In this document: in pieces, positions 1 through 64,000 of the stretch | How the letters are laid out: each line of letters begins with the position of its first letter | Position numbering within the stretch: position 1 is the first letter of the stretch | Source: Alphaproteobacteria bacterium | GTDB lineage: Bacteria > Pseudomonadota > Alphaproteobacteria > RF32 > CAG-239 | DNA: 64,000 nucleotides | Direction: 5' to 3' | Assembly (NCBI GenBank): GCA_017935485.1 | Contig: JAGBHO010000054.1 | Span: forward strand, 67,126-131,125 | Translations under genes and position numbers: made by a program | The notes under the pieces: generated by a model | Seen by the model: the letters and a program-made list of their open reading frames with translations, nothing else | What the model was told of the DNA's origin: nothing | The model's database searches: none

Positions 1-1
1 C

Positions 2-526
2 ACAACGCGTGAAAAACGGGTCGGAGAGCAGGACGGCGTGGATTATTATTTTATTAATGACCAGCAATATGACGAGTTTCTGGCGCAGGACGCTTTTTAT
101 GAATATGTCAACTCGCAATACGGGCCGCGTTACGGCACGCTGCGGTCGGAGGTGGACAGTTTTATTAATGTCGGGCAGGATGTATTGTTTGATATGGACT
201 GGCTGGGCGCGCGCCAGATGCGTGAGAAAGCCGGCGACGACGTGGTGACGATTTATCTTTTGCCGCCGTCAATCAAAGTTTTGCGCGAGCGGCTGGAAAA
301 GCGGGGAACGGATTCAAAAGAAACGATCGAAAAAAGAATGAGCGTTCTTTTGGACAAGATGAGTCATTGGAATGAATTTGACTATGTTATTGTGAATGAG
401 AATCTTGAAGACACCGTTTTTAAAATCCAAAAAATTATTTCCGGCGAGAGAATGAAGCGGGTTCGCCAGATCGGTCTGCCGGGTTTTGTTAAAGAACTGG
501 TTGCCGAAGCAAAAGAGGGAAAGTAG
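2..526 (+). CDS. gmk: guanylate kinase, 5'-truncated by window edge
   Basis: Frame is open from base 2. Translation starts TTREKRVGEQDGVDYYF (guanylate kinase TTRxxRxGExxGxDYxF motif) and runs into track ORF 38..526. Confidence 0.9.
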   Translation, partial: TTREKRVGEQDGVDYYFINDQQYDEFLAQDAFYEYVNSQYGPRYGTLRSEVDSFINVGQDVLFDMDWLGARQMREKAGDDVVTIYLLPPSIKVLRERLEKRGTDSKETIEKRMSVLLDKMSHWNEFDYVIVNENLEDTVFKIQKIISGERMKRVRQIGLPGFVKELVAEAKEGK

Positions 527-531
527 GACTT

Positions 532-1119
532 TTATTTTTCTTCTTCGTCTTCTTCCGGCGGAATATAAGCCTTAATCTGCTGCCGTTGTTCGGGTTTCAT
601 GACCTTGTAGACAGCGGCGGCGTTTTTTTCGGCACCGGCAACTTTGAGGAAAATGGCCTGCTGGTAGAGGTTGAAAGCATGAACCAGATCTTGCGGAATG
701 CCGATACCGCGGGCATTCATCCAGGCATAAATCTCAACCGCATGCGGGTTGTTTTCGGCAACGCGAAGCAATATCTCGTCCAATTCCACCGGCGTAACAC
801 GGTTTTCCTTAACGGCGAGAACGGCATTTTCCCATTTGCGCTGACGGGCAATACGGGCTTCTTCTTCTATTTTGTATTTGTCAACCAGCGGAATCTGATA
901 AGGCGTGATTTTAGGATCTTCGGCTTTGATTGCCAGCGGAATTTCGGTAATGCCGTCTTCAATCAGAACATCTGGAATTTTGCGGTTTTTAACATAAAGC
1001 GGCAGGTAACCCTCGTTGTCGGATTTTACCAGATCACGGTAGATCTCGTCTAAACTGGTGCTGTGCGCCGGCTTGACGAACAAAAAGGCGAGAAGTGTTA
1101 AAAATGCCAGCTTTTTCAT
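532..1119 (-). CDS. secreted protein with a Sel1/TPR-like repeat, function unknown
   Basis: 195-aa ORF with signal peptide MKKLAFLTLLAFLFVKPAHS. The segment YAWMNARGIGIPQDLVHAFNLYQQA resembles a Sel1 repeat. Confidence 0.6.
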   Translation of the reverse strand: MKKLAFLTLLAFLFVKPAHSTSLDEIYRDLVKSDNEGYLPLYVKNRKIPDVLIEDGITEIPLAIKAEDPKITPYQIPLVDKYKIEEEARIARQRKWENAVLAVKENRVTPVELDEILLRVAENNPHAVEIYAWMNARGIGIPQDLVHAFNLYQQAIFLKVAGAEKNAAAVYKVMKPEQRQQIKAYIPPEEDEEEK

Positions 1120-1242
1120 TTTCTTTGTGTCTTTTTCCTTAATTTTATTGTAATACTACTCAAGACTTGTTACATATTAAAGCAATATTTATGACTTATA
1201 AACAAGGCGCAATATGATTTTATCCGGTTGTCGGGAGGCAAA

Positions 1243-2178
1243 ATGAGAAAGATTTATAATTCAATTACGGAAATGGTGGGGCATACGCCGCTGCTGAAAT
1301 TGTCCCGTCTGGCAAAAAAACATAAGCTGAAGGCAAAGCTTTTGGGAAAATGCGAGGCGTATAATCCGGTTTTTTCGGTCAAAGACCGTGTGGCCAAGCA
1401 AATGTTGGAAAATGCCGAGAAATCCGGTTTGGTGACCGAAGATACGGTTTTTGTGGAGGCGACGTCCGGCAATACCGGCATTGCGCTGGCGGCAATGAGC
1501 GCAGCCAAGGGATATAAGCTGGTGATTACCATGCCGGAGAATATGTCAAAAGAAAGGATTATGCTGATGCGTCTTTTCGGCACCGAGGTTATTCTGACAC
1601 CGGCGGAAGACGGAATGTCCGGCGCTATCGCCAAGGCTGACATGCTGGCAGAAAAAAATCCGAATGTGATTTTGCTGCGTCAGTTTGAAAACCCGGCGAA
1701 TCCGGAAGCGCATAAGCTGGGGACCGGAATTGAGATATTTGAAGATACCGGCGGGGAGGTCGATGCCGTTGTTATTGCCGTCGGAACGTCCGGAACGCTG
1801 AACGGCGTTGCTTCTACGCTGAAAAGTTATAATCCCGATTTGTATGTGGCGGCGGTTGAGCCGAAAAACAGTGCGGTTTTGAGCGGCGGGGATAAGGGCG
1901 CTCATAAAATTCCGGGAATCGGTGCCGGATTTGTACCGGTATTTTATGACGCTTCGCTGGTTGACGAGGTTTTTGACATTGCGGACGAAGCGGCGGCAGC
2001 AATGGCCAGAGAATGTGCACAGACAGAGGGGCTGCCGGTGGGAATTTCGGCCGGTGCGGCACTTTCCGCCGCTGCAGAACTCGGTCGGAGGGATGAGATG
2101 AAAGGCAAAACGATTGTCGTTATTCTGCCTGATGCGGCCGAGCGCTATCTTTCAACCGGATTATTGGAGCAGGACTAA
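1243..2178 (+). CDS. cysK: cysteine synthase A (O-acetylserine sulfhydrylase)
   Basis: ATG at 1243 is preceded by a GGGAGG SD; the track ORF begins at upstream TTG 1228. Contains the PLP-lysine motif SVKDR and the SGNTG loop. Confidence 0.93.
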   Translation: MRKIYNSITEMVGHTPLLKLSRLAKKHKLKAKLLGKCEAYNPVFSVKDRVAKQMLENAEKSGLVTEDTVFVEATSGNTGIALAAMSAAKGYKLVITMPENMSKERIMLMRLFGTEVILTPAEDGMSGAIAKADMLAEKNPNVILLRQFENPANPEAHKLGTGIEIFEDTGGEVDAVVIAVGTSGTLNGVASTLKSYNPDLYVAAVEPKNSAVLSGGDKGAHKIPGIGAGFVPVFYDASLVDEVFDIADEAAAAMARECAQTEGLPVGISAGAALSAAAELGRRDEMKGKTIVVILPDAAERYLSTGLLEQD

Positions 2179-2183
2179 AAATT

Positions 2184-3125
2184 ATGTTGTTTGATAAAGT
2201 TGCGATTATCGGCGTCGGATTAATCGGTTCGTCTCTGGCACGGGTTATCCGCCATAATCATTTGGCGAAAGTTATTACCGGTTTTGACAATAATCCGGAA
2301 TATCTTTGCAAAGCCAAAGAAATCGGCGTTATTGACGAAGCGTTCGAGAGTGCGGCCGGAGCGGCTGCCGATGCCGATTTGGTGGTTTTGGCAACACCGG
2401 TCGGAGCATATGGCGCGATTAGCGCCGAGATAGTGTCGGTGATGAAAAAAGGGGCGGTAATTACGGATGTTGGCTCGGTCAAAAAATATGCTGCTGCGGA
2501 AATCGAAAAACATATTCCGTCTGAAAGCGGGATTGTGTATGTTCCCGGACATCCGGTTGCCGGTACCGAAAAATCCGGTCCGGAAGCCGGATTTCTGGAA
2601 TTGTTTGAAGGGCGCTGGTGTATTTTGACGCCCGGAAAATTTGCAACGCCGGAAGCAACGGCAAAAGTTTCGGCAATGTGGCAGGCCGCAAAGATGAAAA
2701 TAGACACGATGACGCCGGAACATCATGACAAGGTTATGGCGGCGGTTTCGCATCTTCCGCACCTGATCGCCTTTTCCATTGTCGGAACGGTGGCTGATTT
2801 GGAAGGGTATGAAAAGCAGGAGATTATTAAATATTCGGCTTCCGGTTTTCGGGATTTTACCCGTATTGCCGGTTCCGATCCGACAATGTGGCGGGATATT
2901 CTGCTGAATAATAAAGAGACTATTCTGGAATTGATTCAGCGCTTTGTCGAGGATTTGATCGCATTGCAGCGCAATATCCGCTGGGATGAGGGCGATAGGC
3001 TGTTTGAACTTTTTTCGCGAACGCAGAAAATCCGTAAAGAAGTTATTGAAGCCAAGCAGGATCAGCCGGAAACCGAAAAGAAAATTCTGGCTGAACTCAG
3101 CCGTGAGAATAGTCTTGATAAATGA
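2184..3125 (+). CDS. tyrA: prephenate/arogenate (cyclohexadienyl) dehydrogenase
   Basis: 313 aa with N-terminal Rossmann motif IIGVGLIGSS and an HPVAGTEKSG core typical of the TyrA family. Confidence 0.88.
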   Translation: MLFDKVAIIGVGLIGSSLARVIRHNHLAKVITGFDNNPEYLCKAKEIGVIDEAFESAAGAAADADLVVLATPVGAYGAISAEIVSVMKKGAVITDVGSVKKYAAAEIEKHIPSESGIVYVPGHPVAGTEKSGPEAGFLELFEGRWCILTPGKFATPEATAKVSAMWQAAKMKIDTMTPEHHDKVMAAVSHLPHLIAFSIVGTVADLEGYEKQEIIKYSASGFRDFTRIAGSDPTMWRDILLNNKETILELIQRFVEDLIALQRNIRWDEGDRLFELFSRTQKIRKEVIEAKQDQPETEKKILAELSRENSLDK

Positions 3126-3173
3126 GAGATTATTTTATATTCTGAACAGAAATGAACTAGTGATTGGATAAAC

Positions 3174-4280
3174 ATGAACCCGCAGTCTATTCTTGGAAAA
3201 TATTTGACCAAACAGATTATTTACAATTTTTTGGCCGTCTTGCTGATGGTTATGGGGATTGTCATGCTGTTTGAAGTGGTTGAACTGCTGCGCCGCGCTT
3301 CCGGACGTGATGACGCTTCTTTCGGTTTTATTATGCAGATGGCTTTTACCAAGCTGCCCAAAACGGTTGAGATGGTTTTTCCGTTTGTGATGATGATTGC
3401 GGCGATGATTACTTTTTGGAAGCTCAGCAAAAGCAACGAGTTTGTGATTATCCGCAGTGCAGGTGTTTCAATCTGGGGGTTTTTGGCGCCGGTGTTGCTT
3501 GCAACTTTTTTAATCGGCGTGGTGAACGTGACGGTTGTGAATCCGATTTCCGCGCGAATGAACGAGCTGTATGAAACGTTGAATTATCGTTTTAAGACCC
3601 GTAACCCCAAAGCGGTTTTGTTTTCCGAAAAAGGATTGTGGCTGCGGGAAGCAATTGCTGCCGACAAGTTTCTTTATTTACAGGCAAAGTCCGTGCGTCA
3701 GGAACAAGACAGCCTTTTTTTACGCGGCGTGACGATTTTGGAAATGAACAGGGAATCGCAGAATTTGCGGCGGGTAGAGGCTTATGCCGCCAATCTGAAA
3801 GGCGATGAATTTGAGCTGATTAACGTTAAGGTTTACGAACCCGGAAAACCGACGCTTTCTCTCGATAAGGTTATGTATAAGACAACGTTGACGATTGAAC
3901 GGATTAAAGAGAATTTTGTGGAACCGGAATCTATTTCTTTTTGGGATTTGCCGGATACCATTCGTTTTTATGAAATGTCAGGCTTTTCGGCGCAAAAGCA
4001 CTGGCTGCGCTATCTTTCCCTGCTGGCTTCGCCCTTTTTGCTCTGTTCCATGGTTCTTGTTGCCGCCGTTTTTGCCCTGCGTCCGAACAACCGGCGGGGT
4101 GGGGTGATGTATCTGATTGTCGGCGGCCTTTCCACCGGTTTTATTGTTTATTTTATGTCGCAGGTTATTTATGCTTTCGGCGTTAACAATGTTATTCCCG
4201 GTTTTTTGGCGGTTTGGACGCCGGCGTTAATTGTGATGATGATTAGTGTGTCGGTTCTTCTCCATCTCGAAGACGGGTAA
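3174..4280 (+). CDS. LPS export ABC permease, LptF/LptG (YjgP/YjgQ) family
   Basis: 368 aa with three N-terminal TM segments, a large periplasmic loop and three C-terminal TM segments, as in LptF/LptG. I cannot tell F from G by eye. Confidence 0.85.
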   Translation: MNPQSILGKYLTKQIIYNFLAVLLMVMGIVMLFEVVELLRRASGRDDASFGFIMQMAFTKLPKTVEMVFPFVMMIAAMITFWKLSKSNEFVIIRSAGVSIWGFLAPVLLATFLIGVVNVTVVNPISARMNELYETLNYRFKTRNPKAVLFSEKGLWLREAIAADKFLYLQAKSVRQEQDSLFLRGVTILEMNRESQNLRRVEAYAANLKGDEFELINVKVYEPGKPTLSLDKVMYKTTLTIERIKENFVEPESISFWDLPDTIRFYEMSGFSAQKHWLRYLSLLASPFLLCSMVLVAAVFALRPNNRRGGVMYLIVGGLSTGFIVYFMSQVIYAFGVNNVIPGFLAVWTPALIVMMISVSVLLHLEDG

Positions 4281-4404
4281 AAACTGCGTATAATGGCCGA
4301 CTAATACAGATTTAGCGGGATGGAGAAATGCTCATGTACTATTTTGTACACTCCGCTTTCTCCACCCTAAAATCTTATTATTCGGCTCATTCTCCGCAGT
4401 TTTT
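4280..4404 (+). repeat. nested-palindrome element unit A1 (full 125-bp unit with outer arms)
   Basis: Outer arms TAAAAACTGCG / CGCAGTTTTTA, second arms cgTATAATGGccgac / tcggCTCATTCTCcg, then TAATACAGA-stem-core(CTCATGTAC..GTACACTCC)-stem-CTTATTAT. Starts at the last A of the TAA stop. Confidence 0.9.
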
Positions 4405-4429
4405 ATAAAAACCGCGCAATACGGACGCT

Positions 4430-4509
4430 TAATACAGAAAAAGAAAATCCGGCTAAGTTACGTACGTCTATGTACGTGCCTGTCGCCGGATTTTCTTTTT
4501 CTTATTATC
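4430..4509 (+). repeat. nested-palindrome element unit A2 (80-bp inner unit)
   Basis: TAATACAGA + agaaaaagaaaatccggc / gccggattttctttttct perfect 18-bp stem around the loop taagttacgtacgtctatgtacgtgcctgtc, then CTTATTAT. Confidence 0.9.
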
Positions 4510-4512
4510 CGT

Positions 4513-4575
4513 CTTAGGCATCCAGGCGCGCTGCGGTTGCTCACGCTTTCCTTGCTTGCCAAGATGTTCCAAAGA
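4513..4575 (+). repeat. 63-nt tail module of the element array (copy 1 of 2)
   Basis: cttaggcatccaggcgcgctgcggttgctcacgctttccttgcttgccaagatgttccaaaga. A near-identical copy lies at 44535..44597, and its 28-nt core recurs at 28121 and 28513. Confidence 0.85.
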
Positions 4576-4585
4576 GCTTGCAGAC

Positions 4586-4613
4586 AAAAACAACCGGAGC
4601 AGCGGTTGTTTTT
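4586..4613. terminator. bidirectional intrinsic terminator
   Basis: aaaaacaaccg-gagcag-cggttgttttt: 11-bp stem with an A-run and a T-run, between convergent genes. Confidence 0.7.
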
Positions 4614-4672
4614 ACTTAGCGCTTCTATCGCGTTTTTTACAGCGGCCTGAAAGGGAAGACAGTTATCGGATT

Positions 4673-6037
4673 TTATTCTTCCAGCAGATTCAGGCTTTGG
4701 CTGGTTTTGGCAATGTCGGCCGTGATTTTGCGGGTTTCTTCGATGTTATCGGCGTTTTCAAAAACATACAGGGCGTCGTGGAAATATTCCAGAGCTTCTT
4801 CGAGCAGGGCTTTATCACCGGCATTTTTTCCGAGCCGGTAATAGATTTCGCCGATATGTTCCTGACTCTTGGCCCATTCCAACGGTTTGCGGCGTTCGGT
4901 GATGACCTTTTGCTGGTTTTTATAGCTGGAAATTGCCAATTCCGAAATTTCTTCGCTTTTGGTGAAGTTGCCGAGAAGCCCCAGCATATAGCCTAACTCA
5001 CTTTGAATCTGTGCCCAGAATTCCGGAAATAAAGACAAGGTATAAATTTTTTCGGTTTCCCGCAGCTGAAAGACGGCATCACGCAACGCCTGAATATCTT
5101 CTTTGTACAGCCAGTAGCTTAAAAACAAGTGTGACAGTTTGTATGAAATATAACCATAGTCGTAAGGATAATTATATTTGCTCAGATAGCGCTGTGCCTG
5201 CCGGTAATAGTTGATTGCTTCTTTGAAGTGACGGGCAGATTGTTTGGGGATGTATTTTGTGGAACAGTCATATAATTGTCCGAGGTGGTTGTATATGCAT
5301 CCCAAATGGATTGGCGCGGTTATCAGATCCTGATGTTTTAAGGCCGTATCAAACAGGTTTTTGACAATTTTAAAATCTTTGCCCTGACCGCGGTCAAAAC
5401 AATAACTCAGGTAGATAATGCCCAGAAAATTCATGATGTAAGGCATGTATTCGATAGAAAGGTTTTTGGCCGAATCGTCTTTGGTCAAAAAGCTTATTAT
5501 CCTTTTGAGCAGGTATCTTTTTTGAATTTTTTTCTCGCGGGAAAAAGTGTTCAGCGAGCTTACAACCGCGCCGTAAATCAGGTTGCCTACAGCCGGCGGA
5601 ATCGGTTGTCCGGAAGAGAGAAGTTCTGCCGGAATATATAGGCTGTCAAGCAATGAAACAAAAGCGCAGTCTTCGTTTTCATATTGTTTTTCGGTTTGGA
5701 AATTGAGCCTGATTTTGCTGCCTTCGCGATAGCCCCAAATCAAAACATCGGCCTGTGTTTTATCCAAAATGGTTTGGCCGCGGTCAATGAGGTCAAAAAG
5801 TGTCCGGCTTTCCAGATTTAAAAAAGTTTTAGAAAAAGGTTCGTCAAAATAAGACACTTCCAGACCGTCTTTGCTGCTGAGCAGGCGGGCAATCACTTCA
5901 CCGCTGTTGCTTTCAATGTTTTCCGAGAATTCAACGACGACAACCTTGAACTTTATTAAGTCCATGGCATTTGCGGCCGGATTTATATGATCCGGATGAG
6001 AATGGAAAATTTTATGAACAAAATCTGTCAGCCGCAT
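4673..6037 (-). CDS. TPR-like repeat protein, function unknown
   Basis: 454 aa. Its start overlaps the stop of the upstream gene at 6037. The C-terminal half is helical TPR-like repeats with no catalytic motif seen. Confidence 0.7.
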   Translation of the reverse strand: MRLTDFVHKIFHSHPDHINPAANAMDLIKFKVVVVEFSENIESNSGEVIARLLSSKDGLEVSYFDEPFSKTFLNLESRTLFDLIDRGQTILDKTQADVLIWGYREGSKIRLNFQTEKQYENEDCAFVSLLDSLYIPAELLSSGQPIPPAVGNLIYGAVVSSLNTFSREKKIQKRYLLKRIISFLTKDDSAKNLSIEYMPYIMNFLGIIYLSYCFDRGQGKDFKIVKNLFDTALKHQDLITAPIHLGCIYNHLGQLYDCSTKYIPKQSARHFKEAINYYRQAQRYLSKYNYPYDYGYISYKLSHLFLSYWLYKEDIQALRDAVFQLRETEKIYTLSLFPEFWAQIQSELGYMLGLLGNFTKSEEISELAISSYKNQQKVITERRKPLEWAKSQEHIGEIYYRLGKNAGDKALLEEALEYFHDALYVFENADNIEETRKITADIAKTSQSLNLLEE

Positions 6038-7107
6038 CAGTTTTCTTTGTCCTTGTTTATGGTATCTTTGATTTCTTCAAAATTATTTTTGATTTCGTTA
6101 ATTACGTTTCTGTTCATTTCACGAAAGCTCCGGTTGGCGTCCTGCCAGTTTTTTACCTTGCTCAGATACCAGACGGTAATGATTGCGCTTAAGACCGGAA
6201 TGGAATAGATATTTGAGGAATAGGCTTCAAAATAGCCTAAAACGATCATGACGATTTCCAGCCGCAAAATATTGTTGGCGATGTTTTCCGGAGAAAGGCC
6301 GGAAACGTTGGCCTGAAAATAAGCGGTGTTGGTGATGACATCGGCATATTTGTCTCTTAAGAACAGGGTTTGCAACAAAGCCCAGGAGATTTCTATTATG
6401 TAGAACATGTTAAAAATGACAATACTCGGCGCGGCTCCTTCCGAGACAGCGCGGAAAACAAGGCCGCCGAGCAGAAAGCCCAGAGCCGTGCAGCCGGCTT
6501 CGGATAATTGCAGGCGGGCAGGGTACCAGTTGAAAACCAAAAACGCAGCGATGACGGCTGCCAGAATCAAAGCGATTGCGCCAAGCATAAAAGGCAGCGC
6601 CGCAGCTAAAGACAAAAAGAAAATACCAGTGCAGACTGCCATGGCATGCAGTCCGGCAACAGTTTCTATACCATTTAAAAAACGGTACAAAAAGCTGAAT
6701 AAAAACCAGAGCAAGGTTATCAGCGGGATGCTGAAAAACGGTGGGATTTGGGAAAATGCAGAAATTTCCTGCGGCATGAAAAGGCTTAAAACCGCAGCGC
6801 AGCTTAAGATGGCCAGGCTGATGTATTTGGTGTCAAAACGGGAGGAAACATAAAAAATGACGGCGGAAGCTGCCAATAATGCCGGAAGTTCCCATAAAAC
6901 ATATTCGTTTATGAAATCATTGTCTTGCCGGAAAGCAATACTCAGCCCCAGGGCAAATACGGCAAAAATGCCGAAGATGATGACAAATGGCGAAAACGGA
7001 ATTTTACTTTGGGCAATCCGTATCCGGTTCAGAACATAAAAACAGCCAAAGCCCAAGAAAAAGCTTGCGGCCGTACAGATTATCAAAAGAGTGTTTTCAA
7101 AATTCAT
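6037..7107 (-). CDS. divergent MraY/WecA-like (GT4) polytopic membrane protein
   Basis: 356 aa, multi-TM. NGIETVAGL and FNWYPARLQLSEAGC line up with the NxxDGxDGL and FNxxPAxxFMGDxGS motifs, but with Asp replaced by Glu/Ala. Confidence 0.6.
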   Translation of the reverse strand: MNFENTLLIICTAASFFLGFGCFYVLNRIRIAQSKIPFSPFVIIFGIFAVFALGLSIAFRQDNDFINEYVLWELPALLAASAVIFYVSSRFDTKYISLAILSCAAVLSLFMPQEISAFSQIPPFFSIPLITLLWFLFSFLYRFLNGIETVAGLHAMAVCTGIFFLSLAAALPFMLGAIALILAAVIAAFLVFNWYPARLQLSEAGCTALGFLLGGLVFRAVSEGAAPSIVIFNMFYIIEISWALLQTLFLRDKYADVITNTAYFQANVSGLSPENIANNILRLEIVMIVLGYFEAYSSNIYSIPVLSAIITVWYLSKVKNWQDANRSFREMNRNVINEIKNNFEEIKDTINKDKEN

Positions 7108-7177
7108 CGCCTGAGTCTTTCTGATTTTTCAGACTATTGTAACTCATTAATTTATTTGTTCAACAAGCAATATGTTT

Positions 7178-8086
7178 TTATACGGAGATATCTTGGGGGC
7201 GCAGTTGTTTTAAGGCCGGAACGGCAAGATTATGCCGGCGGGCGACATTGGTAATAATGCCGTGAATATTGCAGAGTTCCCGTTTGGCCGAATCGTTCGG
7301 GGTTTGTGTGTCGTAAGCGTAGTTTATCGGCGTATTGTAAATTTTTTTCAGAATTTCCTCAGATGTCAAAGAAATGTTTTCTGCGGCGGCCAGTGTGCAG
7401 ATTTCGTTGACGGCAGCATTGACAAGGTTTTGTTTGTCCTTGTTTTTCAGAATATTAAAAATGCTTTGCCGGTAGTGAGCCGAAGCGAGGGCAGAAACGG
7501 CATATCCGGCAAAAGCCTGCCAAAAAACCTGATTTTTATCCTCACAGGTTTGGCATAAAATTTCGGCGCCGTGAAAATAGCTTAAGGCTTTGAGCGAATA
7601 TTCCAGCGTGTTAAACGGTTTGGACAAAGTTACCTGCGGTTCGCCGCCCAAGATAAAAATCTGGTTGTCTTTGGTTTGCAGCCAGCCGTCAAAGCCGGCT
7701 CTTATCGTGTTGTGTTTGAGCAGGCTTTCAATAATCCGAAAATCTGAAAGCATGGAGAAAACAATGACCGGCGCAGCAGAAAAATGGGCGGCAGACAGCA
7801 GCATTAATTCTGATTTCAGGCGGTTGTTCGGCGAGGTTATTATCAGCATTTTAGCTTTTTCCGACGAATAGTGCTGACAAGGAATGCTGATTTTTTGTTT
7901 TTTCAGGCTGTGTTCTTCGCGCAAGCTGATTTCGATTTCTGTCGGACAGTTTTGCCGGGAAGCGACGATAACAGCGTTTTCGCCGGTAAGGATGAACTTG
8001 GCCGCAAGGTATTGGGCGAGCGGCGTGTTTCCCAGAATGTAAACCGGCGGTTTGGCAACGGATGTTTTTTCTTCGGTGTCAGCCAT
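7178..8086 (-). CDS. ketopantoate reductase (ApbA/PanE)-like protein with degenerate dinucleotide motif (tentative)
   Basis: 302 aa with a PanE-like length and C-terminal helical domain. The N-terminal GxGxxG is replaced by ILGNTPLA. Confidence 0.5.
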   Translation of the reverse strand: MADTEEKTSVAKPPVYILGNTPLAQYLAAKFILTGENAVIVASRQNCPTEIEISLREEHSLKKQKISIPCQHYSSEKAKMLIITSPNNRLKSELMLLSAAHFSAAPVIVFSMLSDFRIIESLLKHNTIRAGFDGWLQTKDNQIFILGGEPQVTLSKPFNTLEYSLKALSYFHGAEILCQTCEDKNQVFWQAFAGYAVSALASAHYRQSIFNILKNKDKQNLVNAAVNEICTLAAAENISLTSEEILKKIYNTPINYAYDTQTPNDSAKRELCNIHGIITNVARRHNLAVPALKQLRPQDISV

Positions 8087-8089
8087 GAT

Positions 8090-9382
8090 TTATTTTACCT
8101 TTTGCAGTTTGGCAATAAAGAAAGAATCGGCGCCTCCTTGTGCCGAAAGGTGATAAGGCAGTGTACGGACAAAGCCCTGCGGCGTAAACATGTCATCGGG
8201 CAATTGTCCGGGGTAAAGCGAAAAATCGTCGGGAGAAAGCGGAATAATGCGGAATTCGGCATGCTGTTGCAAAAAGGCGGCTATTTGGCGTTCGCCTTCG
8301 CTTTTGGCAATGGAACAAGTGCAATAAACCAGTTCTCCGCCGGTTTTTATCACTTTGGAAATTTTTTCAAGAATTTGTTTTTGCAATGCGGCCATTTTTT
8401 GAATATCCGCGGCTTTTTTGATGTGTACGATTTCCGGATGGCGGCGCAGGGTTCCGGTTGCCGAACAGGGCGCATCCAGCAAAACGGCATCGTAAATTTC
8501 GGCCGTGTTTTCCAAATAAGACAAGGCGTCGGCACAAATAATCCGAGGCTGCGGGAGTTGCAGGCGCCGGATGTTCTCGCTCAGCGTTTTAAGGCGGTCC
8601 TCCGAAATGTCAAGAGAGATAACTTGCGCACCGGCCGCAAGCAATTGTGCGGTTTTTCCGCCGGGGGCGGCGCAAAGATCAAGAATGTTTTTGTTTTGCG
8701 GTTCGGTTAAAGCCATGGCGGCCAGAGAAGCGGAGAAATCCTGTACCCACCAGCAGCCTTCTTTGTATCCGGAAAGTTTTTCGATTTTTCCTGTATTTTC
8801 CAGACGGACAGAGCCGTTGGGCAGCAGAATGCCGCCGAGTTTTTCCGCCCAGATTTCGGGATTGTTTTTTACCGTCAAGTCAAGCGGGGCTTCATTGGCG
8901 GTGGCAGTTTCAATGAGGGAGACCTGTTCCCGCGAATAATCTTTTTGCAGAAGTTTGCGAAAGCTTTCGGGAAAGAAAATGCCGTTGTCGGCGCTTAACA
9001 GTTCGTCTTTGGCCATGGCGATTTTGCGCAGAACCGCATTGACAAAGCCGGCAACATATTTGTCGTTTTGTTTTTTGACCAAACTGACATAGCTGTTGAG
9101 GACAGCGTAATCCGGCGTTTCTAAAAATAAAATTTCGGCGGCGGCAAGAATCAAAGCATAGCGGGCAAAAGCATGTTTGTCCGGCAGTTTTTTGGCGGCA
9201 AAAGCGGAAATGACCTTTTGCAGAAAGACCAGGCGGCGCAATGCCGTGAGAATCAGCATATTTAAAAAGGCCTGTTCTTTTTGGGCGGTAAAGGCTTCTT
9301 CTTTTTTTATCTCATTGAAAAAGCGTTTGTTTTCCAAAATATTTTGCAAAGTCTCAACGGCCAGACGGCGGGGGTCATTCAT
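8090..9382 (-). CDS. rsmB: 16S rRNA m5C967 methyltransferase
   Basis: 430 aa with a NusB-like N-domain, the SAM motif DLCAAPGGKT, and catalytic Cys motifs DAPCSATG and YCTCS. Confidence 0.92.
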   Translation of the reverse strand: MNDPRRLAVETLQNILENKRFFNEIKKEEAFTAQKEQAFLNMLILTALRRLVFLQKVISAFAAKKLPDKHAFARYALILAAAEILFLETPDYAVLNSYVSLVKKQNDKYVAGFVNAVLRKIAMAKDELLSADNGIFFPESFRKLLQKDYSREQVSLIETATANEAPLDLTVKNNPEIWAEKLGGILLPNGSVRLENTGKIEKLSGYKEGCWWVQDFSASLAAMALTEPQNKNILDLCAAPGGKTAQLLAAGAQVISLDISEDRLKTLSENIRRLQLPQPRIICADALSYLENTAEIYDAVLLDAPCSATGTLRRHPEIVHIKKAADIQKMAALQKQILEKISKVIKTGGELVYCTCSIAKSEGERQIAAFLQQHAEFRIIPLSPDDFSLYPGQLPDDMFTPQGFVRTLPYHLSAQGGADSFFIAKLQKVK

Positions 9383-9528
9383 ATTTTTTCCCTTTAGGTG
9401 AATTATCGGGCATTATTTTAGTGAGATTCCGCCATAATTACAAGTGTGAAATTTTTATTTTGGACTCTTGTTTTTTGAAAGAAATTATTATAACCTGAGC
9501 AAAGCTTTGTTTTTTGAGGAATGATAAA

Positions 9529-9963
9529 ATGAGAAAAACACTTTTGACTTTGCTGGCGGCAGTGATGATGACCGGCGGCTGTTCGTATTTTTCGTGGATG
9601 AACCCGTGGGCTGACGACAAAAAGCCGGCGGCGGCCGAGGAACTGCCGGTGAATGAGTTTTTATGGCGCGCCGCGCTGGAGAGGATGAGTTTTACGCCGC
9701 TGAAGACGGAGAATCCGTCCAAAGGGCTGATTGTGACCGATTGGTTCAGAATGGAAGGCTATCCGCGGGAACTGTTTATGGTCAAAGTTCAGGTGTTGAC
9801 AAAAGAACTGCGCAGCAACGGTATTAAAGTCAGTGTTGAAAAAAGAGTGCTGAAAGACGGAAAGTGGTATGACGTTGAAGCCGGCAGCCGACTGCAAAGC
9901 GCAATGGAAGACAGAATTCTCCTGAAAGCTCGGGAGTTATACAGAGCAAGTTTGTACAAGTAG
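9529..9963 (+). CDS. DUF3576 lipoprotein
   Basis: ATG at 9529 (the track ORF starts at TTG 9514). Lipobox MMTGGC; FLWRAALERMSF..IVTDWF is typical of the alphaproteobacterial DUF3576 found upstream of leuS. Confidence 0.8.
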   Translation: MRKTLLTLLAAVMMTGGCSYFSWMNPWADDKKPAAAEELPVNEFLWRAALERMSFTPLKTENPSKGLIVTDWFRMEGYPRELFMVKVQVLTKELRSNGIKVSVEKRVLKDGKWYDVEAGSRLQSAMEDRILLKARELYRASLYK

Positions 9964-9986
9964 TTTTGATTTGATTGAGAGAGATT

Positions 9987-12464
9987 ATGACTGACAGATA
10001 TAACGGAAAAGGCTCTTTTGAGGAATGGGCCAAAGAATGGGCGATGGAAGACCGCTATAATTTTAAGACAATTGAGAAAAAATGGCAAAGCATCTGGGAT
10101 GAAGAAAAAGCCTATAAGGTTGATATTGATAAGAACAAAGAAAAATATTATGTTCTGGTTGAGTTTCCGTATCCGTCGGGCGCCGGCCTGCACGTGGGAC
10201 ATCCGCGCTCTTATACCGCTTTGGACGTGGTTGCCCGCAAAAAAAGAATGCAGGGTTTTAATGTTTTGTATCCGATGGGTTTTGACGCATTCGGTCTGCC
10301 GGCGGAAAATTATGCCATTAAGACCGGCGTGCATCCCGCCGTTTCGACCAAGGCCAATATTGAAAACTTTACCCGCCAGCTGAAATCAATCGGGTTCAGC
10401 TTTGACTGGGACAGAGCTTTTAATACCTGTGATCCGGAATATTACAAATGGACACAGTGGATGTTTATCAAGCTCTTTGAAAAAGGTCTGGCTTATAAAA
10501 GCAAGATGGCAATCAATTGGTGTCCGTCCTGCAAGGTCGGTCTGGCCAACGAAGAAGTTGTCAACGGCTGCTGCGAACGCTGCGGAGCGCAGGTTGTGCG
10601 CAAGGATAAAGAACAATGGATGGTGGCTATTACAAAATATGCCGATCGTTTGATTAACGATTTGGATGATCTGGATTTTATTGAGCGGGTTAAAGCGCAG
10701 CAGGTTAACTGGATCGGCCGTTCGGAAGGTGCGGAACTTGATTTTGATTTGACCGATGCGCAGGGGAATCCTCTGGACGGTAAAAAGCTCAAAGTCTTTA
10801 CCACGCGTCCGGATACGGCTTTCGGCGTTACTTATATGGTTATGGCGCCGGAACATGAATTTGTAACCGCATTAATGCCGCGATTTGAAAATCCGTCAGA
10901 AGTTCAGGCTTATGTTGAGGCCACGGCTAAAAAGTCTGAGTTGCAGCGAACAATGGATGACAGCAAGACCGGCGTTGAGCTTAAAGGCATTAAGGCCAGA
11001 AATCCTTTTAACGGCGCTTTGATTCCGGTGTTTATTTCCGATTATGTCCTGACCGGATACGGTACGGGTGCGATTATGGCGGTGCCGGCACATGACCAGC
11101 GTGACTATGATTTTGCCAAGGCGTTTAATTTGCCGATTATTCAGGTTTTGGCCGGCGGCGATATTTCCGAAAAAGCCTGGGAAGAAGACGGCGAGCATAT
11201 CAATTCAGGTTTTATGGACGGTATGAACAAAGAAGACGCCATGAAAGCTGCCGTTGAATTTGCCGAGAAAGGCGGGTTCGGAAAATCAAAAGTCAATTTC
11301 AAACTGCGTGACTGGGTGTTCTCCCGCCAGCGTTACTGGGGCGAACCGATACCGATGGTTTATTGCGAGCATTGCGGCTGGCAGCCGGTGCCGGAAGACC
11401 AGCTGCCGCTGACTTTGCCGGAGGTTCCCGATTACCTGCCGAATGATAACGGCGACTCTCCTTTGGCCAAGGCAACAGACTGGGTGAATACGACTTGTCC
11501 GAAATGCGGTGCCCATGCCCGCAGAGAAACGGACGTTATGCCGAACTGGGCCGGATCTTCATGGTATTTTCTGCGTTATTGCGATCCGCATAATGACAAG
11601 GCGTTTGCTTCCAAAGAAGCTTTGGATTATTGGATGAACGTTGACTGGTATAACGGTGGTATGGAACATACGACGCTGCACCTGCTGTATTCGCGTTTTT
11701 GGCACAAATTCCTTTATGACTGTGGTTATGTGCCGATGAAAGAGCCTTATCAGCGCCGGACGTCGCATGGTATGATTTTGGCCGAGAACGGTGAGAAAAT
11801 GTCAAAATCACGCGGCAACGTAATTAATCCGGATGATATTGTCAACAATTACGGCGCAGACAGTTTTCGTCTTTATGAAATGTTTATCGGGCCGTTTGAC
11901 CAAGTGGCAATGTGGTCGGAAGACAGTCTGAACGGCGTGTACCGTTTTGTCGGCAAGATTTATAATCTGTTCAGAAAAGTTACCAAAAATGCCAAGGCGT
12001 CGGCCAAAGATATTCAGATAATGCACAAAACCATTCTTGAAGTAACCGAGAGAATCGATCAGATGAAGTTTAATACGGCGGTTTCTTCTTTGATGACTTA
12101 TGTCAACCATTTGTCTTCTTTGGATGAGATTGCGCCTGAGCTTTATGAAAATCTTTTGCTTTTGATGTGTCCGTTTACACCGCATCTGGCTGAAGAAATG
12201 TGGGCGCGTATGGGGCACACAACTTTGGCTATTAAAGAACCGTGGCCGAAAGGTGATGCCAAACTGGCGGAAGAAAATACCGTGACTTATGCTGTTCAGA
12301 TTTGCGGCAAAATGCGCGGTACGATTGACCTGCCGAAAGATGCCCCGAGAGAAGAAGTTGAAAAGGCGGCTCTCTCTCTTGAAAACGTTAAGCGGCAGCT
12401 TGAAGGCAAGGAGATTAGAAAGGTTATAGTGGTGCCCAACAAAATTATCAACCTTGTCGCGTAA
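9987..12464 (+). CDS. leuS: leucyl-tRNA synthetase
   Basis: HVGH (HIGH-class) and KMSKS motifs. The alternative start ATG 10044 (MEDRYNFKTIEKKWQSIW) matches the usual LeuS N-terminus better. Confidence 0.95.
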   Translation: MTDRYNGKGSFEEWAKEWAMEDRYNFKTIEKKWQSIWDEEKAYKVDIDKNKEKYYVLVEFPYPSGAGLHVGHPRSYTALDVVARKKRMQGFNVLYPMGFDAFGLPAENYAIKTGVHPAVSTKANIENFTRQLKSIGFSFDWDRAFNTCDPEYYKWTQWMFIKLFEKGLAYKSKMAINWCPSCKVGLANEEVVNGCCERCGAQVVRKDKEQWMVAITKYADRLINDLDDLDFIERVKAQQVNWIGRSEGAELDFDLTDAQGNPLDGKKLKVFTTRPDTAFGVTYMVMAPEHEFVTALMPRFENPSEVQAYVEATAKKSELQRTMDDSKTGVELKGIKARNPFNGALIPVFISDYVLTGYGTGAIMAVPAHDQRDYDFAKAFNLPIIQVLAGGDISEKAWEEDGEHINSGFMDGMNKEDAMKAAVEFAEKGGFGKSKVNFKLRDWVFSRQRYWGEPIPMVYCEHCGWQPVPEDQLPLTLPEVPDYLPNDNGDSPLAKATDWVNTTCPKCGAHARRETDVMPNWAGSSWYFLRYCDPHNDKAFASKEALDYWMNVDWYNGGMEHTTLHLLYSRFWHKFLYDCGYVPMKEPYQRRTSHGMILAENGEKMSKSRGNVINPDDIVNNYGADSFRLYEMFIGPFDQVAMWSEDSLNGVYRFVGKIYNLFRKVTKNAKASAKDIQIMHKTILEVTERIDQMKFNTAVSSLMTYVNHLSSLDEIAPELYENLLLLMCPFTPHLAEEMWARMGHTTLAIKEPWPKGDAKLAEENTVTYAVQICGKMRGTIDLPKDAPREEVEKAALSLENVKRQLEGKEIRKVIVVPNKIINLVA

Positions 12465-12588
12465 AAACTGCGTATAAAGGCCGACTAATACAGATTTAGC
12501 GGGATGGAGAAATGCTCATGTACTATTTTGTACACTCCGCTTTCTCCACCCTAAAATCTTATTATTCGGCTCATTCTCCGCAGTTTTT
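12464..12588 (+). repeat. nested-palindrome element unit B1 (full unit)
   Basis: Differs from A1 at one position that I can see (tataaagg versus tataatgg). Starts at the last A of the leuS TAA. Confidence 0.9.
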
Positions 12589-12613
12589 ATAAAAACCGCG
12601 CTCTGTGGTCACC

Positions 12614-12690
12614 TAATACAGAAAAAGAAAATCCGGCTAAGTCATGTACCACCACGTACACTCCTGTCGCCGGATTTCCTTTTTCTTCTT
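12614..12690 (+). repeat. nested-palindrome element unit B2 (inner unit)
   Basis: Same middle stem as A2 (aaaatccggc/gccggattt) but with the canonical core ctaagtcatgtaccaccacgtacactcctgtc. Confidence 0.88.
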
Positions 12691-12777
12691 TTGGGGCTTT
12701 TGCGTAAAAAATTATGGACTTGCTGCGGAAATGCGGTTAAATTCATTGTAAGTGGTTTTTTTATAAAAAGGACGAAT

Positions 12778-13326
12778 ATGAAGAAAGTAATCGGCGGATT
12801 TTTAGCCTTGTTTTGTGTATCAGCCTGTGGTTTTGAGCCTTTATATGCGCAGAGGGAAGATACTTCGGGATGGTATTTCAGCGGAAATTTTGATACCTCG
12901 GTAACGTCGGAAATGGCAAAAGTCAAAGTTGAGCCGATTGCCGAGCGTTTTGGGCAGGAAATCCGGAATGAGCTGTTGGATTTGATTACGCCGAGAGGAA
13001 TGCCGGATAAGCCTCAGTATCGTTTATATGTGACATTGCGCGATAAAGAAGTTGTTCAACAGGCTTTGCGGCGGGACATTACGGCAACGCGCGAGAGGGT
13101 TCGTTATTCGGTTGTTTATGAATTGGTTTCTTCTCAAAACAATGAAACGCTTGTTCACGGTGACAGCGTGTCTTTTGTGAGTTATGATATTCTGGCTAAC
13201 CCTTATTCGACGACGATGGCGCAGAAAAAAACGCAATCCGATGCCGCCAAGATTATTGCCAATGACATTGCTTTGCGTTTGGGGGCCTATTTTCACCGGG
13301 AACTCGGAATGCGGGGGAATTATTAG
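12778..13326 (+). CDS. lptE: LPS assembly lipoprotein LptE
   Basis: ATG at 12778 with lipobox LFCVSAC. The position between leuS and holA is conserved. The upstream part of track ORF 12691 overlaps repeat B2. Confidence 0.85.
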   Translation: MKKVIGGFLALFCVSACGFEPLYAQREDTSGWYFSGNFDTSVTSEMAKVKVEPIAERFGQEIRNELLDLITPRGMPDKPQYRLYVTLRDKEVVQQALRRDITATRERVRYSVVYELVSSQNNETLVHGDSVSFVSYDILANPYSTTMAQKKTQSDAAKIIANDIALRLGAYFHRELGMRGNY

Positions 13327-14354
13327 TGATTTATAAGCAGGCGCAAATAGAAAAATTCTGTAAGAAACCCGAAGATAATATTAAATGTTTTTTGGTTTAC
13401 GGCAGCAATGAAGGGTTGCAGGCCGAATATGTCAAGAATCTGACCAAATGCATCAGTCCGGATATTTATGACCCTTTTCAGGTGGTTTATTTTAATTGTT
13501 CAGACGTTCTTTCTGATATCGGGGCTTTGACGGCGGAATATTCCAGCCAGTCGCTGATGGGCGGCCGGCGCGTGATTGTGATTAAAGATGCCGACAACAA
13601 TCTGACCAAGCATTTGAAGACATTGTTGGACAGTTCGGTTTCGGATACGCTGATTATTGTTTCTTCCGGCACTCTGAACAAGAAATCTTCTTTGGTGGCA
13701 TTGGGCGAATCGCGTGAAGATATGGGGGTTATTGCCTGTTATGATGACCGTGACGAAGATGTTTTTGCGACTGTGCGCGGCAAACTGGGAGAAAACGGCT
13801 ATAGTATCGGCAATGAGGCTTTGCAGCTTTTGTGTTCACGCCTTTCCAATGACCGAAAGACTAATTTGGGCGAGATTGAAAAGCTGATTACCTATATGGG
13901 AGAGAAAAAGGCAGTTGGCAGTGAAGACGTTGCGGCCGTAGTTTCTGATGCTTCGGCTTCCAGCAGTGACGATGTCTGCTATTTTACGGCCGGCGGCGAT
14001 AAGGACAAGGCGCTCAGGGCTTATCAGAAAATGATTAACGAAGGAAATGAGCCAATCTCTATCGTCCGGACGCTGACGTATCATTTTAACAAAATTCTGA
14101 CGGCGCTTTCTTATATGGAAAACGGCGACAGCACTGAACGGGCAATGGGGCGGCTGATTCCCCGCATTATCTTTTTCAGGGAGGGAAGTTTTAAGCGCCA
14201 GCTCAATATCTGGAACAAAAATAACGTGCTGGGTGTTATTGAACTGTTGTACAAGTGTGAGCGGGACTGTAAAACGACGAATATGCCGGTGGAGGAGATT
14301 GTCAGTTATACATTAATGCAGATTTCTTCCAAAGCGGCGCGATTAATCCGCTAG
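13326..14354 (+). CDS. holA: DNA polymerase III delta subunit
   Basis: 342 aa. The GTG start overlaps the lptE stop by 1 nt, in the leuS-lptE-holA synteny. Confidence 0.85.
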   Translation: MIYKQAQIEKFCKKPEDNIKCFLVYGSNEGLQAEYVKNLTKCISPDIYDPFQVVYFNCSDVLSDIGALTAEYSSQSLMGGRRVIVIKDADNNLTKHLKTLLDSSVSDTLIIVSSGTLNKKSSLVALGESREDMGVIACYDDRDEDVFATVRGKLGENGYSIGNEALQLLCSRLSNDRKTNLGEIEKLITYMGEKKAVGSEDVAAVVSDASASSSDDVCYFTAGGDKDKALRAYQKMINEGNEPISIVRTLTYHFNKILTALSYMENGDSTERAMGRLIPRIIFFREGSFKRQLNIWNKNNVLGVIELLYKCERDCKTTNMPVEEIVSYTLMQISSKAARLIR

Positions 14355-14418
14355 GGTTTAAATTTTATATATTTGGTATATATAAATTATCATTAGTTTT
14401 GTATTACAGGGAAAGCGA

Positions 14419-14916
14419 ATGAAGGAATTTTGGAACAAGTGGAAACTGTTTTTTGAGCGGAAACTTATTATGCCGATGAAGCGGCGGCATAAGGATCCCC
14501 GCTATGTGGCTCGGGCAACAATGGTCGGGTTGGGCGGTTCTTTTATTCCTTTTCCGGTGCAAATGCCTTTTGTGTTTATTATCTGGGTTATCGGCAGGCG
14601 ATTGAAATGGCGTTTCAGTTTGGTTATCGGGCTGGCTTGGACTTTTGTTTCCAATACTTTTACAAACCTTCCCATTATGTATATGTTTTATCTGACCGGA
14701 AATAAGATGCGCGGGTTGGAAAGCAATATGAGTTATGGTTATATTGTCTCAAAATTTGATGACGGGCTGTTGCACGGGCTGAAGGATATGGTAACGGAAT
14801 ACGGTTACAGTATTGTTGTCGGCAGCGTGCCGTATATTATTGTTTTTGGTTTTTTGGGATATTTTCTGGGATATTATGTTTCTGTGTATCATCGGCAGAA
14901 AAAAGAGAATGTTTAA
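14419..14916 (+). CDS. DUF2062 membrane protein
   Basis: 165 aa with a basic N-terminus followed by three TM segments. The GLGGSFIPFPVQ...ISNTFTNLP pattern resembles DUF2062. Confidence 0.65.
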   Translation: MKEFWNKWKLFFERKLIMPMKRRHKDPRYVARATMVGLGGSFIPFPVQMPFVFIIWVIGRRLKWRFSLVIGLAWTFVSNTFTNLPIMYMFYLTGNKMRGLESNMSYGYIVSKFDDGLLHGLKDMVTEYGYSIVVGSVPYIIVFGFLGYFLGYYVSVYHRQKKENV

Positions 14917-15977
14917 GAACGGTAGAAAATATCGAGAAGCAATGCTGTTTTTCTGATGATAAATGCACAAAAGACGGAGAGAAGATAAAAGATTATGGCG
15001 AAAAGGGCAAAGGTTGTCAGCGTGGGCAGCCATTTTGCCGTTAAATAGGGTTCTGTATATAAGGTTTTTATTCCGGCAGACAAGAAAATCAACAAATGTA
15101 TTATAATCAAAAAATAAAGGATTTTGATTAACGGACGGAAAATGTATTTTTTTATGCTGCCATCAGGTTTGTTTTTGATGAATTTGAGAAGTTGTTTTTT
15201 TTGATAAGATTCAAAGATGTCTCTGAAATAAAGGATGAAGTTTATACTGATAATTGTGAGGATTAGAAAGTTTAAAAATGCGTTTGCGCTGAAAAACGGT
15301 GTGGCAAAAGTGATGTCGGAAATAAAATCGTTAAAGGCGTCAGGGGTATCGATTACGGGAATTGAGAGATAGAAAACACTTTGATAAAAACAAATGAAAA
15401 TTACGGCAAGTCCAAAAATACCGATGAGCCGGCTGATATATATTTGGTCAACAAATTTTCTGACGGATAAGAGTTTGGTTTCTTCCTCATTCGGTATTTT
15501 TTGCAATGTTCCGATGTGTGCGAGAATGAAAAACTTATTGAAGAAAGTTTTTTTGATTTTTTTTATTGCGGATATTTTTTGTTCTGAGTTTTTTTCGGCA
15601 TTTTTCAGAGCTTTGTTTATTATCGGATAGATGCGAAAAGTTGAAAGCATTTGCGCCAGACAATAAGGGGTCAGCAGGGAATGGTTCCATGAAAAGAATG
15701 CCATGGCATATACAGGAAGTAGCAGGATTAATATTGTGACTGCGTCAGGATGTTTCTGATGTAATGCCATACCGGCAAAAAAACTTAAATAAGCAAGGAT
15801 GGCGAGACATGTTATTTTAAAAAACAGTCCGCAACTTTGTTTGTTTTCTTCTTTGGTTAAGAAATTTTTTAATGGGTTTCCTGAAGACAAATGATCGGAA
15901 ATTTTTAAATTAGGAACCTTTTTTTTAATTTGTTCAAAGTTTTCCGGCAACAAATCATAAGCAGAAATATTATTCAT
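14913..15977 (-). CDS. polytopic membrane protein, function unknown (A+T-rich)
   Basis: ATG at 15977 (MNNISAYDLL) overlaps the upstream stop by 8 nt (ATGAATAA), with an AAGGA SD. The track ORF extends to 16076 inside the neighbour. Confidence 0.6.
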   Translation of the reverse strand: MNNISAYDLLPENFEQIKKKVPNLKISDHLSSGNPLKNFLTKEENKQSCGLFFKITCLAILAYLSFFAGMALHQKHPDAVTILILLLPVYAMAFFSWNHSLLTPYCLAQMLSTFRIYPIINKALKNAEKNSEQKISAIKKIKKTFFNKFFILAHIGTLQKIPNEEETKLLSVRKFVDQIYISRLIGIFGLAVIFICFYQSVFYLSIPVIDTPDAFNDFISDITFATPFFSANAFLNFLILTIISINFILYFRDIFESYQKKQLLKFIKNKPDGSIKKYIFRPLIKILYFLIIIHLLIFLSAGIKTLYTEPYLTAKWLPTLTTFALFAIIFYLLSVFCAFIIRKTALLLDIFYRS

Positions 15978-16938
15978 TGTGTTTTCCTTTATTTTTTGTT
16001 TCAGAAACATTGACGGCAAAAACCCGGTTGTACAGTTTGATATACAAGGTGGAAGGGTTATGACGACTGTCAGCACTTAAATGAATGATTTGTTCCGGAT
16101 GTTTGGTGTCGGGTGAAATGGCGAATTTTTGCGGATAAGGAGGACAGCCTTCATAGAAGCCTTTTCGTTTTTTTAATGTTTCTGGAATAGGCTGGTTTTG
16201 TTTGAAGTCGGATTTATTCGGATAATCGTCAATAAAATGAAAATAATTGATGCCGCAACAGGTGAATTTGTCTTTTTGCGGACAAAAGCTTAAAATAGAA
16301 ATTGTAAAAAGGGCTTTGTTGTCTTTAAGACGTGCGGTTTCGTATCCTGTAGCAAAAATTTTATATTCTTTTTTATTTTTTGTGATGAGGAAGTCTGTTG
16401 ACATCATCGGGCGCAGGCAGGGATAATGCCAGTAAGAGATACTTTGCGGTGTTAAAATATTTTCAATTTCTGTGCGGCAGTGGTTTTTCTTATCCGGGAA
16501 AGAGACTTTTTGTAAGGTAAAAAATGGAAATTCCATTTGAGGAAGGTGGAGATGCAGGGTGCCGTATTTATCTGTCCGACTGAGTTTTCCGACAGGTCCG
16601 CTGTTTATTATGCCAATACTGTTCTCTTCTTTTAAAGGCTTGAATTCTGTGACATCTGCATATGAAACAGCCGTTTTTTGCGGTTGATCGGACATGGCTT
16701 GTTTTATTGTATTTCTTCTTTGAAGTTGTTGTTGGCAGTTTTGAGAAAACCGGGAGGATTGGTATTGTTTATTTACACAGTCAACAATTTTATCAAGCGG
16801 AAGATTGCTGTCACACCATAGGCGTACTGTCGGTTCAAAAATGTTTTGGTTATTATTTTTTTGTATCCGAATATATACAGCCAGAAGCAAAAGTGCCGTA
16901 ATAATAATGAAATAGCGGTGAAATTTGGTTATCCGCAC
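15970..16938 (-). CDS. membrane-anchored Cys-containing protein, function unknown (A+T-rich)
   Basis: GTG start at 16938 with an AAGGAG SD 8 nt upstream. N-terminal TM anchor FIIITALLLLAVYI. Confidence 0.65.
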   Translation of the reverse strand: MRITKFHRYFIIITALLLLAVYIRIQKNNNQNIFEPTVRLWCDSNLPLDKIVDCVNKQYQSSRFSQNCQQQLQRRNTIKQAMSDQPQKTAVSYADVTEFKPLKEENSIGIINSGPVGKLSRTDKYGTLHLHLPQMEFPFFTLQKVSFPDKKNHCRTEIENILTPQSISYWHYPCLRPMMSTDFLITKNKKEYKIFATGYETARLKDNKALFTISILSFCPQKDKFTCCGINYFHFIDDYPNKSDFKQNQPIPETLKKRKGFYEGCPPYPQKFAISPDTKHPEQIIHLSADSRHNPSTLYIKLYNRVFAVNVSETKNKGKHNE

Positions 16939-17027
16939 AGTTTTTGCTCCTTATCTTACTTTAACTTATAAGATATAGGTGTTTTATTTAAAAAACGTTA
17001 AGATTCTGATGTGTGAAAAAATGATTA

Positions 17028-17054
17028 AACCGCCGGTTGAGTTCCGGCGGTTTG
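17028..17054 (-). terminator. intrinsic terminator after the DUF378 gene
   Basis: aaaccgccgg-ttgagtt-ccggcggttt hairpin just downstream of the stop at 17059. A T-rich run follows on the minus strand. Confidence 0.6.
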
Positions 17055-17058
17055 ACTC

Positions 17059-17268
17059 TTATTTTTCTTCGATTTTAGAACGGAAGTAAGGATGGTCAAG
17101 AATAGCGATGACGGCGGAGATTCCGACCAGCATGTAAATAATCTGAGTCAAAAGGCTTGCTTCTCCGAACAGAAAAGAAACGAGGTTAAAGCTGAAAAAT
17201 CCGATTAAGCCCCAGTTTAATGCGCCGATGATTGTTAAAATCAGGGCAATTTTGCGTACGATGTCCAT
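17059..17268 (-). CDS. DUF378 small membrane protein
   Basis: 69 aa with GALNWGLIGFF, the DUF378 signature. Confidence 0.8.
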   Translation of the reverse strand: MDIVRKIALILTIIGALNWGLIGFFSFNLVSFLFGEASLLTQIIYMLVGISAVIAILDHPYFRSKIEEK

Positions 17269-17349
17269 ATTGTTTCTCCTAAAATAAAAGTTGGCATTTT
17301 ACACCAATATGATATATATGCGCTGAATGATTTTTCAACGGGAGGGGCT

Positions 17350-18048
17350 ATGTTCAGCGAAAAATTCGCCAAAGCAGTGGAAATGCTGCAAAAAGATTTT
17401 GCTTTAGAGCGTTCGATTGATGAAAAAGTTTGTATCGATCGGGACGGAAATCCGATCCCGTGGTATACTTTTCCGGCGATAGAATATTTGTCACAGTTTG
17501 ATTACGGGCAAAAACAGGTTTTTGAATACGGCTGCGGTTCTTCGTCGCATTTTTGGGCGGCGCGGGCAAAGTATGTTGTCAGCATTGAAGATAATCCGAA
17601 GTGGTTTGAAAAATGGCAGCAGGAGATGACGGAGCCGAATTTGGACGTGCGCTGGCGGGATGAAGGCGAAATTTATGAGAAAGCCATATTCGAGCAGGAC
17701 GATTTGTTTGACGTTATTGTCGTAGACGGCAAGAGACGGGCGGAATGCTGTGCCGCGGCCGTACAGAAACTGGCAGAGGGCGGGATGATTATTCTTGATG
17801 ACAGCGACCGGATTAATACCAGTCTTGAGTATCGGAAATCGGTGGCAATTTTGAAAAAAGCCGATTTGATTCAGGTTGATTTTTATGGCTTTTGCCCGAT
17901 GAATTGTTATACCAAGGCAACCAGCCTGTTTTTGCGGCGGGATTTTAATTTTGAATCAAAGCATGAGGTTCAGCCGGTTAACGGATTGGGAAATTTGTGG
18001 TCTATGAGCCGGCAGAAGAGAAAAGATTTTTACAAAAAGCTGGGATAA
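17350..18048 (+). CDS. putative class I SAM-dependent methyltransferase
   Basis: 232 aa. VFEYGCGSSS (motif I-like) and VIVVDG / MIILDDSD acidic strands. The family assignment is tentative. Confidence 0.6.
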   Translation: MFSEKFAKAVEMLQKDFALERSIDEKVCIDRDGNPIPWYTFPAIEYLSQFDYGQKQVFEYGCGSSSHFWAARAKYVVSIEDNPKWFEKWQQEMTEPNLDVRWRDEGEIYEKAIFEQDDLFDVIVVDGKRRAECCAAAVQKLAEGGMIILDDSDRINTSLEYRKSVAILKKADLIQVDFYGFCPMNCYTKATSLFLRRDFNFESKHEVQPVNGLGNLWSMSRQKRKDFYKKLG

Positions 18049-18090
18049 AAAAACAGGATTGCGGTTTTGAGCCGGAATCCTGTTTTTTTT
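18047..18090. terminator. bidirectional intrinsic terminator
   Basis: A-run, then caggattgcgg-ttttgag-ccggaatcctg, then T8. Confidence 0.7.
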
Positions 18091-18091
18091 A

Positions 18092-18259
18092 TTATCCTTC
18101 GGTGTCGCCTTCCGTTTCAAGTTTGTTGAGATATTTGTTGATGTCACGGTACTTATATGAGTCATAAGCTGAATATAAGTAAATCAGAACGACCAAACAT
18201 CCCCACAAAAGAAGACCTGTCTGCCACCCGTTTAATGAATGTAAAACGTTTGCAATCAT
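18092..18259 (-). CDS. possible 55-aa single-TM peptide (below the track cut-off)
   Basis: Hand translation gives MIANVLHSLNGWQTGLLLWGCLVVLIYLYSAYDSYKYRDINKYLNKLETEGDTEG. No clear SD, so this is weak. Confidence 0.3.
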   Translation of the reverse strand: MIANVLHSLNGWQTGLLLWGCLVVLIYLYSAYDSYKYRDINKYLNKLETEGDTEG

Positions 18260-18428
18260 AGTATCTTTATTTTAATGGTTAAAAACTGGGAAGTCTGAGC
18301 TTGTGCAGAGAGTTCCGATAACGACTAAAATGATACGTGTATTTTTGTGTCATAGGCAATATAATTTAAGTTAATAATAAATTTGTACCTATGAATATAG
18401 TCTGAATCTAAGTTTTAGTCAATATCCT

Positions 18429-19073
18429 TTATCCGGCAAGTCCGGCAATTTCGGCGCGTAACTCTTCTAATCCTTTTTTCTTTTCAGAACTGGTTGCCAG
18501 CAGGCGGATATGGGCAGCCCCGTGTTTTTTGATGGTTTCTTCCGTATCGGCAATGACTTTTTGCAGTTCTTTGGCTGAGATTTTATCTGTTTTGGTCAAA
18601 ACTATCTGATAAGTAACCGCTGCCGTATCAAGCATTTTCATAATTTCTTCGTCAACTTTTTTTATACCGTGGCGGGAGTCAATCAGCAAAAAGACCCGTT
18701 TGAGGTTAACACGCCCTTGCAGATAAGCAAAAATCAGCTTCTGCCATTGTTTGACCATGCTTTCCGGCGCTTGGGCAAATCCGTAGCCGGGAAGGTCGAC
18801 CATAAGTATTTTATCGCCCAGATTAAAGTAATTCAACTGTTGGGTACGGCCGGGAGTGTTTGAGGCTTTGGCCAGATTTTTCTGTCCGGTCAAAGCATTA
18901 ATCAGGCTGGATTTGCCGACGTTGGAACGGCCGGCGAAAGCAATCTCGTCAAGTTCGGAGACCGGAAGCTGATCCAGACGGGCAACCCCGAGCATAAAAC
19001 TGCAGGAGCCTGAAAGCAGTTTGCGTCCGGCTTCCAGTTGTTCAGCGGTAAAATCTTCCGGTTTTATCTCCAT
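18429..19073 (-). CDS. engB: ribosome biogenesis GTPase YihA/EngB
   Basis: G1 motif [15 protein letters not shown]3 motif DLPGYG, and TKTD. Confidence 0.92.
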
Positions 19074-19076
19074 GTT

Positions 19077-20756
19077 TTAAACTCCGACTTTGCGCATGAT
19101 GGCTTTTTGCTGAATGATTGAGAGCAGGTTGCTCAAAGTCCAGTAGATGACCAGACCGGAAGCAAAATGGCCGAGCATAAATGTAAAGATTAACGGCAGC
19201 ATGGCAAAAACGCGGGCCTGATCTTTATTGGCCGGTGCCGGATTGAGCTTTTGCTGAATGTACATGCTGACGCCCATCAGAATCGGCCAGATACCGATGT
19301 CCAGAAGTGCCGGAACAGGTAAATGCGACCAGACGGAAATTGTTAAGGGGTCAGGCGCCGAAAGGTCTTTGATCCAGCCGATGAACGGGGCATGACGGAT
19401 TTCAATGGAGATGTTCAGCACTTTGTACAAAGAGAAAAATACCGGAATTTGGATTAAGACCGGAAGGCAGCCGGCTGCCGGATTGATTTTTTCTTTGCGG
19501 TATAAATTCATGACTTCTTGCTGCAGTTTCATCTTGTCATCTTTGTATTTCTCCTGCAATTCCTGCATTTTGGGCTGAATTTTTTTCATGCGGGACATAC
19601 TTTCGTAAGACTTGTTGGCAACCGGATACATCAGCAGGCGCAACAGAGCGGCAAACAGCAGAATCGCCCAGCCCATATTGCCGATGATACGGTATAAAAA
19701 GTCTAAGATGTAAAAGAACGGTTTGGTCAGGAAGTAATACCAGCCGAAGTCAACCGCCAGATCAAACTTATCAATGTTGTATTGTTTGGTGTATTTATCC
19801 AGCAGTTTGATTTCTTTGGCGCCGGAATAAAACCGGATGTTCTGTGTACCGATAGAACCGGGGGCAACAGTCGCGGCATCGCCAAGGTAGTCAACCTGAT
19901 AGGTGTTGTCATCGGTTTTAATGAATTTAACTTTGGCGTTTTGATTGTTGTTAAAGACCAGAGAACTAAACCAATAACGATCGCCGAATCCGGCCCAGCC
20001 GCCGTTGGTTTTGAATTCTTCCTTATCGCCTTTTTTCTTGAGCGAAGTGTATTTTGTTTCTTTAAGAGAAGAATCAATAACGCCGAGCATTCCTTCGTGA
20101 ACAACGGCGCTGTCGGAATCTTTGCCGTTATTGACTGTTCGGCTGATTAAACCGTAAGGAAAAAGGCTGACACTTTTTGCGGTGTTGTTTTCAACGGATT
20201 GTTCAATGTTAAACATATAGTTTTTATCAAGGGATATTTTACGGATAAAGCGCAATCCCTGACCGTTGTTGTATTCCAAAACCAACGGATTTTCAGGTGT
20301 CAGTTCTCCGGTCTTGGCCTGCCAGACAGTTGAGCCGTCAGGCAGTTTTAAATTGCGGTCGTTAGACAGCCAGCCGAATTCGGCATAATAAGGAGCGGCC
20401 GTGCGGGACGGGGATAAGAGTTCAATGTCCGGGCTGTCTTTCTCCAAGCCGGTTTTATATTTGGAAAGGTAGAGTTCGTCAAAGCGGGCGCCTTTGAGGC
20501 GGATGCTGCCGTGAATGTCCGTATTGGCAAATTTTATGCGTTTTTCGGAAGCAACGGCTTCGGCTGTTGTCAGCGGCGTTTCATCAACAATAATTTTGCC
20601 GGCGTCTTCTGTCTGAAGTTCCGCGGAGGCAGCAATTTCCGGTTCCTGCTGCGGCTGTGGGGCGGCCGGCGCTTTGGGAAACAGGTAGTTGGTGACGAGA
20701 ATGGCGATAACGGATAAAATAACGGCAAGAAACAGGCCTCTGGTCTCTTCTTTCAT
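19077..20756 (-). CDS. yidC: membrane protein insertase YidC
   Basis: 559 aa with an N-terminal TM, a large periplasmic domain and a C-terminal 5-TM core, in the rpmH-rnpA-yidD-yidC context. Confidence 0.95.
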   Translation of the reverse strand: MKEETRGLFLAVILSVIAILVTNYLFPKAPAAPQPQQEPEIAASAELQTEDAGKIIVDETPLTTAEAVASEKRIKFANTDIHGSIRLKGARFDELYLSKYKTGLEKDSPDIELLSPSRTAAPYYAEFGWLSNDRNLKLPDGSTVWQAKTGELTPENPLVLEYNNGQGLRFIRKISLDKNYMFNIEQSVENNTAKSVSLFPYGLISRTVNNGKDSDSAVVHEGMLGVIDSSLKETKYTSLKKKGDKEEFKTNGGWAGFGDRYWFSSLVFNNNQNAKVKFIKTDDNTYQVDYLGDAATVAPGSIGTQNIRFYSGAKEIKLLDKYTKQYNIDKFDLAVDFGWYYFLTKPFFYILDFLYRIIGNMGWAILLFAALLRLLMYPVANKSYESMSRMKKIQPKMQELQEKYKDDKMKLQQEVMNLYRKEKINPAAGCLPVLIQIPVFFSLYKVLNISIEIRHAPFIGWIKDLSAPDPLTISVWSHLPVPALLDIGIWPILMGVSMYIQQKLNPAPANKDQARVFAMLPLIFTFMLGHFASGLVIYWTLSNLLSIIQQKAIMRKVGV

Positions 20757-20858
20757 AATTTATTACAGCTCCTTTTTGACTTTGAATACCGGTTTGCTGC
20801 CGGCAAAAAATATTTTATATCATATTTAATCCATATTCTGCGCTAAAGCAAGCAATTA

Positions 20859-21104
20859 TCAATGTTTATGCGGTTTTTCTTTCGGCGGGACGGGGTCGTA
20901 TCCGCTGCCGCCCCACGGGTGACAGCGCAGGATTCTTTTGATTCCGAGATAAAGCCCTTTGACGAGCCCGTGCGTGCGGAGCGCTTCAATCATATATTGC
21001 GAGCAGGTCGGACGGTAACGGCAAACGCCGGGCAGAAAGGGTGAGATAAAAATCTGATAGGTTTTAATCAGCAGAATCAGCGGCAGAATCAGGAGCTTTT
21101 TCAT
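20859..21104 (-). CDS. yidD: membrane protein insertion efficiency factor YidD
   Basis: 81 aa with [10 protein letters not shown] and [12 protein letters not shown] motifs. Confidence 0.92.
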
Positions 21105-21477
21105 GGGCCGTCTTCTCTTTGGTCAAAAGTTTGTTAATGCGTTTTAAGGCAATAATCATTTCTTCTTTGAGTTTGGCAAAGTCTCTGGTTGCCGTATTAT
21201 GCCGGCCGATTAAGACATAACAAACGTTGGGCAGGGCATATTTGGGAAAAATCTCGCGGGCGGCGGCACGCAAACGCCGCTTGGATCGGTTGCGGATGTG
21301 TGCTTTGCCGACTTTTTTGGTAACGGTATAGCCCAGTCCGGCGCCGCCGGTGAGGGCATTGACGGCGGGAATATGAAAAGCCGCCTGCAGAATCAAAGCG
21401 GAAGATACCATTTTTTGACCATGCGAGGCGACTTTTACAAAATCTTTGCGTTTTTTTAAGATAAAAACTTTAGTCAT
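21064..21477 (-). CDS. rnpA: RNase P protein component
   Basis: 137 aa, basic, directly downstream of rpmH. The 3' end overlaps yidD. Confidence 0.88.
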
Positions 21478-21495
21478 AGTTTGCTTTCACAGAAA

Positions 21496-21630
21496 CTAAG
21501 CAGAAAGTCTTTTACGTCCTCTCAAACGACGAGCAGCCAAAACTTTGCGGCCGCCGACGGTTGCCATGCGGGTGCGAAAGCCATGACGACGGGCTCTTAC
21601 CAGTTTGCTGGGTTGATATGTACGTTTCAT
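21496..21630 (-). CDS. rpmH: 50S ribosomal protein L34
   Basis: Hand-translated 44 aa: [44 protein letters not shown]. Missing from the track because it is under 60 aa. Confidence 0.95.
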
Positions 21631-21770
21631 TTTGTTTCTCCGGTTTTTTAGTTATTTATTTAAAATTTCCAAAGTCAAAACAGTGGAAATTCTCGGTTTA
21701 CAGCTCCTTATAGACAGTTTTTGTCGGCAAGTCAATGATTTTTTGAAGGAATTTTTGTATGGTAAAAAGA

Positions 21771-21874
21771 GGCGGAGAGAAATCCGGTGAGAAAATTAAT
21801 CTCGTAAATTGGGTTTACTTGCAAGGGTTTCTCTCCAAGGAATAAGGCGTTGTTTTGGCAACGCCTTTGTTTTT
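21771..21874 (+). ncRNA. candidate structured RNA / conserved 3' element, copy 1 (unverified)
   Basis: 12-bp stem ggagagaaatcc / gggtttctctcc enclosing about 42 nt, followed by aaggcgttg-ttttgg-caacgcctt + TGTTTTT. Only 2 differences in 103 nt versus copy 2. Confidence 0.3.
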
Positions 21875-22244
21875 AGTTTGTTGCGGAATCTTGGAATGTA
21901 TCGTCGAAGTAGTCTTTTCCTGTTACTGTCTTGTCACCGGTTGCGTATTGAACGATAGCGCCGGCAGCGGCCAAAATAGCCAAACCAACGGCCAGGGAAG
22001 CAAACGCGGACCATTTGATTTTGCCGAAAATAGCACCGAAGGCCAGTAAGACCAGACCGAAACCGCCGACAATAAACACAATGCTTTTTACATTCTGAAA
22101 AGTTGTGCCGGCTTTGGTTTTGGCAATATCCATCAAGCTGTTTTGTCCGCCGCCGGTGGCTGTTGCCATAGCCGATTCTGAAATGAGGACAAAGGCCAGA
22201 ATCAGGCAGATTGTCCAAATGTTTTTTCTGAGGAAGTTCATCAT
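21873..22244 (-). CDS. TrbC/VirB2-like type IV secretion pilin-like protein, paralogue 1
   Basis: 123 aa. Signal peptide ending AMA, then a GGG-containing mature N-terminus, then two hydrophobic helices separated by GKIKWS, as in VirB2 pilins. Confidence 0.6.
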   Translation of the reverse strand: MMNFLRKNIWTICLILAFVLISESAMATATGGGQNSLMDIAKTKAGTTFQNVKSIVFIVGGFGLVLLAFGAIFGKIKWSAFASLAVGLAILAAAGAIVQYATGDKTVTGKDYFDDTFQDSATN

Positions 22245-22319
22245 TTTTCTCCTTGTTTATGACATAAATTATACCTCACCTTTCAACTAATATCAATATT
22301 TATTTAATTTAGTGTTAAC

Positions 22320-22352
22320 AAAAAAAGAGCCTGAGAATTCAGACTCTTTTTT
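22320..22352. terminator. bidirectional intrinsic terminator
   Basis: A7, then agagcctga-gaat-tcagactct, then T5, downstream of the BI-1 family gene. Confidence 0.65.
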
Positions 22353-22378
22353 GGAGATTATAACTTCCGATGCAGATT

Positions 22379-23104
22379 TTATCTGCGGTCGCCCATCAAG
22401 CGCAACAGATTGATGAAGATGTTGATGAAGTCAAGATACAATGACAAAGCGCCGGCAACGGCTTTTTTTGTCGTTATTTCACTGTCTTCATAATCAACGT
22501 ACATTGCACGGATTTTTTGCATGTCGTAGGCGGTCAAGCCGGTGAAGATCAAAACGCTTAACACCGAGAGAGCGTAAGACATGGTTTCGCTTTTCATAAA
22601 CATATTAACGACCATGGCGATAATAACGCCGATCAGTCCCATCATCAAAAAGCTGCCCAGACCGCTTAGATCACGTTTGGTGGTATAGCCGTAAAGGCTC
22701 ATGGCGCCAAAAGTCGCAGCCGTAATCAGGAAAACGCGGGTAATGCTTTCGCCGGTATATAAAAGCAGAATCGGACAGAGCGAAACGCCCATCAATGCCG
22801 AATACAGCCAGAAAACGCCTTTGACCTGAGAAGCGGTACCGCGGTTGATGACCCAGCCGAAGGCAAAAACAATGACCAACGGCGCCAAAAAGGCAATCCA
22901 ACCCAAAGCTGAAAGGCCGGCGCTTTGCGGCGTGATGTTATAAAACAGCCGCATAACAGACGGATTGCTGATAATCAGATAAGAAGCCAGAGCGGTAATG
23001 CAGAGGCCGCCGGCCATGTAGTTGAATACTTTCATCAGGTATTCTCGCAGACCTTCGTTGACGACAGTCGTTTCAACAGGTGCAGTATAGATTTTGTTTT
23101 CCAT
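22379..23104 (-). CDS. Bax inhibitor-1/YccA family membrane protein
   Basis: 241 aa, seven TM segments, typical BI-1/UPF0005 layout and C-terminus. Confidence 0.85.
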   Translation of the reverse strand: MENKIYTAPVETTVVNEGLREYLMKVFNYMAGGLCITALASYLIISNPSVMRLFYNITPQSAGLSALGWIAFLAPLVIVFAFGWVINRGTASQVKGVFWLYSALMGVSLCPILLLYTGESITRVFLITAATFGAMSLYGYTTKRDLSGLGSFLMMGLIGVIIAMVVNMFMKSETMSYALSVLSVLIFTGLTAYDMQKIRAMYVDYEDSEITTKKAVAGALSLYLDFINIFINLLRLMGDRR

Positions 23105-23184
23105 TAGGATTTTTCTCCATAGTTAAGTGACATCTCTGTTTAATATAGAAATTATTGCCGGATTAATCAAGCTTTGTGACAGGT

Positions 23185-23895
23185 TTATTCGTAGATATAA
23201 AGTTCTTTGCCGTGTTCTTTCAGCCAGTCACGCCCTTTGTCGTAACGCGGTTCAAAAAATGCAACGCAGTTCCAGAAGTCTGCGGAGTGGTCCGGATGGC
23301 GGAGGTGGGACACTTCGTGGGCAATCAGGTATTTTATGACATAGTCCGGCGCCAGAGCAATCCGCCAGTTATAGTTGATGTTGTTGCGGTTGGAGCAGCT
23401 GCCCCAGCGGCTTTTGGTGTCTTTGATACAAACATCGTTGACATGGCAGTCAATTTTTGCGGCCAGCCGCTGTGAAGCCTGACGAAACTTTTTTTGCGCC
23501 TGTTCTTTGATAAAGTCGCGCAAACGGCGGTGCAAAAATTCCCGCCCGCCGGACACGCAAACCGAATCGCCGTCAAAAAAGACGCCGGCGCGGGCTTTGG
23601 GCATATGTCTGACGGTATAAGTTTTGCCGAAGAGCGACAGTTGTTCTCCGTTTTGAAACTGTCTGATTTGCGGAATTTTGGACAGGCAGGAATCTATCCA
23701 TTCCTGATTGCTGCGGACAAATTCAAGAGCCCGTTTGCTTGAGCAGTAGCGCGGAATGGTCAGAACGGGAATTCTTTCTTTATTGTCAATTCTTAAAATC
23801 AGCTTGCTGGCACGGGGCGATTTGACAACTTTGATGTCAAAGCCCAGAGCCGCGGCATAATCAAAGGTCCGGCCAGTCAATAATGTAATTTTCAT
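23185..23895 (-). CDS. YgjP-like (DUF45/M48 family) zinc metallopeptidase
   Basis: 236 aa with the HEVSHLRHPDHS (HExxH) motif near the C-terminus. Confidence 0.82.
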   Translation of the reverse strand: MKITLLTGRTFDYAAALGFDIKVVKSPRASKLILRIDNKERIPVLTIPRYCSSKRALEFVRSNQEWIDSCLSKIPQIRQFQNGEQLSLFGKTYTVRHMPKARAGVFFDGDSVCVSGGREFLHRRLRDFIKEQAQKKFRQASQRLAAKIDCHVNDVCIKDTKSRWGSCSNRNNINYNWRIALAPDYVIKYLIAHEVSHLRHPDHSADFWNCVAFFEPRYDKGRDWLKEHGKELYIYE

Positions 23896-24367
23896 AATCT
23901 TCTATTCCTGTTTCGGAAACGGTATCTTTGTCTTTTAACGACATTCCGGCTTTGTGAACGCTGTCGGCGCGGCCGGTTTTCAGCGGATGCCAATCCGGCA
24001 GGTCAAAGCCGTTATCCAAAAGCCAATAAGCACAGGTTTTCGGCAGCCAGCGGGGTTTTTCGCGAATGGCGGCAAGGTCAATGTCACGGCAGTCCGGTAC
24101 TTTTTCAAAACGGCGGTTGTAAATTTTGCAAAGGCAGTTTTGACAGTCCAAGAATCGGCAGCGGGTGTTGGTGAATTTTATTTTTCCTTTGATCTCAAGC
24201 TTGTTCAGGCAGCATTTGCCGCAGCCGTCGCAAAGAAGTTCCCATTCTTCTTTGTTCAGGTCTTCCAGTTTTTTCTTTTTCCAGAATTCCGGTTCGAATC
24301 GGGACAAGTCGTCATAACGCGACTGCGGGTCATATGCGGCTTCCAGGCTGTATTCTTTGTTGCTCAT
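23861..24367 (-). CDS. ycgN: UPF0260 protein YcgN-like (Cys-cluster), paralogue 1
   Basis: 168 aa with CDGCGKCC, TCAYWLL and LPDWHPL, matching the E. coli YcgN pattern. Confidence 0.85.
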   Translation of the reverse strand: MSNKEYSLEAAYDPQSRYDDLSRFEPEFWKKKKLEDLNKEEWELLCDGCGKCCLNKLEIKGKIKFTNTRCRFLDCQNCLCKIYNRRFEKVPDCRDIDLAAIREKPRWLPKTCAYWLLDNGFDLPDWHPLKTGRADSVHKAGMSLKDKDTVSETGIEDYENYIIDWPDL

Positions 24368-24801
24368 TGTTCATCCCAATCCTCGATAATATGGTCTTCA
24401 AGGTCATTTTCATCAATTTCGAGTTCCGAAACACAACGGTTTTTTATGGTGTGTTCTTCTGCCATTTGGCCATCGTTTAAAAGCGGGTGCCAGTCCGGCA
24501 GGCCTTTGCCTTCTGCCAGCCGACGATAAGCGCAGGTTTGCGGCATCCAGCTGATTTTATCGACATTGTCTTTGGTCAGTTTCAGGCAGGTTGGAACCAG
24601 CTTGCAGCGTTCTTTATAACAGCTGCAGCGGCAGTGTTCTTCATCAAAATAACGGCAGACGACATTTGTATAGCAAATTTCGCCGCTGTCTTCGTCTTCC
24701 AGTTTGAACAGACAGCATTTGCCGCAGTTCATGCAGACGGCTTCCCATTCTTCCTCAGTAAAATCGGCAAGTTTTTTATGTTTCCAAAAGTGTTCCTGCA
24801 C
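24364..24801 (-). CDS. UPF0260 protein YcgN-like, paralogue 2
   Basis: CMNCGKCC, TCAYRRLAEGKGLPDWHPL. Probable GTG start at 24801 (VQEHFWKHKKL); the track ORF extends to 24888. ATGA overlap with paralogue 1. Confidence 0.8.
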   Translation of the reverse strand: MQEHFWKHKKLADFTEEEWEAVCMNCGKCCLFKLEDEDSGEICYTNVVCRYFDEEHCRCSCYKERCKLVPTCLKLTKDNVDKISWMPQTCAYRRLAEGKGLPDWHPLLNDGQMAEEHTIKNRCVSELEIDENDLEDHIIEDWDEQ

Positions 24802-24869
24802 GTCATTTTTCCTTTTTTTTAATGATTTGTCCGCTATAATACTATAAATGATTTTAAGGAGAAAGAAAA

Positions 24870-25247
24870 ATGTTTGGCTGGCTGGCAAAATTATTAATCT
24901 CGGGACCGATACAAGGCTCGGGTTGTGCGTGTTGCGAAGGAAAAAAGAAAAGATTGGAAAAAATGCAACAGGCGATTGCCGAGGGTGAGATTCCGGATTC
25001 CTTACAGTCCGAATCGGGGAAACTCAGTTTTAGTTCCGGCAGTTTTTCAGCGCATTTTAATCCGGACGGCAGCGGAGAGTTTGAATATTATGCCAAAAAT
25101 ACGGCAGAAGAAACCTGCAATTGCGGTGACGGATGTTCTTGCGGCGGAAGCTGCGGGGATGATGATGTCTGCCATTGCGGCCGAGGTGATGACTGCTGCA
25201 AGAAAACCGGAAAAAAACACGAAGGATGTTGTTGCGGAAAGCATTAA
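24870..25247 (+). CDS. Cys-rich protein with metallothionein-like C-terminal tail
   Basis: AAGGAG SD 8 nt upstream of the ATG. 125 aa; the last 45 aa carry 12 Cys (CNCGDGCSCGGSCGDDDVCHCGRGDDCCKKTGKKHEGCCCGKH), plus GCACCEG near the N-terminus. Confidence 0.7.
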   Translation: MFGWLAKLLISGPIQGSGCACCEGKKKRLEKMQQAIAEGEIPDSLQSESGKLSFSSGSFSAHFNPDGSGEFEYYAKNTAEETCNCGDGCSCGGSCGDDDVCHCGRGDDCCKKTGKKHEGCCCGKH

Positions 25248-25252
25248 GGAAA

Positions 25253-25356
25253 GGCGGAGAGAAATCCGGTGAGAAAATTAATCTCGTAAATTGGGTTTAC
25301 TTGCAAGGGTTTCTCTCCAAGGAATAAGGCGTTGTTCTGGCAACGCCTTTATTTTT
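25253..25356 (+). ncRNA. candidate structured RNA / conserved 3' element, copy 2 (unverified)
   Basis: Same stem-loop plus terminator as 21771..21874. Here it begins 6 nt after the stop of the Cys-rich gene on the same strand. Confidence 0.3.
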
Positions 25357-25726
25357 AGTTTGTTGCGGAATCTTGGAATGTATCTTTGAAATAGGAATCT
25401 TTTGTTGCTTGACTGTCGCCCGTTGCATATCTGACAATTGCACCGGCGGCGGCCAAAATAGCCAAACCAACGGCCAGAGAAGCAAAAGCCGACCATTTGA
25501 TTTTGCCGAAAATAGCACCGAATGCCAGTAAGACCAAACCAAAACCGCCGACAATAAACACAATGCTTTTTACGTTCTGAAAAGTTGTACCGGCTTTGGT
25601 CTTGGCAATATCCATCAAGCTGCCTTGTCCGCCGCCGGTATCGGCTGCCATAGCTGTTCCTGAAATGAGGACAAAGGCCAGAATCAGGCAGATTGTCCAA
25701 ATGTTTTTTCTGAGGAAGTTCATCAT
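25355..25726 (-). CDS. TrbC/VirB2-like pilin-like protein, paralogue 2
   Basis: 123 aa with 13 aa differences from paralogue 1, all near the signal-cleavage site or in the C-terminal tail. Confidence 0.6.
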   Translation of the reverse strand: MMNFLRKNIWTICLILAFVLISGTAMAADTGGGQGSLMDIAKTKAGTTFQNVKSIVFIVGGFGLVLLAFGAIFGKIKWSAFASLAVGLAILAAAGAIVRYATGDSQATKDSYFKDTFQDSATN

Positions 25727-25801
25727 TTTTCTCCTTGTTTATGACATAAATTATACCTCACCTTTCAATCAATATCAATACTTATTTAATTTAAAGTTAA
25801 T

Positions 25802-25835
25802 AAAAAAATATGTACCTGTTTGACGAGGTACATAT
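25802..25835 (-). terminator. intrinsic terminator after dnaB
   Basis: atatgtacct-gtttgacg-aggtacatat hairpin, followed by T7 on the minus strand. Confidence 0.75.
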
Positions 25836-25861
25836 TCAGAAGCGGTTATGGCAATAACGGA

Positions 25862-27337
25862 TTAATCGCGGGCTTGTTCCGGCAGGTATTCGTCTTTGGC
25901 CAGATTGCCGAACTGGGCAAATTCACCGTTCCAAAAGAGTTGGATGGTGCCGGTTGAACCGTGACGCTGTTTGCCGATAATAACTTCACCGATGTTTTTG
26001 GTGCGGCGTACGCGTTCTTCCCATTCTTCCTGACGCTTTTGGAAGTGCTCCGGCGTTTCGCCGGCTTTTTGCTTGGGTTCTTCGTTTTGAATATAATAAT
26101 TCTCACGGAAGACGAACATAACAATGTCGGCATCTTGCTCGATTGAGCCGGATTCACGCAGGTCAGACATGACCGGACGTTTGTCGTCACGCTGTTCTAC
26201 GCCGCGGTTGAGCTGGGACAGAGCTATGACCGGCACGTTCAGTTCTTTGGCAAGGATTTTTAAGCCGCGGGAAATCTCGGATAATTCCTGCACGCGGTTG
26301 CCTTCGTTCTTTTTGCTGCCGGAGCCGACAATTAATTGAATATAGTCAATGACAATGGCGCCGAGTCCCTTGTTGCGGCGCAGCCGGCGGGCACGGGTAC
26401 GAATCATGTTGATGTTCAGGCCGGGGGTGTCATCAATATAAAGCGGAATTTGCTCCAGTTCCTGAACGGCGGCGGCAATACGCATGAATTCGGCTTTGTC
26501 GAGTTCACCGTTACGCATTTTTTTGCCGTTGGTTTGGGTGACGGTGGAGAGGATACGGCTGGCCAGCTGGTCAGCGGACATTTCCAGCGAGAAAAACGCG
26601 ACTCCGCGGGTTTTGGGATCCATATTTTTATTATTGGCCATATATTCGGCAACATTGTAGGCGATATTGGTGGCCAGAGCGGTTTTGCCCATGGCCGGAC
26701 GGCCGGCGATGATGATCAAGTCTGATTTGTTCAAGCCGCCGATCATATAATCCAAAGCATCCAGAGAGGTGGGCAGCCCCGAGATTTTGCCGTCTTTTTC
26801 ATAGGCTTCGGCAATCAGGTGCAGCGAATTGTTCAAGGCTTCGGAAAAGTCTACAAAGCCGCCGCGGGTGTCGCCCTGATTGGAGAGTTCGAACAGCTTT
26901 TTTTCGGCGTTTTCAATTTGGTCAAAAGCGTTGGAGTCCAAGTCTTCTTTTGTGGCTTCGTTGACAATTTCAAAACCGGTGTTAATGAGTTCGCGGCGCA
27001 GGTATTTGTCATAAATAAACTGTGCGTAATATTCGGCATTGGTCAGCGGGGAAGAGCTGTCGGCCAGTTGAACCAGGTATTTGTAGCCGCCGACTTCATC
27101 AAGCAAACCCTCCTGTTCGAAGTAGTTTTTGAGTGTGATAACGTCGGCAATGTGCCCTTTGCTGATGAGTTTGGAGATAATGTCATAAATTTTGGCATGA
27201 ACCGGATCGGCAAAGTGTTCCGGTTTTAAAAATTCGGAAACTTTTTCAAAGGCTTTGTTATTGGCAAGCAATGCACCGAGCAGCGCTTGTTCGGCTTCAA
27301 TATTCTGCGGCAGTTTGGCGGTATCTATATTTTCCAT
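25862..27337 (-). CDS. dnaB: replicative DNA helicase
   Basis: 491 aa with Walker A GRPAMGKT, and the DnaB N-terminal domain and RecA-like core motifs. Confidence 0.95.
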   Translation of the reverse strand: MENIDTAKLPQNIEAEQALLGALLANNKAFEKVSEFLKPEHFADPVHAKIYDIISKLISKGHIADVITLKNYFEQEGLLDEVGGYKYLVQLADSSSPLTNAEYYAQFIYDKYLRRELINTGFEIVNEATKEDLDSNAFDQIENAEKKLFELSNQGDTRGGFVDFSEALNNSLHLIAEAYEKDGKISGLPTSLDALDYMIGGLNKSDLIIIAGRPAMGKTALATNIAYNVAEYMANNKNMDPKTRGVAFFSLEMSADQLASRILSTVTQTNGKKMRNGELDKAEFMRIAAAVQELEQIPLYIDDTPGLNINMIRTRARRLRRNKGLGAIVIDYIQLIVGSGSKKNEGNRVQELSEISRGLKILAKELNVPVIALSQLNRGVEQRDDKRPVMSDLRESGSIEQDADIVMFVFRENYYIQNEEPKQKAGETPEHFQKRQEEWEERVRRTKNIGEVIIGKQRHGSTGTIQLFWNGEFAQFGNLAKDEYLPEQARD

Positions 27338-27445
27338 AATTTATAACAGTCCTGATGTTTTTAACCTGATTTTTTATAGCGAAGATTTTTGTAAAACTCA
27401 AAGGATTTCGCCGCAGATTTTGCACAGGCTGTTAATTATGGGGAT

Positions 27446-27472
27446 AAAAAAAGAACTCCCGAGGGAGTTCTT
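27446..27472 (-). terminator. intrinsic terminator after rpmB
   Basis: aagaactccc/gggagttctt stem, followed by T7 on the minus strand. Confidence 0.75.
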
Positions 27473-27496
27473 GATAAAAACTTCTGAAGAAAGTGC

Positions 27497-27790
27497 TTAT
27501 TCAGCGGCAGCAGCTTTGCTTTTTGCAATTGATTTTTTGATTTTAACTGCTTCTTCAGTCAATTTTGTATTAGAAGTAGCTTCCAAGTAAGCATCCAAAC
27601 CACCATTGTGTTCAATAGAACGCAAAGTTTTGGAGCAAACTTTCAGTTTGAAGATTTTGCCTAATGTTTCGCTCAGCAGAGAAACATTCTGCAAGTTCGG
27701 CAAAAAGCGGCGGCGGGTTTTGTTGTTAGCGTGGCTAACGTTGTTTCCGCTCATAGCGCCGGTTCCTGCGATATCACATTTTTTAGCCAT
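27497..27790 (-). CDS. rpmB: 50S ribosomal protein L28
   Basis: 97 aa; MAKKCDIAGTGAMSGNNVSHANNKTRRRFLPNLQ is the L28 signature. Confidence 0.95.
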   Translation of the reverse strand: MAKKCDIAGTGAMSGNNVSHANNKTRRRFLPNLQNVSLLSETLGKIFKLKVCSKTLRSIEHNGGLDAYLEATSNTKLTEEAVKIKKSIAKSKAAAAE

Positions 27791-27939
27791 TGTTATAATC
27801 CTTTGTCTTAACCATAAAATAAACCTGTTGGCTTGTTAATAACTACAATTTTGCTAGAAGTCAAGAAAAAATTGAGATAAATGACTTTTTTTGTAGAATT
27901 ATTGAAAATTTTGTTGTAATACTATTCGCGACAGTTTAT

Positions 27940-28016
27940 GTACCCGTAGCTCAGTTGGATAGAGTATCGGCCTCCGACGCCGAGGGTCGTGGGTTCGAAT
28001 CCCTCCGGGTACGCCA
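27940..28016 (+). tRNA. tRNA-Arg (anticodon CCG)
   Basis: 77-nt cloverleaf folded by hand: acceptor gtacccg/cgggtac, D arm gctc-agttggata-gagt, anticodon arm tcggc-ctCCGac-gccga, T arm gtggg-ttcgaat-ccctc (one U-U mismatch), encoded CCA. Confidence 0.9.
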
Positions 28017-28270
28017 CTTCAAAATCCCCTGCATTGCTGGGGATTTTTTGTGATGTACCCTTCCGTTCAAACATCGCAGGAGCTTGTTTTCACGGGGAGG
28101 GATCCAAGCTTTCTTAGTTTCGCTGCGGTTGCTGCCGCTTTCCTTGCTCAACAAGTAAAGCTAGGGATACGTGCCAAAAATCTGACGTTGGTCAGTTTTT
28201 TGTCCCTATCCCCGTCCGGGTACGCCATAAATAAATGCCACCTCTTGCAGGTGGCATTTATTTATGTTGA
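27998..28270 (+). repeat. 273-bp direct repeat, copy 1 (starts inside the tRNA-Arg T-loop)
   Basis: Repeated at 28390..28662 (offset 392) with about seven substitutions by my count. Contains two copies of the tRNA 3'-end 13-mer tccgggtacgcca (28004, 28215). Confidence 0.9.
28021..28049 (+). terminator. intrinsic terminator after tRNA-Arg
   Basis: aaaatcccc-tgcattgct-ggggatttt + TT. An identical copy lies at 28413..28441. Confidence 0.75.
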
Positions 28271-28296
28271 GTATCGGCGGATTTGAACCCACGAGG
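28269..28296. other. rearranged tRNA-Arg fragments
   Basis: gagtatcggc (identical to tRNA positions 27962..27971) is fused to ggatttgaacccacgagg, the reverse complement of a T-arm copy (tcgtgggttcaaatcc versus tRNA tcgtgggttcgaatcc). Confidence 0.55.
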
Positions 28297-28389
28297 AAGT
28301 GGGTTTGACTACCAGCGAGAGGCGGGCGGAAGAACGCCGGTACGCGGAAGCGTATGAGCGCCCGTGCAACTCAAGCTATAGCGCAGAGT

Positions 28390-28662
28390 AATCCCTCCGG
28401 GTACGCCACTTCAAAATCCCCTGCATTGCTGGGGATTTTTTGTGATGTACCTTTCCGTTCAAACATCGCAGGAGCTTGTTTTCACGGGGAGGGCTCCAAG
28501 CTTTCTTAGTTTCGTTGCGGTTGCTGCCGCTTTCCTTGCTTAACAAGTAAAGCTAGGGATACGTGTCAAAAATCTGACGTTGGTCAGTTTTTTGTCCCTA
28601 TCCCCGTCCGGGTACGCCATAAATAAACGCCACCTCTTGCAGATGGCATTTATTTATGTTGG
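28390..28662 (+). repeat. 273-bp direct repeat, copy 2 (begins with a 19-nt exact copy of the tRNA-Arg 3' end)
   Basis: aatccctccgggtacgcca at 28390..28408, preceded by a D-arm-like agctatagcgcagagta. Further 13-mer copies at 28396 and 28607. Confidence 0.9.
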
Positions 28663-28671
28663 GTGTTGTCT

Positions 28672-29178
28672 TCAAACAGGAAAACAGGTCAGGTAAAAGC
28701 TGGTCAGGAGCAGGAGGATGAGCGGCAAAACAACTTTTTCAAACGGAAAATGGGCATGTCCGCCGTTTTTCATTTTCATCCATTGATAGAATTTTTGCGA
28801 ATATATGTAGATAAGCATGCCTAACATTGAGCTGAACAAAATAGGGTCGAGGTAGAAAATCTGCCAAATAATCCGCGGTTGGTAGCTTATTTCACTTATA
28901 TAAATAAAGCCGATCATTCCGACAGAAATAAGCATGAGCAAAAAGTTTCGCCCGAAAAAGTGCCAATTTCTTTTATCAAAAAATATTATTGTCCAGTAGC
29001 CGAGTAATGTCAGCAATGCTCCGGCCCACAAACCTACAATCGAGTCTTCTATGCCGAGTTTTCTGGCAATGCCGACAGAGGCTCCGATTGCTACGGTACA
29101 TACGGCACAGGCCGGATTGGCAAAGGCTTTTAGGGGGAGTAAGAATGATGCGGATAAAAATAATATAAACTTTTTCAT
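28672..29178 (-). CDS. membrane protein with signal peptide, function unknown
   Basis: 168 aa; MKKFILFLSASFLLPLKAFA followed by about four TM segments. Confidence 0.6.
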   Translation of the reverse strand: MKKFILFLSASFLLPLKAFANPACAVCTVAIGASVGIARKLGIEDSIVGLWAGALLTLLGYWTIIFFDKRNWHFFGRNFLLMLISVGMIGFIYISEISYQPRIIWQIFYLDPILFSSMLGMLIYIYSQKFYQWMKMKNGGHAHFPFEKVVLPLILLLLTSFYLTCFPV

Positions 29179-29269
29179 ATTTTCTTTCCTTTATATAGTT
29201 TGACTTATATGTATATTTTATACTATATATTAAAATTGTCAATAATTAAGATTAAGCCGTTTTTGATGC

Positions 29270-29297
29270 AAAAAAAAGCCTGCGTTGAGCAGGCTTT
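29270..29297 (-). terminator. intrinsic terminator after the DUF805 gene
   Basis: aaagcctgc-gttga-gcaggcttt, followed by T8 on the minus strand. Confidence 0.75.
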
Positions 29298-29314
29298 ATA
29301 AAATGCGGCAGGAC

Positions 29315-29665
29315 TTATTTGACAGGTTTGCCGTGAGTGTTGTCTTTATCTTCGCCTTTGAGGCAGAGGAGATAAATGTTGTAAAGCGGTGCCAAAAGCC
29401 ACCAGCCGGTTTTTCCCAAGTCGTGCATACGACGAATGCCGAGGCAGACACACGGGCAAAAAACAGCCAGAGAGTATAAGCTTGACAGTATATGCAATCC
29501 GGTAATTCCAGCGATAATTGAAATAACAATGCTTACGATGAAGTTGAACAAGACAAAATACCAATACATCGGGCGATTGGCACGACCCTGATAGTTTATA
29601 TAGTCATTTTTCAAAGTATTGATAAAATATTCATTAAAAAGTTGTTTTATTTTTACAGCATCCAT
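29315..29665 (-). CDS. DUF805 (YhaH-like) membrane protein
   Basis: 116 aa; GRANRPMYWYFVLFN and RRMHDLGKTGWWLL are DUF805 signatures. Confidence 0.8.
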   Translation of the reverse strand: MDAVKIKQLFNEYFINTLKNDYINYQGRANRPMYWYFVLFNFIVSIVISIIAGITGLHILSSLYSLAVFCPCVCLGIRRMHDLGKTGWWLLAPLYNIYLLCLKGEDKDNTHGKPVK

Positions 29666-29876
29666 TGCTGTTCTCCTTACGTAGTTGATTTTATGTATAA
29701 AAAGCAGACAGCTTTTTATTGGGTTTTATCTAATCCTTTTTTACGGCGGATGACAACAGAATAAGGAAATCTATCCTATGTTATTTATTGCCGTTTGGGA
29801 AGGCCGGTTGACTTTTTTGCCTGATAATGGTAGTGTTTGCTCCGATAAAGAATTATTTACTTAAATATTTATAATT

Positions 29877-30599
29877 ATGGAAATTTATTCGGAAAATTTG
29901 GTTCCAGACTGGTGGGACGGGTGTTTTAATCCGGTTGACGTGAAGTGTTCGTTGGATTTTAAGATTGTTGCCAGCAAAATCGGTTCGGATTCCTTATGGC
30001 AGGAAAGAAAGTCTGCGATCTTTATGAATGAAACTACCTCAATGTTTTTGCAGTCTTTTGTTATGATTGAGGATGGCGTGTACAGGAACCATGCTTATTT
30101 CAGTTTGGTAAAAGAAAAAGATGCCGCGGTTTCCTGTCCGGATTGTCCTAACGATATGTTGACTTTTGAGCGGTTTTATATTGATGCGACCGGTTACGGG
30201 GCGAAGGTTGAAAAGAACGTCTACTCTGCTTTTCATGCGTTGATGCTGCCGCCTTTTCAGGGACAGACCGGCTATTGTATCGGTGCCGTATTTTATGAGA
30301 CAAAGTTTGACGGGAAGACCGGCAAAAAGAAAACCGATCCGTATTTGGTAACGTCGGAAGAGTTTTGTAAAAATGTGCCGTGGCGGCATTTGATAAAATA
30401 TGCCAAGCCGTATAATGAGTATTTTAGAGCGGCGCAGGTGCAGAAGTTTCCGGGTAAGATTTATACCCAAATAAACGGGAGAATGAGAAAAGTTGTTCCT
30501 CTGTATATTACCGGGAATTGTATCGGGGCTGAGATTCTCGATGGTGAGATACCGGGATGCCGGGAATATGTGTCTTTCGAGGATTATTTAAAATTGTAA
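29877..30599 (+). CDS. hypothetical cytoplasmic protein
   Basis: 240-aa ORF with no recognisable motif and no obvious SD. Confidence 0.5.
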   Translation: MEIYSENLVPDWWDGCFNPVDVKCSLDFKIVASKIGSDSLWQERKSAIFMNETTSMFLQSFVMIEDGVYRNHAYFSLVKEKDAAVSCPDCPNDMLTFERFYIDATGYGAKVEKNVYSAFHALMLPPFQGQTGYCIGAVFYETKFDGKTGKKKTDPYLVTSEEFCKNVPWRHLIKYAKPYNEYFRAAQVQKFPGKIYTQINGRMRKVVPLYITGNCIGAEILDGEIPGCREYVSFEDYLKL

Positions 30600-30643
30600 C
30601 AAAAAGAGCCGGAAGTTTTTGATTTTCCGGCTCTTTGTTTTTT
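30600..30643. terminator. bidirectional intrinsic terminator between convergent genes
   Basis: A5, then aaagagccggaa-gtttttgatt-ttccggctcttt, then a T-run. Confidence 0.8.
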
Positions 30644-31496
30644 AAAACAGTTTTTTGAAGAAATTTTTGATTTTGCCGGCCGGCGTCAAGAAAACCTTGT
30701 CCCATTCAACAGCGTTGTAAGTATACGGATAGCCTTTGCCGTTCAGATAAAAGATATTTTTCCATTGGTGCGTTTTGTATTTTCCTTTGGCAACCAATTT
30801 TGTTTCTTCCTGATTGATGGCAAACAATCCGGCTGTTTGGTGTTCTTTGAAGACCAGATATGCATTTTTGAATGTGCTTATATATCGTTCTTCGGCCAAA
30901 AGTTTATAGGCCTCCGCTTTTTTTACGTAGCCGTAAATTCTTGTTTTGTTGCAGTACGGTACTTCTATCAGCTCTTTTGTTGACGGAAGTCCGTAGCTGT
31001 AAATATCAGAATATCCGTCGTTTCTGTCGGCAATGACATATTCTTTGCCGGTAAAATACGGTTTGTCGTATTTTTTTTGGCAGATATCGGACGTTCCCTT
31101 ATGGATAAAGCTCAATATATATTTTTTTTCGGGAAGAAATTGAATGTAAAAAATTCTTTTTCCAAACGGAGTGTCATAGTAATCTGCCGTTCCCAGAAGT
31201 TGGCCGGTGTCAGAGAATTTGTCCGTGCGCAGGTACCAACGGTTTTCTTTTTTGTAGAGCAAACAGTCGTTACGGTTTTCAACTTCCGAACAATGTTCCG
31301 GCGACCGGAACAGCTTTTCGCGGCTTAATCCGAAAAAACGGAAATCGTCGGCAGCATTTCCGATCAGGGCTTCTTGTGCAAAATTACGGCATAGTGCATA
31401 AGGGCCTTCGGCCAATTTTTCAAAATCTTCTTTTGTACTGTCCCACAGCCATAAAATGTAAAGGCTGCCTTTTTGAGTAATAATAAAGTTTTTCAT
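30642..31496 (-). CDS. hypothetical protein
   Basis: 284-aa ORF rich in aromatic residues and Lys, with no recognisable motif. Confidence 0.5.
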   Translation of the reverse strand: MKNFIITQKGSLYILWLWDSTKEDFEKLAEGPYALCRNFAQEALIGNAADDFRFFGLSREKLFRSPEHCSEVENRNDCLLYKKENRWYLRTDKFSDTGQLLGTADYYDTPFGKRIFYIQFLPEKKYILSFIHKGTSDICQKKYDKPYFTGKEYVIADRNDGYSDIYSYGLPSTKELIEVPYCNKTRIYGYVKKAEAYKLLAEERYISTFKNAYLVFKEHQTAGLFAINQEETKLVAKGKYKTHQWKNIFYLNGKGYPYTYNAVEWDKVFLTPAGKIKNFFKKLF

Positions 31497-31638
31497 GACA
31501 TAAAAGTATTTAATCAGACATATTTTTATTTTGACACGCCGAGCTTATCATAATGCGAAAAGGAAGTCAACAAGCGCTTGAAACTGCGGAATTTGACTTT
31601 ATATCTGCGGGTATAACCTTTTTTGAAAGGAGGATGGT

Positions 31639-32613
31639 ATGGAAAAAGTGTTTTTGATGAATAAGGTGCAGGATTTTGTTGACGATTTGCAAAAATCCGG
31701 CGGCCGGCCGCTGTATGAGCTGACGCCACAGGAGGCCAGAAACGTTTTGTCTGAGGTTCAAAAGGCCGGCGCGGCGGCTCCGGCAGTAAAGATTGAGGAT
31801 ATTGAGGTCGAAACCAACAGCGGGCGGAAAATGCCGGTAAAAATCGTTTCTCCGAAAGGTAATAGAAAAGTTTTGCCGTTGGTATTTTATATTCACGGCG
31901 GCGGCTGGGTTATGGGTGATGACAAGACGCATGCCCGTCTGGTGGCCGAACTGGCGGCAAAAATTCCGGCAGTGGTGGCCTTTCCGGTATATACGCCGTC
32001 ACCGGAAGCACAGTTTCCGGATACGACGGACGATTTGTTTGCGGTTTTGCAATATATTGCGGCTTATGCCGACAAATATGGTGCCGATGCATCCCGTCTG
32101 GCTGTTGCCGGAGACAGTGTCGGCGGCAATATGGCGATTGCAATGACATTGATGGCAAAGGCAAACGGCAACCAGCCGGAAATTAAGACACAGGCGTTAT
32201 TTTATCCGGTGACTGATGCAGCCTTTGAGACAGAATCGTATTTGGAATTTGCCAACGGGCCATGGTTAACGAAAAAGGCCATGGAATGGTTTTGGCAGCA
32301 ATATGCTTCGAACGAGCAAGACCGCGAAGATATTTTGGCCAGTCCGCTGCGGGCGGAGCCGCATGCTTTGGAAGGGTTGCCGCCGGCGTTGGTAATAACG
32401 GACGAAAACGATGTTTTGCGTGACGAAGGCGAGGCTTTTGCCCGTAAGCTGAACGAGGCCGGCGTGGCGGTCGTTTCTTTGCGCTTTGCCGGAACAATTC
32501 ATGACTTTATGATGTTGAATGCACTGGCAGATTCCGCACCGTCAAAAGCGGCGGTTTTGATGGCTGCGGCCTATTTGCGGCAAAGGCTGGAGGATGAACC
32601 GGCAGAAAAATAA
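31639..32613 (+). CDS. alpha/beta hydrolase, HSL/arylacetamide-deacetylase-type esterase
   Basis: HGGGW oxyanion motif and GDSVGG nucleophile elbow. GGAGG SD upstream. Confidence 0.88.
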   Translation: MEKVFLMNKVQDFVDDLQKSGGRPLYELTPQEARNVLSEVQKAGAAAPAVKIEDIEVETNSGRKMPVKIVSPKGNRKVLPLVFYIHGGGWVMGDDKTHARLVAELAAKIPAVVAFPVYTPSPEAQFPDTTDDLFAVLQYIAAYADKYGADASRLAVAGDSVGGNMAIAMTLMAKANGNQPEIKTQALFYPVTDAAFETESYLEFANGPWLTKKAMEWFWQQYASNEQDREDILASPLRAEPHALEGLPPALVITDENDVLRDEGEAFARKLNEAGVAVVSLRFAGTIHDFMMLNALADSAPSKAAVLMAAAYLRQRLEDEPAEK

Positions 32614-32665
32614 GTTATTTCGTTTTCTTGGAAAAAAGCTCCCTTTTAATAAGGGAGCTTTTGCG

Positions 32666-33235
32666 TTATTGCAGGGTTATGATTTTTTGGGCAATTTGTT
32701 CCGCCAGTTTGGCCAGCAGGCGGCTTTGGGCCGAAACCAGTTCTTCATAGTCCGTGCCGGCAGGTTGTGACAAATTGCTTTGACCGCGATACAGGATTGT
32801 ACCGGTGCGGTTTAAGATATACCACCAGGCTTCAAGTTTGGCGTCTTTGCCGAACTCGCCGTCAAAACGGTTGATTTCCAAAGATACGGTATAAGTATAG
32901 TTGTCGCTTATGATACTTGCCGGTTTGATAAAAGATTTCGGCAGCAGGTAAGCCATATCCGATGCCAGTGTCCGTTGGATAATGCCGGAAAGGGGCGAGC
33001 TCCAGCGGTTGAACTCCGAGATGTTATATTCGACGGCGTTTTGGGTTGTTACGATTTGCGGACGGCTGACATATTCCGGAATTTGGACTTCCTGAATGCC
33101 GATATTTAATATTTTCCGGCTGATTGGTTCAGCGGGCAGGGTTTCAAGCATATAAAACTGAGAGGGCGGGCTGTCGCTGAAGCTCAGGCAGCCGCAAAGA
33201 AGAAAGAACAGGCACAGGCTTATGGCTTTTTTCAT
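32666..33235 (-). CDS. ABC-transport auxiliary lipoprotein (PqiC/YmbA-like, DUF330)
   Basis: 189 aa with lipobox LLCGC. Last gene of the MlaE/F/D-type operon; ATGA overlap with the upstream gene. Confidence 0.75.
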   Translation of the reverse strand: MKKAISLCLFFLLCGCLSFSDSPPSQFYMLETLPAEPISRKILNIGIQEVQIPEYVSRPQIVTTQNAVEYNISEFNRWSSPLSGIIQRTLASDMAYLLPKSFIKPASIISDNYTYTVSLEINRFDGEFGKDAKLEAWWYILNRTGTILYRGQSNLSQPAGTDYEELVSAQSRLLAKLAEQIAQKIITLQ

Positions 33236-34008
33236 TTTTCTTTTCCTTTCAAAATTGCTTCCGGATGACGTTCCAGATAATCGGTTAAGTTGCGGAAGGC
33301 ATTGGCGGCATCGCGGATACCGGTCATGGTCTGATTGAAGTTATACAATGTTCCGGTGACGGCACGCGGGTTGCTGCCGATTAATGTATCTATTTTATCA
33401 ATAATGCTTTCAACCTGCGGCATTTGATTGTTGAGGCCGGTAAAGAATTTGTTGAAATTGTCAATGCTTTGTCTGACCGGCAGGCTTTGCAGGTCTCTTG
33501 AGAGTTCGGCCAGAGAAGACAAGGTTGTCGGCACAACCAAATAGTCTTGTTTGTTGGGCTGGGTATAGGCCGGAGAATTGGGCAGAATGGCAAATTCAAT
33601 CATCAATTGGCCGGTAACATAGCTTTTGGTTGTCAGACGGGCGCGAAGGCCTTTTTGTATCATCTTTTCCAGAAGTTTCTTTTTGTTGCGGTATTCGGCA
33701 ATTGCTTTGATGTTCTGGTTGTTGAGCTCGGCAAAAACCACAATGCTGAAGTCCATGGAATCGGGATCGGCGATAATGCCGATTTTGGTGACGTTTCCGA
33801 TTTCCACCCCTTTGAAGACAACGGCGGAACCGACATTCAGGCCTTTGATTGATTCTTCAAAATACATGACGACGGTATTTTTTTTGTTGCTTAATATGTT
33901 ATTTTTGACATATATGCCTGCCGTTATGACGATAATGGCAATACCGGCGGCAATAAAAAGGCCGATCAGGGTTTTATTGGGTTGTTTAGGCATTTTTTTC
34001 TCCTCCAC
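33232..34008 (-). CDS. MlaD/MCE-domain protein
   Basis: 258 aa with an N-terminal TM followed by an MCE domain (VVMYFEESIKGLNVGSAVVFKGVEIGNV). Start could be 33993. Confidence 0.85.
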   Translation of the reverse strand: MEEKKMPKQPNKTLIGLFIAAGIAIIVITAGIYVKNNILSNKKNTVVMYFEESIKGLNVGSAVVFKGVEIGNVTKIGIIADPDSMDFSIVVFAELNNQNIKAIAEYRNKKKLLEKMIQKGLRARLTTKSYVTGQLMIEFAILPNSPAYTQPNKQDYLVVPTTLSSLAELSRDLQSLPVRQSIDNFNKFFTGLNNQMPQVESIIDKIDTLIGSNPRAVTGTLYNFNQTMTGIRDAANAFRNLTDYLERHPEAILKGKEK

Positions 34009-34750
34009 GGGTCAGGAATTCGCGAAGTTTGGGGTTTGCGGTTGTTTTTAGCAGTTCTTTGGGGTTGCCGTAACCGGCAATGCTTTTGGTATCGGCGTCC
34101 AAAAAGATTGAGTTGCTGCCGATGGTAAAAATCGAATCGAGCTCATGAGTCACAACAACGATGGTTGTTCCCAGGCTGTGATTGATGTCCAGAATCAGGT
34201 CATCGAGCAGTTTTGAGCTTATCGGATCCAGCCCGGCAGAAGGCTCGTCAAAATAAACGATTTTGGGATCGAGCGCCAATGCTCTGGCCAGTCCGGCGCG
34301 TTTGTTCATGCCGCCGCTGATTTCGGACGGGTAAAAGTCTTCAAATCCGGTCAGTCCGACAAGTGCCAGCTTTAAAGAGACCAGTTCTTTTATCAGGCGG
34401 GCGGAGTAATTGGTGTAGCGTTGCAGAGGCAGGGCGATGTTTTCGGCCAGAGTCATGGAACTGAACAAGGCGCCGCTTTGGTAGAGTATGCCGCAATGCT
34501 GCATGATTTCGTTTCTTTGCTGCGGCGTTGCCGCCGTAAAATCGGTGCCGCCAATGCAGATTTGTCCGCTGAAGGGCTGCAACAGGCCGGTCAGGGCTTT
34601 CAACAGCGTGCTTTTGCCGCCGCCGCTGGCGCCCATGATGATAAAGACATCGCCTTTATTAACCTGAAAACTGATGTCTTTCATCAGGATAAAATCTCCG
34701 TATCCCAAGGTCAGGTTGCTGACTTCTATTTCCGGCTGTTGTTTTTTCAT
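33986..34750 (-). CDS. ABC transporter ATP-binding protein (MlaF-like)
   Basis: Walker A GASGGGKST, signature ISGGMNKR, Walker B VYFDEP. Confidence 0.9.
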   Translation of the reverse strand: MKKQQPEIEVSNLTLGYGDFILMKDISFQVNKGDVFIIMGASGGGKSTLLKALTGLLQPFSGQICIGGTDFTAATPQQRNEIMQHCGILYQSGALFSSMTLAENIALPLQRYTNYSARLIKELVSLKLALVGLTGFEDFYPSEISGGMNKRAGLARALALDPKIVYFDEPSAGLDPISSKLLDDLILDINHSLGTTIVVVTHELDSIFTIGSNSIFLDADTKSIAGYGNPKELLKTTANPKLREFLTRGGEKNA

Positions 34751-35853
34751 ATGTTCATTGCCTTAAATATAAAAGTGAGTATGCCTGTTACAACGATCAT
34801 CCAGACAATGGCGGAAACAACGGCTTTGGTTGCAGCTTTGCCGACGCTGTCCGCATTGCGTCCGCTGTTGACGCCGTAGTAACAGCCGCAGAGCGAGATG
34901 ATCAGCCCGTACAGAAAACCATGGAAGGTTCCGACCAAAAAGTTCTTCATGCTGAAAGTATCGACGGAATATTTGATGTATTCCTGCAGGGAAATATCAA
35001 GCATGACGGTTCCGACAAAGGTTCCGCCGAAGATACCCATAAAGTCTGCCAAGACGGTCAGGACAGGCATTGTCAGAATAAGGCTCAGCGTCCGCGGCAG
35101 TACCAGAAAGTCCGTAACCGGTATGCCCATGGTTTTGAGGGCGTCTACTTCTTCGTTTACCTGCATGGTTCCGATAGCGGCGGCGTAAGATGCGCCGGTG
35201 CGTCCGGCCATGATGATGCCGGCCATAATGGCGCCCATAATGCGGGTCATGCCGATGGTTACCAGACTGGCAACGTAAATCTGGGCGCCGAAAGTCTGAA
35301 GCTGGATGGCGCCGACAAAAGCCAGAATTAACCCGACCATAAAGCTGACCAGAGAGACAATGGCAACGGCCCGATAACCACAGTCTTCCATTGCAAACCA
35401 GAAATCGACCGGCCGCATGACAGCCTTGCCGCGCAGGAATCTTCCGATTGAGGCTGTTGTCCGGCCAAGGAATTTCAGTCCGCCGATAAAGCCTGAATAA
35501 ACGCTGATTCCCCAGCCGCCCAATGTTTCCAGCCATGGGGATTTGCGGTTCGGCGGAGAAGGCGGCCGGCGGTCAACCTCCAAAGCCAAGGAAACCAGCC
35601 GGCGCAGATTGTCGGGCAGGGAAGAATAGTCATAGGGAATTTTTTGTTGTCCGGCCTGTTTGGCCAGATTATAAAGAATAACGACCAATGTCGAATCCCA
35701 ATCCTTTAAATTTTCGGCGTTAACCAGAAGTTTTTTGCTTTGGGGCAAGGCATTGAACAAATCGGATTTTTCAGCCTCGTTATCGTAGCCGGAAAAATTT
35801 CCGCCGAGGTCGAGTTCCAAAGTCTGCTGTGTTATTTTGAAAGTTAACGGCAT
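34747..35853 (-). CDS. MlaE-family ABC permease with N-terminal STAS-like extension
   Basis: ATG at 35853 (MPLTFKITQQ). MlaE-like 5-TM core. The track ORF extends to 35925. Confidence 0.85.
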   Translation of the reverse strand: MPLTFKITQQTLELDLGGNFSGYDNEAEKSDLFNALPQSKKLLVNAENLKDWDSTLVVILYNLAKQAGQQKIPYDYSSLPDNLRRLVSLALEVDRRPPSPPNRKSPWLETLGGWGISVYSGFIGGLKFLGRTTASIGRFLRGKAVMRPVDFWFAMEDCGYRAVAIVSLVSFMVGLILAFVGAIQLQTFGAQIYVASLVTIGMTRIMGAIMAGIIMAGRTGASYAAAIGTMQVNEEVDALKTMGIPVTDFLVLPRTLSLILTMPVLTVLADFMGIFGGTFVGTVMLDISLQEYIKYSVDTFSMKNFLVGTFHGFLYGLIISLCGCYYGVNSGRNADSVGKAATKAVVSAIVWMIVVTGILTFIFKAMNI

Positions 35854-36008
35854 TTTTTTCTCTGAAAAATTTTTTATACCATATAAGATAATTACTGGCA
35901 TAAAATTATCAAGTCGGGAGTGCAACGGGGGATAAAAAGGTATGAATATGTCTATGCAAATCGGGAAGCGTTTTGACGCTGAACAAATTAATTTGCCGTT
36001 GCAGTTTC

Positions 36009-36039
36009 AAAAAAAATGCCGCATCAGCCGGATGCGGCA
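36009..36039 (-). terminator. intrinsic terminator
   Basis: tgccgcatc-agccg-gatgcggca, followed by T8 on the minus strand. Confidence 0.75.
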
Positions 36040-36070
36040 AGAGTGTTCGGTTTTGAGTCGGTGTCTATAT

Positions 36071-36685
36071 TTAGTCAGAAGAAAAATCCGCGCAGAATGA
36101 TCCGGTTTGTTCGTCACAAGAAACTTCCGTGCAGTTTCCGGCCCCGTCACAAGAAAGTTGCGTGCAGAACGGTTTGAGATGTTCATATGGAGAAATAGCC
36201 TGAAAATGTTGCAATATCAGTAGAAGAAATGGAGAGATAAGTGTCAGCGTAAAGATGATTTTGGCGCCGACAGTGGCTTTTTCTGTTGTTTGGGGGTGTT
36301 CTCTGGTGTCGCGTATTAAGATATAGAGGATATATAATCCTATTAAAAACTGAATTGCTCCTGCGGAGGGGTCGGGTAAAACAAAATCGATCCCCAAAGC
36401 GATTATATACAGCAGAGAAAGCGTCCAAATACTTTTGCCGGCATCATTGAAACGCCGGACTGTTATGGAAGCAACTGGGATCAGGCTGAAAAGCTGATAC
36501 AGAACGGATATAATAACTAAAGGGGGAAAAATAAAGATCCCTCCGATTAACAGGAGATGGAATAAGACGTTTATCAGCGTAAAGGACCAAAATTCTTTAC
36601 GCGGGGCATAACCCGAGATGTTAAAATAGTTACGAAAAGCGTTCAAATAAGATTGCCATATTCCGGGAGTATCAGAAACGGACAT
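36071..36685 (-). CDS. DUF805-domain membrane protein with extra TM segments and a Cys-rich C-terminal tail
   Basis: 204 aa. GYAPRKEFWSF and RRFNDAGKS (DUF805); tail CTQLSCDGAGNCTEVSCDEQTGSFC. Confidence 0.7.
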   Translation of the reverse strand: MSVSDTPGIWQSYLNAFRNYFNISGYAPRKEFWSFTLINVLFHLLLIGGIFIFPPLVIISVLYQLFSLIPVASITVRRFNDAGKSIWTLSLLYIIALGIDFVLPDPSAGAIQFLIGLYILYILIRDTREHPQTTEKATVGAKIIFTLTLISPFLLLILQHFQAISPYEHLKPFCTQLSCDGAGNCTEVSCDEQTGSFCADFSSD

Positions 36686-36822
36686 AATTTATCTCCTGTA
36701 AATATATTAATGTTGTCATGTATACTAAAAATTTGGAATGGGATGTCAACGTTTTTATTTCGGGAAAAAAGAAAGACCCTGCCAATTGATTTCGTCAGGG
36801 TCGGGTTTTACGGAGTTTATGA

Positions 36823-37083
36823 TTATAATTTCAGGCAATTATCCGTTTTTATGCCTTTACTGCGGCAGATTGTTTCCCTGTCGCTGTCGGGAAGGTCTTC
36901 AAAATCGCCGTAATTAAGCATGTCTTTTTCAAATTCTTCTTCGTCATCAAGCCCTTCCGCAGTGTCAATCAGCTTTTCTTCGGCAATGGTTTTTACAAAA
37001 AAGTTTTTTTCGTCATCTTCCTGAAACGGGCGGTTGGAAAAATCCCTGATTTTTACTTTGTCTCCCTGAGCCGGCGTGTACAT
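36823..37083 (-). CDS. small acidic hypothetical protein
   Basis: 86 aa with a strong AAGGAGG SD 5 nt upstream of the ATG. Confidence 0.6.
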   Translation of the reverse strand: MYTPAQGDKVKIRDFSNRPFQEDDEKNFFVKTIAEEKLIDTAEGLDDEEEFEKDMLNYGDFEDLPDSDRETICRSKGIKTDNCLKL

Positions 37084-37151
37084 GTTGTCCTCCTTTGTTG
37101 TGATACTTATCAGATAAGCCCGTGCAGAGGAATATCAACCTGTCTTTCCGG

Positions 37152-38141
37152 TTAGTACAAAAAGTTGGGTTCGGGGTAATTGTTTTTTAACAGGTCTAAC
37201 TTGAAACCTTCCTGAATGATTGATTCCATGATGTCGTGCAGTTGCAAATCACATTCGTAATTAATACGGTCGCCATTCAGATTTTCGCCGTCTTTTCGGG
37301 CTCTGGCGAGATCATAGCAGTAGTTATAAAAACTATCTGTAAGCTGGTTTACAAGAACGAAAGTTTCTTGTTGTTTGTTAAAAAGCGAATCAGACATGTG
37401 CTGATCCAACGTAGCGGCGATTGCTCCCTTAAAGCAGTTTGTTTTATAAGCTGAAGCGACTTGTAAAGAATCCAAGTCGTTAATGTCAGCGTTTTTGAAA
37501 CCGGCTTCCGTACATTCTTTGTTGACGGTTGCAGCGAGGTAGCTTGATATTTCGTTAATGTTACTGCTGTTATCCGCCGGTTTTTCAGGAAGTTCCGTGT
37601 CCGGCAGAGAGGTTTTCTCCGGGTAGGCTTCAATGTTTGTCTGATTGCGGAGAAGATTGTCGAGAAGTTTTATTATGATATAGCTGCTTTGGGGTTTGAA
37701 GTCCAGGGAGGCAGGCATATTGCATGTCGGCTGGCGATATTTGTTATATTCGGCCATATTGTAAAAAATGGTGTTTAAATCGCGTACGAAAGCAAAGCGC
37801 CAGCGATCAATTTTTGCACGTTTTGCAACGTTGGGAACGATTTTGCTTGTCTGAGAATCAAGTTCGTATAACAGACAGTCACGGGTTTGGACATTTTGGT
37901 GTTGTTTTTCTGACAATGTTTGAGCCGGAACTTTATGAGGATTATCAATGCAAGGCATTGCAAGATTGACAGCCTGTCTGAGACTGTCTTCGACATCTTT
38001 TGGAAGATTGACCGAATTATCCGGTGTTGCAAGCGTTGCGGCAGGTTGGCCGGAACGTTTATTGTAATATAAAGAGGCGACGATTGAAATGCAAGCGATT
38101 ATGATTGCGGCGGAAGAGGCGATGATGATTTTTTTGTTCAT
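37152..38141 (-). CDS. secreted or membrane-anchored hypothetical protein
   Basis: 329 aa with N-terminal hydrophobic segment IIIASSAAIIIACISIVASL and several Cys. Confidence 0.6.
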   Translation of the reverse strand: MNKKIIIASSAAIIIACISIVASLYYNKRSGQPAATLATPDNSVNLPKDVEDSLRQAVNLAMPCIDNPHKVPAQTLSEKQHQNVQTRDCLLYELDSQTSKIVPNVAKRAKIDRWRFAFVRDLNTIFYNMAEYNKYRQPTCNMPASLDFKPQSSYIIIKLLDNLLRNQTNIEAYPEKTSLPDTELPEKPADNSSNINEISSYLAATVNKECTEAGFKNADINDLDSLQVASAYKTNCFKGAIAATLDQHMSDSLFNKQQETFVLVNQLTDSFYNYCYDLARARKDGENLNGDRINYECDLQLHDIMESIIQEGFKLDLLKNNYPEPNFLY

Positions 38142-38221
38142 TGTGGTAATCCTGAAAATAAAACTTTAGATTATCATATTCCGCCGGCAAAAAAAGTCAA
38201 AGTTTTTTTGACGCGCAAAGA

Positions 38222-38929
38222 TTATTTGCTTAAGTTGAACAACAGGATATTGCTTTGGTTGTCAATGCCGCGGAGTTCTATTTCCGTCTCTTCGTCCCAT
38301 AGGGCATAGCCGTCACCGGCAATCAGCGGCGTATCATTCAAGGTGACGGAACCGGCGGCGATTTGGAGCCAGACGGCCCGGTCTGCAGAAATTTTATATT
38401 TTACCGTTTGTCCGGTATCGAGCAGGCTTTGGTAAATCTCGGCATTTTGATGAATTTGGATTGAATCGCCGGCGCCGTCAGGCGAGACAATCAGATGCAG
38501 GCGGTTTTTCAGTTCTTTTTCCGAGAATTTCTTTTGCTGGTAATCCGGACGCAAGTCTCTCAAATCCGGCATAATCCAGATTTGCAGAAAGTGGACCTGT
38601 TCTTTGTCCGAGGGATTGAATTCGCTGTGCAGGATGCCGCTGCCGGCCGTCATTTTCTGTATTTCGCCCGCACGGATAACGGAGCCGTTTCCCAGACTGT
38701 CTTTATGTTCCAATTCTCCGCTCAAGACAATGCTGATGATTTCCATGTTGTTGTGCGGGTGCATGTCAAAACCGCGGGCGGGTTCGACGATGTCGTCATT
38801 AATGACTCTGAGATCGCTGAAGCCCATAAACTGCGGGTCATAATAGCTGCCGAACGAAAAAGTATGGTAGCTGTCGAGCCATTTGGTTTGGGTGTGGCCG
38901 CGTTCCGCCGCCGGTCTTAAAAAATGCAT
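38222..38929 (-). CDS. pirin family protein (YhhW-like)
   Basis: 235 aa bicupin; RGFDMHPHNNMEIISIVLSGELEHKDSLGN contains the metal-binding His/Glu pattern. Confidence 0.9.
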   Translation of the reverse strand: MHFLRPAAERGHTQTKWLDSYHTFSFGSYYDPQFMGFSDLRVINDDIVEPARGFDMHPHNNMEIISIVLSGELEHKDSLGNGSVIRAGEIQKMTAGSGILHSEFNPSDKEQVHFLQIWIMPDLRDLRPDYQQKKFSEKELKNRLHLIVSPDGAGDSIQIHQNAEIYQSLLDTGQTVKYKISADRAVWLQIAAGSVTLNDTPLIAGDGYALWDEETEIELRGIDNQSNILLFNLSK

Positions 38930-39007
38930 TTTTCTTCTCCTGATTGTATTTCTTTCGGATATATGCTTAAGGCCGGAGCTTTCAAGTTTTATAGTGCTTA
39001 AAGGCTA

Positions 39008-39036
39008 TTGACTTTTATACCCTGTCAGGGTATATT
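39008..39036 (+). promoter_or_regulatory. sigma70-like promoter of the metallothionein-csoR operon
   Basis: TTGACT (39008..39013), exact 17-nt spacer, TATATT (39031..39036). Confidence 0.55.
39016..39034. promoter_or_regulatory. perfect 19-bp palindrome, candidate CsoR-family operator 1
   Basis: TATACCCTG-T-CAGGGTATA, spanning the spacer and the -10 element. Confidence 0.55.
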
Positions 39037-39041
39037 GAGCT

Positions 39042-39056
39042 TACCCATAGGGGGTA
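39042..39056. promoter_or_regulatory. imperfect palindrome, candidate CsoR-family operator 2
   Basis: TACCCATAGGGGGTA, between the -10 and the SD. Confidence 0.45.
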
Positions 39057-39072
39057 TTGAAAGGAGAAAGTA

Positions 39073-39252
39073 ATGAGAAACTGTAACAATCCGAAATGCA
39101 AGAATCCGAATTGTACCTGCGGAGAGAACTGCAAATGTGACGAAACGCACCAATGCGGTGAGAACTGCGGATGCAATGAGCATTGCAGCTGCGGAGACGA
39201 TTGTCATTGTGACGAGACGCACAAATGCAGTGACAAATGTAACTGCAAATAA
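39073..39252 (+). CDS. metallothionein-like Cys/His-rich peptide (59 aa, not in the ORF track)
   Basis: Hand translation: MRNCNNPKCKNPNCTCGENCKCDETHQCGENCGCNEHCSCGDDCHCDETHKCSDKCNCK, with 16 Cys and 4 His. AAGGAG SD 6 nt upstream. The stop overlaps the SD of the next gene. Confidence 0.75.
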   Translation: MRNCNNPKCKNPNCTCGENCKCDETHQCGENCGCNEHCSCGDDCHCDETHKCSDKCNCK

Positions 39253-39263
39253 GGAGCAAGGTT

Positions 39264-39554
39264 ATGAGCAATGAACAAAATTTGCCGCATTCGCCATGCC
39301 ATGAGGCCGAACTTCCTCGTCTGAACCGGGTGCTCGGGCAATTGGAAGGCGTGAAAAAGATGATTGCGGAAAACCGGTATTGTCCCGAGATTTTGATTCA
39401 GCTTAAAGCCGTTCGTTCCGCAATCAAGGCTGTGGAAGGGAATATTCTGAAACGCCATTTGCAGTCTTGCGTTGCCCAGTCTTTTGACAATGAACAAGCC
39501 AAAGCGGAAAAAATTGAAGAATTGAAAATGTTGTTTGACCGTTTTGAGCAGTAA
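39264..39554 (+). CDS. csoR: CsoR/RcnR/FrmR-family metal-sensing transcriptional repressor
   Basis: 96 aa. C40, H65 and C69 have the 25/4 spacing of CsoR Cu(I) ligands. Extra HSPCH near the N-terminus. Confidence 0.85.
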   Translation: MSNEQNLPHSPCHEAELPRLNRVLGQLEGVKKMIAENRYCPEILIQLKAVRSAIKAVEGNILKRHLQSCVAQSFDNEQAKAEKIEELKMLFDRFEQ

Positions 39555-39561
39555 AAATATC

Positions 39562-39588
39562 GGGCTGTCTTTCCGGCAGCCCTTTTTT
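39562..39588 (+). terminator. intrinsic terminator after the csoR-like gene
   Basis: gggctg-tctttccgg-cagccc + T6. Confidence 0.75.
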
Positions 39589-39648
39589 ATTGATTCCATG
39601 GCCGGTCTTTGTTATAATACTGCTAAAGTATACAGCGGAGACAGTTTT

Positions 39649-41247
39649 ATGAGCAAGAATGCCAATAATCTTCCGAATGATGCCGTATTTCGTTTTTTAA
39701 AACGGGAATATGCCGGCTTTAATATGACGCCGCAGGTTGTGACAATTGACAACCGGCCGGTTGTTATTCCGTGTTTTTATATCAGAAGTTCATTGGAAGC
39801 CGGTGAGGCAAAAAAGAAGTTTGTCCGCGATTATTTCAGCCGCCAGTATCGGGATATTGCGCGTTATAAAGAAGCCGGACTGAAACCGCGTAAAATCGTG
39901 TTTAACGGCGGGACTTTCGTGGTACCGTTTGACGAGCGGGACAGCGACAAAAAAGACAGCGATATTGCGGCTGGAATTATGCGGTCGGCGTATCGGGATT
40001 ACCGGCGGGCTGCCGCTTATACGCAAAAGCTTAACGAATGCGGTATCGGACAGGGACGGCTGACCGAACTCGGATTGGACAATATTGAGAATATGGAAGA
40101 CGTTTACAACCGTTATCTTTGGGAAAAAGCTAAAGATAAGGCTGCAGCTTTTGGCGCTTTTATGGCAAAGGAGGCAAAGTCCGCTTACAACGGGGCGAAG
40201 ATTTTGTTGCAGCGCTCCGACAAGGCTCAGCGTATCAAAATCGGGGTAGATCGGTTTTGTCAGGCTTCCAGAAAAGCCGTTATCGGGGCGGCCCTGACCA
40301 CATTAACCCTGACCGGCGGATTGTATGCTCATCAGCAGCTGCAGGAAAAGCAAAAGGAAAAGGCAAAAGACAAGACCGAAAAGCCGGTGAAGGCAGAGAT
40401 TGGAACCGAAAAAGCTAAAACGGTTTTTATGCCCGAAGCTGCCCAGCCTGCAGAGGGGCAAAAGAGGATGCAGGCAAAGAAAAAGATTGTATCGGAGAAA
40501 AGGGCGGCCGTAAATAAAAAGGCGGAGCAGATCAAAGCCGGCATTGAAGAGAAGACATTGGAAAAAACAGCCGTAAAAAAAGGAAAACTGCCGCAGAAAA
40601 TCCGTGCGGAATACGGACTGGATGATGAAAAATTTCAACGTTTTATGGGAATTGTCTTCAAACATGAGGGCGGCTACCGCAATGTGTCATGGGATTATCC
40701 GACTCAGATGGGGATTACCAGCGTCACTTTGAAAAATTTTTGGAAGAATAATAAAAAGCTGGCGGAAGAACTTGATTTTCCGACTGCCGGAAATATTAAA
40801 AACCTGAACAAAGAGCAATGCGAGCTTATTTATAAAAAAGATTTTTATGATTATTACAGAATCGGCGATTTTAAGAACGAGAGCATTGCCTTATTGTTGT
40901 TTGACATTCGCGTGAACCATTCATCGAAGACGGCGGCGCAGATTATTGCCAACGGGATTTATGAGGCCAGAGGGCGCAAGAATGTGCGGCGGACGGACAA
41001 GATTGTGGAACTGGCGAACGGAATTGCCGGCAAAGCAAAAAACGAGCAGTATTTTTATGATCATATGGTAAAAGCGCGGATTGACTTTATTAATAAGCAC
41101 CATAAAAAAGGCGGAGAAAAAACAAATGATTATAACGGGCTGATGAACCGGGCCGGTAAATTTAAAGGGAAGTTTGTGGCAACGTCGCAGCAAAATAACA
41201 ATTTGAGACTGGCAATGTACGATGCCCGCGGAAGACAGGCAAAATGA
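39649..41247 (+). CDS. membrane-anchored protein with a C-terminal GH108-type lysozyme domain
   Basis: ATG at 39649 (GGAG SD; TATAAT at 39613). About 230 aa of unknown N-domain, TM AVIGAALTTLTLTGGLY, a Lys/Glu-rich linker, then FKHEGGYRNV...QMGIT (GH108 EGGY motif). Confidence 0.7.
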   Translation: MSKNANNLPNDAVFRFLKREYAGFNMTPQVVTIDNRPVVIPCFYIRSSLEAGEAKKKFVRDYFSRQYRDIARYKEAGLKPRKIVFNGGTFVVPFDERDSDKKDSDIAAGIMRSAYRDYRRAAAYTQKLNECGIGQGRLTELGLDNIENMEDVYNRYLWEKAKDKAAAFGAFMAKEAKSAYNGAKILLQRSDKAQRIKIGVDRFCQASRKAVIGAALTTLTLTGGLYAHQQLQEKQKEKAKDKTEKPVKAEIGTEKAKTVFMPEAAQPAEGQKRMQAKKKIVSEKRAAVNKKAEQIKAGIEEKTLEKTAVKKGKLPQKIRAEYGLDDEKFQRFMGIVFKHEGGYRNVSWDYPTQMGITSVTLKNFWKNNKKLAEELDFPTAGNIKNLNKEQCELIYKKDFYDYYRIGDFKNESIALLLFDIRVNHSSKTAAQIIANGIYEARGRKNVRRTDKIVELANGIAGKAKNEQYFYDHMVKARIDFINKHHKKGGEKTNDYNGLMNRAGKFKGKFVATSQQNNNLRLAMYDARGRQAK

Positions 41248-41295
41248 AAACCCCGTTTTTCGGGGTTTTTTTGATTGCTTCTCCTTTTTGCCGGT

Positions 41296-41553
41296 CTATT
41301 TGTTTTCCTGTTTCAAAAAAACATTCTGATTGCTGTCCTGACGGCCTTCGACAACAAGCTGCGGATTGACAAAAGAAGTCGAACCTTTTTCGTAAAAATA
41401 AAAATCTCTGCGGATGGCTGCCTTGTCTTTTATGGAAAGCTGGTTCCATTCTTTTTCGTTCATGCCGTAGGGATAGGTTTCTTTTACTTTCGGTTCTGAA
41501 GCGGCGCAGGCGCCGACAGCCAGCAATGCACCCAATATCAATAATTTTTTCAT
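41296..41553 (-). CDS. small lipoprotein
   Basis: ATG at 41553 with a GAGGAG SD. Lipobox LLAVGAC; 85 aa. The track ORF extension to 41766 is unlikely. Confidence 0.65.
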   Translation of the reverse strand: MKKLLILGALLAVGACAASEPKVKETYPYGMNEKEWNQLSIKDKAAIRRDFYFYEKGSTSFVNPQLVVEGRQDSNQNVFLKQENK

Positions 41554-41782
41554 CGTCAGTCTCCTCAAAATCGTACAATAGTTATCATAACACAAGCAAA
41601 GGGCGATTCCAAAATAAATCTTTTTCTTTTCCAACAATATTTTGGTTGACGGAACCCAAAAATTATATTTGCCGATTCTTAACCTATTGTTTAGAAAAAA
41701 AGAATAAGATATCGGGCATAACCACAGCGGGAAACTGTCTGGCTTCCGTTGGTTTGTTAGTATCAACTATAAGGAAAATTAT

Positions 41783-44194
41783 ATGTTTGGTTTGAAAAAT
41801 TTTAAGACCTTTGCCGGTGCGTTGATGCTGGCGCTGGTCGGGGTTGTTCAGGGGGCATATGCTTCTGAAATTGACCTCAAAATTCCGTCTTTGGATGTGG
41901 AATACAACATCTTCGGTTATTCGGTTCTGGGTTCGCAGATTTTGCTGTATGGCATGAGTGTCTGCGTTTTGGGCATGCTTTTTGGTTTGTATGAGTTTCT
42001 TAAAATCAAAAAAATGCCTGCTCATGATGCCATGCTGAAGGTTTCGGAACTGATTTATGCAACCTGCAAAACTTATATGAAACAACAGGCTAAACTGCTT
42101 TTGGTTCTGGAAGTGTTTATTGCGGTTTGCATTTTTTACTATTTCTATTATCTCAATGCAACGCCGATGCCGAAAGTTCTGACTATCCTTTCCTGGTCGG
42201 TTCTGGGAATTCTCGGTTCTTATTCCGTGGCCTGGTTCGGCATGCGCATTAACAACTATGCCAATGCACGTACGGCTTTTTCTTCTTTGGAGGCAAAAGC
42301 TTATAAGGTTATGAGTCTGCCGTTGCGTTCCGGCATGTCTATCGGCGTTTTGCTGATTTGCGTTGAGCTGATTATGATGATTGCCATTCTTTTGTTTGTG
42401 CCGAAAGAAAGCGCCGGCGCCTGCTTTATCGGATTTGCCATCGGTGAATCGCTGGGTGCGGCGGCTTTGCGTATTTGCGGCGGCATTTTTACCAAGATTG
42501 CCGATATCGGTGCCGACCTGATGAAGATTATTTTCAAAATCGGCGAGGATGACGTTCGCAATCCGGGCGTCATTGCCGATTGTACCGGTGACAATGCCGG
42601 CGACTCCGTCGGGCCGACTGCCGACGGTTTTGAGACTTACGGCGTGACCGGCGTGGCGCTCATCAGCTTTATCGTTCTCGGCGCCGGCATGATGTATGCG
42701 CCGAACGGGGATCTGGCTCTGATGCCGAACGGCATTGATTTTCAGGCCCGTCTGATTGTCTGGATTTTTGCAATGCGTATCCTGATGATTATTACGTCGC
42801 TGATTTCTTATTGGTTTAACAACAAAGTTTCTTCCGCCCTTTACGGCAAAAAGAAGTTCTTTGATTTTGAAAAACCGCTGACAAGCCTGATTTGGTTTAC
42901 TTCTATCATCTCTATTGCCGTTACGTTCGGCGTATCTTATGTGATGATCGGCGATATCAGTCCGGATTTGTGGTGGAGATTGTCTCTGATTATCAGCTGC
43001 GGTACTCTGGCTGCTGCTCTGATTCCGGAGTTTACCAAAATCTTTACTTCTTCAAAATCCCAGCATGTGCAGGAAATTGTCAAATCCAGCCGTGAAGCCG
43101 GGGCTTCCCTGAACATTATTTCCGGTATCGTGGCCGGTAATTTCTCAGCTTTCTGGCAGGGTATCGTGATGGTTGGCCTGATGGTGGTTGCTTTCTTTAC
43201 CGCGCAATCAGGTCTTGGCGATTTTATGGTTTATCCGACAGTGTTTGCTTTCGGTCTGGTGGCATTCGGCATGCTCGGCATGGGGCCGGTTACGATTGCG
43301 GTAGACAGCTATGGTCCGGTTACCGACAATGCGCAATCTGTTTTTGAGTTGTCTCAGATTGAAAGCGTTAAGAACGTTAGCAAAGAGATTGAGAAAAAAT
43401 ACGATTTTAAACCGGATTTTGAACAAGGCAAGCATTTGCTTGAAGCTAACGACAGTGCCGGGAACACCTTTAAGGCAACAGCCAAGCCGGTTCTTATCGG
43501 TACGGCGGTTATCGGGGCTACGACAATGATTTTCTCAATCATTTTGCTGTTGAACCTGAAGCTTAATCTGTTGGATCCGCAGGTTCTGTTCGGTTTGATT
43601 CTCGGCGGTGCGGTAATTTACTGGTTCTCGGGCGCTTCCATGCAGGCGGTTTCGACCGGTGCTTATCGTGCGGTTGACTTTATTAAAAAACATATCAAGC
43701 TGAGCGGTACAAAGGCTGCTTCAAAGAAAGATTCTCAAGAAGTTGTTAAAATCTGCACAATCTATGCGCAAAAAGGGATGTTTAACATCTTTATCGTAAT
43801 CTTTTCCTTTACGATCGCCTTTGCCTGCTTTGATGCAAATCTGTTTGCAAGCTATCTGATTTCAATTGCCGTTTTTGGTTTGTTTCAGGCGCTGTTTATG
43901 GCGAATGCCGGCGGTGCATGGGATAATGCCAAAAAAGTGGTTGAGGTTGATTTGAACGAGAAAGGCACGCCGCTGCATGACGCTACCGTTGTCGGCGATA
44001 CGGTTGGAGATCCGTTCAAAGATACATCTTCCGTCGCTCTCAATCCGATTATCAAGTTTACGACCTTGTTCGGTTTGCTGGCGGTTGAAATGGCGGTTGC
44101 CGCACCGAGATGTGTTTCTCTCGGCCTGGGTATTTTCTTCTTATTGTTGGGGTTGGTGTTTGTATATCGGTCCTTCTACAAGATGAAAATATAA
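41783..44194 (+). CDS. hppA: membrane-bound pyrophosphatase (M-PPase), divergent
   Basis: 803 aa with GGIFTKIADIGADL, GDTVGDPFKDTS, GGAWDNAKK, and Lys in GNTFKA. The acidic motif reads DCTGDNAGDSVGPTADGFETY rather than the canonical form. Confidence 0.9.
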   Translation: MFGLKNFKTFAGALMLALVGVVQGAYASEIDLKIPSLDVEYNIFGYSVLGSQILLYGMSVCVLGMLFGLYEFLKIKKMPAHDAMLKVSELIYATCKTYMKQQAKLLLVLEVFIAVCIFYYFYYLNATPMPKVLTILSWSVLGILGSYSVAWFGMRINNYANARTAFSSLEAKAYKVMSLPLRSGMSIGVLLICVELIMMIAILLFVPKESAGACFIGFAIGESLGAAALRICGGIFTKIADIGADLMKIIFKIGEDDVRNPGVIADCTGDNAGDSVGPTADGFETYGVTGVALISFIVLGAGMMYAPNGDLALMPNGIDFQARLIVWIFAMRILMIITSLISYWFNNKVSSALYGKKKFFDFEKPLTSLIWFTSIISIAVTFGVSYVMIGDISPDLWWRLSLIISCGTLAAALIPEFTKIFTSSKSQHVQEIVKSSREAGASLNIISGIVAGNFSAFWQGIVMVGLMVVAFFTAQSGLGDFMVYPTVFAFGLVAFGMLGMGPVTIAVDSYGPVTDNAQSVFELSQIESVKNVSKEIEKKYDFKPDFEQGKHLLEANDSAGNTFKATAKPVLIGTAVIGATTMIFSIILLLNLKLNLLDPQVLFGLILGGAVIYWFSGASMQAVSTGAYRAVDFIKKHIKLSGTKAASKKDSQEVVKICTIYAQKGMFNIFIVIFSFTIAFACFDANLFASYLISIAVFGLFQALFMANAGGAWDNAKKVVEVDLNEKGTPLHDATVVGDTVGDPFKDTSSVALNPIIKFTTLFGLLAVEMAVAAPRCVSLGLGIFFLLLGLVFVYRSFYKMKI

Positions 44195-44318
44195 AAAATC
44201 ACGTATAATGGTCTATTAATACAGAAAAAATCTTTAAGGCTAAGTCATGTACCACTACGTACACTCCTGTCGCCTTAAAGGTTTTTTCTTATTACTAGCC
44301 TCATTCTCCGTAATTTTT
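44194..44318 (+). repeat. nested-palindrome element unit C1 (full unit)
   Basis: Starts at the hppA TAA. Outer arms aaaaatcacgTATAATGGtctat / actagcCTCATTCTCcgtaattttt; stem tctttaaggc/gccttaaagg; canonical core. Confidence 0.88.
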
Positions 44319-44320
44319 GT

Positions 44321-44444
44321 AAACACCGCGTATAAAGGGCTATTAATACAGAAATAGCAAAAGGAAGTTTCCTCACGTACTGCTATGTACGCTGCGGTAC
44401 TTCCTTTTTTATTTCTTATTACTAGCCTCTTTTTCCGCGTTTTT
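44321..44444 (+). repeat. nested-palindrome element unit C2 (full unit)
   Basis: cgTATAAAGGgctat...actagcCTCTTTTTCcg; stem caaaaggaagt/acttcctttt; core ttcctcacgtactgctatgtacgctgcggt. Confidence 0.85.
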
Positions 44445-44453
44445 ATAAAACCC

Positions 44454-44531
44454 TAATACAGAAAAAAATTTTAGCTAAGTCATGTAATATTATGTACACT
44501 CCTGTCGCTAAAATTCTTTTTTCTTATTATC
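44454..44531 (+). repeat. nested-palindrome element unit C3 (inner unit)
   Basis: TAATACAGA + aaaaaaattttagc / gctaaaattcttttt + CTTATTAT; core ctaagtcatgtaatattatgtacactcctgtc. Confidence 0.88.
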
Positions 44532-44534
44532 TGA

Positions 44535-44597
44535 CTTAGGCATCCGGGCTCGCTGCGGTTGCTTACGCTTTCCTTGCTTGCCAAGATGTTCCAAAGA
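44535..44597 (+). repeat. 63-nt tail module (copy 2 of 2)
   Basis: cttaggcatccgggctcgctgcggttgcttacgctttccttgcttgccaagatgttccaaaga; same length as 4513..4575 with few substitutions. Confidence 0.85.
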
Positions 44598-44732
44598 CAC
44601 AGAGTTAGTTATTATTTGTTGTTTGGTGCTGATATTCGTTTAAGGCATTGCGGAGAGTAGTGAATATTTCTTCTGTATCTTCTTGAAAGAGATAAGCAGG
44701 GACTTGTATGCAATATTTATTATACTGTCTTT

Positions 44733-45119
44733 TTAATTTCGGAGAAATCTTTGAGGCTTATTTAATCTTTGAAGAATGCTGTTGATATTTTTAATCTTAA
44801 TTTTGATTGTGTTCTGTTTTTTATGATTTATCAGCTCAATATTCTGTATTTCGGAATAATAAATAAAGCCAAATCCATAATAATTGTCAACAATTCCTTG
44901 AGGGGTTATTATTAAGAGAGGTTTATTCCAGCTTCTTATCTGAATGTATTTTATGCATAGGTACAGGGAATGTAAAAGTATAATGGCTAAAAAAGCCGCT
45001 TTTAAAGGATCTTTATCTGCATAGTGTATGGTTAATATACCGCTGCAAAGGATACATAGAACCATAATGCGGATTATTTCAGAACAACGGGATTTAGAAA
45101 TCTTAAATTCTCTTGTCAT
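44733..45119 (-). CDS. small membrane protein, function unknown (A+T-rich)
   Basis: 128 aa with two N-terminal TM segments and an AAGGA SD upstream of the ATG at 45119. Confidence 0.55.
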   Translation of the reverse strand: MTREFKISKSRCSEIIRIMVLCILCSGILTIHYADKDPLKAAFLAIILLHSLYLCIKYIQIRSWNKPLLIITPQGIVDNYYGFGFIYYSEIQNIELINHKKQNTIKIKIKNINSILQRLNKPQRFLRN

Positions 45120-45151
45120 TATTTTTCCTTATATCCGGAGTGAAAGTCAAG

Positions 45152-47431
45152 TTATCCTTCCAGAATTTCCCGTTTGCCGGCATGGTCAGGGGCGCTGATG
45201 ATGCCATCTTCTTCCATGCGTTCAATCAGGGTGGCCGCTTTATTGTAACCAATTCTGAGCCGGCGCTGGACATAGCTGATGGAGGTTTTTTTATCACTTT
45301 TGACGATGGCAACGGCCTGAGCGTACAAATCGTCTTCTCCGCCGCCGGCGCCTCCGCCGAAACTGCCTTTGTCGAAGACGGCGCCGCTGTCTTTCTCATT
45401 CAGCTGCCCTTCGGTTACGCCTTCAACGTATTCCGGCGCTTTTTGCGATTTTAAGAATTCGACAATGCTTTCAATTTCGCTGTCTTTGACGAATCCGGCA
45501 TGAACGCGCAGCGGACGTTGACCGGCCGGCATATAGAGCATATCACCCATGCCGAGCAGTTGTTCGGCGCCTTGCTCACCCAGAATGGTGCGGCTGTCGA
45601 TTTTGGAAGTGACTTGAAAGCTGATGCGGGTCGGGAAGTTGGCTTTAATCGTACCGGTGATGACGTCAACGGACGGGCGTTGCGTGGACATAATCAGGTG
45701 CAGGCCGGCGGCACGCGCCATTTGCGCCAACCGCTGGATGGCGGCTTCAACCTCTTTGCCGGCGACAAGCATCAGGTCGGCCATTTCATCAACGATAATG
45801 ACAATATAAGGCAGCGGCGTAAGGTCTAAGTCTTGTTCTTCATAAATCGGTGCGCCGGTCTCGGCATCAAATCCGGTTTGAATGGTGCGTTTTATCTTTT
45901 GTCCGCTGGCTTTAAGCTCACGCAGTTTCTGATTATAGCCGGAAATGTTGCGGACGTTGAGCTGAGCCATGGCACGGTAGCGGTCTTCCATTTCCTTGAC
46001 GGCCCATTTTAAGCCGATAACCGCTTTGGCGGGATCGGTAATGACCGGCGTCAACAAATGCGGAATGCCGTTGTACAGCGAAAATTCGAGCATTTTCGGG
46101 TCAATCATGATAAGTTTGCATTCATCCGGCCGCATTTTATACAGCAGTGACAGAATCATGGTGTTGACGCCGACGGATTTACCGGAACCGGTCGTACCGG
46201 CAACCAACAGGTGCGGCATTTTGGCAAGGTCGGCATAGATGTTTTTGCCGCCGATGTCTTTGCCGAGCGTGACGGTTAACGCGCCTTTGGCGTTTTGAAA
46301 TTCGTCGCTGTCAAGCAATTCACGCAGGTAGACGATTTCGCGGGTCGGGTTCGGCATTTCAATACCAATGGTGTTGCTGCCCGGAACAACGGCAATACGG
46401 ACGGAAACGGCGCTCATTGAGCGGGCAATATCATCGGCCAGACTGATAACGCGGGCAGTTTTGGTGCCGGGAGCCGGTTCAAGTTCATAAAGCGTGACGA
46501 CCGGTCCAGGGCGGATTTTAACAATTTTGCCGTTGATGCCGAATTCCTGCAGGACGTTTTCCAAATCGAGTGCGATTTTATCCAGTTCTTTCTGGCTGAC
46601 GGTATGGGTATTTTTTTCTTTGGGTTTGGACAAGATGTCCATGCTCGGATATTGATAATTGTCACCGGCGGGTTCCGGCGTGAAGGGTTTGGACTTTTCG
46701 AATCCGGGTTCTTTTTTCTCTTCTTTGGCGGTTTTTTCTTTTTTGCGGCGCGGAGATTTTTCTTTTTCCGTTTTTGTCGGATTTTCTTCGCGGTATTGCG
46801 GTGCAAAGCTGAAAATATAGCGGAAAGCGGCAACAGTCCATAAAGCGGCGGTTTTAATCCGGCCGGCAATGCGGCGGCCAAGGGCAAACCAGTTGCGATA
46901 TGTGATTCCGGCGGCAAAGTTGAAGAAGAATATTGAAGACAGCAATAATATCGTGCCGAAAATCCAATCGGCATAGCCATAGACGTAAAACTTTTTGAAC
47001 AAGGTCAGGGTATGCCCGGCAAACAAGTTGCCGACCGTGCCGCCGAGCCGGAAAGTTCCGGTAACGTCGGGCAGAAGGCTTAAAAACATGGAAAATGTTA
47101 AAATGCCGAAAATAAAAGACAAAGAGCGGCAGACCGCAAATTCCAGCCTTTTCAGGCGTATCAGGCTAAAACCCCAGACGAAAGCGGCGCATAAAAACGG
47201 AAAAAGCGCAATGCCGAAATAATTAAAGATGAAAGCGGCCGTGTTTGCGCCGCCGTGTCCTAAAAAGTTTTTGACCGGTGTTGCGGAGGCCAGCAGAAAA
47301 GAATTGTCGTCAATATGATAAAAGGCACAGCTCAGCAAGGCATATACCGAAAGCAGAACCAGCAGCGCGCCCCAGAAGCGCCAGAGGGTTTTGACAATAA
47401 AACTTTTTTCTTTTTTCTTTTTCTTGGCCAT
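45152..47431 (-). CDS. ftsK: DNA translocase FtsK
   Basis: 759 aa with N-terminal TM segments, a Lys/Glu/Pro linker, a motor domain with GTTGSGKS, and a C-terminal gamma domain (ISYVQRRLRIGYNKAATLIERME). Confidence 0.95.
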   Translation of the reverse strand: MAKKKKKEKSFIVKTLWRFWGALLVLLSVYALLSCAFYHIDDNSFLLASATPVKNFLGHGGANTAAFIFNYFGIALFPFLCAAFVWGFSLIRLKRLEFAVCRSLSFIFGILTFSMFLSLLPDVTGTFRLGGTVGNLFAGHTLTLFKKFYVYGYADWIFGTILLLSSIFFFNFAAGITYRNWFALGRRIAGRIKTAALWTVAAFRYIFSFAPQYREENPTKTEKEKSPRRKKEKTAKEEKKEPGFEKSKPFTPEPAGDNYQYPSMDILSKPKEKNTHTVSQKELDKIALDLENVLQEFGINGKIVKIRPGPVVTLYELEPAPGTKTARVISLADDIARSMSAVSVRIAVVPGSNTIGIEMPNPTREIVYLRELLDSDEFQNAKGALTVTLGKDIGGKNIYADLAKMPHLLVAGTTGSGKSVGVNTMILSLLYKMRPDECKLIMIDPKMLEFSLYNGIPHLLTPVITDPAKAVIGLKWAVKEMEDRYRAMAQLNVRNISGYNQKLRELKASGQKIKRTIQTGFDAETGAPIYEEQDLDLTPLPYIVIIVDEMADLMLVAGKEVEAAIQRLAQMARAAGLHLIMSTQRPSVDVITGTIKANFPTRISFQVTSKIDSRTILGEQGAEQLLGMGDMLYMPAGQRPLRVHAGFVKDSEIESIVEFLKSQKAPEYVEGVTEGQLNEKDSGAVFDKGSFGGGAGGGEDDLYAQAVAIVKSDKKTSISYVQRRLRIGYNKAATLIERMEEDGIISAPDHAGKREILEG

Positions 47432-47631
47432 GATCAGATTCCGTTTTTTTTTGTTTTGGCTGAATTATATGCCGGAAATCCTCAAAGAATCCTTAATTTT
47501 GACAATAAATTTCCGCCGTTTTTTCTTTCTCTGTTGCGGCTTTGCTGTAGTATAAAATGGGTTTTTGTCTTGACTTTATGACAATAATCGATAAACCTTA
47601 ACGCGATATTAATAAGAATAAAGAGGTTTTA

Positions 47632-48576
47632 ATGAAATATGCTTTTGTATTCCCGGGTCAGGGCTCGCAATTTGTGGGCATGGGCAAGGAATTGGCAGAA
47701 AATTTTAAGTCGGCCAAAGAGGTCTTTCAGGAAGTTAACGACGCTCTTTCGCAGGATTTGTTTAAGATTATGTCAGAAGGGCCGGAAAGCGATTTGACGC
47801 TGACGACCAATGCACAGCCGGCTTTGATGGCTCATTCGATGGCGGTGGTCAGGGTATTGGAAAAAGAGTTTGGCGTATTGCTCAAAGACAAGGCCAGCTT
47901 TGTTGCCGGACATTCTCTCGGCGAGTATTCCGCTGCTTGCGCGTCCGGTGTGTTTTCTTTGGCTGATACGGCCAGACTACTCAGAACGCGCGGCGATGCC
48001 ATGCAGAAAGCCGTGCCGGTCGGCGTGGGCGGTATGGCTGCCGTTATCGGTGTTTCTTTCAAAGACGTTGTCGCTCTGGCAGAGGCTTGTTCCGAAGGCG
48101 GATATACCTGTGTGGCGGCCAATGACAATGCCGACGGTCAGGTTGTTTTGAGCGGGCATATTCAGGCAATTGAAAAAGCTGTTGAGATCGCGCCGGAATT
48201 TGGTGCCAAAAGATGTATCAAACTGCCGGTCAGCGCACCTTTTCACAGCCCGTTGATGGGGCCGGCGGCCGAAGTTATGGCCAGAGCTCTGGCTGAGGTT
48301 GAAGCTCATAAGCCGCAAATTCCGCTGATTGCCAATGTGTTGGCTGAGGCCGTTACTGACGAGAAGGAAATTGTAAAGCATTTGGTTGAGCAGGTTACCG
48401 GATCCGTCCGTTGGCGCGAAACCGTTATTTATATGAAAGAGCAGGGCGTTACCAATGCCGTTGAACTGGGCGCCGGCAAAGTGCTTTCGGGAATTATTAA
48501 GAGAAGCGACAAAGAAATCAGTACCGTATCAGCCGGTTCGCCTGCTGAAATCGAAGAACTCGCAAAAAGTTTTTAA
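47632..48576 (+). CDS. fabD: malonyl-CoA:ACP transacylase
   Basis: GQGSQ and GHSLGE motifs. Confidence 0.95.
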   Translation: MKYAFVFPGQGSQFVGMGKELAENFKSAKEVFQEVNDALSQDLFKIMSEGPESDLTLTTNAQPALMAHSMAVVRVLEKEFGVLLKDKASFVAGHSLGEYSAACASGVFSLADTARLLRTRGDAMQKAVPVGVGGMAAVIGVSFKDVVALAEACSEGGYTCVAANDNADGQVVLSGHIQAIEKAVEIAPEFGAKRCIKLPVSAPFHSPLMGPAAEVMARALAEVEAHKPQIPLIANVLAEAVTDEKEIVKHLVEQVTGSVRWRETVIYMKEQGVTNAVELGAGKVLSGIIKRSDKEISTVSAGSPAEIEELAKSF

Positions 48577-48600
48577 CTCATTACAATATGGAGAAAATAT

Positions 48601-49338
48601 ATGTTTAGATTAGATGGAAAAGTTGCCCTGATTACCGGTGCCGCCGGCGGACTGGGTGATAAAATCGCCCGTACGCTGCATGCTCAGGGAGCAACTCTGG
48701 CTTTGACCGATATGCGTGAAGAGCCGATGCTTAAGCTGAAGGAAGAGCTGGGTTCCAATGTTGAGGTTTTTACCGCCAACCTGACAAATCCTGAAGATGT
48801 AAAATCTTTGGTTGAGAAAGTTGAGGAAAAACTTGGCCGTATTGATATTTTGGTAAACAATGCCGGTTTGACACGCGACAATCTCTTTATCAGAATGAGT
48901 GATGAAGACTGGCAGCTGGTTTTGGATGTTAACCTTTCAGCCGGTTTCAAATTGGCAAAAGCTGCCGTTCGCGGCATGATGAAGCGCCGTTTCGGCCGTA
49001 TCATCGGTATTGCCTCGGTTGTCGGTGTTACCGGAAATGCCGGTCAGGCCAACTATTCCGCTTCCAAGGCCGGTATGATCGCCATGAACAAATGTCTGGC
49101 TCAGGAGGTCGGTTCGCGCGGCATTACCGTAAATTCAATTGCTCCGGGCTTTATCCGCACGCCGATGACCGATGTTTTGCCTGATGATGTTAAAGCCGCC
49201 CTTTTGGCCAAAATTCCGGAAGGCAAGCTTGGCGAAGCTCAGGATATTGCGAACGTTGTTGCATTCCTTGCGTCTGATGAAGCGCAATATATTACGGGAC
49301 AGACTATTAATATTAATGGCGGAATGGCCATGATATAA
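48601..49338 (+). CDS. fabG: 3-oxoacyl-ACP reductase
   Basis: TGAAGGLG, NNAG and YSASKAG SDR motifs; follows fabD. Confidence 0.95.
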   Translation: MFRLDGKVALITGAAGGLGDKIARTLHAQGATLALTDMREEPMLKLKEELGSNVEVFTANLTNPEDVKSLVEKVEEKLGRIDILVNNAGLTRDNLFIRMSDEDWQLVLDVNLSAGFKLAKAAVRGMMKRRFGRIIGIASVVGVTGNAGQANYSASKAGMIAMNKCLAQEVGSRGITVNSIAPGFIRTPMTDVLPDDVKAALLAKIPEGKLGEAQDIANVVAFLASDEAQYITGQTININGGMAMI

Positions 49339-49460
49339 AACCGCGTATAATGGTCGACTAATACAGATTTAGCGGGTTGGAGAAATGCTCATGTACTACT
49401 TTGTACACTCCGCTTTCTCCACCCTAAAATCTTATTATTCGACTCATTCTCCGCGGTTTT
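49338..49460 (+). repeat. nested-palindrome element unit D1 (full unit)
   Basis: Same as A1/B1 except for paired substitutions in both arms: accgcg/cgcggt versus actgcg/cgcagt, and ggtcgac/tcgactc versus ggccgac/tcggctc. Confidence 0.9.
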
Positions 49461-49477
49461 ATAAAACTATGGGCACC

Positions 49478-49557
49478 TAATACAGAAAAGGAAATTTTGG
49501 CTAAGTCATGTATGTCTCTATACACTCCTGTCGCCAAAATTTTCTTTTCTTATTATC
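49478..49557 (+). repeat. nested-palindrome element unit D2 (inner unit)
   Basis: Stem ggaaattttggc/gccaaaattttc. In the core the inner stem changes to tgtat/ataca (compensated). Confidence 0.88.
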
Positions 49558-49686
49558 TGCCTCATATATCAAGTTTTAATTTTTTAAGACCAGTTATGCT
49601 TGTTTCTTTTCTTCTTATTTTTTGTACATTAGTTTTTGCTTCACAAACAGCATTTTTTTAAGATTATTCCTATGGAAGTCTGGTAC

Positions 49687-49714
49687 AAAAAATGCGGGGC
49701 AATTTTTGCCCCGC
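49687..49714 (-). terminator. intrinsic terminator
   Basis: gcggggca-atttt-tgccccgc, followed by T6 on the minus strand. Confidence 0.75.
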
Positions 49715-49732
49715 GGTCAGATTTGTTTGAAA

Positions 49733-50632
49733 TTATGCATTTCGATGAAATTGTTTTATTGAATAAATGGCACACCAGCCGTACGCGATTGTTACTATCA
49801 TGCTAAGTAAAATTGTGACAGGATAATCAATCGGTAACATATAAAAGCCGAATGTAAAACTACCGCTTATAAAAAGCAACCAATAGAGGATTATGACTGT
49901 TAAAACAATTTTGCAGAGAAAAACTTTGTAGCGCCCCTCATTTATATTAGTAAAACAAAGTATAATACTTGATAAAGGGAAAAAGAAATAAAATAGGACA
50001 TTTAAGATACACAAGCTCCAATTTTGCAGTGTAAGCTTTTTTATCTTTTCCAATTCTGTAATTTGTTTGTCTCTTTCAGCACACAAGGCTGTCTTTTTTT
50101 CATGATAACAGATTTCTTTTTCTGTATAGCCGGATGTTGGTTTTGCAGCATCGATTTCTGTTATCTTTTTTTGCAGCGCCTGAAGCTTAAGCTCTGTTTT
50201 ATCCAATTTTGCGGTTTTGTACCGGGCAAAACGGTTTAAAACGGCCTCTTCAGAATACCACGGAATTTGATCTGCAGATTTGGATTGTTCAACTTTGGGT
50301 GAACAGTTTAATTTCCGGAGCTTTTCCTGTTTTTTTTGTTCTGCTTCAGTTGCCCATTTTTCCTTGTTCTGTAAACAATAGTTTCCACCGAATCCAAACA
50401 ACATAATTGTTGCCGAGATGCCAATCATAAGCAGCCAGACCCTTGTCCGCTTCCGTTGGTAATTTTCTTCTGTCCAGTAAATTTTGACAATTTGTTCCGG
50501 AGCAACAGATGCCGAGGGGGTAATGTTCTGCTTTGCAAATTCTTTACGAAGTTGTTTTAATTTGGCTGCACCATATAAAATGCAAAATCCAACCAGTGCT
50601 GAACTGATAGAAATAATCAAAAAATTTTCCAT
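49733..50632 (-). CDS. membrane protein with central coiled-coil, function unknown (A+T-rich)
   Basis: 299 aa with TM segments at both ends and a Lys/Glu/Gln-rich central region. No SD seen. Confidence 0.5.
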   Translation of the reverse strand: MENFLIISISSALVGFCILYGAAKLKQLRKEFAKQNITPSASVAPEQIVKIYWTEENYQRKRTRVWLLMIGISATIMLFGFGGNYCLQNKEKWATEAEQKKQEKLRKLNCSPKVEQSKSADQIPWYSEEAVLNRFARYKTAKLDKTELKLQALQKKITEIDAAKPTSGYTEKEICYHEKKTALCAERDKQITELEKIKKLTLQNWSLCILNVLFYFFFPLSSIILCFTNINEGRYKVFLCKIVLTVIILYWLLFISGSFTFGFYMLPIDYPVTILLSMIVTIAYGWCAIYSIKQFHRNA

Positions 50633-50782
50633 AATAATTTATAATTAGTTAGTGTTCGTGTGAGAAGATATATGTTTATCGATATTTTGTCAAGAAAATT
50701 TGTGCCGGATAAAATGATTTGGGAATTTAAACGTAATACTGCCTGCATAAGCAGGCAGATACGGATTTGTTTTTACCCGTGT

Positions 50783-51382
50783 TTATTTTCCGCCTTTGGT
50801 GACGACGACCATGGCTTCGCGCAGGATGCGGTCATTAATCATATAGCCGGTCTGGAGTTCGGCAATGATTGTTCCCGCAGGTTTTTCTTTGTCTTCAACT
50901 TCCTGAATAACTCTTTGGTAATTGGGGTCAAAGACTTTTCCCATGCTGTCAACTTTCTGAATGCCGAATTTGTTAAAGACTTTCATTAATTCGGCTTCTG
51001 TCAGTTCCACGCCTTTCAGCAGGTTTTTGGCTTCTTCGCATTTGGCTTTTTCCGCTTCGGGCAAGGCTTCTATTGCGCGATGGAGGTTGTCGGCAACGCT
51101 TAACAGATCTTTGGCAAAAGATGAAATGGCATATTTGGTGTTTTTTTCAATTTCCTGAGTGCAACGCTTTTTGGTGTTTTCGGCATCGGCATAAGCTCTT
51201 AAGAATTCATTTTTCAAAGCAAGGTTTTCAGCTTTTAATTTTTCAATTTCCTGACTGAAATCAACGGCTTCTTCCGTGCTTTCTTCAATTGTATCTTCTT
51301 CGTTTTCCAGTGTGTCGACATCCTCTTCGGGGGCTTGGTTTTCCTCAGTATTCCGGTTATCAACTATTTTTTCTTTTTTCAT
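50783..51382 (-). CDS. grpE: nucleotide exchange factor GrpE
   Basis: 199 aa with an acidic N-terminus, a coiled-coil, and the GrpE C-terminal beta domain (FDPNYQRVIQEVE...GYMINDRILREAMV). Confidence 0.93.
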   Translation of the reverse strand: MKKEKIVDNRNTEENQAPEEDVDTLENEEDTIEESTEEAVDFSQEIEKLKAENLALKNEFLRAYADAENTKKRCTQEIEKNTKYAISSFAKDLLSVADNLHRAIEALPEAEKAKCEEAKNLLKGVELTEAELMKVFNKFGIQKVDSMGKVFDPNYQRVIQEVEDKEKPAGTIIAELQTGYMINDRILREAMVVVTKGGK

Positions 51383-51524
51383 CTTTTCCTCTTTAAAATT
51401 TAGGATATTGATTGTATATATAAGTTATTTAGTAATTATTGGCAGACAAGTCAATAGCAGAAGTCTTTTATTGCAGAAAATATACAGGAAACTGCATTGT
51501 CTTGCCGGGTTGAAAGAGTATGAA

Positions 51525-53549
51525 ATGAAGCACAGGCCTGTGGAAGGGAAAATAGGTTTAAGGTTATTGTCACAACATAATTATCGGGACTATTTGAGTA
51601 AAATGCCGGACGGTGCCGATGCCGCCGAGATGAGGATTCAAAACACGGCAAAAGAGCAATGTGTGTCTGATAAAAAATGGCCTGAGATAAAAAATGTCGA
51701 TGCATGGATGATTTCTTCCGAAACGGCAACGTTTATGAAGGTCGGCGGTTTGGGGGTCGTTGCAACGGAGCTGCCGGAGGCTTTTAACCGCGCGTTTGCT
51801 TCAGGCGGCGATAAAATCAGCATTGTTACGCCGCTTTATACGGGCGATACTTCTCATAAAAAGGCAAGCCTGCGCAAAAATGTTTATACCGGTGCCGAGG
51901 GGCGTTCGGTCAATGTCCTGAAGATTGGCGAGATTAATGTTCCTTTTGTCGGAAAAAACCGTGTGGTTCGCAAATTCAAAGTTAAAATTTATACCGCTGA
52001 TGACGGCCGTTGCAATTACATTTTTTTGGCTAACCGGCGGTTTTTTTCTATTACGACGGATTATCGGAATCCCGGTTGCCAGGACGGGTGTTATGTCTTT
52101 AACAAGCAAGGGGTTGACGAGGTTGAGCGTTTTGCATTCTTCTCAAAGAGCGTTTATGTTTTGCTGAAGGCTATTCCGGAAGGAAAGCTCACCGGCCTTA
52201 GTGTTCCCAATATTCTGATTGCCAATGACTGGCACAGCGGCGCTTTGGCCGGTTTGTGCAAATATCTGGCGCCTTATCTGGCAGAGAAAGGCCGCTTGAA
52301 AAAAACACTGGCGGACAAAATTTGCAATATTCCGATTATCCATCTGGTGCATCATATGGGGTATCAGGGTTGGGATTATAAAAATACGGTCAAAATCCTT
52401 AACTCTTTGTATGAAGATGCCGTTAAGCCGGTTGTTTCTTCTGCGGCTGCCTGTTGGAAAGGAAATCCCCGTGTTGAAAAAACGCTGGTCGTGAATGCAA
52501 CTTATAATCAGGCCGGTTGTAATCTGCAGCTGGCGGATCGGCTGGTGACCGTTTCAAAAAACTATGCGCAGGAAGTTTCCAAAAAAGAATTCGGGTATGA
52601 TTTTGCCGAGCTGCTGGACATGCGCCAGAAAAACGGAAACTTTTTCGGCATCGTGAACGGATATGACAAGAAGCTGATTGCGCCGCTGGCTGATAAAATC
52701 GCGCGTATCAACAGTTATTTCGGCGGTACGGAGTTTGAGTTTTATGATGAAAAGAACGTTGCTGCCAAAAAGCATAATAAAAAAGAGTTTATCAAGCTGC
52801 TTTCGAAATTGGCGACAGATGACGATTTTAAGCAAAAAATGCTGCCGCTTGTGAATTTTTATAAGTTTGAAGATATTTCCGACTTGGCGGAAAAGTCAGA
52901 CGCGGTTCCGATGTTTTGCGCGACCAGCCGTTTGGTTGAACAAAAAGGTTATGATATTGCCGCCGAAGCGATTGTGAAGTTTTTGAAAGAATATAAATAT
53001 AAAGAGGCTCCGATTTGGATTTTAGGCGGCGCCGGCGATGCCCGATATTTTGAATATCTGACAAAGTTGAAAGATAAAGTGGCTGTCAAGAATCCGGAGG
53101 CGGCCAGACGGATTTTCGTATTCCGCGGGTATAAAGACGAGTTTGCCTATGCAATTCAGCTGGCGAGCGATTTTTATATGATGCCCTGCCGTTTTGAGCC
53201 TTGCGGGCTGACCCAGATGGAGGCGATGGCAAAGGGAACGCTGCCGGTGGCTATGTCAACCGGCGGGTTGGTCGATACGATTGATGACGGCATCGACGGT
53301 TTCCGGACTTTGGTCTTTTACGGAGAAAACGAGCAGGTCTTCGGGTCTTCCGCAGATGCCAAAAAACTTACAAATAATGTGGAGGCTTTTGCCGAAGTGT
53401 TGGAAAAAAGCACAAAAGTTTTTGAACAGAAGCCTGAAAAGCTGCAACAAATGGCGGTTCGCGCCATGGAAAAAGATTTTAGCTGGGACGTGGAAGACGG
53501 CAGCGTTTATAAATATTATAAGCTGTTCAAAACCGGCAAAATTGTTTAA
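51525..53549 (+). CDS. GT5 glycogen/starch-synthase-like glycosyltransferase (long form)
   Basis: ATG at 51525; the track ORF start 51276 is antisense to grpE. KVGGLGVV (KxGGL motif) and [14 protein letters not shown]-terminal motif; 674 aa. Confidence 0.8.
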
Positions 53550-53572
53550 CAGTTATGGGACGGAAAATTAAA

Positions 53573-54286
53573 ATGAGACATTCACAAAGACAATTTGACG
53601 AGATCAGAAAAGTTGAAATTATTCCGAATTTTAATCCATATGCCGAGGGATCCTGTCTGATTAAGTGCGGCGGGACTCATGTGGTTTGTACGGCCAGCGT
53701 GCAGGATAAGGTTCCGGTTTGGCTGAAAGGCCAAAACCGCGGCTGGATTACCGCAGAATACGGAATGCTGCCGCGTTCAACGCAGGTTCGCGTGGCAAGG
53801 GAGACGATAAAACCCTCGGGACGGACGCAGGAAATTCAGCGTTTGGTCGGCAGGGCTTTGCGTTCGGTGGTTGATCTGGAAAAGCTGAAAGATATGTCTT
53901 TTTGCATTGACTGTGACGTTATTCAGGCGGACGGCGGGACGCGTACGGCTTCCATTACCGGCGGTTTTGTGGCTTTGTATTTGGCAATTGAAAAACTGCG
54001 CAAAGACGGAAAGCTGGTCGTTAATCCCATTCGCGAGTTTGTTGCGGCCGTGTCCTGTGCCATTCATAACGGGGAAGAAATCTTGGATGTTGATTATTTG
54101 GAAGATTCTTCGGCGCAGGCTGATATGAATTTTGTGCTGACAGAGAGCGGCAGGATTGTGGAGATTCAGGGGACGGCGGAAGAAAAACCGTTTGATGAAG
54201 AGCAGTATGCCAAGCTTTTCGGGCTGGCTAAAAAAGGGATTGCCGAACTGATTGCCAAACAGAAAGAAGCTTTGGGGATAAAATAA
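53573..54286 (+). CDS. rph: ribonuclease PH
   Basis: Start at ATG 53573 ([12 protein letters not shown]) fits the usual Rph N-terminus. Contains [16 protein letters not shown] and [18 protein letters not shown]. Confidence 0.93.
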
Positions 54287-54889
54287 ATGAGACTGCAAAA
54301 GCTTGTTATTGCCTCGCATAATCAGGGAAAAGTCGCTGAAATCAGAGATATGCTGGCACCGTTTGACGTTGAAGTCGTCTCGGCTGACGATTTGTCCTTG
54401 CCTGATGTTGAAGAAACCGGAACGACCTTTGAGGAAAATGCCCGTCTGAAGGCAGAAACGCTGGCGAAATTTTCCGGTCTGCCCTGTTTGGGAGATGATT
54501 CCGGTTTGTGCGTTGATGCTCTGGACGGGCGGCCGGGGGTTTATTCGGCCCGATATGCGCCGAAAGATGCAGACGGCAAACGCAATTTTGACAAGGCAAT
54601 GGACAAGCTGATCGGCGAATTGAACGAAAGACAGGCGGATGACTGGTCGGCGCATTTTTCCTGTGTGCTGGCTTTGGCCGTGCCTGAGCAGGAAACAAAG
54701 GTTTTTGAGGGGCGGGTAGACGGCAGGATTGTTCCGGAGAAAAGCGGGAACAAAGGTTTCGGTTTTGATCCGATATTTCTGCCGGACGGTTTTGACAAGA
54801 CTTTTGCCAATTTTACGTCGGAAGAAAAAGCCAGGGTCTCTCATCGCGGGCGGGCTTTTGCCAAGCTGATTGAAGATTGTTTTGCATAA
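54287..54889 (+). CDS. rdgB: dITP/XTP pyrophosphatase (RdgB/HAM1)
   Basis: 200 aa with IASHNQGK, GFGFDPIF and SHRGRA motifs. Confidence 0.93.
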   Translation: MRLQKLVIASHNQGKVAEIRDMLAPFDVEVVSADDLSLPDVEETGTTFEENARLKAETLAKFSGLPCLGDDSGLCVDALDGRPGVYSARYAPKDADGKRNFDKAMDKLIGELNERQADDWSAHFSCVLALAVPEQETKVFEGRVDGRIVPEKSGNKGFGFDPIFLPDGFDKTFANFTSEEKARVSHRGRAFAKLIEDCFA

Positions 54890-54903
54890 GGAAAAAAAGA
54901 ATA

Positions 54904-55641
54904 ATGTCGGAAAAAATTACACAGGCTTTTATTTTGGCGGCCGGCCGCGGCAAAAGAATGCTGCAGTTGACGGATGACAAGCCTAAACCGCTTGTTGAAG
55001 TTGCCGGAAAAGCACTGATTGATTATAATGTCGAGCGGCTGCAGGAGGCCGGAATCAAAGATTGTGTCGTTAATTTGTGCTATAAAGGCGAGATGATTAA
55101 GAAGCATTTGCAGCAAAAGGGCGGTTTGAACTTTATTTTTTCCGAAGAAGCAGAGGCTTTGGAAACCGGCGGCGGTATCAAGCATGCTTTGCCCAAAATG
55201 AAAAGGGAAGCCTTTGTGGTAGTTAACAGCGACGCTTTGTGGACGGAGGCGGCCGGCCGTTGTCTGATAAAAGACATGATGGCGGCTTGGGATGAGAATA
55301 AGCATGATATGATGCTGATGTTGCAGCCGTTGGAAAATGCTTATGATACCGCCAGAAACGGCGATTATAACATTAATAAGGAAGGCTTTTTGGAACGCCG
55401 CCGCGACAGGGATGCAAAAGCTGCCTATTTGTACGGCGGCGTGTTGATTGTTCATCCGCGGGTGTTTGACAACGAGCCTGAAGGGCGGTATTGGCTGATT
55501 GATATTTTTGACCGGCTGGAACGCGAAAAACGTTTAGGTTACCACATTCATCAGGGAAAGTGGTTTCATGTCGGCAATCCGGAAGCAACAGCGGTTGCCG
55601 AGGATTATTTTACAAAGCTGAAATTGCGGCGCGGTGCATAA
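54904..55641 (+). CDS. sugar-phosphate nucleotidyltransferase (MurU-like)
   Basis: ATG at 54904; ILAAGRGKRM (GxGxR) motif. Sits upstream of addB, as in many alphaproteobacteria. Confidence 0.8.
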   Translation: MSEKITQAFILAAGRGKRMLQLTDDKPKPLVEVAGKALIDYNVERLQEAGIKDCVVNLCYKGEMIKKHLQQKGGLNFIFSEEAEALETGGGIKHALPKMKREAFVVVNSDALWTEAAGRCLIKDMMAAWDENKHDMMLMLQPLENAYDTARNGDYNINKEGFLERRRDRDAKAAYLYGGVLIVHPRVFDNEPEGRYWLIDIFDRLEREKRLGYHIHQGKWFHVGNPEATAVAEDYFTKLKLRRGA

Positions 55642-56348
55642 GCATATTGCGGCGGAATTAAGAAGAAAGTTGCGGCGCCTTTGGTATGTTTGGTCAGATC
55701 AAAAGTGTCAGCTACGATTTTTTCAACGTCAATGCCGAATTTGTCATCAAAATAATCTCTTAAGGCAAAGGCTTTGTCTTCATAAGACAGGTTTTTGATT
55801 TTGTAAAATTGTTTGTTTTTATCCAGACGCTGACGAATGCTTAAAATTTCTTTGCCGCGCGAAAACAGGTCTCCCAACTGAATCAGGCGGTCGTAATCAT
55901 TATATTCGATTTCCGATAAAAACAGTTTGGTCTGCTCAAATAGTTTCGGGCTGTATGTCGGGTAGTCGCCGGCTTTGATGTCTTTGTCAATAAAATTGTG
56001 GGTCAGACAGACAGGGGCGGCACCGGGATAACCAAGGCGGGTCAGATAGCGGAAGCCTTCAATGCCGTGCGGAATTTTGGTCACGGTCTCGTCTTTAATC
56101 CGGCCGACGTCATGCAGCAATCCCAGAATGTATGCTTTTTCCGGATTCAGGCTGCCGCCGGTCTGACGGGCAATGGCACGGGCGATTTTGGCAACGTTAA
56201 AAACATGAACCCCGTGTTCATAAATGATTTTGGGATTTGAACCGTTGCGAATCCGCGTCTGCAAATATTCGCCGGCAATACGAAGCGCCGCCAGCTTGGT
56301 GGGCAGACGGTTATTTTCATAGTCATTTACTTTGAAGTTCTGTTGCAC
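55605..56348 (-). CDS. HD-domain phosphohydrolase
   Basis: 247 aa with H...HDVGR and downstream H/D residues. The 3' end overlaps the convergent gene by 37 nt. Confidence 0.75.
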   Translation of the reverse strand: MQQNFKVNDYENNRLPTKLAALRIAGEYLQTRIRNGSNPKIIYEHGVHVFNVAKIARAIARQTGGSLNPEKAYILGLLHDVGRIKDETVTKIPHGIEGFRYLTRLGYPGAAPVCLTHNFIDKDIKAGDYPTYSPKLFEQTKLFLSEIEYNDYDRLIQLGDLFSRGKEILSIRQRLDKNKQFYKIKNLSYEDKAFALRDYFDDKFGIDVEKIVADTFDLTKHTKGAATFFLIPPQYAYAPRRNFSFVK

Positions 56349-56495
56349 TTGAGTTTCCTTATCTGTTTTCCTTTTATTCTATTCTTTTCGGAATGGCAAC
56401 CCCTTTATTTGGCAAAATTTGATAACTTGCACAGTTGTTTATGGAAAATCCGGTTTTTTGTTGACTAATCGGGAATCCGGCTTAAACTTTCCGTT

Positions 56496-59375
56496 ATGAA
56501 AAAGAAGATTTACAGTGTTCCGGCCAGTTGCGGTTTTACCGATGTTCTGGCGCAGAAATTTTTGGACGAGTATCGGGAGAATCGGCAGGCTCTGGCCGAT
56601 GTGCTGTTTTTGCTGCCGAACCGGCGTGCGGTTAAAGCGCTGGCCGATGCTTTTGTGCGGGCGGGAGGCATGTCGCCGATGCTTTTGCCCCGTATGATGC
56701 CGTTAGGCGAAGCCGAGGAAGACGAATTGTTTTTGACCGGCGGCGGCAGCAGGGAATATTTGTCGGGAATGTTTCCGGCAATCAGCAGTACGGAACGCTG
56801 CCTTTTGTTTACTAAAATCATTATGTCAAAGCCCGGTGATTTCGGCATGGAGAAAATGTCGTTGAATCAGGCTTGCTATCTGGCGCAGGAGTTGTCGGGA
56901 CTGATTGATCTGGCAGAGAACGAACAGCTTGATTTTGCCGGACTGGCTGATCTGGTGCCGGATGATTATGCCGTACACTGGCAGGAAACGCTCAGATTTT
57001 TGAAGATTATCACCGAATTCTGGCCGCTGATTTTGGAAGAAAGGCAGGTTATTGATCCGGTGGCGCGCCGCAACCGGCTGTTGGAAGCGCAATGTGACAT
57101 CTGGCAGCGCAACCGGCCGGAAAAAAGGATTGTGATTGCCGGTACGACGGCGACTTATCCTTTAATGAGAAAAATGGTCAAAACCGTGTTGGAATTGCCA
57201 AACGGCGAATTGTGGCTTTCGGCGCTGGACAGAAAACTTGATGACGAGAGTTGGGCGGTTCTTGATGAAACGCATCCGCAATTTGAATTGAAGCAGCTGC
57301 TTGATTATTTGGATATGCCGCGGGAACTGGTTACCGAGGTGTTATCGCCGGAGAACAGGGAACGGGAGGCTTTTGCGTCTGAAGTTATGAGGCCGGCCGG
57401 TGTCACCAACCGCTGGTTGGAAATCGGGCAGAAAGGTTTTGACGAGACGGCGTGGCGCGGCGTTAATCTGCTTAATTGCGGCGATTTGCGGGAAGAAGCG
57501 CTGGCAATTGCGCTGATTATGCGCGAGGTGTTGGAAACGCCCGAGAAAACGGCGGCTTTGGTGACGTCTGACAGAAATCTGGCACGGCGGGTGTCGGCGG
57601 AGTTGGAACGTTGGGATGTGACGGTTGATGATTCTGCCGGACGTCCGCTCAGTCTGACGGCTGTCGGCATATTTTTGCGGTTGACGGTGCAGGCGGCGGA
57701 GAGCGAATCGCGTCTTAAACTTTTGGCTTTGTTAAAACATCCTTTGCTGAGAATGGGGCAGGAAGCTGCCGATATTCGTTTGCGGGTGCGTGATTTGGAA
57801 AAATGGTGGCGTAAAGCCGGCGGTCAGGTTGATGTCTGCGAGGCTTTTTTGCAGGAAGTTTCAGGCAAGCTGCAAGAATTGTCGAGCTTGTTACAGCATG
57901 ACAAAGTGCTTTTTAAAAATTTGCTGGCTTGTAACATTAAAACGGCCGAGTTGCTGGCAGGAACACCGCAGAAAAGCGGAGAACAGGTTTTATGGCAGGG
58001 TGATGACGGCGAGGCTGCCGCGCAGTTTATTGCCGATTTATATGAGAATGCCGAGGTGCTCGGTGAGATAGAGACAAAAGAATACGGCGGATTGTTGGAT
58101 GCCTTGATGAGTGGTGTGAATGTGCGTCCGAAGTTCGGCGGACATCCGCGTTTGAAAATTCTAGGCCCGATTGAAGCACGGCTGAACCGTTTTGATGTTA
58201 CGATTATCGGGGAAGTCAATGAAGGCGTTTGGCCGAAGACGGCATCTTCCGATCCGTGGATGTCGCGGCCGATGAAAAAAGATTTTGGTTTTCCGCTGCC
58301 TGAAAAAGCTATCGGAATTGCCGCGTTGGATTTTTTCCGGCTGCTTTGCGGCGAAACTGTTTATTTAACGCGGGCGGAACGGGTGCAGGGAACGCCGATG
58401 GTAAAATCGCGCTGGTGGTTGCGTTTGGAAACCGTTTTGAAGGCTCTCGGGCAAAAGGTAGCGGACAGAGAGCTCAGTCCTTACGGTTATTGGGCAAAAC
58501 AGTTGGACGAGCCGGAAAAGGTTATCAGTATAAAACCGCCGGCACCGCGTCCGGAGATCAGGCTGCGGCCGAATGCCTTGTCGGCAAGTGCCATTGAGAA
58601 GTGGATGCGCGATCCCTATGAGATTTATGCCCGTTATATTTTAAAGCTCAAACGGTTGGAAGAGGTAGAAGAAAAGCTTGATTTTTCTGATTACGGTACA
58701 ATTGTTCATGCGGTTTTGCAGGAATTTAACAATAAATATCCGGAGCAACTGCCCGAAAATGCCCGAGAGGAATTGCTTAAATTGGGTGAGGCTTATTTTA
58801 CCGAGAACAAGGTTGTGCAGGAAACCAGAGCTTTTTGGTGGCCGAATTTTGAGAAATCGGTTGATTGGTTTTTGCAGCAGGAAAAAGAATACCGTCCACA
58901 GATAGCCAGAGTGCATACCGAAGTGTCAGGCTCTTTGACAATTAAAACCGCAGGACGGGACTTTACGCTGAAAGCGATTGCCGACCGTGTTGATGAGACA
59001 AAGGACGGAAAAATCAACATTATTGACTACAAGACCGGAAAGGCGCGCAAGGTTAAAGAGGTATGCAGCGGAAAAGCGCCGCAGCTGCCGATTGAGGGAT
59101 TAATTGCCGAAGGCGGCGGTTTTACAGGGATTCCGCCCCGAGAAGCGGCAAAGCTGATTTATTGGCAGTTGGGACGGCAGGAAACGGAAATTTCCGAAGA
59201 CATTAAGCAGGTTTTGCAGGATAATCTGGAAATTCTTCGGGAATACATCAGCTGTTTTGAATTTGAATCTACCGCATATGTATGTCAGCCGAATCCGAAG
59301 AATATTCCGGAGTATTCGGATTATGAGCATTTGGCGCGGATTAAAGAATGGTCGGTGAAAGACAATGATGATTGA
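56496..59375 (+). CDS. addB: double-strand break repair protein AddB (alphaproteobacterial type)
   Basis: 959 aa with a C-terminal PD-(D/E)xK nuclease (IIDYKTGK); precedes addA. Confidence 0.9.
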   Translation: MKKKIYSVPASCGFTDVLAQKFLDEYRENRQALADVLFLLPNRRAVKALADAFVRAGGMSPMLLPRMMPLGEAEEDELFLTGGGSREYLSGMFPAISSTERCLLFTKIIMSKPGDFGMEKMSLNQACYLAQELSGLIDLAENEQLDFAGLADLVPDDYAVHWQETLRFLKIITEFWPLILEERQVIDPVARRNRLLEAQCDIWQRNRPEKRIVIAGTTATYPLMRKMVKTVLELPNGELWLSALDRKLDDESWAVLDETHPQFELKQLLDYLDMPRELVTEVLSPENREREAFASEVMRPAGVTNRWLEIGQKGFDETAWRGVNLLNCGDLREEALAIALIMREVLETPEKTAALVTSDRNLARRVSAELERWDVTVDDSAGRPLSLTAVGIFLRLTVQAAESESRLKLLALLKHPLLRMGQEAADIRLRVRDLEKWWRKAGGQVDVCEAFLQEVSGKLQELSSLLQHDKVLFKNLLACNIKTAELLAGTPQKSGEQVLWQGDDGEAAAQFIADLYENAEVLGEIETKEYGGLLDALMSGVNVRPKFGGHPRLKILGPIEARLNRFDVTIIGEVNEGVWPKTASSDPWMSRPMKKDFGFPLPEKAIGIAALDFFRLLCGETVYLTRAERVQGTPMVKSRWWLRLETVLKALGQKVADRELSPYGYWAKQLDEPEKVISIKPPAPRPEIRLRPNALSASAIEKWMRDPYEIYARYILKLKRLEEVEEKLDFSDYGTIVHAVLQEFNNKYPEQLPENAREELLKLGEAYFTENKVVQETRAFWWPNFEKSVDWFLQQEKEYRPQIARVHTEVSGSLTIKTAGRDFTLKAIADRVDETKDGKINIIDYKTGKARKVKEVCSGKAPQLPIEGLIAEGGGFTGIPPREAAKLIYWQLGRQETEISEDIKQVLQDNLEILREYISCFEFESTAYVCQPNPKNIPEYSDYEHLARIKEWSVKDNDD

Positions 59376-62300
59376 GCAGGAAAGACATAATCGCGGCCGG
59401 CGGGCAACAGAACAACAGCGGCGGGCGGCGAATCCGAAAAAATCGGTATGGGTACAGGCTTCGGCCGGAACAGGAAAAACCAAGGTTCTTTCAGACAGGG
59501 TGTTGCGGATTTTGTTGGGCGGCGGCAATCCGGGGCGGATTTTGTGTCTGACCTATACAAAAGCGGCAGCAGTGGAGATGAGCAGCCGCATTTCCGAAAG
59601 GCTGAGCAAGTGGGCAGTTATGCCGGAGCCGGAATTGTTGGGGGAATTGGAAGCCTTACTCGGAAAACTGCCGGAAGATCGGGAACGGCTGGAAAAACTG
59701 GAAGCTGCGGCGCGGCGGCTGTTTGCCGTTTTGCTGGATACGCCGGGGGGAATGAAAATTCAGACCATTCATGCCTTTTGTCAGGAGATTTTGAAGCGTT
59801 TTCCGCTGGAGGCGCATATTTCTCCTTATTTTGAGGTGATGGATGACCGAGCGGCTGCCGAAGCGCTGGCAGATATTCAATCCCGTCTTTTGAAAAAGAT
59901 TGAAGAAGAACCAAACAGTCCCGCCGGACGGGCATTGAGTTTTCTGACAAGAAAAGTCAGCGAGTTTTCTTTTCCCGAAATTATGAATACGATTGCGGCC
60001 AACCGTAATAAGATTTCGCAAATGCTGGCGCGCTATCAGAATATCGGGGCGATTGCGGCTGAGCTATTGCGCAGGCTCGGTTTGCCGGAAAATTGCAGCG
60101 AAACGGCGGTTAAGGAAGAATTTGTGACCGGATTTGCGCGGGAAAAAGCATTTATGCTGATGCAGGGCTGGATGTCCGGCGGGGTTAAAGAGAAAGAAAA
60201 AGCCCAAAAGCTTGCCGGATTGCTGGAGCGGCCGCTGCAACCGGAAGATTTTGATGACTATGCCGCTTGTTTTTTGAACAAAGACGGCGGACTTCCGGCA
60301 AAAGCGGCGACAAAAGCGGTATTGGCGGCGTATCCTGATTTTGAAGAAGTTTTTTATACAGAAGCCCAGAGACTTTGCGATTTAAGGAAAAAACTGGCGG
60401 CGGTCAGGCTGGCGGACAGCACAAGAGCGGTTTTGCTTCTGGCGGAAGATTTGATTTCGGCTTATAATCATTTTAAGAAAATCCGTTCCAAAATGGATTA
60501 TGAGGATCTGATTGTAACGACCAGACAGCTGCTCGAAAACAAAGGCGTTTCACAATGGGTAATGTTTAAGCTGGACGGCGGCATAGACAACATTCTGATT
60601 GATGAGGCGCAGGATACTTCTCCTGACCAATGGGCGATTATACGGGCGCTGACCGAGCATTTTTTTGACGATGCCGGAGCCGGGAACGTGTGCAAGACCG
60701 TGTTTGCGGTCGGAGATAAAAAACAGTCAATTTACAGTTTTCAGGGAGCGGATCCAAAAGGTTTTGCCGACATGCAGCACTATTTTTCGCAGCTGGCAGG
60801 ACAAGAGGGGCCTGATGATTTTGACGTGGTTAATCTGGAAGTGTCTTTCCGTTCGACGGCGGCCGTTTTGGAAACGGTAAACCATGTGTTCCGGCAGCTT
60901 CCGGGGCGTGACGGCGTGGCGGATGACGGCGAGGATATTACGCATATTCCTTTTCGGGCCGGAGAAGCCGGGCGGGTTGAACTCTGGCCGCTGGTCGAGC
61001 CGGAAGAGGGTGAGAACAAGGATGTCTGGCTGCCGTCAATGGAACGCGTGAGTGTGGAAACGACGAGTTCAAAGCTGGCCGGACAAATTGCCGGACGCAT
61101 TAAGCAGATGGTGGAAAGCGGTCAGGAACTGAAGTCGCAAAAGCGGCCGGTCAGGTATAAGGATTTTATGATTTTAGTGCAACGGCGCAACCGTTTTGTG
61201 GAAGAAATGGTGCGGGCCTGCAAAAATGTCGGTGTCAGCATTGCCGGCGTGGACAAGATCAAGCTTTTGGAACAGATTGCGGTACAGGATTTGGTTTCGC
61301 TCGGCAAGTTTTTGCTGTTGCCGACAGATGACCTGACTTTGGCCGAGGTTTTGAAATCTCCTTTGTTCGGTCTGGATGACAAAGATTTGGAAAAGCTGTG
61401 TTGCGAGCGCGGCAAAGGCGTGAGCCTGTGGAGCCGGTTGAAAGACGACGCGGCTCACGGAGAAGTTTATCGGAGATTGCAACAGCTGAGTTCCCGTGCC
61501 GGATTTTTGCGGCCGTTTGAGATTTATGCCGAGGTTTTGAACCGGATGGGAGGCAGGAAGAAGTTTATATCGCGGCTGGGGTATGAAGCCGAAGACGGTC
61601 TGGACGAGTTTATGAATTTGACAATTGCCTATGAGCAAGAGCATATTCCGACACTGCAAGGGTTTATTGACTGGATCGGCGGCGGCGAGGTGGAGATTAA
61701 GCGCGAGTTGGAGCAAAGCGAAGCCGATGCCGTGCGCATTATGACGGTTCACGGTTCAAAAGGTTTGCAGGCGCCGATTGTGATTTTGCCGGATACGGTG
61801 CGGATTGTCAGTGTGAAAAATTCCGGCGGCATGTTGTGGGACGATTTGTTTTATTATCCGTTGTCGTCACAGGATTATGACGATAACTGCATTAAAATAA
61901 AAGAAACCGAAAAGCAGAATGCCCTGCGGGAGTACCGGCGGCTTTTGTATGTGGCGTTAACCAGAGCGGAAGATTTGCTGGCAATTTGCGGTTACTATAA
62001 CAGCGAACGTTCCAAGCCGCATGAGGAATCGTGGTATAAAATCTGTGAAAAATCGCTGAGGGAAATCGGGACGGCTGAGCATGACGATATTATTGCCTAT
62101 GAATGTCCGCAGGCGTTTGAGCCCAAGCCTAAAAAAATGTCGGAGAAACCGGCTTATCCGGAATGTACGGCGGTCTGGCTTAAGGAAAATCCGGCAGCGG
62201 AAAGCGCACTGGCAAAGCCGCTGAGTCCGTCAAGGTTGGAGGAGAATGAGGAAGAGCCGGCGCTGGCATCGCCGATCGGAAGCCATGGTAAAAGCCGGTA

Positions 62301-62763
62301 TCGCCGTGGATTGATTATTCACAAACTTTTGCAGTTTTTGCCGGAGGTTTATGCCAAAGACGGACGCGGCATTATTGATGACTATTTGCAAAAAAATGTG
62401 CCGGATTTGCCGTCTGCGGAAAAACAAAGAATTGCCGATGAGGTTGTGCGCCTGTTGGAAAATCCAAAATTCGCGGCGGTTTTTTCTGCCGAGTCAAAAG
62501 CAGAGGTTCCGATTATGGGCGAAGTCAACGGCCGGATTATTTCAGGACAGGTTGACCGACTGGTTGTTGAAAAAGACAGGGTGCTGCTGGTGGATTATAA
62601 GACCAACCGGCCGGCGGCAAAGTCCGTTGAAGATATTCCGTCGGCTTATCTGAAACAGATGCAGGCTTATAAAGATCTGCTGGTGCGGATTTATCCCGAA
62701 AAAGAGATTATTCCGCTGATTCTATGGACGGATACCGCCGATTTGATGCCGTTGGCAGAATAA
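59365..62763 (+). CDS. addA: double-strand break repair helicase AddA
   Basis: 1132 aa with UvrD-like Walker A ASAGTGKT, DEAQDTS, and a C-terminal nuclease (LVDYKTN). Confidence 0.93.
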   Translation: MMIEQERHNRGRRATEQQRRAANPKKSVWVQASAGTGKTKVLSDRVLRILLGGGNPGRILCLTYTKAAAVEMSSRISERLSKWAVMPEPELLGELEALLGKLPEDRERLEKLEAAARRLFAVLLDTPGGMKIQTIHAFCQEILKRFPLEAHISPYFEVMDDRAAAEALADIQSRLLKKIEEEPNSPAGRALSFLTRKVSEFSFPEIMNTIAANRNKISQMLARYQNIGAIAAELLRRLGLPENCSETAVKEEFVTGFAREKAFMLMQGWMSGGVKEKEKAQKLAGLLERPLQPEDFDDYAACFLNKDGGLPAKAATKAVLAAYPDFEEVFYTEAQRLCDLRKKLAAVRLADSTRAVLLLAEDLISAYNHFKKIRSKMDYEDLIVTTRQLLENKGVSQWVMFKLDGGIDNILIDEAQDTSPDQWAIIRALTEHFFDDAGAGNVCKTVFAVGDKKQSIYSFQGADPKGFADMQHYFSQLAGQEGPDDFDVVNLEVSFRSTAAVLETVNHVFRQLPGRDGVADDGEDITHIPFRAGEAGRVELWPLVEPEEGENKDVWLPSMERVSVETTSSKLAGQIAGRIKQMVESGQELKSQKRPVRYKDFMILVQRRNRFVEEMVRACKNVGVSIAGVDKIKLLEQIAVQDLVSLGKFLLLPTDDLTLAEVLKSPLFGLDDKDLEKLCCERGKGVSLWSRLKDDAAHGEVYRRLQQLSSRAGFLRPFEIYAEVLNRMGGRKKFISRLGYEAEDGLDEFMNLTIAYEQEHIPTLQGFIDWIGGGEVEIKRELEQSEADAVRIMTVHGSKGLQAPIVILPDTVRIVSVKNSGGMLWDDLFYYPLSSQDYDDNCIKIKETEKQNALREYRRLLYVALTRAEDLLAICGYYNSERSKPHEESWYKICEKSLREIGTAEHDDIIAYECPQAFEPKPKKMSEKPAYPECTAVWLKENPAAESALAKPLSPSRLEENEEEPALASPIGSHGKSRYRRGLIIHKLLQFLPEVYAKDGRGIIDDYLQKNVPDLPSAEKQRIADEVVRLLENPKFAAVFSAESKAEVPIMGEVNGRIISGQVDRLVVEKDRVLLVDYKTNRPAAKSVEDIPSAYLKQMQAYKDLLVRIYPEKEIIPLILWTDTADLMPLAE

Positions 62764-62853
62764 ATTTGAATTTTGTGCGATTCCTCTTTAATATTGAAAA
62801 AAGATTTACTATATTAGAAGAAACGTAAAACTATATGAAGAAAGGAAAGTCTA

Positions 62854-63168
62854 ATGCAGTCTATAGTCGACAGTCAGTTTGATGCTGAGGTTTTGAAGTC
62901 AAAAGGTTTGGTGCTGGTAGATTTTTGGGCGGAATGGTGCGGTCCCTGCCGTCAGCTCGGTCCGATTTTGGAAGAAGTTTCCAAGTCTATGGGCGATACG
63001 GTAAAAATTTGCAAGATGAATGTGGATGAGGCGCCGAACACGGCTGCGCAATACGGAATCCGCAGTATTCCGACCATGTTTTTGTTCAAGGACGGAAAAC
63101 AGGTTGATACCAAAGTCGGGTTAAATTCGAAAGCCTCTTTGGAAGCCTGGATTTCTTCTCACGCTTAA
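62854..63168 (+). CDS. trxA: thioredoxin
   Basis: 104 aa with the WCGPC active site. Confidence 0.95.
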   Translation: MQSIVDSQFDAEVLKSKGLVLVDFWAEWCGPCRQLGPILEEVSKSMGDTVKICKMNVDEAPNTAAQYGIRSIPTMFLFKDGKQVDTKVGLNSKASLEAWISSHA

Positions 63169-63185
63169 TAAACTCTTTATGAGTT

Positions 63186-63213
63186 AAGCCTCCTGACAAA
63201 GGAGGCTTTTTTT
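63186..63213 (+). terminator. intrinsic terminator after trxA
   Basis: aagcctcct-gacaa-aggaggctt + T7. Confidence 0.8.
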
Positions 63214-63311
63214 GTTGCAGAAAGGCGGGTTTTATAGTACATTGTTTCTGTAATTTTTATTGTTGAACGGGATGAGAAAATTTTTATTCCCTTGAAGGCG
63301 TAGGAGGAAAA

Positions 63312-63977
63312 GTGAAGATTAAGAATATTTTTTGGGATGTTGACGGCGTGTTGGCAAATTTGAATTTTGCTTATTATAATTTTTTGACCAAGCATCCGAA
63401 ATATGCACCCAAATATGGAAATATTCAGTGGGAGGATCTTCCGAAGGTTTTGCCGGTCAGTCCGAAATATGGTGCGCTGGAGCTTAAAACTCATCCTGAA
63501 TTGGGAGCGGAACTTGATTATGACTTTTGTCATTCTCCGGAGTTCTTTTGTCATCGGCCGTTATATCCGAATGTTATTGAGGTTCTGAAAGAATTGAATC
63601 AGAAAGGGTACCGCCAGTTTACAATGTCTGCGACATTTGACGTGGAAACAAAGAAGAAATTTCTTAATACGTTGTTGGCTGAAGTTACTGACTTTTTGAC
63701 AATTGAATGTGTGCAGCACGGGAAATTTATGCATGATACGGCAAAAGAGGATATGTTGCGTGATTGTTATAAAAGATATGGCCTGAAAGCCGAAGAAACG
63801 GTTTTGGTCGATGACCGTATTTACAATCAATATGCGGCGATTGACAGCGGTGCTCATCCGGTGCGCATGCGATGCGAATTTACGTCGGATTTGCCGGAAG
63901 AACTCAGTTGGATTCCGGAAGTCAGGAATGTGGTTGAATTCAAAGAGTGGTTGTATAAAAATACCACGCAAGAATAA
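63312..63977 (+). CDS. HAD-superfamily hydrolase (nucleotidase-like)
   Basis: GTG start with an AGGAGG SD. DVDGVL motif I and VDD motif IV. Confidence 0.7.
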   Translation: MKIKNIFWDVDGVLANLNFAYYNFLTKHPKYAPKYGNIQWEDLPKVLPVSPKYGALELKTHPELGAELDYDFCHSPEFFCHRPLYPNVIEVLKELNQKGYRQFTMSATFDVETKKKFLNTLLAEVTDFLTIECVQHGKFMHDTAKEDMLRDCYKRYGLKAEETVLVDDRIYNQYAAIDSGAHPVRMRCEFTSDLPEELSWIPEVRNVVEFKEWLYKNTTQE

Positions 63978-64000
63978 TCTTATAATTGATAAAAAAATCT

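Follow-up and report, generated by a model that had tools for sequence, protein, structure and literature searches.

Stop-codon-abutting palindromic repeats with replication-strand polarity in uncultured gut Alphaproteobacteria

The 64-kb stretch of DNA analyzed here (the window) carries four short arrays of a palindromic repeat, each of which opens at the TAA stop codon of a gene on the plus strand. The stops are those of lptG (4278-4280), leuS (12462-12464), the H+-pyrophosphatase gene (44192-44194), and fabG (49336-49338). The sequence TAATACAGA occurs nine times in the window against an expectation of 0.23, exclusively on the plus strand, at positions 4302, 4430, 12486, 12614, 44217, 44344, 44454, 49359, and 49478. 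A covariance model run with its filters off recovers the same nine plus-strand units (64-137 bits); its remaining matches in the window, at 13-49 bits, are weak and come from the minus strand of these palindromes. The original prediction of nine units at four loci, all in one orientation and each array starting at the TAA of a plus-strand gene, is thus borne out by two approaches. The units and associated features are as follows.

4278..4405, + strand: A1, complete 128-nt hairpin (covariance model, 136 bits; folding)
4406..4513, + strand: A2, 5′ arm, core, and beginning of the 3′ arm (covariance model; folding)
4514..4624, + strand: nested 111-nt repeat of a second family, interrupting the 3′ shell of A2
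4625..4639, + strand: A2, remaining 3′ shell and outer arm CTATCGCGTTTTTTA (folding of the joined halves)
4639..4654, + strand: ACAGCGGCCTGAAAGG motif, found again after the T-run of array-final elements
12462..12589, + strand: B1, between leuS and lptE, opening at the leuS TAA (132 bits)
12590..12692, + strand: B2, with a CTCTGTGG 5′ shell and a 'b' core (66 bits)
44192..44319, + strand: C1, complete, opening at the H+-pyrophosphatase TAA (115 bits)
44320..44445, + strand: C2, complete, with the variant core CCTCACGTAC...GTACGCTGCGG (96 bits)
44446..44535, + strand: C3, with a reduced 5′ shell (64 bits)
44536..44599, + strand: second-family repeat, truncated to its first 64 nt (repeat-family comparison)
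49336..49461, + strand: D1, complete, opening at the fabG TAA (137 bits)
49462..49578, + strand: D2, with a 'b' core and the apex TGTAT/ATACA (92 bits)

The first three bases of A1 are the lptG stop codon itself, followed by a TATAATGG/CTCATTCTCC shell and an 'a' core (GCTCATGTAC...GTACACTCCGC). A1 and B1 are near-identical even though their loci are unrelated, with a single-base difference in box1. Relative to A1, D1 has compensated changes in stems P1 and P2, and a one-base change in its A-run is matched by one in its T-run. The 3′ shell of B2 is absent or degenerate, that of C3 is broken by the second-family repeat fragment, and part of the 5′ shell of D2 is deleted. A2 has the 5′ shell TAAAAACCGCG-CAATACGG-ACGCT and a core with the apex ACGTAC/GTACGT. 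It had been described as a unit lacking outer arms and trailed by a 63-nt tail; it is instead a complete element split by the nested 111-nt repeat, and without the insert it folds into one 127-nt hairpin (−57.9 kcal/mol) with outer arms TAAAAACCGCG/CGCGTTTTTTA. The ACAGCGGCCTGAAAGG motif at 4639..4654 probably represents what is left of an additional unit, now decayed, namely its 5′ shell.

A full element is a single hairpin of 125-128 nt with three nested layers. The shell comprises the A-run, stem P1, an internal-loop box (e.g., GTATAATGG/CTCATTCTCC), and stem P2. The middle layer is an invariant helix, TAATA(C)AGA/TCTTATTA, which encloses a core and apex consisting of stem P3, conserved loops, and CATGTAC-N6-GTACAC. 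As RNA, region 4278-4406, which contains the imperfect palindrome recognized earlier at the lptG locus, indeed folds as one hairpin with an energy of −55.4 kcal/mol (z = −11.8), matched by 0 of 200 shuffles; as DNA, the values are −33.2 kcal/mol and z = −9.6. The features described from the window alone are likewise confirmed: flanks that are conserved, a middle stem that varies while its arms stay complementary, and an inner stem that covaries. The invariant helix harbors a bulged C and conserved pyrimidine-pyrimidine mismatches, and looks like a protein-recognized hairpin. The element ends follow the consensus AAAA-NNN-CG ... CG-NNN-TTTT (146 flanks, 147 elements), and the geometry of P1 is constant, with AAAA followed by 3-4 variable nucleotides and CG. 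P1 was considered as the stem of a pre-existing terminator and rejected, since its geometry is fixed and copying between loci A and B included P1 as well as the rest of the element. Box1 TATAAT was rejected as a −10 promoter on the grounds that other subtypes carry CTCTGT, TCTAGC, or TTCTGC, which covary with the 3′ box. Stops in all three frames are not general among subtypes and were discarded as a designed feature.

The family is found in uncultured gut Alphaproteobacteria of human, ruminant, chicken, and mouse, in at least 117 stretches from at least 57 species-level genomes. A further 97 metagenome contigs that carry it served as the source of a replicate set. Two rules, stop-codon abutment and strand polarity, hold across approximately 230 further arrays. 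The infB gene is followed by an element in 12 of 13 cases, and the position of the element is conserved across species after infB, lptG, ftsK, and hppA.

Among 147 distinct copies, 141 adopt the single-hairpin fold. Over 51 proposed pairs, pairing is present in 89.3% of cells, compared with 68.1% in shuffles, none of 500 of which attains that value, and with 42-51% for slid partners. Compensated cells number 1643 versus 562 in shuffles, and 38 of the 51 pairs show compensated changes, so that the covariation holds with the larger number of copies. Whole modules, both arms jointly, are also swapped between copies and yield part of the apparent covariation. Because the fold is retained as the sequence changes, the family is a living, structure-dependent repeat rather than junk. 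The earlier proposal that selection acts on a folded structure, of RNA or of single-stranded DNA, and that the repeat is not dead and drifting, is therefore supported, with covariation inflated in part by module exchange.

Strong covariation, together with the excess of G-U over A-C combinations (271 vs 140), is a point in favor of a purely cis-acting structured RNA, such as a 3′-UTR element, an elaborate terminator, or a processed sRNA, that is inherited vertically with occasional duplication and has no DNA mobility of its own. However, the strongest conservation lies in the helices and not in the loops, and the G-U excess could have a mutational rather than a selective cause, as it also matches a C-to-T mutation bias on the lagging-strand template.

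The outer stem opens 0-5 nt past the TAA or TAG stop of a co-oriented gene. Stop offsets were measured to the invariant TAATACAGA, the outermost MFE pair being unsuitable due to spurious flank pairing. The first element begins 18-27 nt ahead of the core in 89 of 102 cases (38 of 47 in the replicate set), and in 11 more of the 102 the ORF stop falls inside the element. A co-oriented ORF lies upstream of 119 of 125 arrays; among copies beyond the window, the preference for gene 3′ ends is stricter than had been supposed. Orientation is never mixed within an array (0/136; 0/103 in the replicate set). Upstream of position −23, the stop codon is the sole conserved feature. A short target word (TAAAA) was rejected as the cause of abutment, with only 64 of 818 free intergenic top-strand sites (about 8%) located at leading-gene stops.

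The abutted stops are TAA, TAG, and TGA in 69, 19, and 1 cases, respectively, versus a background of 554, 144, and 120. This near absence of TGA agrees with an ordinary MITE moved by an IS630/Tc1-type DDE transposase with TA insertion, ERIC-like and of the type proposed for Correia elements, in that a TAA would be restored whenever an element inserted at the TA of a stop codon. The length and palindromic build agree as well, and 57 of 109 copies have the ends T-AAAA...TTTT-A. However, at TAG stops the element begins after the G, and the bases near the termini vary yet stay complementary, unlike terminal inverted repeats. Double-stranded cut-and-paste moreover predicts neither strand polarity nor a fixed gene orientation, and no transposase was found in the window or the sampled loci. 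Such an origin is distinctly unlikely. ERIC/IRU (127 bp) and Correia elements do share several properties with the family, being imperfect palindromes of ~125-155 nt that are found in transcribed intergenic regions, in many cases shortly after a stop, with longer forms produced by internal insertions. Compensated substitutions have been reported in ERIC, and Correia elements serve as terminators and RNase III substrates. The sequences of both are unrelated to the family, and a Correia likeness (TATAGTGG..., GTAC-AAATA-GTAC) was judged superficial. To our knowledge, ERIC/IRU and Correia elements occur in both orientations with no replication-strand polarity.

Positions +19 to +22 are occupied by T in 75-88% of copies, and there is G+C in the base helix, such that the elements present the stable hairpin, ensuing T-run, and gene 3′-end location of an intrinsic terminator. 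Element-free orthologues have a plain intrinsic terminator in the same slot. With its A-run opening at the stop codon and its T-run closing the hairpin, the element occupies the native terminator slot and, because of this position, would form the 3′ end of the upstream gene's transcript. Judging from sequence, its role is most likely that of a terminator, an attenuator, or a 3′ stabilizer hairpin. Not all elements can be efficient terminators, since about one-third of those between co-directional genes are tightly sandwiched in likely operons (e.g., leuS-lptE). The terminator geometry, the co-orientation with an abutting upstream ORF, and the cross-species positions after the four genes named above all favor the structured RNA; recurrence behind a given gene across many species is compatible with old vertical inheritance as well.

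Placement at or overlapping an upstream stop codon in one orientation is also a property of integron attC sites, which are imperfect palindromes of similar size (~125 nt in Vibrio VCRs) and act as folded single strands. As in attC sites, structure is conserved while sequence is free, extrahelical bases are present, and there is strand specificity; in addition, the gene content adjoining the fabG array is variable. In contrast to attC sites, the position profiles at both ends do not give RYYYAAC/GTTRRRY, and no R''/R' core sites, cassettes, or integrase accompany the copies. Cassette-like ORFs flanked by elements yielded nothing notable. The copies are scattered 5-30 kb apart behind housekeeping genes (infB, lptG, leuS, fabG) in conserved synteny, and the tyrosine recombinases found in the window and the sampled loci are XerC/D-like only, in housekeeping contexts. 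That the elements are attC-like sites for an integron-type tyrosine recombinase is highly improbable.

Replication-strand polarity is the most informative feature of the family. In ~95-99% of loci, the top strand coincides with the G-rich (leading) strand. For arrays, the count on that strand is 129 of 130, as opposed to 545 of 825 for ORFs; after correction for coding-strand bias, 101-103 of 104 loci have the top strand on the G-rich strand, as do 65 of 69 in the replicate set. An element is located at the stop of 96 of 519 leading-strand ORFs versus 0 of 264 lagging-strand ORFs, a difference that a structured RNA leaves unaccounted for. The leading strand carries the same sequence as the lagging-strand template; the top strand is thus found on the lagging-strand template, as in IS200/IS605-type elements. 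Insertion of IS200/IS605 goes into the lagging-strand template (PMC6006769). Such near-absolute placement suggests that insertion or maintenance would act on single-stranded DNA at the replication fork.

Replication-strand polarity was absent from the original prediction.

The idea that the top strand forms the more stable hairpin proved wrong: in 134-141 of 147 copies (141 with DNA parameters) it is the bottom strand that folds more stably, with mean stabilities of −24 (top) versus −28 (bottom) kcal/mol. It follows that the lagging-strand template carries the weaker of the two hairpins, and the polarity could then have a selective origin instead of a mechanistic one. On this basis, the repeat could be enzyme-free, copied by ectopic gene conversion or template switching between A-run/T-run terminators, with selection fixing the orientation, given that the bottom-strand hairpin, being more stable, would do harm on the lagging-strand template. 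Occupation of the native terminator slot, the lack of any transposase in the window and sampled loci, and the frequent recombination at shared boxes implied by module reassortment and recombinant arrays (e.g., L006) are in line with this explanation. However, the stability gap is modest and seems too small for a 95-99% bias, and conversion between symmetric A-run/T-run flanks should also serve lagging-strand genes. Conserved asymmetric loops and the invariant helix, moreover, imply a specific binding partner. An enzyme-free origin is thus considered unlikely.

Comparison of strains reveals turnover of the arrays. Behind identical LptG or FabG proteins, arrays vary by whole elements and also show allele replacement, apical inversion, and nested insertions, while shell, core, and apex modules reassort among copies. 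Between strains 1.9% apart, A1 differs by one compensated pair only. No length variation among strains was seen at three window genes with plain terminators, and exact-protein look-ups for the leuS and pyrophosphatase products returned no record. The strain comparisons recovered no clean empty site or target duplication, and the differences could equally be explained by deletion between TAAAAAC direct repeats. Gain, loss, and replacement of whole elements between strains 1-2% apart, as well as the inverted apex in natural strains, count against a vertically inherited structured RNA, which is doubtful overall.

Searches for a partner enzyme were negative. As predicted, no transposase, RAYT, or integrase was found in the window: Pfam detects no transposase, integrase, RT, or HUH domain in its 58 ORFs, and tblastn with approximate query sequences for IS200 TnpA, E. 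coli RAYT, and IntI1 returned nothing. The same approach gave no Y1 transposase or RAYT in ~1 Mb of element-bearing loci, which sample ~1% of each genome, and no mobility gene in 0.72 Mb of metagenome loci with the same approximate queries. A match to a catalogued family, named beforehand as a refutation, was not found in Rfam or in plasmid and phage collections. Rfam contains no match to the element at gathering or E-value thresholds; its sole match in the window is a tRNA, and sub-threshold matches on 4200-4700 (13-23 bits) are chance hairpin matches. The main element has no match in viral contigs or in plasmid and phage collections, and a literature search found no description of it. By these searches, the family is previously undescribed. 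As far as we found, the combination of polarity, exact TAA/TAG abutment, and a three-layer structure with an invariant helix occurs in no described bacterial repeat family.

The best explanation places the family nearest in kind to REP/BIME/REPIN sequences and to hairpin-ended IS200/IS605 derivatives. Like the former, it consists of palindromes present in many copies between genes, at gene 3′ ends and within operons, forms mosaic modular arrays with several subfamilies per genome, and serves as an insertion hot spot for other elements. REP/BIME/REPIN hairpins are thought to be processed as single-stranded DNA and have known roles as mRNA 3′ stabilizers and terminators. In contrast to a REP (20-40 bp) or an inverted doublet, each copy is one long three-layer hairpin, with exact stop-codon abutment and no GTAG or CGTC tag in the consensus of 146 flanks and 147 elements. 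The copies share one orientation, whereas BIMEs alternate, and no RAYT was found in ~1.7 Mb of element-bearing DNA (tblastn) or in the window (Pfam). The likeness to IS200/IS605 and PATEs lies in a strongly biased orientation that puts the active strand on the lagging-strand template; IS200/IS605 elements also share imperfect hairpins with extrahelical bases and no obvious target duplication. These elements carry a pair of separate hairpins near their ends and insert 3′ of a constant word of 4-5 nt, whereas the family has a single hairpin, no conserved flanking word beyond TA(A/G), and no TnpA found. Mycobacterial MIRUs are also intercistronic and operon-oriented, with ends overlapping the upstream stop codon; however, they are direct-repeat units with small ORFs, do not form hairpins, and have no reported strand polarity.

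We tentatively favor, at somewhat short of even confidence, a family of non-autonomous, structure-defined palindromic repeats that is new, REP/BIME-like, occupies the terminator slot, and spreads as single-stranded DNA at the replication fork. Y1 HUH transposases act on single-stranded DNA at the replication fork, and insertion or maintenance of the repeats would similarly proceed there, through a hypothetical enzyme. Spread would involve copying between loci and turnover between strains, both observed in the sequence comparisons, and modules would reassort through recombination at the invariant boxes. A more specific version, in which a fork-coupled single-strand mechanism detects where translation of a leading-strand gene ends, at a TAA or TAG stop on the lagging-strand template, and places a self-folding terminator module at exactly that point, is doubtful; if true, it would represent a new target choice for mobile DNA and a case in which a genome's terminators are supplied by a mobile element.

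The family adds a well-defined, abundant, and structurally constrained repeat to a widespread uncultured gut clade, and it accounts for assemblies of these genomes breaking or varying at gene ends. A dedicated enzyme, if it exists, would recognize a long DNA hairpin and choose gene ends, which would be of interest for mobile-element biology and possibly for targeted insertion tools. If there is no enzyme, the repeats offer a clean natural system for replication-linked palindrome orientation and upkeep of pairing. The second-family 111-nt repeat has two hairpins, the second of which is terminator-like.

The original prediction of nine units in one orientation was borne out: the nonamer TAATACAGA occurs nine times in the window, always on the + strand (expected 0.23), and a covariance model run with filters off returns the same nine units and no others, at 64-137 bits on the + strand and with palindromic shadows of 13-49 bits on the minus strand. 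The units form four arrays, all of which start, as had also been claimed, at the TAA of a + strand gene.

4278-4654, + strand, lptG array, beginning at the TAA of lptG
12462-12692, + strand, leuS array, beginning at the TAA of leuS
44192-44599, + strand, array of the H+-pyrophosphatase gene, beginning at that gene's TAA
49336-49578, + strand, fabG array, beginning at the TAA of fabG
4406-4513 and 4625-4639, + strand, halves of a split element flanking a 111-nt second-family repeat at 4514-4624

The first element (4278-4405) folds as RNA into a single hairpin of -55.4 kcal/mol (z = -11.8); its DNA fold reaches -33.2 kcal/mol (z = -9.6). What had been read in the lptG array as a unit lacking outer arms and followed by a 63-nt tail is really one complete element split by a nested repeat. 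With the insert taken out, the two halves close as a hairpin of -57.9 kcal/mol.

When 147 distinct full copies of other genomes are brought into the comparison, a fixed plan of ~125 nt emerges, listed here from 5' to 3'.

P1 stem, 5' end: AAAA, 3-4 variable nt, CG
5' box1, after P1: GTATAATGG, GTATAACGG, GTCTAGCTGG, GCTCTGTGG, GTTCTGCGG, GTATTTTGG and similar
P2 stem: 4-5 variable nt
Invariant segment after P2: TAATA-C-AGA
P3 stem: 15-20 variable nt
5' internal loop: GCTCA or GCTAAGTCA
P4 stem and loop: TGTAC-N6-GTACA
3' internal loop: CTCCGC or CTCCTGTCGC
After the 3' internal loop: P3', invariant TCTTATTA, P2'
3' box1: CTCATTCTCC, CTCGTTCTCC, CACACGCTATCC, CTCACATATC and similar
3' end of the element: P1' and TTTT

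Subtypes of the 5' box1 covary with those of the 3' box1 (AATG/CATT, AACG/CGTT, TGTG/CACA, TAGC/GCTA), and the boxes retain one or two pyrimidine-pyrimidine mismatches and a bulged C. Position profiles of the element flanks show no conserved sequence outside -23/+23.

The fold of the element is maintained. A single hairpin closing a few bases from the ends is found in 141 of the 147 copies. When the 51-pair structure taken from per-sequence folds is counted on the 147-copy alignment, standard pairs occupy 89.3% of cells, compared with 68.1% in shuffles (0/500 attain the observed value) and 42-51% when partners are slid. Both sides change in 38 of the 51 pairs, and many pairs display three to five Watson-Crick types with mismatches nearly nil; columns 66/104, for example, hold AU 47, GC 47, UA 44, CG 4, and 5 unpaired. 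Compensated cells number 1643 versus 562 in shuffles, a count that is inflated because modules exchange with both arms jointly. Such exchange, at the invariant boxes, is indicated by identical cores that bear different shells and apical loops (12 copies with one P3 carry 11 P1 variants and 9 loop variants). Within one genome, compensated changes in P1 and P2 distinguish the first elements of the lptG and fabG arrays, and their A-runs and T-runs carry matching one-base changes. Between two strains whose flanking DNA is 1.9% apart, the sole difference in the first lptG element is one compensated pair (AAAAAC/GTTTTT vs AAGAAC/GTTCTT).

One rival explanation holds that the element acts as RNA only. 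G-U-type cells do outnumber A-C-type cells (271 vs 140); such an excess would also arise from C-to-T mutation pressure on the lagging-strand template and is therefore no proof of an RNA fold. Where cores are otherwise identical, the 6-nt apical loop (alignment columns 82-88) varies much more than the remaining positions. Its composition is T-rich (T 58%, G 7%), and many of its variants are distinguished by C/T changes, the pattern that exposure of the loop as single-stranded DNA, with deamination, would be expected to leave.

This is a real and abundant family that extends across the clade. Among the matches listed, exact-pattern scanning, with each species represented by one genome, places the main element in at least 117 stretches from 57 assemblies, and the hosts, from human, ruminant, chicken, mouse, and reindeer guts, are uncultured Alphaproteobacteria throughout (variously labeled Rhodospirillales, "Azospirillum sp.", or Candidatus Scatocola), with the exception of one Firmicutes-binned contig. 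A scan of metagenome contigs adds 97 further stretches from gut and rumen samples. The main element has no match in viral contigs, plasmids, or the phage collection, in which only the nested "tail" repeat matched; no Rfam family matches it, and a full-text literature search found no description of the family. The exceptional contig (CABQMM010000291.1, 2.7 kb, from a MAG labeled "uncultured Firmicutes bacterium") carries two typical elements and is probably a binning error rather than a second host phylum.

The main element obeys two strict placement rules, the first of which concerns gene ends. Among the matches listed, the 179 units of the genome set group into 136 arrays, comprising 100 singles, 30 doubles, 5 triples, and 1 quadruple. 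None is of mixed orientation, and in 119 of 125 arrays the element and the ORF upstream of it point the same way. Abutment was assessed on 119 non-redundant first-in-array elements, for 102 of which a co-oriented ORF (≥80 codons) has its end no more than 60 nt away. In 89 of these 102 the stop lies 18-27 nt upstream of TAATACAGA, such that the outer stem begins 0-5 nt past the stop or in overlap with it; another 11 have an ORF that runs into the element and stops at the TAA/TAG of box1 or the TAA of TAATACAGA, and only 2 have a larger spacing. The abutted stops are TAA 69, TAG 19, and TGA 1, against a background of 554, 144, and 120. The metagenome replicate agrees (abutment in 38/47; TAA 28, TAG 9, TGA 1). 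A TA-targeting DDE MITE is a rival reading of the family that bears on this placement. A short target word was rejected as the cause of the stop position; only 64 of 818 free top-strand intergenic TAAAA lie at stops of leading genes.

The upstream genes are diverse housekeeping genes (infB, lptG, ftsK, hppA, leuS, pgk, fabG, lpxA, ychF, rlmE, and gatC), and an element is present behind 12 of 13 infB orthologues. Since C-termini are equally long in orthologues with and without the element, the protein is not truncated by it. Plain terminators in the genome of the window, too, frequently begin with an A-run directly at the stop codon, and in lptG orthologues without the element a plain terminator occupies the same place. 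On the basis of this terminator-like geometry and position, the element may serve as the 3' hairpin of the upstream transcript. Some elements likely lie inside operons (e.g., the leuS-lptE array); leuS and lptE overlap in an element-free species.

The second rule concerns the replication strand. Of the 130 arrays with |skew| >0.05, 129 have the element's top strand on the G-rich strand, where only 545 of 825 ORFs lie, and an element stands behind 96 of 519 leading-strand ORFs versus 0 of 264 lagging-strand ORFs. Because coding strands are themselves somewhat G-rich, two skew checks were run: the element's strand remains the G-rich one even within ORFs that face the opposite way (64/77 loci), and subtracting a coding-bias term, even an exaggerated one, keeps the sign in 101-103 of 104 loci. 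The replicate set shows the same polarity (65/69 loci). In the window, the skew is positive in all 4-kb bins, and ORFs are divided between the minus (31) and plus (27) strands, yet 4/4 arrays are on +. The G-rich leading strand has the sequence of the lagging-strand template, and the template strand is single-stranded at the fork. Unexpectedly, the bottom strand is more stable than the top in 134 of 147 copies (RNA parameters) or 141 of 147 (DNA parameters), and thus the weaker hairpin is the one on the lagging-strand template.

Only at one locus (L040, 1-2400) do elements occur in both orientations, on either side of a 2-kb low-GC island (31-33% GC). The island encodes a lipoprotein and has an HNH-endonuclease-like ORF (369-1394, minus strand), and the + strand element at this locus looks like a true lagging-strand exception.

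The main element undergoes copying from locus to locus and turnover among strains. The lptG and leuS arrays have a two-element block in common at 90% identity. Among contigs with identical LptG protein, the arrays behind lptG differ: element "a" is present or missing, the second element is swapped for another allele (shell and core jointly), the nested tail repeat occurs in some contigs and is missing from others, one contig carries a further unit together with a tail, and one array is recombinant with its junction at TAATACAGA. Some strains with identical FabG have an extra third-family hairpin between the stop codon and the first element. The apex of that first element is inverted in two independent assemblies (L130 and L136, ~2380-2430), the apical part being flipped between the P3 arms (...GGAGAAAGCGGAGTGTACAAAGTAGTACATGAGCATTTCTCC...); thus, the apex flips naturally. 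In both cases of a longer array, the extra element adjoins the stop codon. Three genes with plain terminators, compared among strains, show no such variation. Gene content downstream of the fabG array also differs by strain (window 49579-50632 vs L129, L131, L132, and L134); some strains have a 299-aa minus-strand ORF with no Pfam match, and others a 110-aa ASCH-domain gene on the plus strand, upstream of grpE.

The strand polarity combined with stop-codon abutment is the aspect deserving further attention. Placement on the lagging-strand template suggests that insertion or maintenance would involve a fork-coupled step on a single strand, similar to that of Y1 HUH systems; the lagging-strand template is the known substrate of IS200/IS605 transposition (PMC6006769). 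No responsible enzyme is seen in the window or in ~1.7 Mb of element-bearing DNA (~1% of each genome), and a rival account invokes conversion that needs no enzyme, combined with selection on hairpin asymmetry. REP/BIME elements and IS200/IS605 derivatives are closest to the family in behavior, and ERIC or Correia elements are similar in look. However, the family lacks the GTAG or CGTC tag and alternating orientation of REP/BIME, as well as the subterminal hairpin pair with a fixed target word of IS200/IS605. A further rival, that the elements are attC-like sites, faces the lack of the attC core sites that characterize integrons.

The nested second family (~111 nt; TTAGGCATCYAGGC...CAAGATGTTCCAAAGA..., with a terminator-like hairpin at its end) resembles a transposase-less IS200/IS605 derivative in its two-hairpin build. 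It occurs at 4514-4624 and 44536-44599 in the window and in L024, L027, L035, L073, L079, L086, L108, L109, and L250 (element-bearing loci of other assemblies), and inserts at several points of the main element, inside the 3' shell or just after the apex GTAC. Its orientation relative to the main element is constant (leading strand 18/18). Two copies are present in MT838567.1, an unverified "Bacteriophage sp." contig from human feces. A third family of hairpins abutting stop codons, TAAAACTTGCAAAAGGCCGAT...CGTGTAC-N8-GTACACG...ATCGGCCTTTATCAAGTTTTA, is found at L128 (2236-2345), L117, L130, L136, L137, L024, L098, and L126 (leading strand 8/8), with a degenerate remnant at ~49579-49670 in the window; it has in common with the main family only the A-run/T-run ends and the GTAC apex. 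Further subfamilies keep box1 and the apex and have the TAATACAGA helix replaced, e.g., by TAAAGTCAAAAT or TAGAGGCATTT in L072, L076, and L120. After the last element of many arrays (window 4639-4654 and ~20 other loci) comes a T-run plus ACAG(C/T)G(G/C)C(YTGAAAGG), a motif that in L003, L031, and L035 is the 5' shell of another, degenerate unit.

Elsewhere in the window, tRNA-Arg(CCG) (27940-28016) is followed by 275-bp direct repeats (27998-28272 and 28390-28664, 97% identical), the first of which overlaps the tRNA 3' end; the pair could represent an att-like duplication left by an element that integrated or was excised. At 21763-22062 and 25245-25544 lies a 300-bp direct repeat (88% identical) that covers a TrbC/VirB2-type pilin gene (21873-22244) and, near 25278-25700, a second copy; the two bracket several small ORFs without a Pfam match, beside dnaB.

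Follow-up and report, generated by a model that had tools for sequence, protein, structure and literature searches.

A Cys-rich, metallothionein-like peptide gene paired with a CsoR-family repressor gene: a putative metal-buffering operon of uncultured gut bacteria

In Mycobacterium tuberculosis, the CsoR-family Cu(I) repressor RicR controls MymT, a small, Cys-rich copper-binding protein of the cytosol (PMC11672702), and cytosolic sequestration of Cu(I) by a Cys-rich bacterial protein is also known from Csp3 (PMC5171941). The SmtA/BmtA metallothioneins of cyanobacteria and pseudomonads, which are of a size similar to the peptide described here, have a dedicated metal-sensing repressor, SmtB, encoded next to them. 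Other CsoR regulators share operons with a copper chaperone and an efflux ATPase, as in B. subtilis, Streptomyces lividans, T. thermophilus (copZ-csoR-copA), and B. liaoningense (csoR-cueA). An x-C-H-C ligand set together with a Tyr/Glu pair is the signature of Cu(I) sensors (PMC11672702), and experimentally defined CsoR boxes overlap the -10 element of their promoters and each bind two tetramers (PMC3902906, PMC5057107). Here, we analyze a 64-kb stretch of alphaproteobacterial DNA (the window) in which a gene for a Cys-rich, metallothionein-like peptide directly precedes a gene for a CsoR-family repressor (Table 1). Judging from sequence comparisons, we consider it likely that the two form a self-repressed, metal-buffering "sensor plus sponge" module that would be released most probably by Cu(I). 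The kind of system is already known from RicR-MymT and SmtB-SmtA, but the peptide family and the operon layout appear undescribed.

Table 1. Features of the putative peptide-csoR operon and its borders (coordinates of the window).
Feature	Position	Strand	Description
-35 hexamer TTGACT of the predicted operon promoter	39008..39013	+	promoter scan
Candidate operator O1, TATACCCTGTCAGGGTATA	39016..39034	.	core TAC-N9-GTA at 39018-39032; occupies the -35/-10 spacer and extends into the -10 hexamer
-10 hexamer TATATT of the predicted operon promoter	39031..39036	+	promoter scan; first four bases shared with O1
Candidate operator O2, TTACCCATAGGGGGTAT	39041..39057	.	core at 39042-39056; over the predicted transcription start
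Shine-Dalgarno motif AAGGAG of the peptide gene	39061..39066	+	6 nt ahead of the ATG
Metallothionein-like gene	39073..39252	+	ATG at 39073, TAA at 39250-39252; read from the sequence
Shine-Dalgarno motif AAGGAG of csoR	39251..39256	+	overlaps the TAA of the peptide gene; csoR ATG at 39264
CsoR-family repressor gene	39264..39554	+	96 aa; PF02583
Predicted intrinsic terminator	39562..39592	+	stem at 39562-39582: 8 bp, 6 G-C pairs, 5-nt loop; then TTTTTTATTG
Predicted promoter of the next downstream gene, TTGATT-17-TATAAT	39590-39618		promoter scan

A previous sequence-only reading of the locus had described an ORF of 59 aa with 16 Cys and 4 His behind an AAGGAG Shine-Dalgarno motif, and direct reading of the DNA agrees with it in each of these details. 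The peptide contains neither F/W/Y nor A/V/L/I and consists to 27% of Cys (positions 4, 9, 14, 16, 20, 22, 28, 32, 34, 38, 40, 44, 46, 52, 56, and 58), which form six CxC and five CxxxC motifs, while its His residues are found at positions 26, 37, 45, and 50. The internal repeat that had been pointed out is present but extends further than stated, with two copies of a CxCGxxCxCDETHxC unit (CTCGENCKCDETHQC at residues 14 to 28 and the similar CSCGDDCHCDETHKC at residues 38 to 52) that are identical at 35/45 nucleotides. The window contains 825 stop-to-stop ORFs with a length of 40 aa or more and a median Cys content of 2.6%, of which the peptide ORF is the richest in Cys at 25%, followed by a runner-up at 14%. 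AlphaFold gives a mean pLDDT of 58.9 and no secondary structure, a low confidence that may be read solely as the lack of a metal-free fold. With a mass below ca. 10 kDa, a wealth of CxC and CxxxC motifs, no aromatic residues, and no hydrophobic core, the peptide agrees with the operational description of a metallothionein, suggesting that it is metallothionein-like and would bind metal ions.

The small ORF is a genuine coding gene. The sequence-only reading had made its proposal depend on conservation of the Cys positions, and across ten orthologues all 16/16 Cys columns are indeed kept, with codons swapping between TGT and TGC, while pN/pS ranges from 0.03 to 0.20 with synonymous sites near saturation; purifying selection on the peptide is thus strong and reaches well beyond the Cys codons. 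A six-frame genome scan found homologues in 95 GTDB species genomes, nearly all of them gut MAGs of Alphaproteobacteria and Gastranaerophilales. This breadth of the family had been overlooked before. We kept 80 loci, 63 of which carry small stand-alone peptide ORFs with Shine-Dalgarno sites, and AGGAG-type sites precede nearly all homologues. Family members are 37 to 74 aa long with a median Cys content of 27% (range 20% to 31%), and an aromatic residue is found in only 1/55. Alphaproteobacterial peptides keep conserved His residues, with His26 invariant, whereas those of Gastranaerophilales mostly have no His at all.

In protein databases, the family is essentially invisible, which we regard as an annotation blind spot: gene callers skip the peptide gene or extend the csoR call across it. 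A mere 16 called proteins among 5.8 billion clusters match the peptide profile, and a second exhaustive search gave 8, so few that such databases are unusable for mapping the family, while the six-frame scan succeeded. No source gives the peptide a functional name, the sole recorded one being "hypothetical protein". Its best Pfam match, Metallothio_5, is sub-threshold (E 0.24; 12 bits versus a cut-off of 25), as are the best matches across all 55 family members (E 0.0027 and 0.045), both of which concern animal families; Metallothio_Pro was not matched by the family. An NCBIfam search and a PDB profile search with the peptide returned no matches, and plasmid and phage sequences gave no tblastn matches, though the low-complexity filter may mask some there. 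Literature searches turned up no paper containing the motif strings of the peptide and, for CsoR and metallothioneins, nothing resembling the gene pair among the papers listed, in line with the earlier remark that no description of such a bicistron or of this peptide family was known to its author.

The downstream gene had been assigned to the CsoR/RcnR family of repressors, which is borne out by a match of its product to PF02583 (E 2.9e-25; 88.9 bits versus a cut-off of 22.8). Its best PDB matches are the Cu(I)-CsoR of G. thermodenitrificans (4m1p, 3.8e-14) and InrS (5fmn, 7.1e-14), with further matches to 7mq1, 4adz, 2hh7, 3aai, and 5lcy, while its NCBIfam scores stay below the cut-offs for RicR (58.5 versus 175 bits), RcnR (34.5 versus 138 bits), and FrmR (34.5 versus 133 bits). 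C40, H65, and C69, already recognized as the positions of Cu(I) ligands, align with the ligand positions of both 4m1p and InrS, and the regulator further carries second-shell residues Y39 and E86, a DNA-binding R19-L-N-R22 motif, and an N-terminal H9-S-P-C12-H13 stretch. Across the 39 unique regulators linked to metallothionein-like genes, Y39, C40, H65, C69, E86, and the R-L-N-R motif are all invariant (39/39). The N-terminal stretch had been suspected of shifting metal specificity toward Ni/Co, a suggestion that fits the equally invariant Pro11 and His13 (39/39) but not the variable His9 (7/39) and Cys12 (14/39) nor the Cu(I)-type Tyr39/Glu86 pair; the position of Tyr39 is occupied by Pro in InrS. 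The regulator is not RcnR-like because its Z ligand is Cys. His13 sits 27 residues before Cys40, whereas in RcnR and InrS the W ligand precedes the Cys by 32 residues, corresponding to about residues 8 to 9 of the regulator, a position that varies across the 39 proteins; the W His of InrS aligns five residues upstream of His13.

Peptide stop and csoR start are separated by merely 11 nt with no promoter or terminator in the gap, suggesting that both genes are transcribed together. As noted previously, the TAA overlaps the Shine-Dalgarno motif of csoR, and the two genes are probably translationally coupled. The gene-neighborhood analysis that the sequence-only reading had called for found csoR as the next gene downstream, in the same orientation, in 39/63 small-peptide loci from two phyla, ca. 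30 of them labeled alpha- or proteobacterial (including one Azospirillum and one Pseudomonadota) and 9 Gastranaerophilales or unassigned. All organisms with the pair are uncultured, and the genes that flank it vary between lineages. The pairing is not obligatory, since an adjacent csoR is absent from 24/63 loci, most of which also have no CsoR box, and in one locus (L099) a terminator lies between the two genes. Neighbors of the csoR-less sub-families, comprising a CTP_transf_1-like membrane protein and unknown 77-aa or Cys-rich secreted proteins, gave no regulatory clue.

The strongest regulatory evidence comes from the sequence upstream, where a sigma-70 promoter (39008-39036) is predicted with 10/12 matches and a 17-nt spacer, together with two candidate CsoR operators spaced 24 bp from center to center; promoter and boxes had gone unnoticed in the sequence-only reading. 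O1 has the exact form of the TAC-N9-GTA hallmark of CsoR boxes (PMC3902906) and of the published box TATACCCnnnnnGGGTATA (PMC5057107). The pattern TACCC-N3-7-GGGTA occurs at two sites only in the 64 kb, both in the operon promoter, compared to 0.08 expected, and shuffled sequences never gave two. At least one TAC-N9-GTA box is found in 40/40 csoR-linked promoters (counting the window) and at least two in 25/40, where, with one exception, 24 to 35 bp separate the first box from the second, and a TTGAC-type hexamer lies 8 to 10 nt ahead of the first operator in 36/38 related promoters. A search of 460 kb of related loci for the strict motif gave, besides these promoters, only a site at the promoter of a CDF exporter gene (locus L081) and one in a tRNA, the latter a chance match inside a tRNA-Ser gene (locus L044). 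At its other end, the pair is closed by the terminator that had been proposed, with a T tract (TTTTTT) directly 3' of the stem. The Rfam scan gave nothing at the locus (in the window only a tRNA at 27940-28013) and the fold of the 5' UTR is not significant (z = -0.48), on which grounds we rejected a riboswitch or attenuator.

In our preferred reading, the sigma-70 promoter would produce a single transcript of ca. 540 nt that encodes the peptide and, right behind it, the repressor. Without metal, CsoR tetramers would occupy both boxes and jointly block RNA polymerase. A rise of thiophilic metal in the cytosol would fill the inter-subunit site of Cys40, His65', and Cys69', which may be coupled to DNA binding via Tyr39 and Glu86, so that the metal-bound repressor, most probably carrying Cu(I), would leave the DNA. 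The peptide, then made in quantity, would sequester the metal in metal-thiolate clusters to which its 16 Cys and perhaps also the four His contribute, and we propose that it folds around these clusters because it has no hydrophobic core. By our estimate, 16 Cys might accommodate roughly 8 to 10 Cu(I) or 5 to 6 Zn/Cd ions. Once free metal has dropped, the co-expressed CsoR would re-close the promoter, which would make the loop negative and self-limiting.

Which metal is handled can be judged from several lines of evidence, and we lean slightly toward Cu(I), with Zn/Cd or Ni/Co possible but clearly less probable. C-H-C ligands, the second-shell Tyr/Glu pair, and TAC-N9-GTA operators are those of a Cu(I)-CsoR, but the neighboring genes copA (for a P1B-1 ATPase) and copZ are replaced by the peptide gene as cargo; no P-type ATPase/HMA genes are found in the window or adjoining any csoR-linked pair, and the absence of this usual neighborhood counts against Cu(I). 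So does the invariant His13, which is unexpected in an x-C-H-C copper sensor, along with the equally good match to the Ni sensor InrS. It seems rather unlikely, however, that a divalent metal (Zn/Cd or Ni/Co) is the one sensed and buffered by this architecture, with His13 as a fourth, "W"-type ligand in an InrS-like H-C-H-C set. Such a specificity would suit the identical box in the promoter of the L081 exporter, which has a zinc-transporter dimerization domain and belongs to a class that moves divalent cations and not Cu(I), and Cu, Zn, and Cd all elicit a response from a C-H-C CsoR that has the same box in an alphaproteobacterium (PMC5057107). Yet the Tyr39/Glu86 pair associated with Cu(I) allostery is invariant and InrS carries Pro in place of the Tyr, and the spacing of His13 to Cys40 departs from that assumed for a W ligand, whose canonical position is variable here. 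Moreover, distant members of the HPxH clade stand in a copper context, one being divergent from a multicopper oxidase gene and others being encoded in one operon with HMA proteins of the periplasm. Zn-thioneins tend to contain more histidine, and we count the conserved His of alphaproteobacterial peptides, above all His26, against Cu(I), though their scarcity in Gastranaerophilales argues the other way.

Explanations that do without metal are far less plausible. The peptide might be a thiol-rich scavenger of persulfide, reactive sulfur, electrophiles, or oxidants under a CstR- or FrmR-like regulator, given that sensors of persulfide (CstR) and formaldehyde (FrmR) are known from the CsoR superfamily (PMC11672702), that the gut is rich in sulfide, and that a peptide with so much Cys would react with these species; we find this very improbable because CstR has x-C-N/x-C and FrmR P-C-H-x ligands compared to C-H-C with an invariant His65 and Tyr/Glu in our regulator, the FrmR model is missed by a wide margin, and no sulfurtransferase or aldehyde-detoxifying genes were found nearby. 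The short ORF overlapping the csoR ribosome-binding site could also be viewed as a leader peptide (uORF) rich in Cys codons through which csoR translation is tuned or, since Cys-rich precursors exist among RiPPs, as one of these. We rejected both as exceedingly improbable in view of the strong selection on the amino acid sequence, the csoR-less loci, the terminator between both genes in L099, the lack of an attenuator structure in the short gap or the 5' UTR, and the absence of radical-SAM, cyclase, and protease genes from the flanks. A broader idea, speculative and in our view unlikely, is that the two genes make up a minimal cassette, spread by horizontal exchange and confined to host-associated anaerobes, that replaces efflux as their main soft-metal defense. 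Its regulators would then constitute a CsoR clade of their own (H-P-x-H ... C-H-C), with His13 as a fourth ligand and a specificity, e.g., for Zn/Cd, that is new to the family. If this were true, a Zn/Cd-like specificity would explain the CDF target in L081, and a wider, unrecognized metal-handling system would be marked by the CxCGxxCxC module, which other gut bacteria carry on GrpE, ferredoxin, and surface proteins.

Under our preferred reading of a metal-buffering module, metallothioneins would gain a sequence-unrelated family present in ca. 95 species of abundant, uncultured gut lineages. At ca. 540 bp with two operators, one repressor, and one sponge, the module might serve as a compact part for metal biosensing or sequestration. 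It also raises the question of how gut anaerobes with reduced genomes deal with copper or zinc from the diet or the host if no pump is evident in the operon.

Compared to known systems, the locus would follow the same logic as RicR and MymT, with a sponge that is derepressed as metal rises. However, mymT is transcribed on its own and away from ricR, whereas sensor and sponge would here share one autoregulated operon, in Alphaproteobacteria and Melainabacteria, and the peptide is unrelated to MymT (hhalign probability 2.5% with a provisional MymT sequence). SmtB-SmtA resembles our pair in its adjacent, dedicated repressor, but this sensor is of the ArsR/SmtB family, Zn-responsive, and encoded divergently, while SmtA has a zinc-finger-like fold, aromatic residues, and ca. 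16% Cys, and no similarity of the peptide to it was found (no Metallothio_Pro match; hhalign probability 0.4% with a provisional SmtA sequence). Csp3, in turn, forms tetramers of four-helix bundles with chains longer than 100 aa, unlike a peptide without predicted helices or hydrophobic core. InrS, a Ni(II) sensor of Synechocystis, shares a C-H-C core and an N-terminal His with the regulator at near-equal sequence match, but differs at the Tyr39 position and controls a Ni exporter and not a metallothionein. The CsoR-copZ/copA operons have the same type of repressor (x-C-H-C, Tyr/Glu, RLXR), a TAC-N9-GTA or TATACCC-N5-GGGTATA box over the promoter, autoregulation as we propose it here, and a small metal-binding protein that is co-expressed with csoR, as is probably the case at our locus. 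Their cargo, however, is a chaperone and an efflux ATPase, whereas the operon described here has a Cys-rich peptide in place of any pump and a regulator with an additional, invariant N-terminal P-x-H motif.

The 59-aa peptide MRNCNNPKCKNPNCTCGENCKCDETHQCGENCGCNEHCSCGDDCHCDETHKCSDKCNCK contains 16 Cys and 4 His, six CxC and five CxxxC motifs and no aromatic or aliphatic residues, and with 25% Cys its ORF is by far the richest of the window's 825 stop-to-stop ORFs that reach 40 aa (next 14%, median 2.6%). AlphaFold assigns it no secondary structure (mean pLDDT 58.9). The sequence-only reading had described this ORF, two AAGGAG sites, an 11-nt gap, a CsoR-family gene and a terminator, all of which are borne out (Table), and the internal repeat that it had seen extends to a 15-residue duplication (CTCGENCKCDETHQC and CSCGDDCHCDETHKC, 35/45 nt identical); the promoter and operators had escaped it. 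The gene at 39649-41247 follows the terminator, uses its own promoter and lies outside the metal module; its 532-aa product is Lys/Ala-rich over a long N-terminal stretch and carries a GH108 (lysozyme-like) domain at residues 335-424.

Table. Features of the peptide-csoR locus (window positions).
Feature	Position	Strand	Remarks
Sigma-70 promoter TTGACT-17-TATATT	39008-39036	+	predicted
Operator O1, TATACCCTGTCAGGGTATA	39016-39034		predicted; fills spacer, overlaps -10
Operator O2, TTACCCATAGGGGGTAT	39041-39057		predicted; over predicted start site
Shine-Dalgarno of peptide gene, AAGGAG	39061-39066	+	6 nt spacing to ATG
Peptide gene	39073-39252	+	ATG at 39073, 59 codons, TAA 39250-39252
Second AAGGAG, for csoR	39251-39256	+	shares bases with peptide stop codon
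csoR, 96 codons	start 39264	+	11 nt past peptide stop; PF02583 match, E 2.9e-25
Intrinsic terminator	39562-39582 plus T-run	+	ends peptide-csoR pair
Promoter of following gene	39590-39618	+	separate from peptide-csoR pair

The ORF is a real gene encoding a conserved peptide of metallothionein composition. Lack of conservation was one of the outcomes that would have refuted the earlier proposal; in a codon alignment with 10 orthologues from related gut Alphaproteobacteria, the reading frame and 16/16 Cys columns are kept with free interchange of TGT and TGC. Values of pN/pS are 0.03-0.20 (pN 0.01-0.19, pS up to ~1, with synonymous sites near saturation), length changes among homologues are whole codons, and a Shine-Dalgarno site lies upstream of nearly all copies. 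This pattern rules out a chance ORF, and the purifying selection on the peptide sequence itself, seen in pN/pS and the Cys columns, speaks against its being only a leader peptide.

When one genome per GTDB species was scanned in six frames with a small peptide alignment as query, relatives turned up in 95 species genomes, and 80 loci were retrieved; low-complexity filters may conceal more. The window peptide itself is absent from 5.8 billion protein clusters, in which a single-sequence search finds 7 relatives and a 55-member profile 16; HMMER, run exhaustively over 1.84 billion representatives, finds 8. None of the matched proteins has a functional name, "hypothetical protein" being the sole one recorded. 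So few called proteins are partly the result of a systematic annotation error that conceals the family: csoR calls are often 137-154 aa long and extended upstream in another frame over the peptide gene (homologue calls P0036-P0039 and P0058-P0064; e.g., P0039), or the peptide ORF is left uncalled in a 310-nt "intergenic" gap (loci L099-L101, 4690-5000). Pfam returns only sub-threshold matches to animal metallothionein families, NCBIfam and PDB searches return none, and profile comparison gives probabilities of 0.4% and 2.5% against the SmtA and MymT sequences used as references. The characteristic peptide motif strings are absent from the library of papers searched, and among the papers listed for CsoR together with metallothionein, which were RicR/MymT studies and reviews, a peptide-csoR operon is not described, in agreement with the sequence-only reading, which knew of no description of either the family or the bicistron.

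The 80 loci are nearly all from MAGs of human, mouse, rabbit or ruminant gut, and the peptide-csoR carriers are all uncultured. Stand-alone peptides of 37-74 aa account for 63 of them, mostly in uncultured Alphaproteobacteria and Candidatus Gastranaerophilales (Melainabacteria). Their conserved core is the N-terminal half, C-N-N-P-K-C-K-N-P-N-C-T-C-G-D-N-C-x-C-D-E-x-H-Q-C, and in the window form the CxCGxxCxCDETHxC unit is internally duplicated. A csoR homologue lies directly downstream on the same strand in 39/63 small-peptide loci (phmmer E 3e-57 to 7e-28; ~30 labelled alpha- or proteobacterial, 9 Gastranaerophilales or unassigned), mostly with gaps of at most 25 nt. The other 24 have the peptide gene alone, most without an operator. 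Some Gastranaerophilales-type loci show a terminator-like hairpin between the two genes, which makes the strict bicistron a feature of the alphaproteobacterial form. Neighbours vary by lineage, with alpha-amylase and CYTH genes flanking the pair in L007-L010 but pirin and GH108 genes in the window, and the 59% identity between regulators of the two phyla hints that the pair may have been exchanged horizontally. Window DNA is 89-92% identical to MGYG-HGUT-04444 and MGBC133411, with the order pirin, peptide, csoR, GH108-domain gene kept. The otherwise collinear closest relatives L014 and L016 (89-92% identity) lack window segments 35946-36806 and 37157-38220, which look like strain-specific insertions just 5' of the pirin gene and carry ORF 36071-36685, for a membrane protein of 204 aa, and ORF 37152-38141, for 329 aa with a signal-like N-terminus.

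Canonical CsoR boxes are conserved in the promoters of the pair. O1 and O2 are the only TACCC-N3-7-GGGTA sites in the 64 kb (0.08 expected; two or more in 0/100 shuffles), and both fit the TAC-N9-GTA rule of the CsoRs of S. lividans, S. aureus, L. monocytogenes and B. subtilis, which bind each box as two tetramers and strictly require its TAC/GTA bases (PMC3902906). O1 matches exactly in form TATACCCnnnnnGGGTATA, the CsoR box of Bradyrhizobium liaoningense, another box that overlaps a -10 (PMC5057107). At least one TAC-N9-GTA box occurs in 40/40 csoR-linked promoters, starting 8-10 nt past the start of the -35 hexamer (TTGAC-type hexamer: 36/38), and at least two occur in 25/40, where the second lies 24-35 bp further downstream with a single exception. 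The predicted boxes are placed where a bound repressor would have to block RNA polymerase. Across 460 kb of related loci the strict motif has just two other occurrences, one in a CDF exporter promoter (L081) and one within a tRNA-Ser gene (L044), the latter rejected as a chance match. No significant structure was found in the 5'UTR, and an Rfam scan gave no match at the locus.

The conserved neighbour csoR carries copper-type ligand and allosteric residues. C40, H65 and C69, which the sequence-only reading had matched by spacing to the Cu(I) ligands of M. tuberculosis CsoR, align with the Cu(I) ligands of G. thermodenitrificans CsoR (4m1p, E 3.8e-14), and they align as well with their equivalents in the Ni sensor InrS (5fmn, E 7.1e-14), which has Pro at the position of Tyr39. 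Invariant in 39 unique peptide-linked regulators are Y39, C40, H65, C69, E86 and R19-x-N21-R22; this last stretch is the counterpart of the RLXR motif through which helix alpha-1 binds DNA (PMC3902906). In the literature, x-C-H-C together with a Tyr and a Glu that are almost invariant is given as the mark of Cu(I)-sensing CsoRs (PMC11672702). Of the N-terminal HSPCH to which a possible Ni/Co shift had been ascribed, Pro11-x-His13 is likewise invariant, often as H-P-x-H just before helix alpha-1, whereas His9 (7/39) and Cys12 (14/39) are not general. Scores far below the cut-offs of the NCBIfam equivalog models RicR, FrmR and RcnR indicate that the regulator is orthologous to no named sensor. 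In L103 (180-2696), a MauE-like gene and a multicopper oxidase gene are arranged divergently to a 51% identical homologue, a unit that may be a mobile copper-resistance element because a Tn3-family transposase adjoins. In L095-L098 and L102 (e.g., L096 1548-3197), marine or environmental homologues of the H-P-x-H clade end operons that are preceded by TTGACAtcATACCCCTATGGGGTAT and encode, in this order before csoR, a 216-aa unknown protein, a periplasmic HMA protein and a 120-aa membrane protein whose first helix bears a Cys-Cys pair (by eye MerT/MerF-like).

Judged from motifs and neighbourhoods, we lean towards Cu(I) as the inducer. The x-C-H-C plus Tyr/Glu signature and the operator type point this way, as do the distant H-P-x-H clade members, one divergent from MauE and multicopper oxidase genes (L103) and others in operons with periplasmic HMA proteins. 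A strict copper reading is opposed by the invariant His13, the equally good InrS match, the lack of copA or copZ in the 64-kb window and the CDF exporter bearing the same box in L081; moreover, an alphaproteobacterial C-H-C CsoR with the same box type answers Cu, Zn and Cd (PMC5057107). Zn/Cd or Ni/Co, taken jointly, would be a possible but rather unlikely inducer, and mixed or other inducers take up the rest.

The L081 exporter (612-1538, minus strand; PF01545 plus ZT_dimer, His-rich N-terminus) has the box ATACCCATTGTGGGTAT (~1557-1573) beside a TTGACA hexamer in its promoter, a hint that a divalent-cation pump may belong to the regulon; a peptide gene in the same locus has a separate box of its own but no csoR beside it. 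In L091, the ORF at 2983-3150 encodes 55 aa with the same type of repeat (CTCGENCQCGADCQC...) and directly precedes an HMA-domain P1B-type ATPase (3306-5630), with neither CsoR box nor csoR.

With Cu(I) as the favored inducer, we propose that the operon is repressed by apo-CsoR and that metal at Cys40/His65'/Cys69' would free CsoR from its operators. The peptide, unable to fold on a hydrophobic core, would assemble round metal-thiolate clusters and buffer the metal, and co-translated CsoR would re-impose repression when free metal drops. That the csoR ribosome site overlaps the stop codon of the peptide gene suggests translational coupling of the two.

The repeats are found in other settings too. 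In MAGs of gut Clostridia, Bacilli and Erysipelotrichaceae (L062, L065, L068, L070, L072, L073, L079, L080, L083, L084 and L090; ORFs ~2950-3680 in each), the co-chaperone GrpE is extended at its N-terminus by 50-100 residues of the same CxCG(D/E)xCxC repeats, and a PF01025 match bears out the identity of L062 and L070. It is unusual for GrpE to be Cys-rich and metallothionein-like. The module is also fused C-terminally to a 4Fe-4S ferredoxin domain, lies within a vWA surface protein with LPXTG anchor, and occurs in signal-peptide secreted proteins of Akkermansia and Gastranaerophilales (L088 2791-3132; L077 2119-3255; L067, L069, L075). A short sub-family of 42-49 aa with a CCC end (L047, L051, L054-L056, L058, L060, L061; L001-L006, peptide gene 4001-4144) lacks both csoR and CsoR box, precedes, in every case, a gene for a 232-aa CTP_transf_1-like membrane protein and has a conserved ACTTGCTTAT motif upstream, in L001-L006 along with a divergent 77-aa gene.

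Bacterial metallothioneins are still regarded as few (PMC13578184), yet this family is widespread and invisible to annotation, which makes it relevant to specialists in metal homeostasis and the microbiome. The principle of a sensor-controlled metal sponge is already known: RicR-MymT and SmtB-SmtA embody the same functional idea proposed here, a dedicated sensor de-repressing a cytosolic sponge, and CsoR-copZA operons share the repressor type, box and autoregulation that we read from the sequence. Different from these known systems are the peptide, which lies outside every known metallothionein sequence family, the joining of sensor and sponge in one compact operon without a pump, and the regulators, a clade of their own marked by the additional invariant P-x-H motif.

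Follow-up and report, generated by a model that had tools for sequence, protein, structure and literature searches.

A previously undescribed hairpin repeat at the ends of genes in an uncultured clade of gut Alphaproteobacteria

The window, i.e., the whole 64,000-nt stretch of DNA analyzed here, carries the gene hppA, whose stop codon is followed by three hairpin units of a repeat that we call H (44192-44535) and then by a 62-nt tail (44536-44597). The first triplet of this array is the hppA TAA stop itself (44192-44194). The initial annotation had described three units and a tail behind the pyrophosphatase gene, and this was borne out by a covariance model (CM) and an HMM, with unit coordinates agreeing to within a few bases. 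The parts of this array (array C) are as follows.

41783-44194, + strand: hppA, ORF of an H+-translocating pyrophosphatase, 803 aa (ORF list; Pfam H_PPase, E = 5.7e-186)
44192-44319, + strand: H unit C1, full length (CM 114.5 bits; covariance model and HMM start 44192/44194)
from ~44194, + strand: 5' arm of the C1 outer stem
44217-44224, + strand: TAATACAG of C1
44225-44240, + strand: variable stem of C1, pairing with 44272-44287
44241-44271, + strand: conserved apical module of C1
44288-44294, + strand: CTTATTA of C1
44295-44319, + strand: 3' lower arms of C1
44320-44447, + strand: H unit C2, full length (CM 93.8 bits)
44344-44351 and 44415-44421, + strand: TAATACAG and CTTATTA of C2
44448-44535, + strand: H unit C3 (CM 59.1 bits, model positions 27-108)
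44454-44461 and 44523-44529, + strand: TAATACAG and CTTATTA of C3
44286-44302, + strand: 17-nt TTCTTATTACTAGCCTC, with an exact second copy at 44413-44429 (exact pattern matches)
44536-44597, + strand: tail, 62 nt from the 5' end of another repeat, T (matches 4514-4575)

Units C1 to C3 stand head to tail. C3 is devoid of both outer 5' arms, and T interrupts its 3' arm after CTTATTATCTGAC. The hppA array was not reported by Tandem Repeats Finder because its copies are too diverged. Hypothetical proteins are encoded convergently to this array and to the one after fabG (array D); since one is STM3941-family and the other a membrane/coiled-coil protein, a nuclease-like nature of these neighbors was rejected.

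Overall, nine H copies were identified at four loci of the window, all on the + strand, and a pattern for the H core matched the window eight times, again always on the + strand, against 0 matches in 100 shuffles. The remaining loci are listed below.

4278-4405, + strand: H unit A1 (CM 137.6 bits), whose first triplet is the TAA stop of an lptF/lptG-family gene (Pfam)
4406-4641, + strand: H unit A2, interrupted by an entire T copy (H parts 4406-4513 and 4620-4641)
4514-4619, + strand: full T copy of 106 nt inside A2, with TTAG on either side
12462-12690, + strand: locus B, after leuS (B1 12462-12589, 131.9 bits; B2 12590 to ~12690, 54.9 bits)
49336-49580, + strand: locus D, after fabG (D1 49336-49463, 139.5 bits; D2 49464 to ~49580, 84.8 bits)

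B2 is truncated at its 3' end, and an lptE-like gene (Pfam) comes next after locus B. The genes upstream of H in the window are dispersed core genes (leuS, fabG, hppA, lptF/G). The genes found between neighboring H copies are ordinary ones (histidine kinase, acetate kinase, phage portal, HNH endonuclease). The repeat is carried by >117 contig stretches of gut Alphaproteobacteria MAGs, and the HMM detected 217 copies in 0.93 Mb, with one phage-like locus (L021) containing copies in both orientations. H is a previously undescribed, non-coding, multi-copy hairpin repeat of an uncultured gut Alphaproteobacteria clade.

The tail had been noted by the initial annotation as common to the hppA array and locus A, and 44536-44597 indeed matches 4514-4575 over 62 nt. 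It is cut off before T's own terminator-like hairpin, with an identical truncation in all strains seen. A partly degenerate tail pattern searched with a limit of 3 mismatches had exactly 2 matches in the window (0 expected), and the 136-nt repeat around the tail and its locus-A counterpart displays 82% identity. When T is removed from A2, a complete closed hairpin is restored (z = -7.2), and the split H copies identified carry T-type inserts of ~105-120 nt: T is a distinct small repeat inserting into H units.

Each H unit is one imperfect hairpin of ~125 nt with four helices. It comprises two variable outer helices, a conserved helix of TAATACAG and CTTATTA with a bulged C, a variable helix of free sequence, and a conserved apical mini-hairpin (CATGTAC-N6-GTACAC). 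The folding unit is closed by an A-run/T-run outer stem, ending in a run of 4-6 T that pairs with the 5' A-run, and the arms of the variable (middle) stem are separated by a loop region of ~31 nt. By direct reading of the array sequence, the ends are TAAAAAC...GTTTTTA, and most copies are bounded by TA...TA; the consensus foot reads AAAAnnnCG and is followed by TATAAYGG, TCTAGCTGG, CTCTGTGG and similar sequences. The apical loop ranges from ~4 to 8 nt across copies, and GGAG stands 8 nt ahead of the ATG of CATGTAC in some subfamilies, while other copies run into a stop at once (e.g., ATG TAC CGC TAG at locus L005). A mini-ORF in CATGTAC was rejected on the grounds of this variable loop length and of the immediate stops in some copies.

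The predicted folds were far more stable than shuffled controls. As RNA, C1 folded at -39.1 kcal/mol (z = -8.4) and C2 at -49.7 kcal/mol (z = -8.5), with 0 of 200 shuffles folding as well, and DNA parameters gave z = -6.4, -6.7, and -4.2 for C1, C2, and C3, respectively; on the minus strand, the stability was equal or greater. The three stem pairs quoted by the initial annotation are indeed present, and they form base pairs in the minimum-free-energy folds. Its description of a variable stem with a constant loop captured the pattern but not the full extent of the constant part, which is the conserved TAATACAG/CTTATTA helix together with the apical mini-hairpin rather than a loop only, and two further helices lie outside.

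To examine pairing across copies, 81 diverse H copies were aligned with MAFFT, blind to structure. Among these, 95.5% of pair cells were paired, compared to 72% in shuffles and ≤52% in slid controls; double-change cells numbered 821 versus 246 in shuffles, and double changes occurred at 32 of the 44 H pairs. Outside one conserved G·T column, mismatches were almost evenly split between G·T/T·G (124) and A·C/C·A (121), i.e., H pairs favored neither type in this wobble-pair test for an RNA strand, and the equal counts point to DNA-level symmetry of H. As a caution on method, perfect covariation was by itself not enough to show an RNA function for H.

The orientation of H was strongly linked to replication. 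With elements masked, the G-rich strand carried 177 of 184 copies; for the element strand, the GC-skew component due to replication was +0.119±0.005, with +0.23 at third codon positions, and the + strand of the window had a skew of +0.08 to +0.22 throughout. With the leading strand assigned through GC skew and gene-orientation bias rather than a mapped origin, genes at transcription-unit ends were distributed 80:1 between leading and lagging strands when followed by H, compared to 206:169 when not, and a gene-class confound was judged insufficient to produce such a bias. Among other genes in H loci, 17 of 391 on the same strand carried H, versus 1 of 317 on the opposite strand. H thus displays a double polarity, as it is oriented both with the upstream gene (sense) and with replication, two features seldom seen together. 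The replication polarity and the strand-symmetric pairing point to a DNA-level mobile element over a purpose-built RNA module.

The stop codon was the second landmark to which H was tied. Most arrays (122/136) begin where a sense ORF ends, at its stop codon, and 98 genes have an H copy at their stop in sense compared to 4 in antisense. TGA is rare at H-bearing stops (3/122 versus 108/616 for the background), with a TA[A/G] stop at the H left flank in 119 of 122 cases, at a variable offset. Convergent junctions make up 42 of 90 H junctions (47%) versus 99 of 361 (27%) in the background, and co-directional junctions keep ~155 nt beyond H. H shares with terminators a position at transcription-unit ends. 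A canonical terminator comes after 10 of 80 H arrays, compared to 53 of 206 ends of genes lacking H. Given this position, and since canonical intrinsic terminators stand at orthologous sites without H, H may plausibly play a role at the 3' ends of transcripts.

H arrays gain, lose, and swap units among strains. Strain loci were reached through a neighboring 128-aa gene and FabG, an exact-protein look-up of HppA having returned no record. At hppA, strains have 2 or 3 units, so that array length does vary, a point the initial annotation had proposed to check. In strain L129, C2 is missing from a two-unit array and the 5' part of C1 is joined to the 3' tail of C2, a sequence implying that a crossover within or next to the 17-nt TTCTTATTACTAGCCTC repeat produced the difference of one unit. 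At locus D, strain variants encode an identical FabG protein with different arrays behind it, and after leuS, a relative (L045) has 4 units versus 2 in the window, with the replaced stem equal to that of another copy in the same genome. Homologous recombination alone could account for all the strain differences seen, and filled-versus-empty comparisons yielded no clean pair with an unambiguous target duplication. Two of the five hppA-locus contigs end inside the array.

Searches for a partner enzyme or a known family returned little. In 0.93 Mb of H-centered loci, tblastn with IS200, IS608, and RAYT queries had no hit below E = 0.09, and no H halves flanking an ORF, as in an autonomous parent, were found among split copies. 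H had no match in PLSDB, and its pattern had 0 matches in IMG/VR; among INPHARED phages, the T part alone matched three unverified faecal "Bacteriophage sp." records. In Rfam gathering mode, tRNA-Arg was the sole family at threshold in the window, with none for H or T, and E-value mode on 44100-44700 and 4480-4670 gave nothing credible.

The reading that we favor, with moderate confidence, is that H is a selfish REPIN/SPRITE/MITE-like hairpin repeat, spread via single-stranded DNA (ssDNA) of the lagging-strand template and recombination, and serving as a transcript-end hairpin. Specifically, the top-strand hairpin would be recognized as ssDNA on the lagging-strand template, which would give H its replication polarity, cf. 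IS200/IS605 and REP-RAYT, and copy number and stem sequence would be shuffled further as copies undergo unequal crossover and gene conversion with one another. The repeat would be co-transcribed with the upstream gene and tolerated, or co-opted, as the 3'-end hairpin or terminator of that gene via its outer stem and T-run; with a stop codon in the stem base, it may also slow translation termination. A bolder and, in our view, unlikely extension is that H, its sister families H2 and H3, and T are mobile elements of a new kind, coupled to the replication fork, copying onto the stops of leading-strand genes and replacing host intrinsic terminators over time, either via an enzyme unrelated to RAYT/TnpA or via enzyme-free template switching at TAAAA microhomology. 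If so, a selfish repeat would set both transcription and translation termination at many genes of this clade.

The sense orientation and stop-codon abutment of H would equally fit selection on RNA function. H may be mainly a lineage-specific cis-acting RNA, i.e., a long hairpin that terminates transcription or protects the transcript 3' end and, owing to the stop codon buried in its stem, also modulates the termination of translation; it would be kept by RNA selection and multiplied by duplication and recombination only, a scenario that we consider somewhat unlikely. It would explain the strict sense orientation with a start at the stop codon, the position at transcription-unit ends where H replaces canonical terminators, and the conservation of sense-strand loops, of the bulge, and of one G·U position; REPs ≤15 nt from a stop codon have moreover been reported to stall E. 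coli ribosomes (PMC12306157). However, wobble is not preferred (G·U 124 versus A·C 121), the near-absence of H on lagging-strand genes (1 versus 80) has no obvious RNA-level reason, minus-strand folds are equally or more stable, truncated and interrupted units persist, and unit number and stem identity vary between strains with identical upstream proteins.

Other readings fared worse against the same observations. The initial annotation had suggested stacked terminators as one option, each variable stem and its U-rich CTTATTA forming a canonical intrinsic terminator, three in a row. The stems are real and stable and the 3' arms T-rich, but CTTATTA pairs with TAATACAG in 81/81 copies instead of forming a free U-tract, the fold is a single ~125-nt hairpin whose variable stem holds a ~31-nt loop region, compared to the ~5-14 bp G+C-rich stem and 3-8 nt loop of a canonical terminator, and a consensus terminator scan found 0 sites in 44000-45200; we regard this as very unlikely. 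Integron attC sites conserve structure over sequence, have extrahelical bases, follow directly on an ORF in the same orientation, and are used as ssDNA. H resembles them in its conserved structure and bulges, free sequence, strand polarity, and sense position directly after an ORF, so that H units could mark gene cassettes as folded ssDNA sites at which a tyrosine recombinase acts. We find this highly improbable, however, as H follows dispersed core genes (leuS, fabG, hppA, lptF/G) and forms tandem units with no ORF between them, its ends are TAAAAAC...GTTTTTA and not RYYYAAC...GTTRRRY, its conservation lies at the apex and not at the base, and no integrase was found among the scanned array neighbors in the window. 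The least probable reading of all is that H units encode trans-acting small RNAs, or mini-proteins started at the ATG of CATGTAC: the conserved apical sequence and the GGAG of some subfamilies would fit, but the apical loop varies in length and some copies stop immediately, and neither an Rfam match nor a promoter conserved across subfamilies is present.

If confirmed, a hairpin repeat starting exactly on stop codons, in the usual place of terminators, would provide an unusually clean natural system for studying target choice by single-strand-specific mobile DNA, as well as the co-option of selfish repeats as gene-end signals. On a practical level, assemblies break at H arrays in a clade that is abundant but uncultured in the gut, terminator predictors would miss these arrays, and their length polymorphisms can be used for strain typing. 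Some bins under the labels Lactobacillus, Lactobacillales, and Firmicutes also contain H-bearing contigs, so that H could flag possible mis-binning.

Among known systems, MITEs of the Correia, ERIC, and RUP types are 100-155 bp long, form long co-transcribed RNA hairpins, and affect transcript stability or termination. H is comparable in size and hairpin, and most copies are bounded by TA...TA. These MITEs occur in either orientation, with sequence-conserved terminal inverted repeats and no replication polarity, whereas H departs from a TA-duplicating MITE (IS630/Tc1-like) in its 98 sense versus 4 antisense genes and its replication polarity; among filled-versus-empty sites, no empty site proved a TA duplication. 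IS200/IS605-derived PATEs share with H a strand-specific orientation relative to replication, which for H is the one expected of the lagging-strand template, and a recognition that would rely on DNA hairpins, not on sequence-identical inverted ends. PATEs, however, have separate left and right subterminal hairpins and a defined 4-5 nt target with no duplication, while H is a single end-to-end hairpin, for which no TnpA/TnpB partner was seen.

Further parallels are found in REPINs and SPRITEs. Compensatory changes and arrays oriented by replichore have been described for REPIN hairpins (PMC3116915), and Y1 transposases work on the lagging-strand template (PMC6006769). REPINs and H are both extragenic, multi-copy, and vertically persistent, with ~100-nt hairpins carrying compensatory changes and tandem arrays oriented by replichore, and both are thought to be handled as ssDNA. 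REPs are defined by a GT[AG]G foot (PMC6006769), and PMC3733652 names a CGTC tag; the H consensus has neither foot, H does not look like two short REP palindromes joined, none being visible within either arm, and the single-copy RAYT gene that such repeats flank was not found in the H-centered 0.93 Mb sample with the tblastn queries. Unlike REPINs, H has a conserved apex and internal helix, is strictly sense, and lies directly against the stop codon. SPRITE repeats resemble terminators, carry AAAA/TTTT ends, and stand near gene 3' ends (PMC3049150, which also gives background on Correia, ERIC, and RUP-type MITEs). Both SPRITE and H are small AT-rich interspersed repeats with AAAA...TTTT ends and a terminator-like fold, enriched near gene 3' ends and between convergent genes, with a proposed co-option as terminator and no defined empty site or target duplication. 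While SPRITE is an 18-bp duplex with a long U-rich tract, H is a fully paired four-helix hairpin of ~125 nt, and while 63% of SPRITEs are on the leading strand, mirroring the coding bias, this is the case for 96% of H versus 55-62% of genes. Finally, H differs from SPRITE in starting on the stop codon, in forming tandem arrays, and in its covarying stems of free sequence.

Downstream of hppA (ORF 41783..44194, 803 aa; H+-pyrophosphatase, Pfam H_PPase, E = 5.7e-186; TAA stop at 44192-44194), three related units lie head to tail, and the 62 nt beyond them occur again at 4514-4575. The initial annotation had described three units plus a tail, with an unrelated self-complementary stem in each unit: this array is confirmed from the sequence, with units placed by a covariance model, and all three stem pairs are present and paired in minimum-free-energy folds. 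These folds were more stable than shuffled controls, with z = -8.4 and -8.5 for the two full units in RNA folds, and z = -6.4, -6.7, and -4.2 for the array units under DNA parameters. Tandem Repeats Finder did not report the hppA array because its copies are too diverged. The tail is a different element, i.e., a second, nested repeat (T, ~106 nt) distinct from the ~125-nt hairpin repeat (H). Overall, the window contains four H loci with nine units between them, invariably on the + strand; the H core pattern matched eight times, each time on the + strand, and never in 100 shuffles.

H and T copies in the window
4278-4641, + strand: H locus after the lptF/G-family gene (units A1 and A2)
4514-4619, + strand: T, complete copy, a 106-nt insert in unit A2
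12462 to about 12690, + strand: H locus after leuS
44190-44322, + strand: first H unit after hppA (C1), covariance model
44325-44441, + strand: second H unit after hppA (C2), covariance model
44453-44531, + strand: third H unit after hppA (C3), covariance model
44536-44597, + strand: T, truncated copy
49336 to about 49580, + strand: H locus after fabG (units D1 and D2)

Folds and alignment indicated that each H unit is a single hairpin of ~125 nt, not a short stem with a U-tract. The outermost helix pairs AAAA-nnnCG with CGnnn-TTTT, its first bases usually being the stop codon itself, and encloses a variable second helix (e.g., TATAATGG/CTCATTCTC, with compensated alternatives by subfamily: TCTAGCTGG/CACGCTATC, CTCTGTGG/TCACATATC, and TATTTTGG/GCAAACTC). 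Further inward are a conserved helix, TAATA-C-AG/CTTATTA with the C bulged, then the free-sequence variable stem noticed in the initial annotation, and a conserved apical mini-hairpin, CATGTAC-N6-GTACAC. Since CTTATTA sits in the conserved helix with TAATA-C-AG, it is paired in every copy, and stacked canonical terminators, each a stem followed by CTTATTA, are unsupported as drawn; that earlier interpretation was supported only in part. Separately, CTCTGTGG-type and T-bearing units have in common a conserved, unpaired 3' extension, ACAGCGGYCTGAAAGG, past the outer stem (e.g., window 4640-4655, L043, L073, L090, and L115), an asymmetry with no partner on the 5' side.

A single scan of GTDB species genomes for H yielded relatives in more than 117 stretches among the matches listed, nearly all of these in MAGs of uncultured gut Alphaproteobacteria (human, deer, sheep, reindeer, and chicken ‘Candidatus Scatocola’). 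H had no matching Rfam family, and searches of plasmids, phages, and IMG/VR did not recover it. A few H contigs among the matches listed sat in MAGs named Lactobacillus, Lactobacillales, or Firmicutes (L019, L021, L092, and L110); these may be mis-binned, in which case H could be used as a lineage marker in contamination checks.

We next considered where H lies relative to genes. Among 136 arrays with enough upstream sequence, 122 started at the stop of a sense ORF (≥60 codons), with the stop codon mostly at H model positions 3-5, while 20 ORFs terminated instead at TAAs within H (offsets 16, 27, and 38). For 788 genes with downstream room, an H copy was found at the stop in sense orientation in 98 and in antisense in 4, at least one of the latter (L068) being the distal end of a convergent gene's array. 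Stops adjoining H were depleted in TGA (TAA 92, TAG 27, TGA 3, vs TAA 399, TAG 109, TGA 108 in the background), which is compatible with either a TA-containing target or an element-supplied stop codon.

Orthologous sites without H displayed textbook intrinsic terminators 10–30 nt past the stop (L036, L013, L034 at fabG, L054, L103, L035, and L050), whereas H-filled sites had H on the stop codon. Canonical terminators followed 10 of 80 H arrays vs 53 of 206 H-free gene ends in our own crude scan, convergent junctions stood at 47% with H vs 27% in the background, and co-directional junctions had ~155 nt remaining past H vs 47 nt in operons. H therefore occupies the terminator position and may terminate transcription. 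The stop codon also lies inside a hairpin whose folding energy is -40 to -55 kcal/mol; given that REPs ≤15 nt from a stop codon were reported to stall ribosomes (PMC12306157), an effect of H on translation termination is plausible by analogy.

H was also polarized along the replicon: with elements masked, 177 of 184 copies were on the G-rich strand, for which the replication component of GC skew, obtained by separating genes of the two strands, was +0.119±0.005 (+0.23±0.01 at third codon positions). As this strand holds 62% of coding bases, established knowledge of bacterial skew identifies it as the leading strand; in the window, + strand skew was +0.08 to +0.22 throughout. Gene class was judged insufficient to account for this bias, since transcription-unit-end genes were distributed 80:1 (leading:lagging) when H-bearing vs 206:169 when H-free, and, among other genes of the same loci, 17 of 391 same-strand genes bore H vs 1 of 317 opposite-strand genes. 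The sister hairpin families H2 and H3, as well as T, displayed the same polarity (10/11, 5/5, and 14/14, respectively), although they were sampled next to H and are thus not independent evidence. GC skew itself was unusually strong and uniform across the window and all loci (+0.08 to +0.22 per 8-kb window, about +0.23 at third codon positions) for a gene-strand bias of merely 55–62%. One phage-like locus (L021, CAYJES010000042.1, 700-6805), with SU10-type portal and adaptor genes and a ParE toxin gene, contained both orientations of H among its four units, with two standing back to back after convergent genes.

Arrays differed between strains, as the initial annotation had proposed to check. 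At the hppA locus, exactly one unit is missing from L129 (GCA_964328985.1; intergenic spacer of 412 nt vs 539 nt), in which the 5' part of C1 is joined to the 3' tail of C2, implying a crossover within or beside the TTCTTATTACTAGCCTC that both units share. All three units are present in L132 and L133, two retrieved contigs end within the array, and a second relative (L043, hppA 90% identical to the window) displays yet another composition. Arrays also differed behind an identical FabG protein: beyond the window's form, we observed an additional H3 unit of 108 nt separating D1 from the stop codon, an entirely different multi-unit array, and D2 with a full T and another downstream gene. Behind leuS, whose sequence is 92% identical in L045, this relative has four units vs the window's two, and the variable stem of the orthologous last unit differs; because the window's stem there is that of A2 in the same genome, the sequences point to replacement by gene conversion. 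Among strains sharing an identical FabG protein, gene content past fabG was likewise variable (window 49733-50632 vs L120, L122, L123, and L125), i.e., either a 299-aa membrane/coiled-coil protein without known family or an ASCH-domain gene then grpE, with the breakpoint at the hairpin array.

In T, which lies between (C)TTAG borders and had no match in Rfam, a variable hairpin surrounds a conserved core (GCTGCGGTTGCT..CGCTTTCCTTGCT), with a canonical terminator-like hairpin downstream. The copy in A2 has TTAG on either side and its own terminator-like hairpin (AAAAACAACCGG...CCGGTTGTTTTT); past it, A2 continues with CGCTTCTATCGCGTTTTTTAC, and when folded without T, A2 closes fully into an H hairpin (z = -7.2). 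The hppA-locus copy stops at 44597, ahead of its terminator hairpin, a truncation identical in every strain retrieved. Outside the window, T was noted in L014, L015, L018, L082, L088, L117, and L118 (2501-2617). In other genomes, T-type inserts interrupt the apical loop or 3' arm of H, always co-oriented with it; T without H was found in unverified faecal ‘Bacteriophage sp.’ records.

H2 and H3 have the outer stem of H and a similar apical mini-hairpin around different middle modules (ATCTAGAGGCATTT/AAATGCCTCTATCTGT for H2, e.g., L077, L095, L029, and L027; CTCGTGTAGC...GTACACGTCG for H3, e.g., L016, L115, L097, L119, and L126), and likewise begin on stop codons. After D2, window ~49586-49665 resembles the 5' part of H3 with its fold lost (z = +0.6). 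Two further repeat pairs were observed in the window. At 27940-28664, a 275-nt sequence occurs twice in direct orientation after tRNA-Arg(CCG) (27998-28272 and 28390-28664, 97% identical), both copies opening with the tRNA 3' end and including a T-like module (28086-28216; z = -5.2 under DNA parameters) and terminator hairpins; they resemble remnants of an integrating element's attachment site, present in duplicate. A 300-nt direct repeat (21763-22062 and 25245-25544, 88% identical, 3.5 kb apart) is unrelated to H.

Whether H acts as RNA or DNA can be examined from its covariation. In a structure-blind MAFFT alignment of 81 diverse copies, for which TAATACAG, TACACTCC, and CTTATTA were preset by the search pattern used to collect them, RNAalifold predicted 44 pairs, 32 with double changes; paired cells reached 95.5% (72% in shuffles, ≤52% in slid controls), and double-change cells 821 vs 246 in shuffles. 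The covariance model also recovered motif-deviating copies, in which the conserved helix covaries (e.g., A-T to G-C at several positions). Structured RNA is normally far more tolerant of G·U than of A·C. Across 141 model-aligned copies, with one conserved G·T column set aside, mismatch cells were nearly balanced (124 G·T/T·G vs 121 A·C/C·A), and minus-strand folds were as stable as plus-strand ones or more so. Such symmetry would be expected for a DNA hairpin or arm-to-arm correction, and we therefore did not take covariation as proof of RNA function. Very strict selection on double-stranded RNA could also generate it, and the main rival explanation, an RNA-first function compatible with the terminator position, appears unlikely to us.

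H is thus a lineage-specific, structure-conserved, multi-copy hairpin repeat, doubly polar, at the terminator position, and in strain-variable arrays. We lean, with modest confidence, toward a selfish element of REPIN/MITE type, whose top-strand hairpin would be acted on in single-stranded form, on the lagging-strand template. Recombination would reshuffle the element, and cells would tolerate it or co-opt it as a hairpin at transcript ends. TA...TA bounds most H copies; we found no unambiguous target duplication, no H halves flanking an ORF, and no partner enzyme by tblastn of 0.93 Mb (IS200, IS608, and RAYT queries).

H belongs among interspersed hairpin repeats of REPIN, SPRITE, or MITE type and, to our knowledge and in the literature searched, was previously undescribed. 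What is unusual about it is that anchoring at stop codons coincides with near-absolute replication polarity. Precedents exist for handling on the lagging-strand template (IS200/IS605 and REP-RAYT systems, PMC6006769), and for hairpins with compensatory changes in replichore-oriented arrays (REPINs, PMC3116915). The closest functional analogue is the pneumococcal SPRITE, a terminator-like repeat with AAAA/TTTT ends near gene 3' ends; unlike H, however, its leading-strand share is 63%, merely mirroring coding bias (PMC3049150).
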